This document shows positions 1 to 64,000 of a stretch of DNA of 64,000 nt, in pieces; positions within the stretch are counted from its first letter, which is position 1; each line of letters opens with the position of its first letter. The stretch comes from Setoptus koraiensis (lineage: Eukaryota > Animalia > Arthropoda). The DNA is taken from NCBI GenBank assembly GCA_048013815.1, contig CM106586.1, positions 4,774,001 to 4,838,000 of the forward strand, read 5' to 3'. The position numbers and the translations under genes were made by a program. The notes beneath the pieces were generated by a model, which was given only the letters and a program-made list of their open reading frames with translations, was not told where the DNA came from and searched no databases.

Positions 1-290
1 GGATCCAACCGGATAAACCAATGAATCAAATGCAATTAAATTTTGCAGTTGCGCAACTGCAACTGGAGAACAACAAATCAAATCAGCGCTCGGTTGGCAT
101 CATTTCGTGGGGCCCCATTTGATTTTACTTTATTTTATTCCATTTCGTTTTAGTGCGGCCCACTCAGTGATAGGTGCCAAACGGTGCAGCTCTGTCGAAA
201 TTGAAAGCGGGCCCCGCCAACGCCGGCACTTCCGTTTGCACATTAGCAGATTCCTGTCGGCACGAGAACCCAGTTGGCCCCGTCAGCTCT

Positions 291-400
291 TAGTTCTGGC
301 TAGTTCGGGTTAGTTCTGGCTAGTTCGGGCTAGTTCTGGCTAGTTCGGGCTAGTTCTGGCTAGTTCGGGCTAGTTCTGGCTAGTTCGGGCTAGTTCGGGC
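291..400. repeat. 10-bp-unit minisatellite (TAGTTCKGGC)x11
   Basis: Alternating tagttctggc/tagttcgggc units read directly. Confidence 0.95.
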
Positions 401-1210
401 TGGCTCGGGCTGGTCGCAACGGCTCCTACGGCGAGCTAGCCATGCGAAAGCGGGTTAACGTACCTCTTAGAGGTTGCACTTTGAGAACATAAAGCGGCAA
501 TAACGGCAACAGCAACAAAAAGAGCCCACTGGCGGCAATGTATCGCAGCGCTAGGCCAGCCATAAATACTTGGCCAGGCCCACAAACACAGGCATACATG
601 GGCTCCACTTTGGGGCCCCCGTGCGGCGGATATGACCAACAGGCCCCCGGATAGATATACGTGACGTAACTGGGCTATTCATTGAGATCACATATATATA
701 TATATGACATTTGTTCGTTAATATTTCTTGGCTCCGTCTGACTGCTGACATTTGCTGCTCGTCGTGCTTTTTTTCTTACATTTTTCAGCACTGCCAGCCC
801 GTTCGTTAGACTGCTCGCTAGCACGATGACGTGCTCTATGAATGATGATGATTATTTTAATGGTCTATTATATCTCTGTGTGTGCCCAACATATCCAGCC
901 TGGCTACAGTGGGCCCCATCTAGATTCTTTTTCGTGCGTCACAACGCTCGCATATACATAACGGCTACACATAAAGGCGCATACGAGGGGATATATATAT
1001 AAATATATTCTAGATAAATACATTCTCTGGCTGGCACATAAATACGTGCCAGGAGTATCTTTATTGAAAAGACACACAGCTGACGGATTGAAATGAACTG
1101 GTTGCGTTGGTTGCGTGGTGCGCGCTCGAAAAGTTAGTGTCTTCTTGTTTGCGAGCATTATCAATAATAGTACCAGTGGCAGCAATAATAAAAATGCCAG
1201 TTTGCATTGA

Positions 1211-1426
<216 letters not shown>

Positions 1427-4400
1427 TGACGCGGCGTGACAGTCACTGTGCAATTGGGGCCCCTTTGTGGACCCTGTGCGGGCCAAAAGCCAGAGCACAC
1501 AATGAAACCTGTCAGGCGCACATGCATATTGATGGCATTGTCATTTATGTTTATATTATTATCATTACGCTCTCACTATAAATACAAATGTATATTTTGG
1601 CGCCACTAAACTTGTCTCAATATCCAGCTATCTGTCTATGCGGCAACAACAATAGACATTTAGTATGACACAAACAATAAGCTACACGGGCCTACACAAA
1701 CGGGCCGACATTTATCAAACTTTGAATTGTCTGAATTGTTGCTCGCTCGGGCCCCAAAGTCGGGGGGCGCCTGAAGTTTGGGGCCCAGGGCCAAAATTCA
1801 GACGCCGGCAATTGGAAACAATTATGGCAAATGGGCAAATGGGTATCCCGTAATCTATTACCCATAATCTATTATCGTCTGGCCTGGCGCTGTCGCTGTC
1901 GCTGTCGCTAGTGCAGCAGACACGACACAGCGACATTACCGTCCATTTATTCGTTTGTATCCGTTTGTATCCGCTTGTATCCGTTTGTATCTGTCCGTAT
2001 GGCCTCGCTGGCGATAAACTGACAGACACGGATAAACAGACAAACGAATGGACGCATAAATAAACAGACGAATAGATAAATGAATAGATGGATAAATGAG
2101 CAGATGGGGCCGGGACACACGAGCGACACACGAGTAGTGATTTTTAGCACAAAGTAAGCTGGCCCCATTGTTATTGTTTTGCGCCCCATTGTCCCTTTGT
2201 TTCAAGCGTCACCGCGTTTCATCCATCACGGGCATTGTTTGACGATCGTTTGACACACACACACACACACACACCGGGCCACACGCTCATTATGTCACAC
2301 ACGAGGCATTATCTGTTATCGTGGCCCCAAGACCGATAAGCATCGATACTAATGAGCGCCCGCTAACAACGCCGCAACAACAATTTGACAAATTAGCATA
2401 TAAGCGCAAAAACACGAGCCCCATTGTTGCCTCACACAGTGGATGCAGTGTTATGCGGGCCACATTAGTTATACATGTATTATTATATTAGTCAGCCCAA
2501 TAGTTAGTTAGCGGCCGACATAAGCGGCGATATGCAGCAACAGCCAGTGTGTGACCACTTATAGCCACTTAAATTGTGTCTAGTCGCTAGTTTGCGACTA
2601 GCGACTTGCTTGCTCCAAATAAGCGCTCATTTATCCCTTATTTATCCCTTATTTATCCGCCCGTTGACTCAACGGAGATGAGTGTGCCCCGTGCCAGCCA
2701 ATTATTGCGACTCACTGCGTGCAATTGCAGCCAGCGCCACGCTGCCAACGCCACTGCCAGCGCCAATGAGGCCCCGATGAGTGAGGCTCCACTTGACTCG
2801 ACAAAAAGCGAGTTGCACAACTCAAGTTGCATCATTTATTTTTGCTGTCGCTGCTGATGCTGCTGAAGACCGTGCGCGACTGTTGACCAGTTGGCCAGTT
2901 GGCAAACATTGCCCAGGATGCATGCTGCTGATGCAAAATGATACCGACCAGTAATCACTGCAGCCACCAATTGAGCCGCGGCCGAATGTCCCGGCCGGTC
3001 CGAGCCGATCATCGGGCCGGCCGGGACATGTGGCCGCCGCATGCACTCGCGCCGCACACTAACCGACAACTCGGCACACCAACTGATCGGTCGGCACACG
3101 CGCTGCTCCATCGGCACAGCCACTGATCACTCGGTGCACGCAAACAGTCAATTGGTGAGCGAATGTCGGTGTGCCGACACACAGCACAATGGTAACAATT
3201 AGTGACTTTGTGACATACTAGTGACTTTGCAAAGGCAAGCCAACACCAGCAACAGCACCAACAACAACTACGGCAACAACAACAACTACGGCAACAACAA
3301 CAGCAGCGGCAACAACAACAGCAGCGGCAACAACAACAACAATACTGGCGCCGTGGCGTGCATTACGTAACACAACAAGCAGTGGTTGCATTGTTGGGAC
3401 GATGATGATCTAACAGAGACGAGACATTTGTATTTGTATGTGTATTTGCACATATTTGTATTTGTGCACAAACAGCCGGCCCGGCAATACAAAAAACAAC
3501 AACAGACAACCCTTTCGCTACGTATGCTCCGGCAGCATTGCGTAATATGCATGCACCGGCACACAGTCATTAGAGTGAGTCGAGTATGCAAACATTCCTC
3601 AAGGCATTGTGCGGCGCATAGCTCCTTTTGCGCCTTCTGCTCCGCCAATCGGCGTGCAGTAACTCTAGCGACACTAGCGACTGTAGCGACTCTAGTTGCC
3701 AGAGTCACTAGAGTCTAGTTGCCAGAGTCACTAGAGTCCAGTTGCCTGACCGGTCTGGTGGTCACCAATTTGTGACCCTATGCGCTGTGCGCTATGTGCT
3801 GTCCGTGGTATAGCGCTCAGCGTGCGTCGCCAGCGCACAAGCGCCACCAGTCAGTCACTTAGCGAGTAACGGTTAGGCCAACATTATACATTAAAAAACA
3901 TTAGCATATACAACGGTGACTTGTTGTCCAGTCAGCTGTTAGTTGGCGCCGGTCAGTCGTGTGGGCAGTGGCACGTATTTGCGCGTGCCTAACCAGTCGT
4001 TGAGGTCAACAATGTTCACTGTGCGCCCCCTGTCGCCGCTATCGCTGTACGCTGTGCGAATGTGTGTCACCCAAATTTGCACGCACGACGCGGAAGTTGC
4101 CAAAGTCATTTACCTAGTGGCACTGCTGGCAAGGCAGAAAGCTAAAAGCTTGCCAACTACAGCTCTGTGCAACTAATCTGACGTAACGGCCTGACGTAAG
4201 TGCTCTAAGGCAATTGTTGCAAGTAACATTTTCAATTGAGTGTGCCAACTAAACCAACTGGCACAGAGATCAACAAATGAAAATTTGCTCTTTTGAGTGC
4301 TGCTCGCCACCCACACAAACGCACATAAATATTCAATAGATTCATAGAATATCCACGGATATCCGCCACGCCACCCAAATATGGTGATCGCGTGTTAGCC

Positions 4401-6562
4401 GTGAATATCCATCATGGATATCCGGACTCTAGTGGCTACAGTCACCAGAGTGCTGGTGCTTTTGGCGCCAACATTAGTCCATGAGTCGGTGGCATCAATA
4501 ATGATTGTTTGCAAGTTGGCTTCCTGTTTGCCCCGTTGCAGCCAATCCAATTACCACTGCCACTGGCTGACCTAACTATGTCATGTCTGACAGTGAGTAG
4601 CTAACGAGGCAAACCACCCATTCGGGGCCCCAACTATCATTCCAAAACTGCGACTGAAATTGGTTTGTCGCCCGCTTGAATTGCCTAAAGCAGCCAAGAA
4701 AGGGTCCATCGGAAATTAAACTTTTTCCCCCGACTCTGTGAATGATTTTTTTTCTCTGATAAACTTTACGAATATTTTTTTCATAAATGCATGCGCGCCT
4801 TGCACGTGTTCTGTCGCGTTGGACGTGCGCACGTTTTTGCAATTGCAAGCAGCCCAAATCAAGATGGATACTGATTTCTCGATCGGTGAGCTGGCTGCCG
4901 CGTTGTAAAAACACGACCCATATGCACCCCATGAATAATCCAATTATCTCAAGACAGACGATGAAACAAGTTGGATAAAATAAAATCCATTTCAGCGCTT
5001 CGACGATCGATCGGGCGAGAGTGGCTCCTCTGATGTGAGCGTGCCCTAGAGAGCCGTACCTGGCGAGTCGCGATACCCGACGATCGGTCTGCCGTAGATG
5101 GATTGGTTTTTTGAGTCGTGCATGCCATCGAGTGTGTGTGTGTGTGTGTCGGGCCCCAAGTTTCCATGTGACACGGCCGTGAGTCAGTGATCGAGCTGTC
5201 TAGTCCATTAGAGGGCGCATTTTCGCGAACGATGCAGCGGCGTCATTGAATCAGTTCGGGGGCCTAAAACACGGAGTTAAAATATGGCGCGCGCACAACA
5301 ATCGAGCGATGCGATAATTAACAAAGGCACAAAGTTGTCGTTTAGCGGACTATAAATCATTGCGGGCCGATTCATCAGTGCAAAAGTGTGCCAAACTGTC
5401 GGCGCCAGTTTGGCCACCCGGCGGCCAACTTGTGAGCCCGACAGCAAACTTGTGAGCCCGACGGCCGCACAGATACCCGATACCCGGTCATCACGGTAAT
5501 GATCGGCATGATCGCTAGCCTCTAACGCCGCTATCTGGCCAGCCAGACCGGACAGCTTTACAGCGGCCGCCGGACTGAGTGACCGGGCCGGCGTTGAGCG
5601 GCGAAACGCGCGCCGAAACGGCCGGCGTGCATTCGTGTGAGCGCGAGGGCGCGGTCAACGAAAGGCCGCCGAACGGGCGCGTAAGTGGCAACCATCGGCG
5701 AGCTTACAAGCCAGTGATATATATTCAATGTGAATTCATAATGATAACAGGGGGCCAGAACAGGCTGCTTTTTGTTTATTTGCTGCCCGCTCGGCATTGT
5801 TTTGCATAAGGCGTGCGAATTTATCCGCACAGCGTGTGCGGATAAAACGTTATCGCTCATGTTGCGCGCGTTTATGCGCCTCTATGCGCCTTTATGCGCC
5901 TTTATGCGCCTGCTGGCAGCGGCGCGGGCAACTGGGTGCCCCGCCGGCCAGCGCCCGCGACCTACCCAATCAAGCGAGTGGTCAAGCGGCCAGGTTAATG
6001 GCCAGCCTAGTAGTGATTACATACAGCGCACTGTCCGCTTACGTAACGCGCGGACAGGGTGCACGGTGTTGAATGTTTGCGTGTATCTCGCTCTCACCTG
6101 TGCCCAGTGTCAGTGAGTGTGTGTGTGTGTGTGTCGGCTATAATTTGTTTTTCTCACCCGATGCCGACACACGCACGCACTGCGCTGCGTTACGTAAGCA
6201 GCAGCACATATATTACATGACCGTTATGTTGGCGTTGCGTCAAGCCAAAACAAGCCTGCCCAGCGCGACAAAACACTGGGCAGGTGCCATTTGTTGTTGT
6301 TGTCGCTGTTGTTCTCGTTGTCGCTGTTGTTGTTGTTGTTGTTGTTGTTGTTCTCGTTGTTGATGCTGTTGGTGTCGTTGATGCCGTTGTCAAGCGACAC
6401 TTGTAACCATGAGCGGGCCATATTTTTAAGCCGCTCAACTGGCCGGCTCGTGGCCGCTTGAGGCCCCGAAAGCGGGTCAGCTGAGCGGCCAGCACTCAGG
6501 TGAAGATTACAAAGAGCTTATTGCTGATGCTGATGATGATTCATCAGCGCGCCACCACCACC

Positions 6563-6563
6563 G

Positions 6564-6611
<48 letters not shown>

Positions 6612-6620
6612 GCAACAACA
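6563..6620. repeat. (AAC)n microsatellite
   Basis: Near-uninterrupted aac run; one of many AAC/GTT tracts in the window. Confidence 0.95.
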
Positions 6621-9600
6621 AGCAGATAAACATCGCAGGCGCCCACCGACTTGGCCAGCACATCTGTGCGCCCTCTATGCGCGATATGCAGCATGAGCAC
6701 ACCATATTGCACAGATTGCTCGCCTGTGTTTAGGTACGATTACGCAATATTGTTGTTCTATTGCGCGCTGGCGATTTTTTCCATTTATCGCCCTCGCTCT
6801 TTGTCTCTCCTCAAGCGAGTCGCTCGGTCTAGTTACACTCGATGCGTTGTGCTCGCTCGCTCGCCCGCCCGTTGTTATTTTGAGCGGCGGGCCCCATCCG
6901 AGCCACACTTGCTCAGGCACTCACATTTGCACATCTGTCCATTTTAGCCAATTAAGCGTATGATGAAGTGCACAGAGTTGGCCGCTGTTACTGTTGCAGT
7001 TGTTGTTGTTGTCGCTGTTGTTGGCGTTGTTGTTGTTGTTGTTGGCGCTGTTGTTGGCGTTATTGCATAACCCAGTCAAGCCGCACCATATCTAGTCATA
7101 TTCAGTCACATCCAGTCGCCCTCTGGCCAGATAGATGCAGGCTGCTCGTTGGCGCCCGCCGGCCCCCATTAGGTGCGTTGCAGGCGACCCACATACCTGA
7201 CTATCTATTGGCTGAGCGGCGACACACAGCTCAGGGTCAGCGGGCCGACCTGGCCCCATTTTGAGCGTCGCCATTTGCCAGTTACGCGCCAGTAAGCCGC
7301 TCGCTGTTTCGCAGTTTCAGCTTTCAGCGTGCAGCTTGCAATGGGGGCCCCTCACATGGATGCGCGACACACAGAGCGCGTTGCAGTTTAACTAGATACA
7401 AATCGTTGCTGTGCGGCCATTATTATTATATTATCATTATTATTATTAGTACAGTTATTGCAGTTATTACTACAGTTATTGTTTTAATCAGCATCGCATC
7501 GTCGGGCATCGCTCGGCCTGCACGGCAAGCTCACCGCTTATATCCAACAATGCAGCAGTCGTGTCCGGCAGGCGACTGTCAGGTCGCTAGCGCGACAATT
7601 GTGCTGCCGGCCGCGCCACAAGCTGCACAATTAGCCCGCTCGAAACAGGTGTAATCAGTTATTCTGGTATACAGAGCGAGCAACGGCTCACCAATGTGCC
7701 AGTTGTGCTGCTCGAGATGGCCACTGATATCACTTTTGGCCCTCTACATCAGGATAGATGGGCCAGCCAAGTGCGACCTTGAACGCACCAAAATCCAAAA
7801 ACCTATCGTATCGTGCCGCAAATATCCGCCACCATGTCGCGCATATCGCGCGTATCGCGCGTTTGGGGCGCACATCGCACATATCGCGTTTATCGTGCAT
7901 AGATCGCACGTAGATCGCCATGAATTGAGCATGGCGATCTGTGTGCGATATGGCGGCGATATGTGTTGCGCAACGCGTGCAACGGGCGCACCAAGCAAAC
8001 AAACGGACAAACTAACAAACTAGCGCGCAAACAAACAAATGGGCAGACAGACGGACGGACGGACGGACGGACATGGTAATGGGGCCGTAGTACTTGTTGT
8101 GCGTGTGTCGCAACACGGCCGCCATGCCAATTTCTCCTTGTCTGGCACTTATAATCTGTGCCCCTCGCCCCATAATTCTGTGCCTGTGCGCATGCATTAT
8201 GTGTGTGTGTGTGTGTGTGTGTTGGCCCAGTTAGGTGATGATGACGACACAAATGGCCAATGATGCGGCCGCCGCCGCTGGACGCAGGCCGCTCAGGTGA
8301 GCCAGACGCGAGCACAGGTGAGCCCAGGTGAGGCCGTTTCCTGTCGGGGCCCCAAATGCACATTTGATACACACACGCACACGCACAAGCGCGCACTCGT
8401 AAAGTTAGATTATATACGCACACGTAGCTCATTAATCTCCACACTCTGTGCGCACTGTGAGCCAGAGTGCGCACTCTTGGAGACGCGCACGATGATTTTT
8501 GCGTGCTGGCAGCCAGCGAGCAAGAAGTTTCATCGTGCGCAAGCTGGACGCGGCACACACAATAATTATAATCCGATAATGCCCCTCGATGGGGCCCCCG
8601 CGAGCCGACTTTTGGCCAGCGGGCGACCCGGCCATGGGTATTATTTTTGCATTAGCCATTTATAAGGGGTTGGCTTGGCGCGCGGGCCCCGAACGCCGCC
8701 GGCCGCACAGCGGCCAGCGCTAAAAAATTGAGCAATCTCGATCTGGGCAGGGGCGCAATAACGAGAGCGGGCTAATCTATTTATAGCCGGCTGCTAGGTT
8801 GTCATGAGTCAGCCAGATTCACTAGTTGCCAGCCAGGTAACCCCATCGGGGCGGCTGAGCTCGCCCGCCCGATGGCCGCTAATGGCCGGCCGCGGCTTAC
8901 GACAGCGGGCCGCCAAATATCAATTTATTACCGCCTCTGTGTGCGTGCGGCTCACGGTCGGCCCGCAGTCGGCCCACAGTCGGCCCACAGTCGGCACAGA
9001 GTCGGCACAGAGTCGGCCACAGTCGCCCCCGGCGCGGGCCCCCAATCTAAATAAGCCCCACAAAATCACATCATTTGTTTTTGCCCTTTGTAACATTTAA
9101 CCTTATTTTGGCATTTTTCGCCGCTCGCCAGCCAGACATCGAGGCGAGTCGCGACATGTGAACCGGCTCGCTTATTGCCCTTGCACCATAAATCTCTGTC
9201 ACGAATGCGACCGCTGCCCCCCCCCCCCCGCCATCGATGATGATGATAATGCCACTTGCGAGCCGCTTTCCGGTAACCCGGTTTTGCCAAATGCTGGCAA
9301 ATTCGGGCAGAGTCAGGCCGAAAATTAATGGTAAAAATTGATAATGGCCCCACTGTGTGCGCAGCGCCAGCACGGATATCACGAGACTCTGGTGTGCCGG
9401 CAATTTTGTGCAAGCTCGTGCGCACTAGTTGGCGCGCCGCGCGCCACTCGCCAGCCCATCCGGCCCAGCAATTGCGGGCCCGAAAGCGCGCACGGGCCCT
9501 AAAATAGTCGAGTGGCGCGCTTGTCGCCGTTGTCGCTGGCAACGGGCCGATTTTTTCAATTTCCCCAAATTCAATTTGCAATTTTCCATTTTCGATTTTC

Positions 9601-10500
9601 CCCCTTCCATTTCGCCCTCTCCATTTTCAATTTTGGGCCTCACGTCTGTACTCGTGCCTGTCGGCCAACAGGCAACCAACACGCTGGTGCGCGCCACCGG
9701 CTGCATGGGGCCCCGCGAACCTGTCATGTGTGAGTGTCGCCAGCCAGAGCAACAACAAGTAGCCCGGGTACAAGTGAAAATTGAAGCGGAAGCGCCGCCG
9801 AAAGCGATACAAATTTAAAACGATTCCCGCCCGATCTGTCGAGAGACGCCCGACAACAAAGAGTTGGCAACGTTGATTGCCACTTGTTCGTTTGTCATAT
9901 ATACACAAATATCTCGCTGGATATTTGTGTTTGATATTTGTACGGGCCGCGACAATGCAGTCGCCGTTGTTACCTAAGTCGGCTTGTTGTTGTCGTTGTT
10001 GTCGTATTATTTGCTTTGCTGTGCCATTGTGCGCCTCTAACGGTCTAGTGGTTGCGCCATTGTGTTGCGCTCGACCGGCCGGCCAAGTTGACTTTGGCTG
10101 CGCCTCGCGCTATCCAATCGATGCCAGTGCCATTCAATTGGATCAATCGGGGCCTCAAACTGGCACTCCGACGGCTCCAACGGTCGCTCGCTTGCTCGAA
10201 CTCGAACGTTCGGCCGACTCAGGCTCAAACTGGCGCCTCAACCAATTGACGGCCAATGGGCACAATGGCAGCGGCTCTCTGTCATCGTCGTGTTGATAAG
10301 AGAAGCCAACAACCATTGTCCAACAATGAATCCACCATTGAGCCTCAGCGCACTGAGGCCCCGCCGCGCACAGGCTAAGAATGCCAGTGCGGCCGTCGAA
10401 TTGGCCAGCCATTCTTATCACTAGAGTGACAACTTGAGCTGGCTACTTGGCGCTGGCAATGATATCGTGGTCGTTGTGCGCTTGCAACAGCCAGCGACAA

Positions 10501-10566
10501 CCGGCAACAACCAACAACAACCGACAACAACCGACAACAACCGGCAACAACCGGCAACAACCGGCA
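10501..10566. repeat. 10-bp-unit minisatellite (CCGRCAACAA)n
   Basis: Six or more ccggcaacaa/ccgacaacaa-type units. Confidence 0.9.
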
Positions 10567-11345
10567 GCCACTCGCGACCAGACACCAGCCAGCAGCGATG
10601 AGCTTTCAATCAATCCGAATCGATAAAGGATAAATGATATAATATATTATATATAATATTATATATAATATAAATGGCAGGCTGGCGGTCATCAAATGGA
10701 CATATGACAAGTGTCACACTTAGTAGCTGGCGGCCCCTCTCGGTTCATTCACTTGACTTGTTTTGTTGCGCCAATAAAGGGGCCCCCGCTCAGTGGCTGC
10801 CTCTTTGTTCGGGCCGGGATCCGTCGGCAACTAAGCCCAGGGATAAGATGCCGCTATCGTGGGTAAGTCGCTAATAAGCCGGCTCGCCATCAAAAATATA
10901 GATGGACGTTGCTGCGGCCACCGCTAGACCACACGCACACACACGGTGCGGTATGGCACAGCCCCATCGTCCGAATGGTCGTCGTCGGCTGGACCGGGCC
11001 GGGTCGGGCCGCTGTGGACGGTGACCGGCGCTGCAATGTGCCGCTGCCGCCAGGGGCGGGTACGCTTGCAAACTGCACACTACGGGTTGCACAATAGCGC
11101 CGCCCGCGTGGGCGTATTGTGTCCGGCCAAGGGCGCACCCCCAAAAACCCGGACCGGGCGGGCTTGCGGACAGACGGACAAGCAAAGTGTGCGGGCGGCG
11201 GGAAATGTTTCCGCGGGGGCACAAGTGGAGGCGACAAGACAGGCCAGAGGGCAGCCAACAAAAATACATTTTGTTTGTTTGCTCATGTCGGACACACACG
11301 CACACATGTATTATGTTGCATAATAATCACATACAAACAGCTCTA

Positions 11346-11347
<2 letters not shown>

Positions 11348-11440
<93 letters not shown>
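11348..11440. repeat. (TG)~46 dinucleotide microsatellite
   Basis: Perfect 93-nt TG run, the longest of many (CA/TG)n tracts. Confidence 0.98.
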
Positions 11441-11442
<2 letters not shown>

Positions 11443-13388
11443 AGCAAGTGCCATTGTCAATTGTAACGGATTCATTCATCGTGTTTGTGTGCGGTTGCAA
11501 TGATGACGCAATAGGCACTTTGCGCGTACACACACACACACACACACATACTTTGCATATAATGCCGCTGTATGGCGCCATTACAATACAAACAAACAGT
11601 TTCAAGTTTTGACGAACAGCAAGCGGACGGGCACTGATTTTGCATAGTTTTGCATACAGTCGGGCTTAGTGTTGGCTTAGCGAGGACAATGTTTCAACGC
11701 TAATGCGCACACATTGTGGCGAGCCAAAAAGCGAGCCAAAATCCGGGGCCCCAAGACCGCCGAGAGGGCTCAGAAGTCAGCGATGCAAATCAGCGCCATT
11801 CATCTATTTACAGTTGTCTATCTATGCTGGTGTGCGCGTACACTGCGCGTCCATGCTGGTCCGGTCCGGTCCGGTCCGGTCTGGTCCGGTCCGGTCTGGT
11901 TCGGTCTGGCCTAGACTGGTCACTTTTCAGCACGCCTCTTGTCACGTTGTGTCTCAAACGTGGCTCGTGCGTCTCTCATGCATGCGGATATTTATAGATA
12001 TAGTTACGTAATAAATAGCGAGAGCTCGTCGATTTGCAAGTCATTTTGCGTGTGACAGTTTTATGTGTGCGCCGGCCGGCCAGCCTATTTATTTATAGCC
12101 GAGCACGAGATGGGCAACTGGCCGAAATAAGCGCACTCTTAGCCGATCGTGTCCAGCCGAGCCAAATGGCCGAAGCGAAGAAAAAATAGAATTTTGCACA
12201 AATTCGCGCCACAGGCCCCCCCCCCATAAAATGCACGAGCCGCGTTTGTTTTACAATGAACGCGGCAAACGACGAGCCCAATGCCGAGCGAATCTAATGC
12301 AAGTGCCACGACAACCGACGACAGCAACTCTGAATAAGAGCTGGCTAAGCTCGGATATTTCACTTTGTGTAGTGCGTGCCCACAACGACAAACCGACTAG
12401 CGGCAAGTGGCCGCACACTTGACCGGAAGTAGCTTCCACAGTCAAGTGTGTGCGTCAGTGGCAGTGGTGGAGTTGAGAGACTGGACACTAGGGCGAACAC
12501 TGCACACCCCGTTGCCAGTGTCCAGTGACTAGAGGCTGTTACGCAATCTGTGTCTAGGCCATTGTGTCTAACGTCTAACCACATTGTGCCAGTGTGGCCA
12601 GACGCGGCCAGACGCGGCCAGACAGAGTCTGATAGAGATCTGTCTCGATCTGATTTAACTCTGTCGCTCGGTCGTTGTTTGTGGTCTTGGAATGGTCACC
12701 GCAGCGCTCGTCATGAGCGCAGCGCACAGTTTGTGTACTGCATCTAAGCGTTACTTTTGGTTCACTTGCAACAGCATAAATGGCCTTGCTTACACCAACA
12801 ACGTTGAGACATTTGTGCGGCCAGACTTGGACGCTTGGAGGCGCTTACAAACTGGCGCGCGCACGCGGTTAAAAGGCACTTACAAACTAGAAACTAATAG
12901 ACATTTAATGACTTCGCCAATCTTGTTGGCTGGCGCGCACCGATGATTTGTGCCACGTTGTGTGTCTCGTGCGCGCCAATTGTGTGTGCTCAAGACAGAA
13001 TAAAAGATGGCGACAATGGCCTGTTCATAGTTATATAAGTTGTGTATAACATGTTATATAACTTGGCTTGTCGGCAGTTGACTTGTGCGCGAGTGCGAAT
13101 GATCAACAACAACAACAACAACAACAACACCGACAGCAGCACTGACAGCAGCAACAACAACAACCACAACAACAACAACAACGGCCACCACCACGACGTG
13201 CGCACAAGTGGACATGGCGGCCATAGTCCGCTAGCCATCAATAAATAACGCACAGCGCACATATTGATGATATGAATTGAAAATAGATTGGTGTTGCCTG
13301 TATGAGCAGCGATTGAATTGTCACATATTGCATTGTGACAATGGCCAGTTGGCGCCCCCAACACTCAAAACCAATCTAGGCCACGCTG

Positions 13389-13407
13389 TTACGTAACGTT
13401 ACACGTG
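13389..13407. promoter_or_regulatory. Candidate D-box (TTACGTAA) + E-box (CACGTG) pair
   Basis: TTACGTAA at 13389-13396 and CACGTG at 13402-13407. Function inferred only. Confidence 0.35.
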
Positions 13408-13666
13408 CACATACTGTGTGTGCGTATACACACACGCGCACAAAATAAAGCTAAATAATAATATCTATCAATGGCTGTCGTCGTTGGCTTGCGGTACCAC
13501 AAACAGCCTCTAGCTCCGTTCGCGACTTGCACCATACACAGGCCCATGTTAGCTTGGCAGCAGCCATCATTTGTGCCAACAGCAACACCGACAACGACAA
13601 CACCGACAACAACAACAACGGCAACAACAACAACGACAACCAAACATATGATTCCTTTTTCGCTAA

Positions 13667-13704
<38 letters not shown>

Positions 13705-13787
13705 AGCACAACAGATGTATGTATTGGAGAATTGAAGCGGCTTGACACCGTTCAACTTGTGTGAGCCAACTTCCAATCCAATCCACT

Positions 13788-13839
13788 CACGTGACATGTC
13801 ACGTGTTACGTAACACACACACACACACACACACACGTG
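13788..13839. promoter_or_regulatory. Candidate enhancer module: E-box-N6-E-box, D-box, (CA)n, E-box
   Basis: CACGTG 13788-93, ACATGT spacer, CACGTG 13800-05, TTACGTAA 13806-13, CACGTG 13834-39. Function inferred only. Confidence 0.45.
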
Positions 13840-16800
13840 TGACGGCAATGAGCAACATTGTGACAAAAATGACGACCACGATATGACAAGAGCCGTGCAA
13901 GCAACTTAACTGGAGCAAGCACCTGTCCGCCGTTATACATATATGTTGCTAGTTGTAGTATAACAACAATACTACAATACACAATTATTTGTTGGCCACA
14001 ATAATGACACAACAATGCCCAAACACTGTCCTCCGCCTTCGGTTCGCGACCGCCATCTGGTGGACATTCCCACCAATGAATTGTTGCCAGTCTTGGCCGG
14101 CCACTGTCGGCCGCAAACAGTTGGCCGGTCGTTGCTGGCCAGTCGTAGTAGGCCAGCCATAGTTGGCCAGCACAAGGCTGTAAGTGGCCACTTTTAGCTC
14201 CATTGTCAGCCAATTAATCACAATCTAAATGACAAAAATTGGCATTAGAGGGGCCAAATGAAGTGCCAATTGACAAACTGTTCAGCGAGTGTCGATACAT
14301 TCAATTAGATCCGAACGATATTGAGCTAACCTAGTTTCCTAGCCACACCCGAACGTAATGATCGCAAATCGAAATTGACACATTGTGCCCATACTTGTGT
14401 GGCGGCTGCAGTTCACCAAAAAACCGTTCGAGGTCGCTTTTTGTACGTTCACGTCGTGCGAAACAGATCAAATGAGCGATAGATAACAAATCAACAAGAA
14501 AAAAATAAAAAGAAATGTATCATTTATCGAGACACCTCAGGCTTTTTGGTGCATTTTCAAGCTGATGCGAGCGCCCCTCGCGTCTCACTCTTGAACTGTA
14601 GTGGCCACAAGTATTGGGTTAAATTGCGTTGCACAATAAACACTGTACTGTAACTGGTGCCTCTGCGAACGAGCCCAATAATGCCTCATCTCCGGCCCGA
14701 TAATTCATTTTGCGACTCGCTTCATTCGTGTCCGTATCGGTGGTGCGTTCTTTTGGGGAGCCCACAAAAGTATGATGGGCGAGTTGGTTGGTTGGCGCAC
14801 GGGAGGTGGCCGCACTTTGACCAATCAATTTGGGGTGTGACAAACTGACCGACAACCTAACAATAAACATTCAGGGCAATTATAGCGGATATATGAGCCG
14901 AGCGGTGTTCACGCCCACCTTCGATGACGGGATTATTGAATTAGGCCCCCCCAACTTCCTGTGCGAGGCTGGCTTCGCTTTGCTGTTGAGTGACTGTGAA
15001 TTGTGTGGGCCTCCGTTATGGACTTTATTTTTTTATTTTTATTTCATATACCCGCCTGGACAATGGCAGAACAAATATTATTATCACTGTTATTATTATT
15101 GTAAAAAACATACAAACAAGCGTGTGTGTGTGTGCGCACGCGAGGCATTAGATTGGGGCCTTGGTCTCAATTGGGGTCAAGCACGGATGAAAAGATAATG
15201 CTTGCGGCTGGAATTGAGTTTATAATAGACTGTATGCCGTAATACCACCAGACACTGGCGATGGCGATGTTGCGCCGGACAATCATAAAGTCGGTCACGG
15301 CTTGCGCCAGGACCAACCTTTGTAATGGCCGGATATATATCTAATCTATCTATAGAGAGATATATGAGTCAAGCGCTTGGCCCCGCTTGCTGGCGGTGGC
15401 ACTGTTATAGCATTAATAAAAGATAAAGATATTCTTGAGCGGAGGCTTTGGCATTGGCTCAAGAAATTGGCGAATCACTTGAAAAAAAAAACTTATTCTT
15501 TACTGCTATTTTTCGCTCGCTTGCCTGCTTGATTATTACATTACAACAACTGGCCGCCAGGTTAAAGTGGTCAGAATTTGTTGGGCACTATAAATAGAAG
15601 TGCACTCGAGTGGCACTTGTGTGTCGGGGGGGGGGGGCCATCGACTGTATCATTAATGTGGAGTCGTTGATGTGGACGCTCGCTGGCTGGCAAGCCGCGA
15701 GTGGCGCCACTGTCGCTACTCTCATCACTCTCACCACTGGCGAAATGTATGTATCTGGCAGACTTGTGTCACATATAGATATATAAGATAATAATAAGAA
15801 AAGTTAATAGCGATAAACGAGCAGAGTGAGCATGAAATAAAATGCCACCCACAGTCACAATGCGACAGGTAGTCGCGAGGGCAAGTTGTCAGCTGGTGAC
15901 GAGTGGGGGCCAGAGGACGCGCGAGGCGACAAAAAGAATGGGCGATTCGCGCAAGTAAAAATAAAAAAAAATTTATGCGCCTACCACGTACGATTACGTA
16001 ATCTGTGCCCGTTTGTTGTGGTGTCGACGCGAGCAGCGTTGTGTGGCTCGAGAGAGCGAGAGACATTGGCAGATTTGAACAGCGTGGCACAGTGCGCTCT
16101 AATGTTATCACCTGTTCTTGTTGTGTAAAAAAGAAGAAGAAGAGGCTCCTGCCAAGGAGATTGCTTTTGCGGGGGCCCCGCTGCATTTGCATTGAGCCGG
16201 TCGGTGGGGCTCGCGCTGGCGAGCTGGCCGGCTGTGGCGAGGCCCGAGCGGGGGCTGGGAATGGAAATGAAGATTGAGTCGGATAATATAGAGTGATCAT
16301 AGACACACACTGGCGACGCATTAAACTGGAGACGGATCAAATGGGGTCCTCTGCACAGTGTCGCTGCTGTATCGCTCTTTCACAGATTGGCTGGCCGGCC
16401 GGCCGGCCATTATGCGCGCGGGGTGCCCGCTGCCCAGTTGACTCCTTTTGGCTCTTTCTGGGGCTCCTTGTGAGGCTCTTTTGGGGCTCTTTGTGGGGCT
16501 CTTTTGGGCTCTTTTTGGGGGCGCTGGCTCGGCGGCTCGGCGGCTCGGCAACTCGGCAACTCGGCGGCTTGTTGGCTTGTCGGCTGGCGAACAATGGCGC
16601 GCAAACCGGACGAACGACGACGTGCATGACCATGGCAAATCCGCAAGTAATCTGACTTCCTTTTTTGTGGTTGCCTTTGTCCACTTCCGACTAACTCCTT
16701 TCATCATTACCACCACGGCAACAATATCGAGCTGGCTGGCTTATAGCGACACTATCGCTACAAGCAACTCATGCAGTCGCATGAATGAGGCGCCTGGCCA

Positions 16801-19800
16801 GAATCGCCTTTGTCGACAATCGACACTAAAAGATGCTGGCGCTGAAATATCCGCTCTAGCTGGCGCTGTCAGATATCAATAGTAGCAATAATAATACTTA
16901 AAGTAATAGCCAGAGATAGATAAATTGCCAGCACTCGCACAGCCAGTGCTGGCGAGCGCCGGCATAGAGGCCCTTTGGCCATTACTCTTGCACTATTTCA
17001 CTACCGGCCAGAAAAGAGCGAGATACAGAGAGAGGCGCCTCAATCTGGACCCAAATATCTGGCGCAATACTGCGCCGACAGTGACAACTCTCAATGACTC
17101 ACTGCCACATCTGGCCACGGCTGACAATCGCGGCCCGGCTCACAATTTCTCAGCCAATAACAACAATCGCGCCAGCAATATCTACTCTGGCCGCCATGGC
17201 CGCAATTCAATTGGGCGCTGGCCAAATCTTTTTATGGTTAGCTCATTGGCGAGATATCTCAAACTGTCAATTTATAAAAATAAGATAAATTATTTGCCAG
17301 TGGCCATAACGCACGGGCACACACACGGGCAGGGGCCGGCTATGGGCTCATGATGTAATTAATTGGCTCGGGCGAGCCGCTCGATCGATATCGCGAGCGC
17401 TTGTTTGTATGATAACCAGTGAGCCAGTGCGGTTTGTTTTGGGCCATTTGGGTCGCTACAATATTATACAATTTATGTATGTATTATTTGTACATTATGC
17501 AATGGAAGAGATAAGCAGAGATCGATCATCATCAGCGATTATGTGTGTAAGCGATTTGGTGCGATTGTAAGTGGCCACTCGTGTGCATTGCCGGCCACCG
17601 ATTAGCGGCCGCACATTGTCATTTTGGGCATTTTCGCTTAATTTCTATTTTTATTTGTATTCGTATTTGTATTAATATTCCCATTTTTATAAATATTTTT
17701 CTGTGGATATTGAGTGCGCGATATCAACGCGCGCCAATGCACCAATCATAACGCACACGAGCCGTCTCGCCAGCCGCTGAATGGGGCCCAATGAATGTTT
17801 CTGTTTATGCCCCATGAATTAGCTAGATGCTGGCCGGCACAGCCAGCGATATAAGCGAGCGTTGATGCGCAACTTGGCATGATCATTTGCAGTGGTGAGA
17901 TGTGCGCATAGGTAAACAGACGAGTTACCAGCACCAATAACGCGCGTTACATAATAATTGTTACACAATATTCATGACGGCAACGTTGCGTGAATTAGTG
18001 GCGCACTTGAAGTCGCCACATTTGCGCCAACAACAACAACAGCAGCAGCAACAACAATTGCGTAATGCGCTTTGCCATGTTGTTGCTGCTGGTGCGTGGC
18101 TAGACAAGTGTGACGCTCGCATCTGAAAGTTGATGTTGTTGTCACCGCGATGATGATCGCATCACCGTTGCTTGCACCAACCCGCCACCAGGTGAAATGG
18201 GACTATATCAAGACATGTTGGTATATAGCGGTTTGTATTGGCATGTAACGGGCCGGCCTTGTTGGCGACACGTTCCGGTGCCAAAAATCAATTCGGCGCC
18301 ACTAGCGGCCAACAGCCAACACTAACGCACGCAGTGAGTGTGCGTGCCGCTAAGCATGACAAAAATAATCAATATTGATTATATAATTGCGATTATGTAT
18401 TATGTAATAATGAGGCGCTGTAATACCACTGTAATACCGATAATGAATATGCATGCATCATTGACAAGTAGTTGTGGCAGCAGCAGAAGCAGCAGCGCGT
18501 TCTAGTGGCGTTACAGACCGGAAACAGAACAAGCCACCAACATGCACTGACCATATTGCACCCACTGTGTCCATGTGCCCCACACGTATAATCCCGGCGT
18601 GTAACGGCCCCGTGTCTATGGCGTGTCGCTGGCGACTTGCAAGTCGCCAGTGGCGCCACCAGTCAACTAATCAAGCCAAAAGTGCAACACTTATACATAA
18701 TAAGCAGCGGATTACGTAATCTTGTGAGCTGTGCAATTTTCGCTAGGTGTTACTTGTGTGTGCGCCGGCAAGGTGCCAGCAGGCAGCGAGCCAAAGTCGA
18801 AATTGTCAACCGACCATTAGCCACTGGTTGTTGCATCATGTGAGAGAGGCGCACACAGTGAGTCACAGTGTGTCACAGTGATACACAGTTACGTAACGGG
18901 CAAAATACAGAGATTGTGTGCCGATGCTCGATGCTCGATGATTGGAAGCTGTTACATAAGCACGCAATCATAAATACATAATATACACACATACGTTCAC
19001 CTGTGCACACCGTTATACACGCCGTTATACACCGTTATACATGCCGTTATACGGCTGAGTGGGGCCGATATCCTGTGCGCGCGAGATTGATTATTGCGAT
19101 CAACAACAATTTGTCGATAAGTCGCGCTAGTCGCGACACCCAATTCGCCATTCGTACATAATTCAATGGGGCCCCCATTGGAGGCCGCTGCGAATCACTC
19201 TCAATCTAAATCACTTGCCCGACAGCGCGCTCTCATCATCGTGTCGCACGGGGCCGCCGGGGGAGTGGCCAGCAGTGGCGAGCGAGCCGAAGCGCCGGTC
19301 AGGCGGACCAGCCGCATTATTAGTGGCTAATATACCGGGTATATTAGCGACTATTTATCAGCACACAATAATTTGGCCCGTTTTGTCCATGACCCTGCCT
19401 GGCGTGTTTGAGGCACATGTGCGCCCGGGTTGCGGGTCGCGGGTCGCGGGTCGCGGATATCGGATCCGGGATCTCGGATCTCGAATGGCACTATATATAG
19501 ATATTAGCGGCGGGGCCCGCGGCTGTCGAGTGCGTCACATAACGCGCAGCCACATATAAAGAGACGCGTAAAGAGACGCGTAAAGAGACGTATAACGAGA
19601 CGTATAACGAGACGTATAAAGAGATACATAGAGATAGAGTGGCTCATCTAATTGCAATTTTAATGCGACCCGCCAGCCCATAGGGCACATTGGCGACACA
19701 AAAATCGCATTATCAATCGCGATGTGTCGGCATGGATACGCGAAACGTGCGCGAAACGGCCCCATTGAAACCGGTTGGCACCGGTAACTAGTTAATTATT

Positions 19801-20727
19801 GATAAGTTTGCTCGTTGTTTCTATTGAAGTACAAAAGGCACCAGCGGAAATACCATTGCTGGCCAGCCAGCCAGCGAAATGACTAATAAATGATAATGAT
19901 TTGTGGTGCCAGCCAAGCCGATCCCGCTGGCCAGGCTGGCCAGTGCGGCTAAGTGGCGCAAATGGCCTGGTAAGTGGTCTGGCGACCGGCCCACCGATCA
20001 TGTCCACTTACCGCTTACCGCGCGGGTGCATGCTGACCTTCCATTTGTCCATTTGCCCATTTGTCCATTTGCCCATTTGTCCGTTCGTCCGCTCGTCCGC
20101 TCGCCCGTTCGTCCGTTTGTGCAATCAAGGCAGCCCATCAAAGCGGGCGCTAACCGAAGCCGGGGCCCCAAAATGATAAATAAAATAGCTGAGCGCACAT
20201 TGCTGATATAGGCATGAAAAGAGAAAAAAATCATTCAATGCGCCATTGGTTCGTTTTAACATTGGCGGACATTGGCGCCATTGGAGGGTGCCGGCACGAG
20301 GCCGCCAGCACGCACACGAGAATACAAAATCTGTTTGGCTTTTAATTGAACGTATCAAACGTTTACGAGTTTAATTAAAGCGCCGCCAGGCTGACGTGAC
20401 AATCATTATGGGGCCGATATCTTATATATTTTGTTTTGTATAATATTTGTATCGTGGCCATCGACCATTATTGGCACCATTGGCCGCCAGGTGAGCGACT
20501 AGTGGTTGACTAGTGACACGCTTCTATTATTATCTATTATTATTCTAGTGTTACCACTGGTCAGCAGCTACCTGTTGTGTGGGGCACCGATATGCACCGA
20601 TATTGCACAAAATGATGACTAGTGCAACAAATGTAGCCATGTCAGCTGACAGGTGACATTTGACACTAACAACGTTTTACGCCAATCGAGTACTGAGATG
20701 AAGAGATAAATGGGTCAACGAGGGGCC

Positions 20728-20787
20728 CCAATATAACCCAATGTAACCCAATGTAACCCAATGTAACCCAATGTAACCCAATGTAAC
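20728..20787. repeat. 10-bp-unit minisatellite (CCAATGTAAC)x6
   Basis: Direct tandem units. Confidence 0.95.
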
Positions 20788-22797
20788 GCATAACAAGCGT
20801 GTGTATTGAATCTGATCAATGTTGGTGGCTGGATTTGCGCTGTCGAGTTGGCGACAACGCAAAACAAAGACAACGCGCGCACTAATAACAATAACAATAA
20901 TCAGTATATCTGAATTAGTTGCGTCCGTAAATGTCTGCCATGTCAGACCCACGCGCGAGGGCATAAAAGCGAATGGGGCCCGCTTGTTATCTTGTAATGT
21001 GGCTTGTTGGCGCCTCGAGAGAGGCAGAGCGAGAGAGTGTTGCCGCGACAAGTGCCACTATTCAGCCATTATATGGGGCGCCGCTGTTGTTGTTGTTGTA
21101 GCTCGATTATTATATTTTCTTTGCGTCTACTTGGCCGTATTATGGCTGTTGTTGCAACACAAACACACTGGTTAGGCTCGTACAACACAAGAGATAATAG
21201 AAGGGGCAACATTGTTGGAGAACATCTTTGCACAGTGTTGTTTGTGCGCCAAGAGAGGGATAAAAATAACGAGAGTGAGAGAGAGAGCGAAAAACAAACT
21301 CATGGGCCCACTCTTGACACCGATGCAACATTACGTAACATTTACCGGCGACACATTTATCACTGGCTACACCTGTTTATAATCTTGATTATTGCGTAGC
21401 TACGGCCGCCGCGGCTTATTTGTGCCGCCGCTAATACATGCCAATACAACGCATGATACGGGGGGCCCCGACCATGAGTCGCTGCTGCACGCGTTTGCAC
21501 GTGTCGGCGCAAACAGCTTGTCGCTCGCTGCCATCTTATCGCTGTTCCGTTGCCTTTCGTTATTGTGGGCCCCAACGCTCAGCCGGCTGGCTATGCAAAA
21601 TCTGTTGTTTCGTCGCTATTCAATTCAATTCGCGATAGGCGCATATTTTCCGTAGCACACGCGCGGATAAATAGTGCAAAATATCCAATACCAAAAACAA
21701 CACAATGTGTGTGAATATCGCCAACAATCTCGCCTCTCGAGCTTGGCCAAAATGCCAAAATGGCTACGCCCACGTGCGATCTTAAAATAGACGCAAACAA
21801 TGTGCTAGAGATAGGTGGCGACACGGATGTGGCAGCGGATAAAAGTGTGATCATTAGTGGCGCTAACAAACGGCCTCAGCACGGCATCAGGCCCAATGTG
21901 AATTTTTGCCACAAATTTTGCTACGAGGCCAGCGGCAACGCTCGCCACATTTCGCTGCCCACGCAGCCAAATTCGAGCCCCACAAACTGGGCACCGAATG
22001 GCCAATTTCGAGTGGCTCCGTCGGGTGAGACTCTCACCGTGAGAGGCTGGCGCAGAGCTGGCTGCATCCATCACGGGCGGCGCTTTTCGCTGCTTTCCGG
22101 TTTGAGGCCGGCAAGCCAACGGCTGCATCGCGCTAAAGCTGACCCCGTCTGTGCAACGGGGTTGCCAAGGTTTCCAAGGTTGCTGGCCACGGTGCTCCAG
22201 CGCGCCCTGTGAGCCCTGCGAGCCGTGTGAGCCGTGTGAGGGCAATGGGGGCCCCAGTGGCGGCCAGAATGTTTGTGATCGATCACTTGTGTGTGTGTGT
22301 GTGTGTTGTTTGAGTGTGTCAACAAATTGAAACAAACACACACACGGCGGCGGCCAAAATGAGCAACGCTGGCCCCAATTGCATGATTGGGGCCAGCTCT
22401 AACCGTGCAATCATCTGGCCACTGCTCGTGCTGGCCTCACTTTGGAGCTCGCCGGGGACCGGCGCCGGCCAGACGCTATGGGCCATGGGCTCATTGGGGC
22501 CGGCTCACCTAAGCAAATAGACACACGGATGGCAAACAATGCTGACGATGATGAACATTATTATTAGCATTGCCGCTGCACGCGGCAGCCAGGCCAATCG
22601 CACTGCTATTATAACACACTGGCAAGACAACAATACACCTATATCTATATTACACCTGTCCACTTGGCCGTGGCTGGCCCCGCAAGGCGCGCCCACAAGT
22701 AAGTGGGCAGCCGATGCCAACTCTGCCCCGCAATTGCTGGCCGAGTATTGCCACTGTCAGTGGTGCCAGTGGCAATACTCGGCTCGCCACAATTGGC

Positions 22798-22893
22798 CAG
22801 TTCTGGCCAGAACTGACCAGAACTGACCAGAACTGGCCAGAACTGACCAGAACTGGCCAGAACTGACCAGAACTGACCAGAACTGGCCAGAAT
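22798..22893. repeat. 10-bp-unit minisatellite (CCAGAACTGR)n starting at an 18-bp palindrome
   Basis: CAGTTCTGGCCAGAACTG palindrome at 22798-22815, then ccagaactga/ccagaactgg units. Confidence 0.9.
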
Positions 22894-25752
22894 TGGGGCC
22901 CGATTGGCGCAAGTTGGGTGGCGCAATTGGGCCCAATTAGCCGAGTGCTGCACTGGCTGGCTGGCCGACTGCCCTCTAGTGGCCAGTGGGCTCACTAGAA
23001 CTGGCCCTCACAAGTGTCAGCAACACAATTGCTGACAACGCCGTGGCTCTCAAGTGCTGTGTAGGTCAGGTGACTTGAGCCGACAAGCTCAGGTATGGCG
23101 AGTGTATTGTTGTCAATCAGCTGTTCGGCTTGTTGGCCTCTTGACGGGCCTGGCGAGCGCGCATTTATCGGGCCAAACAAGCTTGCGAGTGGCCGACGGC
23201 AAGACGCGATGACGAATGTTCGAGCGAGTTTCGAGCCGCTCGAGCTACTACACTTGCAACAATGCAAGCCAAACGATGATGCGATGATGTAATAAGGGGC
23301 CCGTTGTTGGTTTTCGCTGGCAGTTGTCGCTGTTGCTTGTTGACGCCAATATATACGACGATATGCGGCCATATACGATACTATTTGACCACGTACCACT
23401 GTTTGGCTTATCGCTCAACGCGTGCATATAGCGCGTGCTGTATGGGCAATGGACGATAACAATGGCTTGTCGTCCATTGGTTGGTGTGCCCAAGCCAGCC
23501 GAAGCAGCTCGCCAGCACACAAACAAACAGATAACGATTATCATTTGTGGATCAGTTTGCCGCAATTAGTTACATAAGTAGTTACATAACGGCCGACAGG
23601 GGCAGCTTACAGTCGCATTGTGAACGACACACTTGCCGACAGAGTGTGATTTTTGGTTTTTTACACAAACATTAATGGATGCTCGCTCACATTCCCCGTC
23701 AGTATAGTCAGAGTAATAGCATAATATAATACTGGCCAGATATATAGCAGCAGCAGCCGGTATGTGGCTAGTAGCGGCTAGTATCCCCCTGCTGGCCAGC
23801 GCAAAAACGAAATGGGGCCCCAGCTAATAATGAAAGCTCTCGCTCTTTTATATAACGTATAAGCGGATCAGACTGTGGTCATCAGAGACAAGTAAACACT
23901 TGACTGTTATTAGTGACGCCACCTACAGAGTGATACATCAATTGAGCAGTGTTATTTAAGCCGGCCAGCTACACTGTATCTGTGGAGCAATTGCGGGCCA
24001 CTGGCACGCTCGCCGGGTACAGTCGCCGGGCCGAGTCGCCGGGCCGAGTCGCCGGGTAGGCTGACCAGGTAGGCTGGCAACTGGTAGCTCGTTGTGTGAG
24101 GCGCAAGTTGTAAGTGATTGTGGATTATATCGTCATCTCATCTCGTTTCATGTAACCGTCATAGAGAGTGTGATATTATTGTCTTTATTTGTTGTTGTTG
24201 CTGCTGGCCGCCACGTCTTATAATTGTGTTATATTGCATTATAAGACCAACTGGGTTGTCTATTATTATTACTATTATTATACACATTACGCACATTACG
24301 TAATACACTACTGATACTGATTGAACTAACGAGTGAGCGACTAACTGGCTCGCTGGCTGCCAGTGTCAGCCAGCGTGTCAACATGAGCCTGTGACGCAAC
24401 CCGCTTGATTTGCCTAACTAACTTTGCCTGCCACTGGCCAACAAATAACTAACTCACCTGTCGCATTACTGGCGAGCTTATCGCTGGCGCTGATTGAAAT
24501 TGGAAATGCCCAAAATTGGACGCTGGCTTGTTTTTGTCGTCTGTTTGTTGGGGCCCAACCACAGACAAACCGTGCCAATATCAGCAAGTTAATTGAGGCC
24601 GCGCACGCTGCCAGTGATCCATCAATGCATATATCCATATATTGCCATATATTGCCATATATTGCCATATATTGCTATATGTGCACACAAATGTATACAC
24701 CCGAAATGCATCGATTGGTATTAAGCTCCGCACAAATCCCCTCGTTGTTGCGCTGTCTCGTGTGGGGCATAATTTGGCCGCTGGTTTGCTCTCTGGCCGC
24801 CACAACTACATTATGTATTTCTGTTTATCCGTATATCTGTCGTTTGTAGAGAGTAGATAGTAGATTCATATATACACAGCGCGTATATTTGAATAGCTCA
24901 CTGGTCAATGGCAATAAACTCGTGTCAAACTGATTGATCAGTGGCCAGATTACTATGGCACATTGTATAATGATACACAAACAGATCGACCGAGCAGATA
25001 GCGCCTAGCGGCCATTACTGGCTATTAGTGGCTTGGCATGTTGCAAGTTATAGCAACTACCAGTTAGTCACACACAATTACTTTTACTCTAACTTATTTA
25101 TTAGTTACATAATCGTGCCAGTATCACTACTAGTACTACTAGTACGATGGCATTAGTTGGCATGCACACTCGCTTGGCGCTATCTACCGGTAAATCTCAT
25201 CATCATGGCTACATATTCATTATCATACCCGAGCTAGAGCGTACCTGTGCCAGCGCACTTGCAAATTGAAATCGCTTATCTAACGAACCGATCAAGCCAA
25301 TCGATCACATTTGATTTATCGCGGGTCCACTCATTGACCTCATATATTCTCATCTTTCCACTGTCTACTGCGAGCGAAATTGGCCCCATTTTGCCAGTAT
25401 CGTCTCGACAGACGATCACAAAATCCTTGCCTCTAGCAGACTGTACTGTACAGTAGGCAATAGGACAAATTAGGATAAATTAATAATGTATTACCTGTGC
25501 GTTGCAACGTGATGCAACGTTGCTCAAATTGCTGCTGATAAACTAATCTCTCTCTATGTTTGTTTTGTTTATTCTCGTGCCCATCACACGTTCACGCGCC
25601 AATATAATAATATTGACAATATTCATGTGAATATTCACACATATTCACAAATTTAATTCAATTTCAAATTCATGGATTCATCGCGTAATTGCATTCATTG
25701 CAATTGTTATGGCATCACAAATGGCCTCTAACTCGCAAATGGCAACTAACAG

Positions 25753-25998
25753 CGGATTGCAGTTTCCTATTGGCTAATGCACAAATAGTCGATTATCCCA
25801 TTGTGTACTGCTCAGAGACTTTTTGCAAAATATCTGGCTACAACAGGGCCGAGGTGATGCAAAAATCTTGTCGCTGCAGTTTCATGTATGGCGAGCTAAC
25901 GGACAAACAAACCATAACGCAAGTGGAGCAAGCATTGGACCAGCATGCGATGGAACAATTTGAGATATTGTTGTACAAGAAGCAAAATCCGCAAAATC
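25753..25998 (+). CDS. eag: Eag K+ channel, first traceable coding exon (PAS domain, N-terminal half)
   Basis: Encodes [50 protein letters not shown]...EILLYKK, matching the Eag PAS domain. Acceptor ctaacAG at 25751-52, donor GTAAGT at 25999, phase 1/1. Confidence 0.95.
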
Positions 25999-28900
25999 GT
26001 AAGTAAAATAACAGTATGATAACAGTATAATAACGATATAATTATAGTATGATATGAATGTTGTGTCGGCTCACGACAGGCATCGGCTCACGCAAGCCGA
26101 TTGAGCGTGACAGTTTGTGTCAACTCGAGTTTGTCACCTGAGCACTCACCTGACGCCAGTCACAAACAATAACAATCAACAGCAACAACAACAACAGCAA
26201 CAACAACAACAACAACAAACATTCGCATCAACAACAACAGCAATCAGTAACAACGACCTAACACGACAACACTAACACAACATAACAACAGCAGCAGCAG
26301 CAACAACCGAAATAGCCAAATAATCATTGTAGTAAAACTTTTACAAGTGTCATGATGACACAAAGTTTGCATATTTATACATTGTTTGCGCTGTGCGTGA
26401 GTGGCACACGATTGCGCAACATTGTGCCAGATTATGAGCACATTATCCGCACATTAGGTTATGTAGGTGCGCAGCGATATTGGTACATGGTTGATATAAC
26501 GGTTATAACAGTTATATGCATATATAAATAGATAGATGTCGCTGGTGCGACAATTGTGAAAAAGTGAAGTTTTGCGCCACAAGTCACAATCAATTAGTTT
26601 GTGTGCTCGTGCAAGTTTCGTGCCGGCACACTGCAAACTGCTAATAATATTACATAACAGCACCAGCAACAACAACCGGCTCAATATCGGCATCGTGCGA
26701 CCCAATGTAGGCGTGTTGTCGCTGGTATCATTGTTGTTGTTGTTGTCGCTTGTGTGTGCTCATGTCAGCGACAACAACAATAATATCACTGCGATTATGT
26801 AATAATTGGATTAGACGTGCATTCAATTTATACTCTCTGGTCTTGACACTGTGCCCTTCTGTTCTGTGCCCTTCTGTTCTGTGCCCTTCTGTTGTGTGCC
26901 CTTCTGTTGTGTGCCGAGAAAGGTCAGCGGCCATCGCTGGAGTGCGTTTGTGCATGCTTGATTAGTGTTGGGCGGCGGCCGTAATTTGATAAGTCAAAAA
27001 CATATGCTAATTATTGGCACGGCCAACTGGTCACCAGTGAGCCATACGATGACACGAGCCATACGATGACACGAGCCATACGATGACATGAGCCATACGA
27101 TGAAATGAGCCATTTAACTGGCCGTCGATGGGCAGCTTAAAAACTGCTACTATCGCCGCTCCACTAATTAATATCACTGTTACACGTGTAGCCAATGGTG
27201 CGATACTGTCGCACCGATAGCCAAACAACAAAAGCGAGCTCGTTACCAACAAGATCGTTAGCGAGCTTGTTCCGCGTTGCACGTGGCGCCACCAGCTAAC
27301 AGGTTGGCTTGTTGCGGCGACAAGTGTTAGCAACCTGTGTGCATTTACGCTAATTTGCCTTATATTGCCGCACACACACACACACACATAGCGCATTACG
27401 TAACACGGTGTATATTACACAATGCACGTTGCGCCTAATATACACGTTACATAACATACACGTTACATAACATACTCGTTACATATGCACGTTATATATA
27501 ACGTGCACGTTATGCAATAGAGAGCACAACGAGTATTACGCCTGTAAAAACACGCCTGCCACGAGCTCTCTCTCTCTCTTGTCAATGAGCGTCACATCCA
27601 GCGACACGCACTGTCTATTTAGTGTCACGAGTCAGCTGACTGGCCGGCCGGTTGGCCTCGCATTGGCCTCGCATTGGCTAATCGCCCTTGGCCCAAATCC
27701 GGACTGGCCCAAATAAAGATTTGCTCGCAAATGCAATCGCATTGGCTGCTCGCTCGTCCGGCCCCCAGCTAACGAGCGGCCCGCGGCACAGCGACACCGC
27801 GCTGACAAGTTGGCCACTGTAATCCAATATGGCACACAGATAGACATGACATTTGTAACTGATACGTTCACACAGTCGCATGATCAGTCACCGATATCGC
27901 CCACTTTGCGCAGCGCTCATTTCGACACACTGTGCTGCCGATGTGATGTGATTGTGTGCTGTGCGAAATCACATCGGCGCCACCAGCGATATTGGCAAAA
28001 TCAATATCAACATCAGCATCAGATATTGCGTCAATCTCAAACTGTCGCCAAACATACACAGTGACATAGTGAGCCGCCATTATATCCGCTGGCCGGCTGG
28101 ACATTGGCCCCGTGCAACAATCGCTAGATAAACAATAACACGTGCAGCGTGCGAGCGTGCCTAATTTGCATAATGGACCCAGCTAACACACGCTGCACAT
28201 TTAGCTGCGTTGCCGCAAATGTCGGTGCATTAGCACCGCCGTCAGAGGGCCCGCCGACTGACCTCTCATTGGTTGCCGCTGACAACCAATGAGAGCCAAC
28301 AAAAACAATAACACACAAAAACAATTATTTTTTGCATTTTTGCCCGTGCATGCACGCCACGTCCGTCAACACGACCGAACCGGGCCGGTCGCACGGGCCG
28401 GCCGGCCGGGCGGTCGGGCCGTCGGCCAGCGGATATAAAGGCATGTACGGGCTGGCCAAGACCGACGCGGCAACGTGCGGTCATTCGCAATAAGACTTGT
28501 TTGTCACTTTTGTGTTTGTGTGATATATGGCAGCGTGTGTGTGTGTGTGTTTAATTTATTTGTTTTCTTCAGCTTAGCGTTGCCAATCATTTGATGTCAG
28601 CCGGTCACTCAGTCAGTCAGTGGGCCGGCCGTTGCCGTGGCTGTTGTGCCATTTTGGGGCCAGTGGGGCCGGCTGGGGCCCGCGCACTGGTTCGCTGGTG
28701 CGTGCATCTCGCCAATGCCAGTGGGCCAGTTGTCTGCTCGACTGCTCGGCTGGCCGCTGGCCGGATAAATGCGACGTGGTGGCCCCGTTTAGCTGACTGG
28801 CACGAGTGGCTTACGTGAGAATGCGCCGCAACGTCACACGTTACGTGCGCGGGCCCCGCGAGCTGGACAAGTCGTGATAAAAGTGCACGTTTGAAGCAAA

Positions 28901-29772
28901 TTTATGACAGTTGCTTGCTTCACCTGTCCTGTCATGTTTGTTTGCGTTAGTGCGAGTGTGCGTGTGTGTTGACTAACATATATCATTATTATGCCATTAC
29001 TGTTAATGGCGCCCATCCAAATAATTACATAATTTTTTGTTTGCTTGCCTCAGTTGTTGCCGGTTGTTGCCGGTTGTTGCCGGTTGGTTGCCGGTTGGTT
29101 GCTGGCAAGCCAGCAACAACAACAACTAAACGCAACGCCTTGCTGGCTGCAACAACTCATTTGCGCGTGTCAACATTGCGCCTGATTAACAATTCAATGC
29201 GGTCGATATGTCAATACGCTAATGGGTTTAACTGCTACTGGCTGGCCCCAATATGGCCCCCACACTCTGTGCCATACTGGCGATTGTCTTGATTTTATTG
29301 CGCTTTTTATATTACATTGCAAGCCCCCATTTGTTTGTCTGTTTGTCTGTTTGTTTGTTTGTTTGTCTGTTTGTCTGTTTGTTTGTTTGTTTGTTTGTTT
29401 GTTTGTTTGCTCGTTCGTTTGTTTGTCTGTCTGCAAGAATAATGTCACCTCGCTCACCTGTCTGCCGTTGGTCTGCCCACGGGACCCGTCCAAATACAAA
29501 ATGTAATACAACAAATCGCAAGCCGCACAAATGTTTTTTTCACAATAATCGGCTTATTGATTAGCCCTAAACTCATTTCTGCTCACTTGCTTATTATTCG
29601 CAATTCGCACTTTGTAGCAACATTGTAGCTGTTGCCAGATAAATACGGATAGCCGCTACCCACTGGGCGATACCCAATACCCAGCACTACCTAATACCTG
29701 CCTCATTGAGGGGCAAATCGCCTGACAGCATGACGCAAGCATGCGTGCAACTCACAAACAAACATTTAGTTG

Positions 29773-29844
29773 TTAATTATGCACATCAGTTATTATTAAT
29801 TATGCACATCAGTTATTATTAATTATGCATATCAGTTATTAATT
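29773..29844. repeat. 23-bp tandem repeat x3 (TTAATTATGCACATCAGTTATTA)
   Basis: Direct tandem copies inside the eag intron. Confidence 0.9.
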
Positions 29845-30139
29845 AGAACATTCAGTTAGCCATTCCTTTTCATTTGTTTCACCACTGCTCATTTCATCAA
29901 CTGCTCATTTATTTTGTTATCAATGTCGCCCCCCGTCAACAAACCCGAACCCGTCACCCTCCTGTCACCAATTGGATTGTCCATTGAACGCACAACCGCC
30001 CGCCCGACTTGCGCCTCGATCGCTGATGCCCGGCCAACGCTGATGCCCGGCCAACGCTGATGACCGGCCAACGATGATGACGATCACTGTTAATTAATTA
30101 TAACGTGTCACTGAACGTGTTGCAACGTGACTGTGTCAG

Positions 30140-30358
30140 ATCACAGTAAGTGCTCACTCAGTCTCATGTCGGGATTTAGTGATAGTGATCAAATGACTAA
30201 GAACAAATTCACAAGTTTGGCCGATCTCACAAAGCAACACCAACAAATGCAACAGCTACAACAACAACAGCACCACCAACAACAACATTTGAATATTAGC
30301 TCTACTAGTAACAATAGTCATAGCAGTAGTAGTAGTGGTAGTAGCGGAAGTAAAAACT
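30140..30358 (+). CDS. eag: Putative eag cassette exon A (73 codons, Q/H/S-rich), phase 1/1
   Basis: Acceptor gtgtcAG at 30138-39, donor GTGAGT at 30359, length 219 nt, open in the frame joining the flanking PAS exons. No homology support. Confidence 0.4.
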
Positions 30359-31235
30359 GTGAGTACGTGCAACTAAACTCAATCGCTCAAGCGCTCTCAA
30401 CAATCGAGCCATTCGAGCTGGCGTCATGTAACATCGTGTAATAATCGTGATGTAACAACCATGTAACAACAAATGGCTGTTGTTGAATTAGGACTCAAGT
30501 CAAGTTACGACTCGTTGTCAGTGTCGTAACGAGTTACGACACTGACCACGCGTCTCACACACGCTGCCAGTGATAGCCAGTGATTTATCTCGGGCTGACC
30601 CATAATTTGCGATTCAAACTTTGGCAACGATTGCAGAGTCGCCAATGCAAAAAGTCGACTCAATTTACGCGATTTGCAATTTAATTCTCAGTTGGTTGTC
30701 ACTTAGTTTTCGGTTCGGTACAAAGTTTGAGAAAGTTTTTAAAACTTTCACACATTTGCAACTTGCCATCCAGTCTCACTGTATCTCGGTACATGCATCT
30801 GGGTGTACACTAAATGTACATTAGGACATTTAGAGATATTCATTGAGATACATTGAGAGATGTGTTAGATAATTAGAGTGTGTTCTCGCTGGCGATGTCG
30901 TGGGTGTCAGAGTTGACAAAACAAGTCCATTCGAGATAATGACAGTGAGCGAGCCAAAACAATGAGAGTGCAGGAGAGTGAAACTGCCAAAACAACTCAA
31001 ACTGCCAAACAAACTGCGTACGACATAAATTTCAATTAGCATACACTATTACCACTAATGAGCGTATCAAACTATAATAATAATGATAATAATATCACTG
31101 ATAAGCCAGCGAAACTAATTCATTTCTAACACACATACACACCATTGTAAACAATGTCACGTGTTGTCGTTGATGCATTCACGGCGGCCGCGAACGAGAC
31201 GCGCCCTTGTTGTGGCACCACCACCACCAACAACG

Positions 31236-31287
<52 letters not shown>

Positions 31288-31302
31288 CTACAAATCAATT
31301 AG

Positions 31303-32055
31303 TGTACGATCAAGACAACAACGGTCATCAACAACAACAGCTCATTGGCAACAGCAACAGCAGCGGCAGCTTCCGGTTGAAATCACTCGCCAATGAATCG
31401 TCGTTCAAGTCTTTTTCGTGCAACGCCAAATCGAAGCAGCAACAAAAATTGATCGCTCTGGATGGTTATTGCGGCAAGACAGCGGCCAAGTGGCCACTAG
31501 AGGGGGCGCTCAATGGGCCAACTAGGAATAAATCAGACACAAATAATGGTGAAAATAAAAAATCCTCGCCCGTGGCAATAAACAATGATACCGTTGTTTC
31601 GACAAACTTGACAAGCTTGACAAACTTGGCCAATGCAGTGATGGGCCAATGTGATCAGGGTGAAATGAAGGCACAAGCGCAACATGAAACAGTATCAACA
31701 GCAACAAAAATGCTGCTGTTTGCGTCGTCGGCTCAGTCGCATCAACGGCCGGCCAACAAACTGTTGGATTCGTATCTCTCTACAGGCGACAATGCAAACA
31801 CGACACTGCAAACCAGCGTCCACCAGCAAACAACAAACAATTTGCTCAACAAATTAGTGCCACCACCAGCAACAACACCACCAACAACAGCAGCAACACC
31901 GACAACAACAGCGACACCAACAACAGCGACACCAACAACAGCGACAGCGACAACGACAACAACGACAACGACACCAACAAAAAATCACGAACAATCACAG
32001 CTGTTCAGGTGTCACAATTTATTGTCGATGAAGGCACATTCAAGTTTTGAAACCA
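31303..32055 (+). CDS. eag: Putative eag cassette exon B (251 codons, N/T/Q/S-rich), phase 1/1
   Basis: Core of the 308-aa ORF 31161-32087. Acceptor caattAG at 31301-02, donor GTAAGA at 32056, length 753 nt; the ORF stops 10 codons after the donor. Confidence 0.55.
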
Positions 32056-32600
32056 GTAAGACACCACAAACCACAACCAATCTCTAGTATGCAAACAGCT
32101 ATTGGTAACCTCAGCTGTAATGAGCCTGCTCGCTATGATAATATCATGTAGCTATACTAGCCATAATAATAACAGCCACTGCTTATTATAAATTTATAGC
32201 GCGACTTGCCGAGCTTGCCGACTTGTGAGCTTGCCGACTTGTGAGCTTGCTAGCATGGCCCTTCAGCGCTTGTCAAGGCGACGTTTATGCCGGCCCCAAT
32301 TAGAGCAACCAGTGTCATGTTAGCGGTTAGTGCCAAGCGATAGATGTCAACAGCAACAATAGATCAACCACGGACAATGATCAAGCAACAATGATCATCA
32401 ATCAATCAATCAAGACAGTGATAACAAAGCTAAACACGTGGTGCCAAACATTGTGGCCTCACTTTTGCGCCTTGCCAAGCACACACAAATCGGCTTAGAT
32501 GTGAATAGATTGCGTTAATTAGCCCCACAAAAAGACAGCAAAAAGACGACAAGACCTAGATTTTACACTGCGCTGCTGCTGCTTGTCGTTGGCTGTCCTT

Positions 32601-32724
32601 GTCGATACAAACTTTGTCGATACAAACTTTGTCGATACAAACTTTGTCGATACAAACTTTGTCGATACAAACTTTGTCGATACAAACTTTGTCGATACAA
32701 ACTTTGTCGATACAAACTTTGTCG
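32601..32724. repeat. 15-bp tandem repeat x8 (GTCGATACAAACTTT), perfect
   Basis: Eight identical units with no spacers. Confidence 0.97.
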
Positions 32725-33872
32725 CCCCAAGGACGGGCCCCACAAAACACGAGCATTGTGCTGCCAATTAGACTACTCATAATAGATTCATAATAATCAA
32801 TCAATAGATACTCATGTTGAGCATGCATGATGCCCGTTCGCTTGCCATTGTCGCCGTGACCCACTTTGCACCCAACACGCGCCGGCCCCATTTGCACGTG
32901 CTGGCGCGCGTTAAAAATAGCACCCGAAACTGGCACAACACAATAGCACCTGTTCTATTTTTGATGTTCAACAGAGGCGACTGTAATAATTTCAACAATT
33001 GTGCCATACGTGCTAATTACGTGCACGCGACGCTTTTTGTAACGTATTGTTTGTGATTATTATTTATTACTGGCGATTATTTATTATTTGCGAGCGCTTG
33101 TTTGTCAACGGGGGCCCCACCTCTCGTTTACTATTGTTAGGCTCACAACTGAGACAGGGCACAGACTGACTGTATGACCGAATACTGCTATGGCACACAG
33201 TTTGGCCAGGCAAGAGTTTAATGAATGACCTACAACAACAAATCTCTTCGGCTGTCACTTGTGACTCGCAGCTTGTTGTGAGCCGAACTGACCTCTCTGG
33301 TTCAATCAGTGAACTAGTGTTTATCGGGTTACTGTTTGTCGCAGGCCCGTCTGCGTTGGCCGCTACCTGAAGCGCCCCCAAGCGCCACTGACACATTATA
33401 ACAGTGTCACTGCTAGTTGGCAGTTGTGCCGCTGCAGGCTGCCTCGTGCTACTTTTCACTTTGCCTTGTGCTATTTTGGCTTGCCGCGTTGCCTGCAAAC
33501 AGACAAAATACGGATAAAATGCGGATAAAATGCGGATAAAATGCGGATGAAATGCGGATAACTACGTATGAAACGCGGATAAAATAAAATGTCTGCGGTG
33601 CTATGGTGCCACGCAGTGCACATAGCAAAGATCATTGCAGCACTAGCGGCAGATTACATGCTAGACGAAGGTGGAAAATAGAGCAAAGGCACTAATTACA
33701 TAATAGCGACAACAAAAAAGAAAACTTGATTTGTGGCACCGTTTCGGCCTGTCCGTTTTGTTTTTGTTTCCGTCTGGCCGCCCGGTGTGTGCCTAGCTCC
33801 GTTCGCGACTCCTCCTGGCGGCCACTGCTTCGTGTCGAGGTTGCACCACAATCACTTGATCATTATTACTAG

Positions 33873-33952
33873 CGTTGCGCAACCATTTTGAGCTGCTGCA
33901 TCCGCTGTTTGTCCGCTCGAACGGTGCACCAGCTCAAAATGGTTGTGTAATG
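33873..33952 (+). ncRNA. Candidate pre-miRNA-like hairpin in eag intron
   Basis: Perfect 16-bp inverted repeat (33880-95 / 33930-45), extending to about 30 bp with G:U pairs and one mismatch. No known miRNA recognised. Confidence 0.3.
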
Positions 33953-35781
33953 AGCTTGTTTATACCCCCCTCTTATAATGAGCCTAATTATTAGTTAGCT
34001 GTTTGTTGCCCATACCATCGATCTACGTCCACAAGCCGCACAAGTCCCGTTATAAGTTATGAGTCTATCTATGGCTAGTTGTCAGCTGGCTAGTTGCAGT
34101 TTCGGCCAGTGCCCGTTTGGTGATTTAAATTTTTGCCCCGCTGTTGCTACTGTCATTATCAGCTGACCGGCATCAGCTGATAGTAACAGTAACCAGCAAC
34201 TAGCCCTAACTTTTATTATTATTATTGTTTTGTGTTTCATCTATCTATTAGTATTATCTTGATAAGAAAATTAGTTAGAAAACAACTCGCCAGCAGCTAC
34301 TATAAATTGATATCTAATAATTAGCCAGTAATTGTAGTTGCGCAACCGTGGATGTTTTGTTGAGCTTGTCACAGACAAATCGATTGATAACTGAGCAAAC
34401 TTTACTGGACGTTGAACAAAACACAGTTTGATTATATGTTTGAGTTAAGTTATTTCAACGCCAACCATCGCCACCCAATTAATGATACTGTTGCTCGTGT
34501 TGCATCGCTATTGTTTGCTACGTGTTTCATCACAACAATGTGACCTCTCTCATCCGGCAATAACCAATGAAATAAGATCAAGACACACAAATAACAATCG
34601 AGGCGTCTTGATTGTTTGTTTGTTGTTGTCGCAATCGGTTTGTTTGGGTCTGTCAGCCCATCTCAATCCGATGAATCTTCTGAATGATTGCCACTAATGA
34701 CAGTGTGACGCCTCGCAAAAATTGTATTGTCACGCCAATCATCCAATCAAACTGCCTCTCAAACAATTGCTGCCAATTAGGCCAATTAAATTGCCATCAA
34801 TCAAATCTCCGGGCAGCATGCAATTTGCTGCACCTTGCCAATTGTTACCCAGCTAACGGGTCTCGTCTTGATTCACTGCTAACCTGACCTCATTATAATT
34901 ATTGATTGATCAATCGGTGCAGTTATTAATTATACAGCCAGCATTCCATTATAGGCTAGATAGAGTAGAGCTTTGCCTCCCGAATTCGTCCAAATCTCAA
35001 ATCTCTCTCCTTACCTATGCTGCTGGTCGCTAGATACCCAACTAGATACCCGGCTAGATACCCGGCTAGATACCTGGCTAGATAGTCGGCTAGATGCTGG
35101 TCGTAAGAGGATGCAAAAAATCTCAACTGCAAAGATTTGTCCATTTGTCTGGCCACAGTATTTGATTTGCACTGATGCAGAGCAAAAAACAGCTAAATGG
35201 CCCATGCTGTGGAATTGACAAAAATACAAAAAACAATTTTAACAACAAATTTTTCTTTTGAAAACTCCACGTCAGGCGCAACACGCCAACTATTGTATTG
35301 TACAAGTGACTTGTTAATTTAGTTGCTGACTGAGCCAATCAACGAATAAATTAGGCCAATCAAGGCGCCACAAAAATAGACGACGATTAAATTAAAGCTT
35401 CATAAATTTGTGTAGATAAAATGAATTGCGAATTGCGCTTAGGCAGGCTGCTTGCAATCAATTGAATGCCAATGACACTAGCTGCTCCATTTATGTAATA
35501 TCTCATTGTAATCACTAAACTCTTACGTCTCATTTTATCCTCTCATCCAAATCGATGCTGTTTGCCTATTTGATTATTGATATCGATTGATGTCAATGTC
35601 GCTGGGCGCCCTATCAATCAATCGCGCGCGCACTTGCAACCGGATATTGGAAAAAAATTATGCAAACGACGCCACAAACGCATCTCACGCCGACCTCACC
35701 GTTTTTGATGGAAACAACCCGCGAAAACCCATGCGAAAATCCATGAAAACAAAAAACTCAATCAAAAAATATTTAAATCAG

Positions 35782-36041
35782 GCGTGCCAATATGGCTCCA
35801 GTTGCACATAGCGCCAATTAAGAATGAAAAGAATATAGTAGTATTATTTTTGCTAACATTTCGTGATATAACCGCCCTTAAAAATCCAATTGAAGACGAT
35901 TCAAATAGAAATTTAAGTAAATTTGCCAGATTAGCCAGGAGTGTCACAAGGTCTCGCTCTACGTTAGCATCACAAATATCGTCCAATTTACCAATAATAA
36001 AATCTCCCGAAATCAATGTCAGGACATCGCATTTTGGTCAT
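35782..36041 (+). CDS. eag: Eag exon: PAS C-terminal strands (PAC) and linker
   Basis: VPIWLQLHIAPIKNEKNIVVLFLLTFRDITALK...LSKFARLARSVTRSR; acceptor aaatcAG, donor GTAAGT at 36042. Confidence 0.95.
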
Positions 36042-36190
36042 GTAAGTCGCCACTCATCGCATGTCTATGCCAGCAGGCCGGGTGATATGATATTTTTGGC
36101 ATAGATGATGATTTCTGGACAATATTCACTATTATCGGCACTGACTAATTTTATTCTTGTCCATTTCACACTATTATCTGAATTTTTCCG

Positions 36191-36260
36191 AATCTTTGCG
36201 AATCTTTGCGAATCTTTGCGAATCTTTGCGAATCTTTGCGAATCTTTGCGAATCTTTGCG
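36191..36260. repeat. 10-bp-unit minisatellite (AATCTTTGCG)x7 in eag intron
   Basis: Seven identical units. Confidence 0.97.
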
Positions 36261-36305
36261 AAATTCGCCAAATGTTGCTAAATTCTGCCGAATGCCAAAT
36301 CGCAG

Positions 36306-36514
36306 CTCATGACCCTAAATGCCGAGGTATTGCCCCAGTACCGACAGGAGGCACCCAAAACTCCGCCCCACATTCTATTGCATTATTGTCTATTTAAGAC
36401 CGTTTGGGATTGGGTAATATTAGCTCTAACCTTCTACACAGCTATTATGGTGCCATTCAATGTTGCCTTCAAAAACAAAACCGCCGAAGACGTTAGCTTG
36501 CTCATTCTCGACAG
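36306..36514 (+). CDS. eag: Eag exon: pre-S1 and S1
   Basis: [48 protein letters not shown]; cgcAG acceptor, GTGAGT donor at 36515. Confidence 0.97.
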
Positions 36515-37097
36515 GTGAGTCTACTTATTGGTATACGCTCACATCGGATGCCGATGTATCTCTCATATATGCATGCGATACAAGCATAATCTGCCCATCT
36601 GATTGCATGATTTGATTTGGGCAAGTCGAGCCACTGAAGTGTCATGACTTGACGGGCGCGACTACGCGTGAATATCCGGCGCGTATGTTTGTTTTGGCCT
36701 CATTGCAGCGAAACTAATCGATTACTATCCATATCTATCCATTGATCTATTCATGCTTGCACACTGCACATCGCATTGTTGCGCAACACACACACACACA
36801 CACACACACACATGTCCACAACAATCTTTTGCCAACGACAACACCGACAACAACGACAACAACGACAACAACGACAATAACGACAACAACGACAACTCGC
36901 CGCCGAAATTGAATTGACCGAATTGAATTAAATTGAACGGATCGGATCGTGTCGCATCGGATTGGCTTGGGTCGGATGCGATGAACGTGCCGCGAAACGC
37001 ATCGGCCCATTCAATGGAAATGGAAATTGAAATGAATTTGCGCAACGCAACAAAACGCAACCAATCGCAATGGATGCGCGGCGTGCAAATAAAATAG

Positions 37098-37284
37098 TAT
37101 TGTCGATGTTATATTTGCCATCGATATCTTGCTCAACTTTCACACAACATTCGTGGGACCCGGTGGAGAGGTTGTGTCCGATCCAAAATCTATCAGGATG
37201 AATTACCTAAAGACCTGGTTCCTCATAGATCTGTTATCCTGTTTGCCTTACGATGTTTTCAATGCGTTTGGAGCCGCCGAAGAA
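37098..37284 (+). CDS. eag: Eag exon: S2-S3
   Basis: [54 protein letters not shown]; aatAG acceptor, GTAAGT donor at 37285. Confidence 0.97.
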
Positions 37285-37764
37285 GTAAGTGAGCGCCAAT
37301 ATCTAGCCAGCACAGATTGTTGTTGCTCAGTGGGCCATCGGTGGCTGTCACTGACGTCAACCTATCCCTATTTGAGGTCTATTTGAGGGGTCCGCTCGAG
37401 CCAGTCGGTTATCGCTTGATCGGCGCTCGCTGGCCGGTCCGGGCCGGCTCGTTATCGCGCAACGTGAATCTTGATTTTAATCAACTTTTTCCTCATTTCG
37501 TTTCGTCTTTGTACCACCGGTTCATAACTCGCCGCTGTCGTTTCGCTGGCTCGTTTGCTGGCTCGTTTGCTGGCTCGTTTTCTGGCTCGTCTGCTGGCTC
37601 GTCTGCTGGCTCGCGTTTGCTGGCGAATCTCTGGAATACAATACAAATTTTTGGCAAATTTGTGATTCGTCAAATTGCTAAATTGTCGAATTGTTGAATT
37701 GTTACATTTAACAATTTATTTTGGATTTAAAAACTGTAACCGTTCGACTGGCGCCGCAACGCAG

Positions 37765-38004
37765 CAACAAGGAATCGGCTCGCTTTTCAGCGCCCTCAAA
37801 GTAATTCGTCTGCTGCGATTGGGCAGAATCGTCAGAAAATTAGACAGGTACCTAGAGTATGGGGCGGCCATGTTGCTGCTGCTATTGTGCTTTTACATGC
37901 TGGTGGCGCATTGGATGGCCTGCATATGGTACCATATAGGGCGCACCGATGGCGAGTACGGCATGCGACACAGTTGGGTGTGGAAAGTGGGCAACGTCAC
38001 GGGC
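37765..38004 (+). CDS. eag: Eag exon: S4 voltage sensor and S5
   Basis: [35 protein letters not shown]...AHWMACIWY; cgcAG acceptor, GTAAGT donor at 38005. Confidence 0.97.
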
Positions 38005-38177
38005 GTAAGTAACTTTTATTATAAGTAAATTATTAAATTAATTAGCGATCAACTTTAATTAGGGCGCGCTCATTACGACGACTAACTGCTGTGTTCACTT
38101 GTGTGCCCATTTCATCCATTCTGCTGGCTGTTTTATCCGTTCTGCTGCGCATTTTATCCACGCTGCGCCGCATGCAG

Positions 38178-38367
38178 AATCCCTTTGAGCCCATCAACAA
38201 AAACATGACTTTCCCGAGAGAACTGATCGGCGGTCCAGTGAGATTCACCATGTATGTTACGTCATTGTATTTCACCATGACTTGCATGACCAGCGTGGGC
38301 TTCGGCAACGTGTCGCCCGAGACGGATAATGAGAAAATATTCACGATAATCATGATGGTCATTGGGG
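38178..38367 (+). CDS. eag: Eag exon: pore helix, GFG selectivity filter, S6
   Basis: [39 protein letters not shown]; tgcAG acceptor, GTAAGT donor at 38368. Confidence 0.97.
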
Positions 38368-38593
38368 GTAAGTGGCGCCGCGAGTGCATTTTATACTATC
38401 ACTATATTACTACTATATTATCACTGGTATCATTACTGTGAATTTGTGAATTCGTGAATTTGCATTCACAAGTTCCAGTTCGCGTTTCCACGACACCTCA
38501 ACTAATTCCAAACGTTTTATCCGGCATCCGACATCCCATATCCGTCGTCCGTCGTCCGTTGTCCCTTACGCGACGTATCGCGCCCCCGAACAG

Positions 38594-39276
38594 CGCTCCT
38601 GTACGCCACCATTTTCGGTCATGTCACCACCATCATACAGCAGATGATGTCGGCCACGGCCAGATATCATGACATGCTGAACAACGTTAGAGAATTTATG
38701 AAATTACACGAAGTGCCTCATACTCTGAGAGAGCGCGTGATGGATTATGTTGTCAGCACTTGGGCCATGACCAAGGGCATCGACTCAAAGAAGGTGCTCA
38801 GTTATGTGCCCAAGGATATGAACGCCGATATTTGTGTCCATTTAAACAGGAAAGTGTTCAACGAACATCCCGCCTTTAGACTGGCCAGCGACGGTTGCTT
38901 GCGCGCCCTCGCCACAGAATTTGTTATGGATCATAGCGCGCCAGGTGATTTGTTGTATCATGTTGGCGAAGTGATTGAATCATTGTGTTTTGTTGTCAGT
39001 GGCTCGCTAGAGGTCATACAAGACGAAGAAGTGGTGGCCATTTTAGGCAAGGGCGACGTATTTGGGGACGCCTTTTGGCAATATCCCGAGCCAGATCCAA
39101 AAGATAATATGAACCCGCCGCCCGAGTATACGTCGACGGCAAACGTGAGAGCGCTCACCTATTGTGATTTGCATGCCATTAAACGGGAGGGATTGATGCG
39201 GGTCTTGAACAGTCATCGCACATTCAGGACCTCGTTCTCTAACCGGCTCATACTGACCTACAATTTGCGCAACAGG
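38594..39276 (+). CDS. eag: Eag exon: S6 end, C-linker and cyclic-nucleotide-binding homology domain
   Basis: [17 protein letters not shown]...[16 protein letters not shown]...GKGDVFGD...[11 protein letters not shown]...LTYNL (intrinsic-ligand motif); aacAG acceptor, GTAAGC donor at 39277. Confidence 0.97.
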
Positions 39277-39383
39277 GTAAGCCACCAATCCACTCAACAA
39301 CTGATAATCATAATAATTTCATAATATTATAAATTATGATATGATAAATAATACTATTGAATCAATGTTTTCGCTCCCGTTAG

Positions 39384-40036
39384 ATAATCTTCCGCAAGGT
39401 GGCCGACCTGAAACACGAACAAGAACTGGACGAAATGCAACAGAATCATCCGCAACCGGAAATAAGCCAAAATCACATGATCAGACGGTTGGTGTCGAAA
39501 TTCCGCAAACCGTCCGACGCAACAGCGGCAACGCTACTCGGTAGCGCTAGCTCCAATACCCTCCAGGTACCGCCCGCTCACTTGCCCACCATCAGCGGCT
39601 CGGTCAGTATCGACATAGATCCGTCGGCCACCACAAAGCCGGGCGACTCCGCTACGGGCGGCCAGCGAAGCGGCACCTCTAGCCTAGAGGGCGCCCATCA
39701 TCAGCCCGTGGCATTGCCCAATATTCAGCGCAGCCTCATGGGCAGCAAGAGCCGCTGGTCGCAATTGGTGGCGTCGGCGGCCGCGGGTGCCGGGTCCGCT
39801 GGCGCTGCGGCGGCGGCCGCCGCCGCCGCAAAGCCGGCTCAGTCAACTTATACGGCGCCAACATCAAACCTTCGCGCCCTGTTGGACATACAAGGCGAGG
39901 ATGGCAGCGGCTCGAACTCGGGCCAGAACGCCGAGCAAGCGGGCGCCAGGCGCGACGGTGACGACGAGCTCGACGAAAATTACCTTCGTCCCGGCGGCAA
40001 GGGTCACCAGGCCATTCTGGACAACATGGACAAAAG
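39384..40036 (+). CDS. eag: Eag exon: post-CNBHD region
   Basis: IIFRKVADLKHEQEL...NHMIRRLVSKFRK, similar to Drosophila Eag; gttAG acceptor, GTGAGC donor at 40037. Confidence 0.9.
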
Positions 40037-40198
40037 GTGAGCGCGCCAGAACCTGTTCTCCAGAACTCGTGGGCATTTTCTCTAGAATCCAGTTGAGAGT
40101 TTCTGCAGAGTTGGCCGCTCTGCGGATCCGCGTTTCCGGCCACTCGATCGAATGTAAACTAACGCACACTTAATATCCCCTTTGCCCCCTCTGTGCAG

Positions 40199-41408
40199 GT
40201 CTGCCAGCGGCGTGGGTTACCATGGCGGACGCGGCCAAGATCAACTGACGTCGCCCATGAGGGGCCCGCCAAGAGTGGAGATCGTGTCGAGGAAATCAGA
40301 TCACATTTGTGTTGTTCGGGACGTGCCAGAATTGCGCGGCTCCTGGCACCAGCGCCAATCTAGCGTGCAATCTCTGGGCGGGGGCGCCCAACCAATGGCG
40401 CCCAGCGCGGGCGTACCGCAAACGCACACCATCGAACCTGTGGCTCATGTGGCCAGCAAGCCCAGCCTGGCCAATCTGTTCAAGAGGCCGGCCCCCATTA
40501 AAGAGGAGCCCACAACGCCGGGCGGAACGCTGGCCGGCGAAACGAGCCCCAAACTGGCCAAGTCGGCCGGCCTGCTAGCTGGCGGCCTGAAGCGTGATAA
40601 ATCACCCGCTGGCGGCGCCGCAGCCGGAACTGGCGCTGGCGAGCAGGGCTCTGCAGGGACAGCAAGCAAAGAATTGGCCCAATTGATCACACTGATGAAT
40701 GGCTTGAGATCGGATTTCAAGGGCGACATTGGCGAACTGTCGAAACGCTTGGATTCTGTTGATGAAAAATTCAAACAAATCAATTCGTCGCTATCAAACA
40801 TTCAACAAACTGCTGCAACGTCGCCATCTAGCTACCTTCCAATCACCAATTTAGTTGGCGCGGATGCAGCGCCAACACTCACAACAACTATGCAAACAAT
40901 TACAAAAACACAAACAGGTGCCCCTGGCGAGCACCATCATCATCATCATCGGCACGGGCACCAGTCGACGATAAACTCTCAATTGAGAACTAGACCAGAC
41001 ACAACTTCTATACCTCACGACACTATTCGGGTCACATCACCAGCGACCAACATCAAATTAGATAAGGGCGATCCGTCAACAACAACAACAACAACAGCTA
41101 CAACAACGGCCTCTATACAAGCCTCGCATACAACAACGTCCACCGTTAGAGCTAGATCTCCTCACAAGCATCATCATCATCACCATCATCACAAAAAGGC
41201 ACCCCCGGCAAGCGATCAGCCGTCGGCACAACAACCACAACCACAACAACCACAAACAACCACTAGTTCTGATGGCACTTTCAAAAGCATAAACACAACA
41301 CCATCAACTACCTCATTGCATCATAGATTGATGAAGTCTAGAGTTTTAGAGGATAAGTCGGATCATGATGTGTCAGATGATGAACAAGATGAGACGAGTA
41401 AATTGTGA
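40199..41408 (+). CDS. eag: Eag terminal exon: low-complexity tail with coiled-coil assembly segment; stop TGA at 41406-08
   Basis: tgcAG acceptor, phase 2 matches the upstream exon; heptad segment LAQLITLMNGLRSDFKGDIGELSKRLDSVDEKF. The nine exons sum to 3878 nt, i.e. 2 nt plus 1292 codons. Confidence 0.88.
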
Positions 41409-41693
41409 TAACAAACAAACAAACAAACATACAAACTTACAAAAGCTTCTTACATATACATCAACATTTACACTCATTTTAACACACACATACACTAATT
41501 AAATACAATTGACTGATTTGACGATTTATTTGATCTCAATAGACGTCAAGTATTTGATCGATCTTTGATCAAAATTGTCGGTCCTCTTTTTTTCTAAAAT
41601 CAAATCAATTTCATGTCATATAATCTTATAGATAGAATGGCGCTTGTTACATCCCCAAGTCCATATTTTTTAATGTTTTAACTAGGATAATAC

Positions 41694-41756
41694 AATAAAT
41701 AATAATGTTTAGATTGCATTAGTTTATGTGTGGTCTTTATTGAATGAAGTAATAAA
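41694..41756 (+). terminator. Candidate eag polyadenylation signals (AATAAA at 41694 and 41751)
   Basis: Two AATAAA hexamers about 300 nt after the eag stop in an AT-rich 3' region. Confidence 0.45.
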
Positions 41757-42144
41757 ATTCATGAAAACAAAAAAAAAGTTTCCCTACACCGATTCCATTC
41801 TGAAATTGCCAAGCTAGTTCGTTTGTATAAGAGCGCTATTATCTCATCTATATATGAGTATTTCAAGAGATCCTTGTCTGGGAGCGATGGCAGGTGCAAT
41901 CAAGTCAAGTTAATATCTGCTTCGGTGATCGAAATGAAGCTTTGTCTGACATTTGGCATTGAATTTCTTTCGACAGAAGCTCTAAATTAAGATCTGATAG
42001 TCGTCTTTTTTGGTGAAATCGTCCCATAGCCTATAAGTCACGTCTAGACAAATTCCATCGACTAGACAGTTGAAATGCACGAAAACGTTCAAAAATAGAC
42101 TCTCGAAATCGGCTGAAAAATGAAGTGAGCTCGTCGATCCATAG

Positions 42145-42182
42145 TATAAATAGCGGCAGGTTTCTATTGCGAAGCCTCAGTT
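42145..42182 (+). promoter_or_regulatory. Core promoter of orphan copy 1: TATAAATA + initiator TCAGTT
   Basis: TATA at 42145-52 and arthropod Inr consensus TCAGTT at 42177-82, 60 nt before the ATG; identical arrangement in copy 2. Confidence 0.7.
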
Positions 42183-42238
42183 GTTCTTATAGAAAATAGG
42201 AACATATAGCATAAAAGTTCCCAAATAAAATCTTCGAA

Positions 42239-43729
42239 ATGGCTCCGATGAAGCTGCTCACCATTGTGTGTCTGGCATGTCTACTTTACACGTCCAACGC
42301 CCAGGACTTCAGCAAAGAACAATGCGTTTCATCAGTGAAAACACTGAAGACAATTCCTGAATTTCAATCTTTTGCCGATCTAGCGCTTCGCTCTGGGAAA
42401 AGTGAGATTCTCAACAGGTGCATTCGCAGCGTTGATGGTCTTGGTGATATCCGGGCATTGAACGATATTGTCGAGCTAGCTGGATCAGTACATTCTGTGT
42501 GCGAGCCAGACTTTACAGATCAATTGCTCAAATTAGACAAACAATTAAAAGTCAATGCGAGCAATGGAAAACATCTGAGACGCAAACAAAAGAATAGACT
42601 GACTCGCTTCTTGCGACTCTTTTCAGGCCAAGTTGCATTGACTTGCAAGAAATCTTTGGCACAAAAATTACAATCGGCAGAGGATGGTAATGCTGAAGTA
42701 GTCGCAAGCCTGGACACAGTGATCGCCATGTCGGAAAAGCAGAAGGCCCAACGCAACGAAGATTGGGCTAAGAATCTACCTAAAGGCTCGCGCAAATTGT
42801 TGATTTTTGCTATGAAACACACTCCAAATGTTTTCACAAAAGTAGAAAATCTCATACTGACTGAGTCACTGAAACCCACGCCAGAATCTCAGTTTTCTAT
42901 TGGTATGACATTGAGCTCGGAGAGCATGGTAGAAGAATTTGTTAAAACCAAAAAGGCGTGCATGCTGATTGATGAATTTGCACAAAGCTCGATATACACG
43001 ATTCCCCGACTGGCTTGGAGAGGATATTTGGCACAAAACGAAGCTGAAAACTTGGATAGAAGCCTGATCGAAGATTCAAGGGTCCAGAAATGGATCAAAG
43101 CCGTGCAATTCTGTCAGGGTGTTCTTCTGATTGAGGCCAATCTAGATTTGGAGAGTGACGTCGCTGATGAAATTGAAGAAGAAGTGCTGAATGATGAAAG
43201 TTTATTCAACCTCAATATGTGCAGAAACAATCATCCGGATAAAGCGGTGCACAAATTTGAGCAAGCCGACAATTTCAAGTCGTTTGACGCCGATCTCAAA
43301 TGTTACACTCAATCGAACGGACTGACCGGATGGATGCAGAGACGCTTTGGTTCCATGACAGAAAATGCAGTGTCGAAACTTGTGACGGTGAACGTTCTCG
43401 ACGAGTCAATCAGGACGTTGATGGAAAATCAAGAGGACCCGGAAAATGAGGTCCGATTCGGCTCTCTGGCAACCACTGGTCACTCAATGGCAGTCCCAGC
43501 AGCTCATCATGTTGCACATCACGGTCTGCATTTGTTTGGTCTCAGTCATTCTGCTTCGATAGCGGTATACTTTGCATTAATCATTGGAGTTATCATACTA
43601 TTTATCATCGGTATTTTTACATCTGTTAGATCTACCGCTAAACAATATCAATGTAGTCATCATCCACTCCCATCCACTGCTGGGCCAAAAAAAAGATTTA
43701 GCGGAATGACTATTTTTGGCCGATATTAA
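42239..43729 (+). CDS. Intronless orphan 496-aa protein: signal peptide, Cys-containing helical ectodomain, C-terminal TM helix
   Basis: MAPMKLLTIVCLACLLYTSNA signal-like N-terminus; IAVYFALIIGVIILFIIGIFTSV hydrophobic segment; TATA/Inr upstream, AATAAA downstream, and a paralog with a conserved frame. Family not recognised. Confidence 0.88.
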   Translation: MAPMKLLTIVCLACLLYTSNAQDFSKEQCVSSVKTLKTIPEFQSFADLALRSGKSEILNRCIRSVDGLGDIRALNDIVELAGSVHSVCEPDFTDQLLKLDKQLKVNASNGKHLRRKQKNRLTRFLRLFSGQVALTCKKSLAQKLQSAEDGNAEVVASLDTVIAMSEKQKAQRNEDWAKNLPKGSRKLLIFAMKHTPNVFTKVENLILTESLKPTPESQFSIGMTLSSESMVEEFVKTKKACMLIDEFAQSSIYTIPRLAWRGYLAQNEAENLDRSLIEDSRVQKWIKAVQFCQGVLLIEANLDLESDVADEIEEEVLNDESLFNLNMCRNNHPDKAVHKFEQADNFKSFDADLKCYTQSNGLTGWMQRRFGSMTENAVSKLVTVNVLDESIRTLMENQEDPENEVRFGSLATTGHSMAVPAAHHVAHHGLHLFGLSHSASIAVYFALIIGVIILFIIGIFTSVRSTAKQYQCSHHPLPSTAGPKKRFSGMTIFGRY

Positions 43730-43777
43730 AGAGGAGTAGAAAGAGCAAAGTTACATAATCCATTCTTATTTTAAAAC

Positions 43778-43783
43778 AATAAA
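43778..43783 (+). terminator. Polyadenylation signal of orphan copy 1
   Basis: AATAAA 49 nt after the stop. Confidence 0.55.
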
Positions 43784-44258
43784 TCTGTCAAAACCAGGTT
43801 AAAATGCCTTGAATATTTCCGCTAATCCGATGTGAGAAGAGACCATATTCGCCAGTTAATTGTTATAACAAACTTACAAGACTTTCCTTTCACCCATTCA
43901 GAGCTTGGCAGTTTGAGACTGCCAAGCTAGTTCGCTTGTAGAAGAGCGCTATTATCTACCTCTTCTCTATATATGAATATTTCAAGAGATCCTTGTAACA
44001 GGGCGATGGCAGGTGCAATCAAGTCAAGTTAATATCTGCTTCAGTGATCGAAATGAAGCTTTGTCTGACATTTGGCATTGAATTTCTTTCGACAGAAGCT
44101 CTAAATTAAGATCTGATAGTCGTCTTTTTTGGCGAAATCGTCCTATAGCCTATAAGTCACGTCTAGACAAATTCCAGCGACCAGACAGTCGCACGAAAAC
44201 GTTCAAAAATAGAACCACGAGAACGGCTGAAAAATGAAGCTAGCTCGCCGATCCATAG

Positions 44259-44296
44259 TATAAATAGCGGCAGGTTTCTATTGCGAAGCCTCAGTT
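44259..44296 (+). promoter_or_regulatory. Core promoter of orphan copy 2: TATAAATA + TCAGTT
   Basis: Same motifs and spacing as copy 1. Confidence 0.7.
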
Positions 44297-44435
44297 GTTC
44301 TTATAGAAAATAGGAACATATAGAACAATGTTTTTCCAGCAAACTTGAAAAAGTTTAGTTGTTCCATATTTGATTCAAAAAAATAGAAAAAAAAAGTCGC
44401 ATCTAACATAAAAGTTCCCAAATAAAATCATCGAA

Positions 44436-45503
44436 ATGGCTCTGATGCAATTGTTCGCCATCGTGTGTCTGACATGTCTAATTTACACGTCCAACGCCCA
44501 GGACTTCAGCAAAGAACAATGCGTTTCATCAGTGAAAACACTGAAGACAATTCCTGAATTTCAATCGTTTGCGGATCTAGCGCTTCGCTCTGGGAAAAGT
44601 GAGATTCTCAACAGGTGCATTCGCAGCGTTGATGGTCTTGGTGATATCCGGGCATTGAACGATATTGTCGAGCTAGCTGGATCAGTACATTCTGTGTGCG
44701 AGCCAGACTTTACAGATCAATTGCTCAAATTAGACAAACAATTAAAAGTCAATGCGAGCAATGGAAAACATCTGAGACGCAAACAAAAGAATAGACTGAC
44801 TCGCTTCTTGCGACTCTTTTCAGGCCAAGTTGCATTGACTTGCAAGAAATCTTTGGCACAAAAATTACAATCGGCAGAGGATGGTAACGCTGGAGTAGTC
44901 GCAAGCCTGGACACAGTGATTGCCATGTCGGAAGAGGCCCAACGCAATGAAGATTGGGCTAAGAATCTACCGAAGAGCTCGCGCAAATTGTTGAGTCTTG
45001 TTATGCGATACTCTCCAAATGTCTTCACAAAAGTAGAAAATCTCATGCTGACTGAGTCACTGAAACCCACACCAGAATCTCAGTTTTCCACAAGTGTGAC
45101 ATTGAGCTCGGAGAGCATGGTAGAAGAATTTGTTAAAACCAAAAAGGCGTGCATGCTGATTGATGAATTTGCACAAAGCTCGATATACACGATTCCCCGA
45201 CTGGCTTGGAGAGGATATTTGGCACAAAACGATGCTGAAAATTTAGATAGAAGCCTGATCGAAGATCCAAGAGTCCAGAAATGGATCAGAGCCGTGCAAT
45301 TTTGTCAGGGTGTTCTTTTTATTGAGGCCAATCTAGATTTGGAGGGTGACTTGGTTGAGAAAATTAAAAAAGATGTCCGAAATGATGGAAGTTTATTCAC
45401 CGTCAATCTGTACAAGAATAATCAGCCGAGTAAAACCGTCCACAAATTTGAGCAAGCTGACAATTTCAAATCGTTTGACGCTGATCTCAAATGTTACACA
45501 CAA
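44436..45503 (+). CDS. Orphan paralog copy 2, 356 codons visible, 3' end lost in the assembly gap
   Basis: Collinear with copy 1 aa 1-358 apart from one 6-nt deletion; open up to the Ns. Confidence 0.85.
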
Positions 45504-46003
45504 NNNNNNNNNNNNNNNNNNNNNNNNNNNNNNNNNNNNNNNNNNNNNNNNNNNNNNNNNNNNNNNNNNNNNNNNNNNNNNNNNNNNNNNNNNNNNNNNN
45601 NNNNNNNNNNNNNNNNNNNNNNNNNNNNNNNNNNNNNNNNNNNNNNNNNNNNNNNNNNNNNNNNNNNNNNNNNNNNNNNNNNNNNNNNNNNNNNNNNNNN
45701 NNNNNNNNNNNNNNNNNNNNNNNNNNNNNNNNNNNNNNNNNNNNNNNNNNNNNNNNNNNNNNNNNNNNNNNNNNNNNNNNNNNNNNNNNNNNNNNNNNNN
45801 NNNNNNNNNNNNNNNNNNNNNNNNNNNNNNNNNNNNNNNNNNNNNNNNNNNNNNNNNNNNNNNNNNNNNNNNNNNNNNNNNNNNNNNNNNNNNNNNNNNN
45901 NNNNNNNNNNNNNNNNNNNNNNNNNNNNNNNNNNNNNNNNNNNNNNNNNNNNNNNNNNNNNNNNNNNNNNNNNNNNNNNNNNNNNNNNNNNNNNNNNNNN
46001 NNN
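45504..46003. other. Assembly gap, exactly 500 N
   Basis: Run of N; the round size suggests a placeholder rather than a true length. Confidence 0.99.
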
Positions 46004-46314
46004 CGCTCCCATTCTCCCCCATCACTAGAATTATCTCAACCTAATGGCAAGTTGTGCGCTCAGGGGTCGGCATCAGCTATCGTCCCCTATTTCAAATGTT
46101 TATAAACGCAAGTGTATGTATTTATATAGATTGTGATGATAGTGTTGATGTTTTTTCGGCTATATAATCTTGGTAAACAACCGGATCGAATAACATCCGA
46201 CTATCCTCATCTATGTTAAATAATTATAAGATAGAAACACAATTATTTATCAACTATTAATATCGGTTTTGTGTTAACATTTATTTCTACAATACAACAA
46301 CAACAACAACCGAT

Positions 46315-49300
46315 ATGGCAGCCTCATTCAAAACAATTGTGGACAAGTTGAGGAGCAAACATGATGAGGAACGTTTAAGAGCCGCTCAGCAACTCTATCA
46401 CTATGTCACGAATGAGGTCCAAGGAAAACCGTTAGAGTTTATTAAAACATTTATCGAAGATATCAATCAACAGATATTGCAATTGTTACAAACCAATTCA
46501 AATATTGACGAAAAGAAAGGTGGCCTATTAGCTATTATAACTTTGATTAGTGTAGATGTTGGTGATAGAAAGACACAATGCATTAAATTTGCCAATATAT
46601 TGCGCGATCTACCAGTTGCCACTGATACAGCGCTTATGGAATTAGAAGCATTTACAGTTGGTAAAATATCTGCCGCTTCGGGCTCACTAACGGCTAGTTA
46701 TGTAGAATATGAGGTCACTAGAGCTATTGAATGGTTAAGAACGGATCAGTTGGATAAACAATTATTTAAAAAACATTGTGCTGTATTAAGGCTCAGAGAA
46801 TTGGCCAATTTCGCGCCGGCATTCTTCTTTCAGCACATGAATCAATTTTTCGATTGTATATTTATCGCTATCTGTGATCAGAAACTATGGATAAGAGATT
46901 CAGGTGTTGATGCCTTAAGATCAGCCTTATACGTCCTAGTGAGCAGGGAAACAGAGGAAAATCAAAATCCCAGGTGGTATGATCATTGTTACAAAGAGGC
47001 TATCAAGAATATTGTAGATCCACCTGACATAAATCTTCTCTCCAGCAAAGACAGAGGTATTCATGAAGATAAAGTTCATGGCTCTCTGATGGTTCTCAAC
47101 GAACTCTTCCGTTACAGCAATGCAGAATGCGAGAAAGTGTTTCAAAACATTGAGGACAATGTTTTAGCGCAAGGTTGCAATGACTACTACTTTACTACCA
47201 GTGATGGCTCAATTAACAATGCTAATCAAAATGGATCAAATGGCTCGCGAGCTTATAGCATTAATGGCATACCACCCAACAGCCCAAATCAGACACACCA
47301 ACAACAACCAATGTTTGCCTCACCGGCTTATATGAGCGGCAGTGGTGGCAGCTTTCATCCATCTTTAGTCAATCTAACATCATCTCCATATCTAAACACA
47401 TTTTTACCTACAACTCCGCCACAATCAACTCATCTGTACTTTATGACTCCATTATCATCATCCCCAGCACCTATTCTATCATCGTTAAATACTATTCCAT
47501 ATTCTAATACACCACCAACACACAATCAACATGCGCATAGATATGCCCCATTTAGTAGTTTAGCCAGACTAGCAACAAGTTTTCGTCATCAAAGAAGACA
47601 ATCTCAACCAACTTCTTTTATCAGTAACTTTAATGGTACACAATCGCAGCAACCTAATAGAAATGGCCAATATACCAACCATAGACCTTCTGTTATTTCA
47701 TTACCTCACGGTCCAAACATACTAGCTTCTAGCGCTTCCTCAAATAGTCATTTGAGCCCTCATCATCAACATCATCCAAGTCAATCGAGTCAAACTATGT
47801 TTTCTTCATCTACAATGTTAAATCCTAGCACACCAATATCAACGAGGCGAATGACCTATGAAAGTCCAATATGTCATCAATTATTGAGTGATAATTTTAC
47901 ATATATCTGTGATTTGGTCATGAAACAGAAATCTTCAAGGAATCCCAACATTAATCATATCCTTTTGATTCTGATACCTAGATTGGCAGCGTTCAAGCCG
48001 GATTATTTCATTGAACATCACTTGACAGAAACTATTAATCATCTACTCAACGGTATCAAATCAGGACGAGAAAGATCTATATTTTTTATATCTATAGGAT
48101 TGTTAGCGTTCGGAGTGAGAGATAAACTCCGTCCACATCTGCCAAAGATTATGGATTCAATCAGAAACTGTCTCTCGTCTAAAGATCAGAGACAACGAAG
48201 GAGTACAGGACCGAAGCCGATCGAACCGTCTGTTTTCATTTGTGTGAGCTTGTTAGCGCAAGCGTTGGGTCATATTATAGAACCCGAAATCAGATCTCAG
48301 AACATACTAGATCAGATGACGCAGACCGGCTTGAGCCCATCTCTTGCCTCTGCTTTTTTAGAGCTATCTATTCAAATGCCCCAGCTAAGGAAGAAGATTC
48401 ACAATCACTTGCTCGAGATGTTATCACTTGTACTTATGCAAAAGCCATTCAGTTATCCTGGTTTAATGAATCAGTATAGTTCAAATACTCATATATCTAG
48501 TGTTAGTGCAATCCGACCAATTAATCCTGTTGATCAGCCAGAGAATGTTCACAACATCACACTTGCTTTGAGGATATTAGCCAGGTTTGACTTCCATAGT
48601 ATGTTTACAATGCAATTCGCTACGCATTGTTCTGAACACTATCTATCCAGTGAAATAAGAGAAATCAGATTGGAAACTGTGAAAACTTGTTGCCAGCTCT
48701 TATTGCCCGCTATAATCAGAAATCAAAATAAGTATAGTGCCACACTTGTTGATTCTATTCAAAATGTTCTTCATAGACTGCTTATCACAAGTGTTACAGA
48801 TACAGATCCTGAAGTGAGATATTTTGTTCTGGCCTCAATATCGCAAAAATTTGACCATCATCTATCTCAAGAAACCAACTTAGATTGTCTATTTCTATGC
48901 CTAAATGAAGAAATATTTGAGATCAGAGAACTGGCAGTTTGTTTGATAGGAAGATTAAGCAGCTTGAATCCTGGATATATACTGCCTAGATTGAGAAAAG
49001 TCTTATTGAATTTTGTAAATGAATTGAGATATTCCGGAATGCCAAGAAACAAAGAACAAGCTGCTCGAATGCTTGGTCAGTTATTCAAACACGCTCCAGC
49101 TTTGATGAAAGCCTACACAGAACCCGTCATAAGTGAATTTTTGCACCAACTTCAAGATAATACGAACTATCCTAATGCAACTATCAGCGTTTTGTTGGCT
49201 ATCGGTCAGCAGGCACAGGTGAGCGGCATAGAGCTCATGAAACACATCGACGAATTGTTAGTTATTTTATTACAAAGTATTCAAGACCCAACATCTGAAA

Positions 49301-52300
49301 TCAAGCGCGACGTCGCACTTTGGACACTGGGTCATCTGATAGAAAATACAGGTTTTGTTGTTGAACCATACTGGAAATATCCCAGATTATTAGATATTTT
49401 GTTAGATTTACTTAAAACTGAACAGGCTCCGAACATTCGTCGCAAGGCGATCAGAACTTTAGGATTGTTGGGTGCTATCGATCCTTACAGGCATCAGGTG
49501 AATCTAGGTTCATATGGTCAATCACACAAATTGTTGTCCAGTGCTTCCGAAAATGATCTTGGTGGTATCTCATATGAGATAAGCGCGAGCGAAATGCTAG
49601 TCAACATGTCGGATCAATATGATGATTTCTATTCGGCAATAGCTATGACATCGTTGATAAAAATTATGAAAGATCAATCACTAATTCAGCATCATACATC
49701 TGCTGTGCAAGCGGTGACCTTCATCTTTATGAGACTTGGTGTTCGTTGTGTTCCCTATATACAACATGTTCTGCCAACTTTCATAAACGTCATAAGAAAC
49801 TCTGGATCTCAATACGGCGACTACTACTTCCAACAGATGGGTTGCTTAGTGTCAATAGTTAAGCAGCACATCAGAAATTATTTAGATGACATATTCGAGC
49901 TGATCAAAGAATCTTGGTCTGCACCTCACCCGATGCCTACACTACAGATGACCTTGATCAATCTTGTGGAACAGATTGTTGTTGCACCAGAAGGAGAATT
50001 CCGAGTATATCTACCTAGACTAATACCTCATGCCCTCAAAGTTTTTCAATACGACAAATCACCGAAATGTGTGGTGACCGAACGCTTACTCAATGCTTTG
50101 CAACAATTTGGTAACAATTTAGATGATTGCCTTTATTTGATACTACCACCGATAGTTAAATGTTTTGATTCGGTCGACATGCCACTATCGGTTCGAAAAA
50201 CTGCCCTTGAGACTATCGATATCTTCTCTGAGAGCCTAGACTTGGCCGAGCATTCCGCAAGAATTTTGCATCCATTGGCTAGGGTCCTGGACACAGAACC
50301 TGATCTTAGATCTGTCGCATTAGACACACTATGTGCAGTTGCTTTTCAGTTGGGTCCAATGTATCAGATATTTATACCCATATTTGCCAAAGTAATGAGC
50401 AAACACAAGATCAGCAGCACTCGTTACGATATAGTGGAAAATCGCGCACTACGGGGAGTACATTATTCTGACCCAGATGAAGAATTGATTTTGAGAAATA
50501 AGCGTATGCACAAAGAAAGGGCAAGTAACTTAAACAAACCTATGCAAATGCCTGAATTTGCCGCCAATAAGAAAATCCAAGTTAGTGATCTACAGCGAGC
50601 CTGGGGAATCAGGAAGTGTGCGACCAGGGAAGATTGGCTACGTTGGCTCAAGATACTGAGCCTAGATCTACTGAAGGAATCACCATCTCTAGCACTGAGA
50701 TCATGTAACCCCCTGGCGCAGGCCCACAACCCTTTAGCTCGCGAGTTATTCAATGCCGCCTTTTTATGTGTATGGGCTGCGTTAAATGAAGACCAGCAGG
50801 CTGAATTTATAAGTAGTATCGGCATGGCATTGAATGCCCCAGATGTACCAGAAGTAACACAGGCCCTATTAAATTTGACCGAATTCATGGAGCATTCAGA
50901 TAAAGGCCCATTACCCATAGCACCCCAGTTATTGGCGAAACGAGCACAAGCTTGTAGGGCATTTGCTAAGGCACTCCATTATAAAGAGGAAGAGTTCAGA
51001 GCCGCTGCTGAAAGTGGCAATCAATCTACTCAGGTACTTGAGGATCTATTGAGTATCAACAACAAGTTGCAACACCCCGAAGCGGCAGCCGGTGTGCTGA
51101 AATATGCGGAAAATAATGGTTATGAATTGAACAACAAAGAGCGTTGGTACGAAAAATTGCATGACTGGGATAATGCTCTCAGAGAGTACAGTATGAAGGT
51201 TGACCAGAAACCTGATGACATGGACTCTATACGCGGTTTGTTGCGTTGTTATGAACACATTGGCGAATGGGGTGACCTGTATAAATTAGCAACAGAATGC
51301 TGGCCAAGATTTAGTCCTCGTGACCAGCAAGAAGTGGCACGTGTCGCAGCATCAGCAGCTTGGAATTTGAGAAAATGGAATAGTATGGAAAGTTTCACTA
51401 AGGCAATGAAAGAGAATACAGTCGACTCAACATTCTATCACGCCGTGCTTGAGGTTCATAAGGAGAACTACGACCTGGCCTATGAATATATTGATCGTGC
51501 TAGGAGTTCCATTGATACAGATTTGACTGCCATGGCTGGTGAAAGTAAGAATCGTGCCTACGGAGCAATGGTGCAAGTAATGCTGCTATCAGAACTAGAA
51601 GAAGTAATCCAGTATAAATTGGACGAAAGTAGACGTTCTTTTATACGTGACAAATGGTGGAAGCGGCTGAGAGGTTGCCAACGAATTGTTGAGGACTGGC
51701 AGAAAATACTTTGTCTTAGATCGTTAGTTATCACGCCACAAGACGACATGAGAGGCTGGATAAAGTTTGCCAGCATATGTCAGAGTTGTAGCAATAGCCA
51801 ATGTCGGATCAAACAATCACATAGGATACTCACAAAATTGTTAAATCCAAATCTTGATGTTAGCAATCCGAAAAAGATTGACATTAAACCGACTGATCAT
51901 CCCCAGGTGGCATTTGCATATCTGACGCATATGTGGAGAAGTGGTCAGAGAGAAGAGGCATTCACAAAGTTACAACAATTCGTTGAGAGAGCAATACCAA
52001 AAATGAATTGCCTGTTAGTTGGCGGCAATGAGAACGGCCACAACTTGGGTGCTTTAGATAGTTTAACTAGCCATAATAATATTATTAACAATCCGTCTCT
52101 ACTGAATTCGGCAACAACAGCAAACACAGCTAACATAGTTGGAGATATGCTAGGCAATTGCTCTTCCAGTTCCACACCATCCGTACTCATGGCCAAATTA
52201 GCAATAAATCCATCAATACAATCCGAAGACATCAACAACCATTCACGTATTCAGCACCTAACAACTGTGGATCAAATTATACCACGAAACGGATACAATG

Positions 52301-54411
52301 ATCATCTGCCTTCCAACAACTCAAAAGTCGATCTCAAGGTACTCTTGTCGAGATGCTATCTAAAGTTGGGTCAATGGCAAGAGAGTCTACAAGGTGTAAA
52401 TGAGCAATCTATTCCCACCATTTACAACTACTACACTCTGGCCACCGAACACGACAAAGAATGGTACAAGGCTTGGCATGCGCTCGCCTACATGAGCTAC
52501 GAGGCAGTATTGTTTTACAAACGCCAATCTTTTGATGTTCGCCAGTACACCATACCTGCCATAAAGAGTTTCTTCAGATCAATCGCTCTATCTCATGGTA
52601 ACTCATTGCAGGACACACTTAGGTTGTTGACATTGTGGTTTGATGAGGCCAACGATAAGGAAGTCAGCGAGGCTTTTGCCGCTGGCGTTAAAACCGTACC
52701 AGTGGAAACTTGGTTGCAAGTGATACCGCAGCTCATAGCCAGAATAGACACACCCAGACAAAATGTCAAGACGCTATTGCAGGAGTTGCTCACCGAAGTT
52801 GGAAAATATCATCCACAATCACTCATATATCCGCTGACAGTGGCCTCTAAATCAATTGTTCATGAGCGCAACACAGCCGCAACAAAAATAATGTCAAGTA
52901 TGCGCGAACATAGCAGCAATTTAGTGGCACAAGCCATGTTGGTTAGCCAAGAGCTTATTAGAGTTGCTATATTGTGGCACGAGCTATGGCACGAAGGTCT
53001 AGAGGAGGCGTCACGGTTATATTTTACCGAAAAGAACGTACGCAGTATGTTCGAGACCCTAGAACCTTTGCATGCGATGATGGCTCGTGGTGCCCAAACA
53101 TTGAAAGAAATGTCCTTCCAGCAGGCTTATGGCAGGGATTTATTACAGGCTTCCGACTGGTGCAAACAATTCCAGCGTACAGGCAATCCTAAAGATCTGA
53201 CGCAAGCTTGGGATCTATACTATCTAGTGTTCAGGCGTATATCGAAGCAATTGCCCCAATTGACATCACTAGAGCTGAAGTACGTATCGCCGAAACTGGA
53301 GGTGTGCCACGATCTAGAATTGGCTGTTCCCGGTAGCTATTCGCCTAACAGGCCCATTGTTCAGATAGCCAAAGTTGAGTCAAATTTACAGGTGATAACA
53401 AGTAAACAGCGACCTCGCAAGTTATGCATTAAAGGTAGCGACGGCAAAGAGTATATGTTCCTATTAAAAGGCCATGAAGATTTACGCCAAGATGAACGGG
53501 TCATGCAATTATTCGGACTTATAAATACATTACTGATGAATGATCCCGAAACAAGTAGGCGAAATTTGACCATACAGCGTTACGCTGTTATACCATTATC
53601 CACCAATAGCGGGCTTATTGGTTGGGTGCCACACTGTGATACATTGCATACACTAATCAAGGATTACAGAGAGAAACGGAAGGTTATGTTCAATATTGAG
53701 CAGCGTCTCTATTTGAGAATGACACCAGACTTTGACCATTTGACCCTAATGCAAAAGGTGGAAGTTTTTGAGCACGCATTAGCCGGAACTAAGGGCGACG
53801 ATTTGGCGCGATTAGTGTGGCTAAAGTCACCTAGCAGCGAGGTTTGGTTTGACAGGCGTACAAACTATACGAGATCATTGGCCACCATGTCAATGGTTGG
53901 CTATGTGCTTGGATTAGGCGATAGGCATCCGTCTAACTTAATGTTGGACAGATTAACTGGTAAAGTGATTCATATTGATTTTGGCGATTGCTTTGAAGTT
54001 GCCATGACAAGGGAAAAATTTCCAGAGAAAATTCCTTTCCGATTGACTAGAATGCTTATCAATGCCATGGAGGTAACCGGTAAAGAGGGCACCTATAGGA
54101 TGACTTGCGAGAAGATGATGCACGTCCTAAGGAAGAACAAGGACAGTCTGATGGCAGTTTTGGAGGCATTTGTTTACGATCCGCTGCTTAATTGGCGCAT
54201 ACAAGGATCCGCTGTTGACGGGCACCCGCCCGAGGCTCTTAATGCCAAGGCTTTGGCAGTAGTTAACCGTGTTCGTGATAAATTAACGGGACGCGACTTT
54301 GATGCAAACGTTCCTTTAGATGTTCCTAAGCAAATCGATTTGCTTATAAAGCAAGCCACCTCTCAAGAGAATCTTTGTCAATGTTATATAGGATGGTGTC
54401 CATTCTGGTGA
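46315..54411 (+). CDS. Tor: Target of rapamycin Ser/Thr kinase, 2698 aa, single exon
   Basis: HEAT repeats, FAT, FRB (LWHELWHEGLEEASRLYF), PIKK kinase (LLKGHEDLRQDERVMQLF, LGDRHPSNLML, HIDFGDCF) and FATC ending LCQCYIGWCPFW. Confidence 0.99.
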   Translation: MAASFKTIVDKLRSKHDEERLRAAQQLYHYVTNEVQGKPLEFIKTFIEDINQQILQLLQTNSNIDEKKGGLLAIITLISVDVGDRKTQCIKFANILRDLPVATDTALMELEAFTVGKISAASGSLTASYVEYEVTRAIEWLRTDQLDKQLFKKHCAVLRLRELANFAPAFFFQHMNQFFDCIFIAICDQKLWIRDSGVDALRSALYVLVSRETEENQNPRWYDHCYKEAIKNIVDPPDINLLSSKDRGIHEDKVHGSLMVLNELFRYSNAECEKVFQNIEDNVLAQGCNDYYFTTSDGSINNANQNGSNGSRAYSINGIPPNSPNQTHQQQPMFASPAYMSGSGGSFHPSLVNLTSSPYLNTFLPTTPPQSTHLYFMTPLSSSPAPILSSLNTIPYSNTPPTHNQHAHRYAPFSSLARLATSFRHQRRQSQPTSFISNFNGTQSQQPNRNGQYTNHRPSVISLPHGPNILASSASSNSHLSPHHQHHPSQSSQTMFSSSTMLNPSTPISTRRMTYESPICHQLLSDNFTYICDLVMKQKSSRNPNINHILLILIPRLAAFKPDYFIEHHLTETINHLLNGIKSGRERSIFFISIGLLAFGVRDKLRPHLPKIMDSIRNCLSSKDQRQRRSTGPKPIEPSVFICVSLLAQALGHIIEPEIRSQNILDQMTQTGLSPSLASAFLELSIQMPQLRKKIHNHLLEMLSLVLMQKPFSYPGLMNQYSSNTHISSVSAIRPINPVDQPENVHNITLALRILARFDFHSMFTMQFATHCSEHYLSSEIREIRLETVKTCCQLLLPAIIRNQNKYSATLVDSIQNVLHRLLITSVTDTDPEVRYFVLASISQKFDHHLSQETNLDCLFLCLNEEIFEIRELAVCLIGRLSSLNPGYILPRLRKVLLNFVNELRYSGMPRNKEQAARMLGQLFKHAPALMKAYTEPVISEFLHQLQDNTNYPNATISVLLAIGQQAQVSGIELMKHIDELLVILLQSIQDPTSEIKRDVALWTLGHLIENTGFVVEPYWKYPRLLDILLDLLKTEQAPNIRRKAIRTLGLLGAIDPYRHQVNLGSYGQSHKLLSSASENDLGGISYEISASEMLVNMSDQYDDFYSAIAMTSLIKIMKDQSLIQHHTSAVQAVTFIFMRLGVRCVPYIQHVLPTFINVIRNSGSQYGDYYFQQMGCLVSIVKQHIRNYLDDIFELIKESWSAPHPMPTLQMTLINLVEQIVVAPEGEFRVYLPRLIPHALKVFQYDKSPKCVVTERLLNALQQFGNNLDDCLYLILPPIVKCFDSVDMPLSVRKTALETIDIFSESLDLAEHSARILHPLARVLDTEPDLRSVALDTLCAVAFQLGPMYQIFIPIFAKVMSKHKISSTRYDIVENRALRGVHYSDPDEELILRNKRMHKERASNLNKPMQMPEFAANKKIQVSDLQRAWGIRKCATREDWLRWLKILSLDLLKESPSLALRSCNPLAQAHNPLARELFNAAFLCVWAALNEDQQAEFISSIGMALNAPDVPEVTQALLNLTEFMEHSDKGPLPIAPQLLAKRAQACRAFAKALHYKEEEFRAAAESGNQSTQVLEDLLSINNKLQHPEAAAGVLKYAENNGYELNNKERWYEKLHDWDNALREYSMKVDQKPDDMDSIRGLLRCYEHIGEWGDLYKLATECWPRFSPRDQQEVARVAASAAWNLRKWNSMESFTKAMKENTVDSTFYHAVLEVHKENYDLAYEYIDRARSSIDTDLTAMAGESKNRAYGAMVQVMLLSELEEVIQYKLDESRRSFIRDKWWKRLRGCQRIVEDWQKILCLRSLVITPQDDMRGWIKFASICQSCSNSQCRIKQSHRILTKLLNPNLDVSNPKKIDIKPTDHPQVAFAYLTHMWRSGQREEAFTKLQQFVERAIPKMNCLLVGGNENGHNLGALDSLTSHNNIINNPSLLNSATTANTANIVGDMLGNCSSSSTPSVLMAKLAINPSIQSEDINNHSRIQHLTTVDQIIPRNGYNDHLPSNNSKVDLKVLLSRCYLKLGQWQESLQGVNEQSIPTIYNYYTLATEHDKEWYKAWHALAYMSYEAVLFYKRQSFDVRQYTIPAIKSFFRSIALSHGNSLQDTLRLLTLWFDEANDKEVSEAFAAGVKTVPVETWLQVIPQLIARIDTPRQNVKTLLQELLTEVGKYHPQSLIYPLTVASKSIVHERNTAATKIMSSMREHSSNLVAQAMLVSQELIRVAILWHELWHEGLEEASRLYFTEKNVRSMFETLEPLHAMMARGAQTLKEMSFQQAYGRDLLQASDWCKQFQRTGNPKDLTQAWDLYYLVFRRISKQLPQLTSLELKYVSPKLEVCHDLELAVPGSYSPNRPIVQIAKVESNLQVITSKQRPRKLCIKGSDGKEYMFLLKGHEDLRQDERVMQLFGLINTLLMNDPETSRRNLTIQRYAVIPLSTNSGLIGWVPHCDTLHTLIKDYREKRKVMFNIEQRLYLRMTPDFDHLTLMQKVEVFEHALAGTKGDDLARLVWLKSPSSEVWFDRRTNYTRSLATMSMVGYVLGLGDRHPSNLMLDRLTGKVIHIDFGDCFEVAMTREKFPEKIPFRLTRMLINAMEVTGKEGTYRMTCEKMMHVLRKNKDSLMAVLEAFVYDPLLNWRIQGSAVDGHPPEALNAKALAVVNRVRDKLTGRDFDANVPLDVPKQIDLLIKQATSQENLCQCYIGWCPFW

Positions 54412-55096
54412 CACACAACCACACTCCAACTACGAGCAGAGCCACTCACTATCATAAACTCAATTAGTGACAATATAGAAACAACCAAAGTTTTCATACA
54501 CACACTTTTTTCAACTTTTCATACTATTCGATTCGAGATAAGATATAAAAACAGTCACTTATAATGGGTATGACAAGTTATAGTGCCCGAGACAAAACAC
54601 ACAGAGGAAACAAATCCAGAAACATAGTTATAACTCTAAATGATGTTAGTCAAAACCAAGATAGGGAAGGAGATATATATACATATGTATATATATAGAG
54701 TTAAAAATAATAATAATAACCTATACATTCTTTATTATTGAGATTGTAAATTGATGATGATTATGTTTATATGCCCAAGCACAACATATTCTCAAATAAC
54801 ATTTTTTTTATACGTATATTTGTTAACAATAATTCTTTTCTCTTCTCATTTTATATAGTATTTCATGCCCTCTTGTTTGTCTATCTATACATGCATGTTC
54901 ATTTGTTGATGCGTCAAGGCAACAGCAACAATTAGAAACAAGACTCTAAGACGTTATAACAAAAGGTTTCCTTATGGTCGGGTTTCCATTTTTGACAAGA
55001 TGATCACACGATTGAGTTGTAAATTGGTAGTAGATTATAAAAAGTAGTTGTATGATAACTATGTGTAAATGCCATTATCATTAGTGGTAGTGTCTA

Positions 55097-58000
55097 TTAG
55101 ATGATACGACAATTGTCGCTAGTGGCAGCGCTAATTGTTGGTGATGGCGCTAAAACTGTGTTGTTATTGGCCAACATTGTTAACGATTGAGGATGCTGCT
55201 GATGATTTGTTTGGTGACTGAAGGATGATTGGCTTTGCGGCGGCATCAACGATGAAGTCGACGAGGCAATAGAAGCGCTAGATGCTGGCTCGCCCATATT
55301 GTTGTTTGCCAATCTGTTGTTGTGATTACTATTAAGATCTTGCAATTTTTTCACATATTTCACCCTGGTACGGCTATTCCAATCTGATCCTGTTGTTGTT
55401 GCTGTTGTCCGTTGTCGTTGCTTGTTGGTGCTGCTGTGATAATGATGGCCTCGTCTCGACGACGACGCAACATCGGCATCGTGTCGATGTTCTCTGAATT
55501 GGCGCCTACTGTCATCTGATCGGCTTGCCGATCTTTTTGTTGCCGATCGATGGTCATCGCCGGCATCGCAGGGCATTCTCGTATGCGACGATCTAGCGGG
55601 CTGTTGCCTACACGACGAGTGCTCATCGCGCGAGTGACGCCGACGATGATGCCGATTGTGGCGATACTTGTTGTGATGCGACGACGACTGATGATGGCGA
55701 TCGTTATTTGTTTTGTTTTGATGATGCAACGACAATTGACTGCCCGACAGTGACTTTTTGCCACTGTTGTTGTTGCTGTTGTGATGTTTGTGAGCGGAAG
55801 TGGATGCGCTACTGCCAGAGGTTGTGGGGTGACGCGGGTGCCTGTGAGCGTCTCGGCGCGTTTGAGAGTTGTGTCGCTTGTGTTTGTCGTTGTCGTTGCG
55901 ATTGTGACTCTGTTTGTGATTGTGCCGATGAGAGTGCCTGCTGTGATGATGGTCTTGGCGGTTGTGACGATGAGAGCGAGTCGATTGTCGCTGTTTGTTG
56001 CCCGTTGTTGGCCTCGATGATTGCCTGTCGTGATGATTGGAGTGTCTGCTGCTTTTGTCGCGACGCGTGCCACTTTTACTTTCGCCGGGCACCGTTTGCG
56101 ATAATTGTTTGTTTGTTATTTTAGGGTCATAGGAACAAGATGACGACACCGACGACGATCTGGATCGGGACGTTGATCGGTACGACGACGTTGTCGAGTC
56201 GCTGTCACTGGCACTTCCGCTGTAGGAGCTGGCGGAAGTGGTGTACGAACGGGACGAGCAACAGTCGCAATCGTGGTCGTCGTAGGACAGCGTCGATGAG
56301 GACGACGACACCGACGAGCCACTGCTACATTGGCTAGTGTGCGACCATGACGAGCAACTGGTGTCGGTTGAGCACTGCGACGACACCGACGACGATCTAG
56401 ATCTCGACCATCCTCGGCTGGATCGGGCAGATCGTCGGTGTCGGCTGTGGTCGCGCTGATGTGAGGCGTCGGACGACGAGCACGTCGAGCAGGCGGACGA
56501 CGCCGACGATTCGGACGAGCTCGATCGGGAGCGCCGATATCTGCGGCCCGTTCTGGCTTGCTGCTGCTGCTGCTGTTGCTGTCGCTTGGTGTGGCTGGCT
56601 TGGCGCTGCATGTGGTCACCGGCGTGCAAACGACGCTGCTGACCGCGTGCTGGTTGCTGTTGTTTGTGCTGCTGAGCGGCGGCCGAAGCGGGGGCGCTGT
56701 CACCTGTCGAGCCCATGTGACACTGTTGTGCGTCTTGCTGTATTGGCTGCTGCTGCAGTTGCTGTTGTTGTTGTTGCTGCTGCTGTTGGCGTTGCCATCG
56801 GCGGCCTTTGGCGCTGCCCGCCGTCGCTATGCGACTCAGTGCGCTGCTCAGACTGGCCGCAAGCGAGCCGCTGTTTTCGGCGGGGGCCGCCTGTTCGAGC
56901 AGCGGCGCTGATTGTTGATCAGCGGCCATATCAGCGCCGCCGGCCGGGCCGGTGTGCTGCTGAAGCTGATTTATAAGCGTGGACAATCGCACCCGCCTGC
57001 CCTGCTCGTCGTAATGGGCACTGTACGCGGCCCCCGGCTTGTGTGTGGAGGCGAGCGTCATTGCGTAAGCCGTTAGCTGGTTACTGGTGGCGTGGCTCGG
57101 GTGCGATTTGAGTGCGGACTTGAGCGACGACGACGAATTGGAGCGGGTCAGGCCGGACACGCCCGGCGGATCCTTGACGCTCGGGTCGAACGACACCGAT
57201 TTGGCGCCCGGTTTCTGGGCCGGCCGCTGGGCGGCGTCCAGCGATGAGCCCGGGGCGCCGCTCATCACCATCATCGACTGGCGCCGGCCCAGCGAATTGG
57301 TGCCGTTGCAGTACAGCGCCGCCTGAGTCGGTGGCACGCCGAGATCACTTTTGCCTTGCTCAATCACACTCGACATCACCGAGGCCGATCTAAATGGATT
57401 GTGGTCCGACTGTTTCGGGCCGCCAGTTGCCGAGTCATTATTAAATGTGGTCGCTGCTGTTGCTGTCGCTGGCCAGTAGGGGTCGGTGGGGGCCGCTGGC
57501 TTGTTGGCCAATGTCTGTTGCTTGTGTTGCTTGTTTACCACCGAATAGTGGTCCGTGATGACGCGCCTGGCCGCGGGTGCCTCGTCCGCTGCGCCCACTT
57601 TGCCCGGCTGCGGCGACGTGGGCAACCCATTGGCCTGCATGAGCGCCATGTCCGCCGAGTTGTCCGAGTTGCTGCTGTTGTCCGCGGCCAGTCGCTGCAG
57701 TTGCTGTTGTTGCTGCTGGGGCGCGCCACCCAGGCCCGCTTCGAATCGGCGCCGCAGCGACTCAAACGTAATGTCCGCGTCCTGCGGGCCGGTCCGCTGG
57801 CCGGCGGCCGCCGCCGCCTGCTGCTGCTGCTGCTGATAATTGTCCGCCATGAGCAACAGGTTGGCCTCGGACAATTGCGTCACCGGCTGCACCCTGCGTC
57901 GCCGTTCCGACAGCAACGTGCTGCTCCTTGCATGCTGCTGCTGCTGCCTGCGATGTGACTGTTGTTGTTGTTGCTGCTGCTGTTGTTGTTGTTGCTGTTG

Positions 58001-59025
58001 CTGCTGTTGTTGCTGCTGTTGTTGCTGTTGTTGTTGCTGCTGTTGTTGCTGTTGTTGCTGTTGTTGTTGCTGTTGTTGCTGCTGTTGTTGCTGTTGCATC
58101 TGCTGCTGGTCGCAATTGAGCGTGCTCTGCAGCAGCTCGATCTGGCCGTTGACTATCTGCGGCCAGCTCTGGTCAAGCTTGTTGTCCCTGTTGCCGTTAG
58201 TGTTGCCCTTGGCGTCCTTGCTGGCCGTCTGCTCACCTGACTGCTGTGACGTAGGTGTCGCTGTCGGTGTTGTTGTCGTCGCTGTCGTCGCCGCTGTCGC
58301 TGTTGTCGCAGTTGGCGAGCTCGACGAGCCGAGCGCCTGCGCAGCCCGCTCGCCCGTTTGGTGTCGCTGCTGTTGTTGTTGTTGTGGCTGCTGCTGTCGC
58401 TGTTGCTGTTGGCTGGCGGTTGGTGACGCAGTTAGCGCGCCGCCCGACGACTGCACCACGAGCTTGCCGTTGCCCGTTGCCGTGTCCGCCTGGCGGCCGC
58501 CAACTGCTGCGGCCAGCTTGCCGGCGCCGGCGCCGCCCGTCGGCGCACAGTACGCGGCCTGGCTGCAGTACACCGAGCAGTAGATGCGCCCGTCCGAGGC
58601 GGGCAAAAAGGGCATGCCCAACAGCGACTTGTTGCACTTGGTGTGGTTGCACTTGAAACACTGACTGGTCGCGTGCCAGCAGCGCTGCTCGTGCGATATG
58701 GCGCCCACGTCGCACGTGATCAGTTCGCCGCATTGTTCGCACAGTTCGCCGAACACGTTGTCGAAGCACTTGAGACAATAGGGCAAATTTTGCGCCTTGC
58801 CATGCTGCTGTTGTTGCTCCAAATTCGCTGCTGCTGTCTTGCCAACGAGCGTGTCGCTGCTGTCCGCCAGGGGGCCGCTGCTTTGGTCGCCAATTTGCGA
58901 CAGGCTGTCGCGTCCGTTGCACTTGTTGAGCTGGGCCGCGCTAGCGTCCACAATGATGTACTGCTGGCCGCCTAGCGGAGTTTGGCACTCCGTGCAACAA
59001 AAGTGGCCAATGTGCCACACTTTGC
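55097..59025 (-). CDS. pk: Prickle terminal exon: LIM2 (part), LIM3, long low-complexity tail, CaaX
   Basis: KVWHIGHFCCTECQTPLGGQQYI, PYCLKCF, WHATSQCFKC...SLLGMPFLP..GRIYCSVYC, Prickle-type CSTCSSS motif, ends DNCRII*. Acceptor aaacAG, phase 1. Confidence 0.92.
57959..58096 (-). repeat. Coding poly-glutamine tract (46 Q, mixed CAA/CAG) in Prickle
   Basis: 138 nt of ctg/ttg triplets on +, in frame with Prickle on -. Confidence 0.95.
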
Positions 59026-59714
59026 CTGTTTTGTGCATTTGGGGCGCAGAAAATTGGGGAAAATTTTGAAATTAGGGCAAGAAATCGGTGGAAACAAGAT
59101 GGCGGGTTAGTTAGACGTAATAACATTAAGTGGCCAATACAGTTGTGCGGGCGATCGCGGGCTGAGACAGTCACGCCCCGCCGCGGCTGCCGACCGGAGC
59201 CGCCGGCCGAGTCTAGTGGCCAAAGTGACCGGCAGAGTGGCCGAAGTGAGCGGCAGTTTGGTTTTAGTTCGAACCCGGCGACCGCTCACCTGTCGGCCGG
59301 ACGCCAGCGGTCGAGCAGCGGGCGAGTCCGCTGACATCAATTTGTGGCGACACGATGAGCTCGTCGCTGTCCAATTGAAACGACGGGCAGCAACAGGTGA
59401 TTAGTCGGTGCTTGTGGCCCCGATTAGCTCATTAGCTCGCCTGATTGATGTCGGCCAGTCGGTCAGTCGGCTGGCCTGCTGGTGGCGTGCGTGCGAACCC
59501 ATTAATTAGCCGACCGACACGACGGCACTGGCATGATGTGGCCGACGCCAGCGCCGCGATGCGACCAGGTGAAGAGATGTGCATGTTATGCAAAACATGT
59601 TTCGCTCACGGCAGCAAATTGCCGCTTGTTGCGCAACAGTGTGGCCGGCAGTTACGAGTGGCCGGCGACAGTTGCTGCCGTCTTGATGTAAATATAAACT
59701 GTGGATAAACTCAC

Positions 59715-61146
59715 CTTCGGCCTCTGTGCACTCCTCGTCCAGAATGAGCGAGTCGCATTTCTGGCAGCGCGGCTTGAACAATTCCACGAAGTGCCTGTGA
59801 CAGTAGAGGCTGGCCACCGAGACCACTTTTGACAGTTGGCCAGTTGTGTGCGATTGTTCCATTGTTGTCTTGTTGTCCTCATTTAGTGTCACCATTGAGC
59901 TGTCATCGGCGCCGCCAGCTGACGCGCTTGTTGCGGTTGTTGTTGTTGTCGTGCAGCCGCTGATTGACATTGGCGCCAAATTGACATAATCGTCCATAAA
60001 TGATTTGATTATGTTGGCGTGATGCTGCTGCTGCTGCTGACTGCCATTGTCTTGCTGTTTGTTGGCCCCGGTCAGCTGTTTGTTGGCCCCGGTCAGCTGT
60101 TTGTTGGCCGCGCTCGGCTGTTTGTGTTGTTGCTCGTCCAGTGACAGCGGTTGCGTCTTGGCGCAACCGGCGCCTATCTGGTTGACGTAAATGAGGGCGC
60201 GCAAATCGACTATTACCTCGTGACAAATGGTGCACGAGAAACACTCCAGGTGAAAGTAGACTAGATCGCTGTTGTTGCCCTTTCGCAGTGGCGCTGCGGT
60301 CGACTGCTGCTGCTGCTGCTGTTGCAATTGTTGTTGCTGCTGTTGTCGCTTTGCAGCCATTTGCTTGCTGGTTGCGTCATTGGTGTCATCGTTCGTGCTC
60401 AATTGTTGCGTAGAATTTGCCGACGAGCAGCGCCTAAATAAGCGCCGACTTTTCGCGCTGATGAACCCGTTGAGAGAGCGGCCCGTGCGCCTCGTCGCCT
60501 CCTCAGATACCTCGTCAGCGTTAGGCGACGACGACCACTGACCGCCTGCCTGACACACACCCGAGCCGCCGGTGCTGCCGCTGTTGGCGCCCGTTGTGTG
60601 TAGGCGCAAAAAATTATCACAAGACAACGATTTACTAGTTACGTAACGGTGCTGACGAATGCCCATGGGCGAGTCGGGCGGCTCGTCCAATCCGCTGCCC
60701 CCGTTACTGCTACTGCCACTGCTGCTGCTGCTACTTCCGCTGCTATTGCTTGTTGCCCTGTCGGTGCCCTGCTCCGACGACGAGTGCCCACTGAGGGTGC
60801 CCATGCCCTCGTCCGAAGACGAGGGCGACGCGGGCGACGGTATCACGGATTCGCTGTGCGCGGCTGCCACTACCACGTGGCCAGTTGCGGGCGCCGCTGT
60901 TGCCGCCGTTATGTCGATGGGGTGCCGCTGGGGCGCGGTTGTGTGACCATTGGTTTTGGCGTCTGTTGAATCCACCAGTTGCTTGGATGATGATTTCACC
61001 GTTAGCAGGCTGCTGGCGCCCTTGCCGGCGCTCTGTTGCTTCACTATGGATTGTTTGCCGGCGCTTTGCAGTCCCAGCATGCGCTCGATGGGCGGCATAT
61101 TGAGCACCCTGACCGCGGCACAGCCCACGGGGATGGTCTGGTGGCA
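59715..61146 (-). CDS. pk: Prickle exon: LIM1 with large insertions and start of LIM2
   Basis: Starts CHQTIPVG after the gcgcAG acceptor; contains YFHLECFSCTICHEVIVDL and LYCHRHFVELFKPRCQKCDSLILDEECTEAE; GTGAGT donor, phase 0/1. Confidence 0.88.
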
Positions 61147-61432
61147 CTGCGCTCGCATTGTTCGCATTGGGCACGTATTTTGGTCGGGTGCGGGTTGAGC
61201 GTCGGTGCGGGTCGGGTTCCGGGTACGCGTCGAGTGTCGGGTGCGCGTCGAGTGTCGAGTGTCGAGTGTCGGGTGCGGGACGGAGGGGAGAGGAAGAAAA
61301 AGTGAGCAGGGATGTGAGAGAGCGTTCGATCGAGTGAGAGATGTGCGCAAATGTTGCATGCCGAACGTGGACGATGAACCCTGTCGCTGTCGGCCGAAAC
61401 GTCAGCGACATCAACCGCGCCAACAGAATCAA

Positions 61433-61492
61433 GTTACGTAATAATCGGATGTGGCAGCGGTTACGTAATAATCGGATGTGGCAGCGGTTACA
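61433..61492. repeat. 27-bp tandem repeat x2, each unit carrying GTTACGTAAT, in pk intron
   Basis: gttacgtaataatcggatgtggcagcg occurs twice. Confidence 0.9.
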
Positions 61493-63033
61493 AGTGGTTG
61501 CAACTTGCATCGAGACTTGCGCTGACTAGGCGTTATCACTGTGCGTCGACTCTGTCTCAACTGGGGCTCAGCACACTGTTAACTGGCTGGCGGTGGCGCC
61601 ACGCTACACAAACATCGGAACCTATTATCTAACATAATAATACTATAACAACATTATATTATAATATGATATTATAGACGGCACACACAATAGATATGAC
61701 GGATATAATCACAATAATAATAGACGGATAGACGGATGGCGAGATGGCGCGCATGATGTGTCATGGCCGCGATGTCCGACTCGCTCTGGCGACTGTCAGG
61801 CGCTACAATTATCGCATCTGCTCGCCAATGTCGATGCCACTCGTCATCTCGGCCGTCCGTTCGGCTGTCCGTCGGGCCGTCTGTTCGGCCGTCCGTCGGG
61901 CCGTCTGTTCGGCCGTCCGCTGGGCCGTCGGGCCGGCGAGCGTTCCGTTCGGGTTCATGTCTGACCCACTGGGCACTGGGCACGTAATGGATCAGAGGCA
62001 GAAAAGAATGGCGCCACCGATCAATGGTGCGCTTGCTATCGAGCGGTCGCTCGCTGACAGCCGACTGAGCGGGCCGGCCCGGCCCATGGCCGCTCCAAAT
62101 TTCGGGCTCATGGCCGCTCCAAACTTCGGGCTCATAGCCGCTCCGAATTTCGCAGTGCAGAGTTGGCTCGGGACGAGCGGACAGCGACCAAAAGCGGACA
62201 GCGCGCCGCGTCGAATCTCGCCAATCAGAGTGACCTGTCGTTAAATTAATGATTGTCGCAATGATTCATCATCGCTGCGTCGCATGCTGCCGTGTTGTGA
62301 CAATCGACGATTGACACAACAATGATGCTGCTCAGACAAATTGTCAGTCATCGAGCCACTCGAGACTCTCGAGTCGAGAGAGCCAGCGTCAGCCAGACAG
62401 AGCGGCTAATGAGCGATTTTCTAACTAAAGCGCTTGTAATGAGCGATTTAGTTAGTTTGGCCGAGCTAATGGGCAGCAGCGCGCAGGCGAGTTGCGCACA
62501 GGTGAGCCGCGCACGACAGGTGAGTGCGAGCGACAGGTGAGTGCGAGCGAGATGTCATTGGACTGGCAAGCGGCCAGCCAGCGCTTGTTAGCGTTTAGTG
62601 GGTAAAGTTTAGTTTTGGCATGCCGAGCGACAATAAAACTGGGAAGGTCGCGGCGGAGTCATGCCAGCTCGCACTTGCTATTGAGCTGCCGCTGAACTGC
62701 GCTCAAATGTCAGATAATGTATCGGATCGAGTGACCATTAGCATAACAAGTTGGCCAGTGGGCGCCATTAGCGACACCGGCGCCCATAACAGGCTTGATT
62801 TATTTGATGCGTCTGGCGGCTAATTGTGCCATTAGCATTGATTGATATCGAGGCCGCTCGCAAGCTGCCGGCCAGCGGCCGCTGCCAGGATATTCGGCTA
62901 TTCGGATATTCACCTGTCGGTGGCTGCGCTCGGGCACGCCGGACAGGTGAATATCCGAATGGCCGGACATGGCCCGATATTCAGCTGTGCGACGTGCGCG
63001 ATAATTTCGGGCCGACATCTCACGGCATCGGTT

Positions 63034-63137
63034 GGCACAGGTAAAGATGATGGGCACAGGTAAAGACGATGGGCACGGGTAAAGACGATGGGCACGGGTA
63101 AAGACGATGGGCACGGGTAAAGACGGTGGGCACAGGT
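63034..63137. repeat. 19-bp tandem repeat x5 (GGCACRGGTAAAGAYGATG) in pk intron
   Basis: Units start at 63034, 63053, 63072, 63091 and 63110. Confidence 0.93.
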
Positions 63138-63189
63138 GGCCAAGAGCGGCCAAAAGTGACCGAAAAAAGGCCAAAGCGGCCAAACTCAC

Positions 63190-63632
63190 CTTGAAGCAGC
63201 GCACGGCGCTGGCGGCGGCATCCAATTTGCCGCTGCTGAGATTGTGTTGCGATTTTGAGCGTTTGCCTGTCGCCTGAGCGGCCTGTTTCTGGCCACTTGT
63301 TGACTTGATTATTGTTGACACTGGGTGGTGCGTTGTTGTCGCTGTCAGCGATAATTGGCAGCGCAAATTCAGCGAGGCCAACAGGCCTGAGGAGCGCGAA
63401 TCCGCGGGCCGCTGCCGCTCGCCCGTCACGTAGTGCAGCTGGGCCTTCAGTTGGGAGGCCCGCTTCTTTTGTGACCTGATGAATTTGATCTCTTGCTTGG
63501 TTGTGTTGAGGTTGCCCGTCGGGTTGGCCATCGCTTGGCCGGCCGCGGTTAATTTCGAGCAAAAATTGTCCAACATTTGCGCGTCCTGCTGCGGCACCTG
63601 ATACTTGAGCTGCTGCTGGCGCCAATGGGTAC
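63190..63632 (-). CDS. pk: Prickle exon: PET domain C-terminal half to first Cys of LIM1 (upstream exons outside window)
   Basis: GTHWRQQQLKYQVPQQD resembles the PET motif G..xRxxQLxxQLPxHD. Acceptor tgacAG, donor AAG/GTGAGT; RCFK joins CHQ to form the C-x2-C of LIM1. Confidence 0.78.
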
Positions 63633-64000
63633 CTGTCATGATGTAAGAGGGGCGAGTCACTCGATTAGTTTCGGGTTGTTTGCTTTCGGGTTGCTTGCTT
63701 TCAGGTTGCTTGGTTGCTTGGTTGCGTCATTATCGGTATTTTCGGTGGTTCGCCGGTGCAGTTTCGTTACTGTTTCGCTGTTTCGTTGCGATTGTTTCGC
63801 TGCGATTGTTTCGCTGCGGCGGCGCTTGGTTGTTTTGTGCGCCGGTCGGTGGTGGCGCTCTCGCCGGAGTCGGTCGGTGCAGTGCGCGACCGGCCGACGA
63901 CAGGTTGCCGCTGTTATTGGCCCGTTGGCCGGTGTGCGGCTGTCAGCGGTCGGCGCCGACCGCTCTGCGCATCGACGCCGAGCTCCGAGCATCGTCCGGG

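Follow-up and report, generated by a model that had tools for sequence, protein, structure and literature searches.

KCNH potassium channels gate slowly under the control of their PAS (eag) domain, which acts through its contact with the cyclic-nucleotide-binding homology domain (CNBHD). We gathered approximately 270 Eag proteins by searching exhaustively with the CNBHD exon and by a word search in which a spider Eag was the query, and measured one PAS loop, between YKKN and P[LIV]W, in the 111 arthropod Eag proteins in which it was measurable. Among these proteins the loop spans 2-57 residues; many have two, as in mammals, and the other lengths are 6, 18-22 in flies, 27 in the dust mite, 33 in termites, 37 in tephritids, 49 in spiders and 57 in bees. 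NCBI isoform sets from bees, termites, spiders, tephritids and the dust mite vary at this one site (P0246, P0204, P0174 and their relatives). Judged from such gene models, an optional PAS-loop exon is a known kind of architecture in arthropod eag, and our literature search found no published description of an arthropod-wide hypervariable eag PAS-loop cassette site.

In the eag gene of the dust mite Dermatophagoides pteronyssinus (isoform X1, P0161, locus L002), the annotated loop corresponds to a 72-nt (24-codon) cassette of phase 1-1, which we checked in the DNA and which sits 4.7 kb into a 7.5-kb intron. With a slash marking each splice site, the first PAS exon ends ...ACA C/GTAAGT, the cassette runs from AG/GA to TCA G/GTAAGC, and the second PAS exon begins AG/GC. 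In bees (Bombus pyrosoma, Apis cerana and Hylaeus anthracinus; NCBI models), the isoforms come from one gene and differ only at the PAS loop, which in Bombus pyrosoma is KT, SAPRET or a 57-residue form. These protein isoforms imply two stacked symmetric cassettes, the arrangement that the two candidate exons described below would also have. Flies carry a constitutive insertion at the same point, which is 19 residues long in Drosophila (P0005 and P0258), in agreement with the short insertion mentioned in a first-pass annotation of the present locus, and 18-37 residues in Musca, Glossina and tephritids.

The window, by which we mean the whole 64-kb stretch of DNA analysed here, contains an Eag-type (KCNH, Kv10-type) potassium-channel gene on its + strand. 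All searches were run exon by exon. In tblastn, the mite Eag proteins P0161 and P0170 tile positions 25728-39557 in channel order, on the + strand and through the CNBHD, and Pfam matched a cNMP_binding domain within the gene. A six-transmembrane voltage-sensor and pore module is followed, in order and on one strand, by the CNBHD, which identifies a channel of the KCNH/Eag family; the top matches of the channel exons are Eag, not Erg or Elk, and the best exon matches come from Dermatophagoides and Brevipalpus. Upstream of the first PAS exon (window 1-25700), a tblastn search with the conserved PAS-cap (MPGGRRGLVAPQNTFLEN...) did not find the first coding exon of eag, which may sit outside the window or be diverged. 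The sole match of that search was weak and covered 8 residues (GRRGL; 21404-21427).

The PAS domain is split between two exons, referred to here as PAS1 and PAS2. The Pfam domain PAS_9 was found in both halves, and KCNH1/KCNH5 structures were matched over 79 residues of the first (E=2e-30) and 63 of the second (E=3e-17). PAS1 ends with ...YKKQNPQN plus a single C (AAAATC/GTAAGT at 25998), and PAS2, which begins CAG/GCGTGCC at 35782, supplies the last two bases (GC) of the split codon. When joined, the two exons encode an Eag PAS domain that is free of gaps and whose loop has six residues, as determined by alignment to KCNH1 residues 103 and 106, and this skipped form agrees residue by residue with mammalian KCNH1/Kv10.1 (PDB 4LLO, 4HOI, 5K7L and 5J7E) across the junction. 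Because the junction is gap-free, skipping of any cassette would yield a normal channel. The intervening intron (25999-35781) is 9,783 nt long and of phase 1. It shares its position, its phase and the C/GC split codon with the dust mite intron, and skipping results in an Arg codon (CGC) in both species.

Within this intron, the first-pass annotation had pointed to a same-strand ORF of 308 codons whose protein-like part would start at a phase-1 AG, end at a phase-1 GTAAGA just ahead of the stop, and be included or skipped without a frameshift. We found each of these elements in place. The ORF (31161..32087, + strand) belongs to a stop-to-stop open frame of 322 codons (31119-32084), and the candidate exon, B, would begin after the AG at 31301-31302 (AG/31303) and end before the GT at 32056-32057 (32055/GTAAGA), ten codons ahead of the stop. 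Both ends are of phase 1 in the frame of the ORF, which matches the flanking PAS exons, and the length of B (753 nt) preserves the frame in either case. Together with a second candidate cassette, exon A, every possible junction gives a sense codon: R on skipping, H from PAS1 to A, L from PAS1 to B, L from A to B, C from A to PAS2 and S from B to PAS2. In its position (KCNH1-equivalent residues 103/106, in a phase-1 intron), symmetry, divisibility by three and freedom from stops, B has the properties of an arthropod PAS-loop cassette. Coordinates are collected in Table 1.

Table 1. Positions in the window of the eag PAS exons, the candidate cassettes and the associated splice signals.
Feature	Position	Strand	Basis or remark
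PAS1, eag exon with the first PAS half	25753..25998	+	Pfam PAS_9 E=9e-11; matches KCNH1 residues 25-103; phase-1 end
PAS2, eag exon with the second PAS half	35782..36041	+	Aligns to KCNH1/KCNH5 from residue 104-106
Candidate cassette exon A, 219 nt, phase 1-1	30140..30358	+	Donor ACT/GTGAGT; codon score; AG-free zone
Candidate cassette exon B, 753 nt, 251 codons, phase 1-1	31303..32055	+	ORF, phases, splice sites, codon score
Proposed B donor, GTAAGA	32056..32061	+	Context CCA/GTAAGA
In-frame stop, reached when the B donor is unused	32085..32087	+	ORF listing
AG-free, G-poor 102-nt stretch before the B acceptor, TTAG/TG	31197..31302	+	Includes (CAA)22, 31228-31293
AG-free zone, 277 nt, PAS1 acceptor	~25472-25751	+	AG scan
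AG-free zone, 278 nt, exon A acceptor	~29858-30138/30139	+	AG scan
AG-free zone, 298 nt, PAS2 acceptor	~35480-35780	+	AG scan
AG-free zone, acceptor 37098	~36707-37096	+	AG scan
AG-free zone, acceptor 37765	~37403-37763	+	AG scan

In size and sequence, B differs from each of the described insertions. B alone adds 251 residues, which lies outside the annotated range of 2-57 and is more than four times the length of any annotated cassette at this site. Like the dust mite cassette, B is of phase 1-1, and the dust mite loop is Ser-rich and low-complexity; however, the two are 72 and 753 nt long, show no sequence similarity, and represent an annotated mRNA model and a candidate, respectively. The bee inserts lengthen the loop by 4 and 51 residues and are basic, whereas B is rich in T, Q and N. 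The fly insertion, as in Drosophila obscura (P0258), shares its insertion point with B, between YKKN and (T)P[LI]W, but is short and conserved across flies, whereas B has no conserved motif or relatives. In the mammalian KCNH1 structures, only two residues (RT) stand at the point at which the mite insertion would measure 73, 251 or 324. The figure of 324, which results from inclusion of both candidates, had been proposed previously as a count of disordered residues. The geometry holds and the junctions are sense, and disorder of B is consistent with the composition of its translation (63% S/T/N/Q/P/G/A) and with the lack of a Pfam match.

We considered whether the B frame exceeds what chance would provide. 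The rival explanation is that the ORF is non-functional, a chance or very young frame in a T-poor, A/C-rich, microsatellite-seeded intron, with an AG and a GTAAG in phase by accident, and is not present in mature eag mRNA at meaningful levels. The composition of the region (17% T) favors this explanation, as do the CAA/ACA repeats that flank and fill it and are open in all frames: approximately 270 nt of the ORF consist of (CAA)22 and an ACA/ACG-rich stretch (31860-31980), both uninformative, the latter within a Thr/Pro/Ala low-complexity tail (31857-31980). However, the informative core of B (~31302/31303-31856; 185 codons) is non-repetitive, and its three + frames contain 0, 9 and 10 stops, an asymmetry that argues against an accidental frame. 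Introns simulated in full with block-wise second-order Markov chains gave a longest + ORF of at least 251 codons with a probability of 0.02-0.05, so that chance can supply such a frame in 2-5% of cases, and one of at least 322 codons with a probability of 0.005-0.007; these estimates are conservative because the model was trained on the ORF itself.

Codon composition also bears on whether the frame is accidental. We trained a codon score on the real coding sequence of the window against its non-coding DNA, and the log-odds per codon for the B frame came to 0.16 over its whole length and 0.21 over its core. The two shifted frames gave -0.13 and -0.03, true exons 0.12-0.17, and 186 control open frames of at least 70 codons -0.08±0.10. 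The B score is thus 2.3-2.9 SD above the control frames and is specific to one frame, which speaks against non-functionality. Base composition by codon position resembles that of the disordered C-terminal eag exon, with more G at position 1 than at position 2. On the side of a chance frame, synonymous-codon usage alone does not discriminate B, the signal being too weak in this genome.

The donor provides a further measure. The 9.8-kb intron contains only 13 GTRAG sites, and 3 of the 13 close a phase 1-1 open segment of at least 45 nt, namely those of B, A and a small repeat-borne segment. In control sequence, chance phase 1-1 "cassettes" of 200-390 nt occur approximately once per 5-10 kb, a frequency that favors the accidental explanation, but the longest in ~60 kb of control strand sequence is 393 nt, and B is approximately twice that length. 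By our own estimate, a GTAAG donor in the one required phase and within 11 codons of the stop would arise by coincidence with a probability of ~0.01-0.03, and the presence of cassettes in homologous introns elsewhere likewise argues against accident. Taken together, these measures suggest that the B frame is probably coding or very recently coding, although they do not settle the question at that level, and we regard a non-functional ORF as possible but somewhat doubtful.

Splice signals were compared with those of the eag gene itself. Its eight homology-defined donors comprise GTAAGT (five), GTGAGT, GTAAGC and GTGAGC, and the GTAAGA of B is near the consensus, with an A at +6 that is seen in 0 of the 8 proven donors. 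The eag acceptors generally lack a pyrimidine tract, and PAS2, for instance, is preceded by an A-rich run ending ...TTTAAATCAG; the acceptor of B is therefore not abnormal in this respect. A more distinctive signal is the exclusion of AG upstream of acceptors. Counting both strands, the window contains just five AG-free zones of at least 250 nt, all of which lie on the + strand inside eag. Four of the five end exactly at homology-verified acceptors (25753, 35782, 37098 and 37765), and the fifth stops exactly at the candidate acceptor of exon A. Across the long-intron acceptors of eag together with exon A, the AG-free zones measure 199-387 nt, or roughly 200-390 nt. A congener (contig L003, described below) keeps the lengths of two of them, at 315 and 389 nt versus 298 and 387 nt here, in introns that barely align. 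In the long introns of this genome, very long AG-exclusion zones seem to have been selected as marks of true 3' splice sites.

The AG-free stretch ahead of B is shorter than at every long-intron acceptor of eag, and because it contains only 7% G and holds the (CAA)22 repeat, its lack of AG is largely compositional. By the genome's own standard, the B acceptor is weak as judged from its sequence, which lends B no positive support and adds to the case for a non-functional ORF. Weak splice sites are often found at alternative exons, however, and for that reason the short zone does not exclude B. An internal acceptor at 31786 offers a good pyrimidine tract and a 270-nt exon; its AG-free zone is only 48 nt, and its use would leave the upstream open frame unexplained. 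Another acceptor, at 31199, does not have the required phase and was rejected. A perfect tandem repeat of 15 bp x 8.4 (TTGTCGATACAAACT; 32599-32724), located in the intron 0.5 kb past B, makes an AG-free zone of 170 nt that is not an acceptor.

Exon A, upstream of B, has a different profile. Its acceptor is very likely genuine given that a 278-nt AG-free zone ends exactly there, and its in-frame codon score is 0.31 per codon, against the -0.08±0.10 of control open frames. On these sequence measures, exon A is much better supported than B. A perfect donor lies six bases past the acceptor (CAG/ATCACA/GTAAGT, with GTAAGT at 30146), and the same acceptor could also serve a 6-nt micro-exon of phase 1-1 (30140-30145) that would change the loop by two residues, which recalls the 12-nt micro-exon (SAPR) inferred for bees. 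The encoded residues of exon A bear a faint resemblance to the fly Eag insertion motif (C..L.S.F/G).

Homologues of B were sought in several collections. No homologue was found by Pfam, by a word-indexed search with the core among proteins of 170-540 aa, or in the ESM Atlas; BLAST matches of B to Eag C-termini involved Thr/Pro low complexity only and were rejected as homology. Searching with PAS2 recovered a congener (Logan run SRR33593474, contig L003), in which PAS2 is 96% identical at the nucleotide level, exons overall are 96-98% identical and introns are mostly unalignable, as well as a clade of more distant relatives. The congener contig ends 1.4 kb upstream of PAS2, short of the B region. 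Among proteins of 170-540 aa from the congener, no orthologue of B was recovered; shorter fragments were filtered out and contigs break at the flanking repeats, and we therefore treat this as a weak negative. The missing homologue and the missing congener orthologue both count in favor of a non-functional ORF. In a sister species (contig L001; 71% nucleotide identity in exons), the disordered eag exons are already unalignable, and two more distant eriophyoid contigs (L008 and L004) are too diverged or too short for a comparison of the B frame. Neither PAS1 nor an ORF resembling B was present in the 3.1 kb that L008 contains upstream of PAS2. A single GTRAG occurs in the 3.2 kb ahead of PAS2 on that contig; it is at the contig start (L008:1-52; GGAA/GTGAGC), after a phase-1 open frame, and may be the end of the last PAS-loop cassette in that relative.

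Sequencing reads were also searched. No RNA run among those searched contained the stretch. Over 30100-36099, the reads obtained came from one genomic DNA run, with even depth across the intron, and from three runs of other species that match only CAA/ACA low complexity and not even PAS2. Apparent read joints in this interval were rejected as repeat artefacts, with sides of 21-30 nt and no GT..AG ends.

The coding character of the ORF could also reflect an independent, lineage-specific transcript on the same strand, nested in the eag intron, either as an orphan gene that begins with the ATG at 31173 or as an alternative initial or final exon. The ORF is coding-like with that ATG in frame, a TATA-like run lies near 31073, and there are other orphan genes in the window (42239-45503). 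However, the in-frame ATG comes after another at 31154 that is out of frame, and no AATAAA or ATTAAA was found between the stop and 33500, whereas three AATAAA hexamers (31527, 31554 and 31577) fall within 55 nt inside B. Furthermore, the in-phase GTAAGA ahead of the stop would have to be the improbable coincidence estimated above, and RNA contigs containing the stretch were not found. We consider a nested transcript unlikely.

The same hexamers, together with a frame that stays open to a stop 10 codons beyond the donor, would fit a use of B as a terminal exon only, in which a transcript spliced into 31303 and left unspliced at the donor would be translated as far as the stop at 32085, giving a pore-less protein made of PAS1, with or without A, and B, an outcome like the truncated Eag isoforms. 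The first-pass annotation had suggested such a soluble, pore-less product of read-through; the stop is real, and the product would follow from it by inference. Against this alternative, the AATAAA signals are all upstream of the stop with none after it, half a PAS domain is unlikely to fold, and no RNA run among those searched contained the stretch, the reads obtained being DNA or from unrelated species. We regard use as a terminal exon as very improbable.

The reading that we prefer is that B is a real optional coding exon of mite eag, possibly used with another acceptor such as that at 31786, to which we assign a probability of roughly 45% on the basis of the sequence. This reading is plausible because the codon pattern and the avoidance of stops are specific to one frame, a consensus donor stands in phase just before the stop, exon A lies nearby and cassettes in this intron have precedent. 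It is open to doubt because neither transcripts nor a conserved counterpart were found in the data searched, the acceptor is weak, the size is unprecedented, the surroundings are of low complexity, three AATAAA signals fall inside the exon, and the congener gave a weak negative. As an optional exon, B would follow the better-supported A as another cassette, this one very large, within the phase-1 intron that lies between the two PAS halves. Skipping of both cassettes would give the canonical PAS domain, and inclusion of B, with or without A, would give approximately 251 (or 324) low-complexity and probably disordered residues looped out from a surface hairpin of the PAS domain. Inclusion of B would leave the PAS fold and the channel frame intact. 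From the contact between the eag domain and the CNBHD, we infer that B might serve as the splice-controlled gating switch or scaffold that had been suggested for it, and any regulation of its splicing would likewise be conjectural. More tentatively still, eriophyoid-type mites might splice a disordered module of 251 residues, or 324 with A, into a Gbeta-Hbeta-type loop of the Eag PAS domain. Such a module would far exceed every other natural insertion in KCNH eag domains, would convert this domain of gating control into a tether or scaffold chosen by splicing, and would mark the extreme of an arthropod-wide hypervariable cassette system.

Massive intron loss has been reported for the genomes of eriophyoid mites (PMC7738191). 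Next to eag in the window, Tor kinase is encoded by one uninterrupted ORF of 2,698 codons (46315-54411), and this intronless ORF fits the reported loss, in contrast to the 10 exons of eag. For annotation of this intron-poor genome, very long AG-free zones are of practical use, in that they mark true acceptors and single out exon A. If B is not real, it usefully cautions that introns poor in T and rich in microsatellites can imitate large in-phase exons. If B is real, it would represent the extreme case of the PAS-loop cassette system that gene models show in mites, spiders, termites, bees and flies, and it would offer a natural experiment that asks how large a disordered insert the eag domain can accommodate and whether such inserts tune gating or recruit partners.
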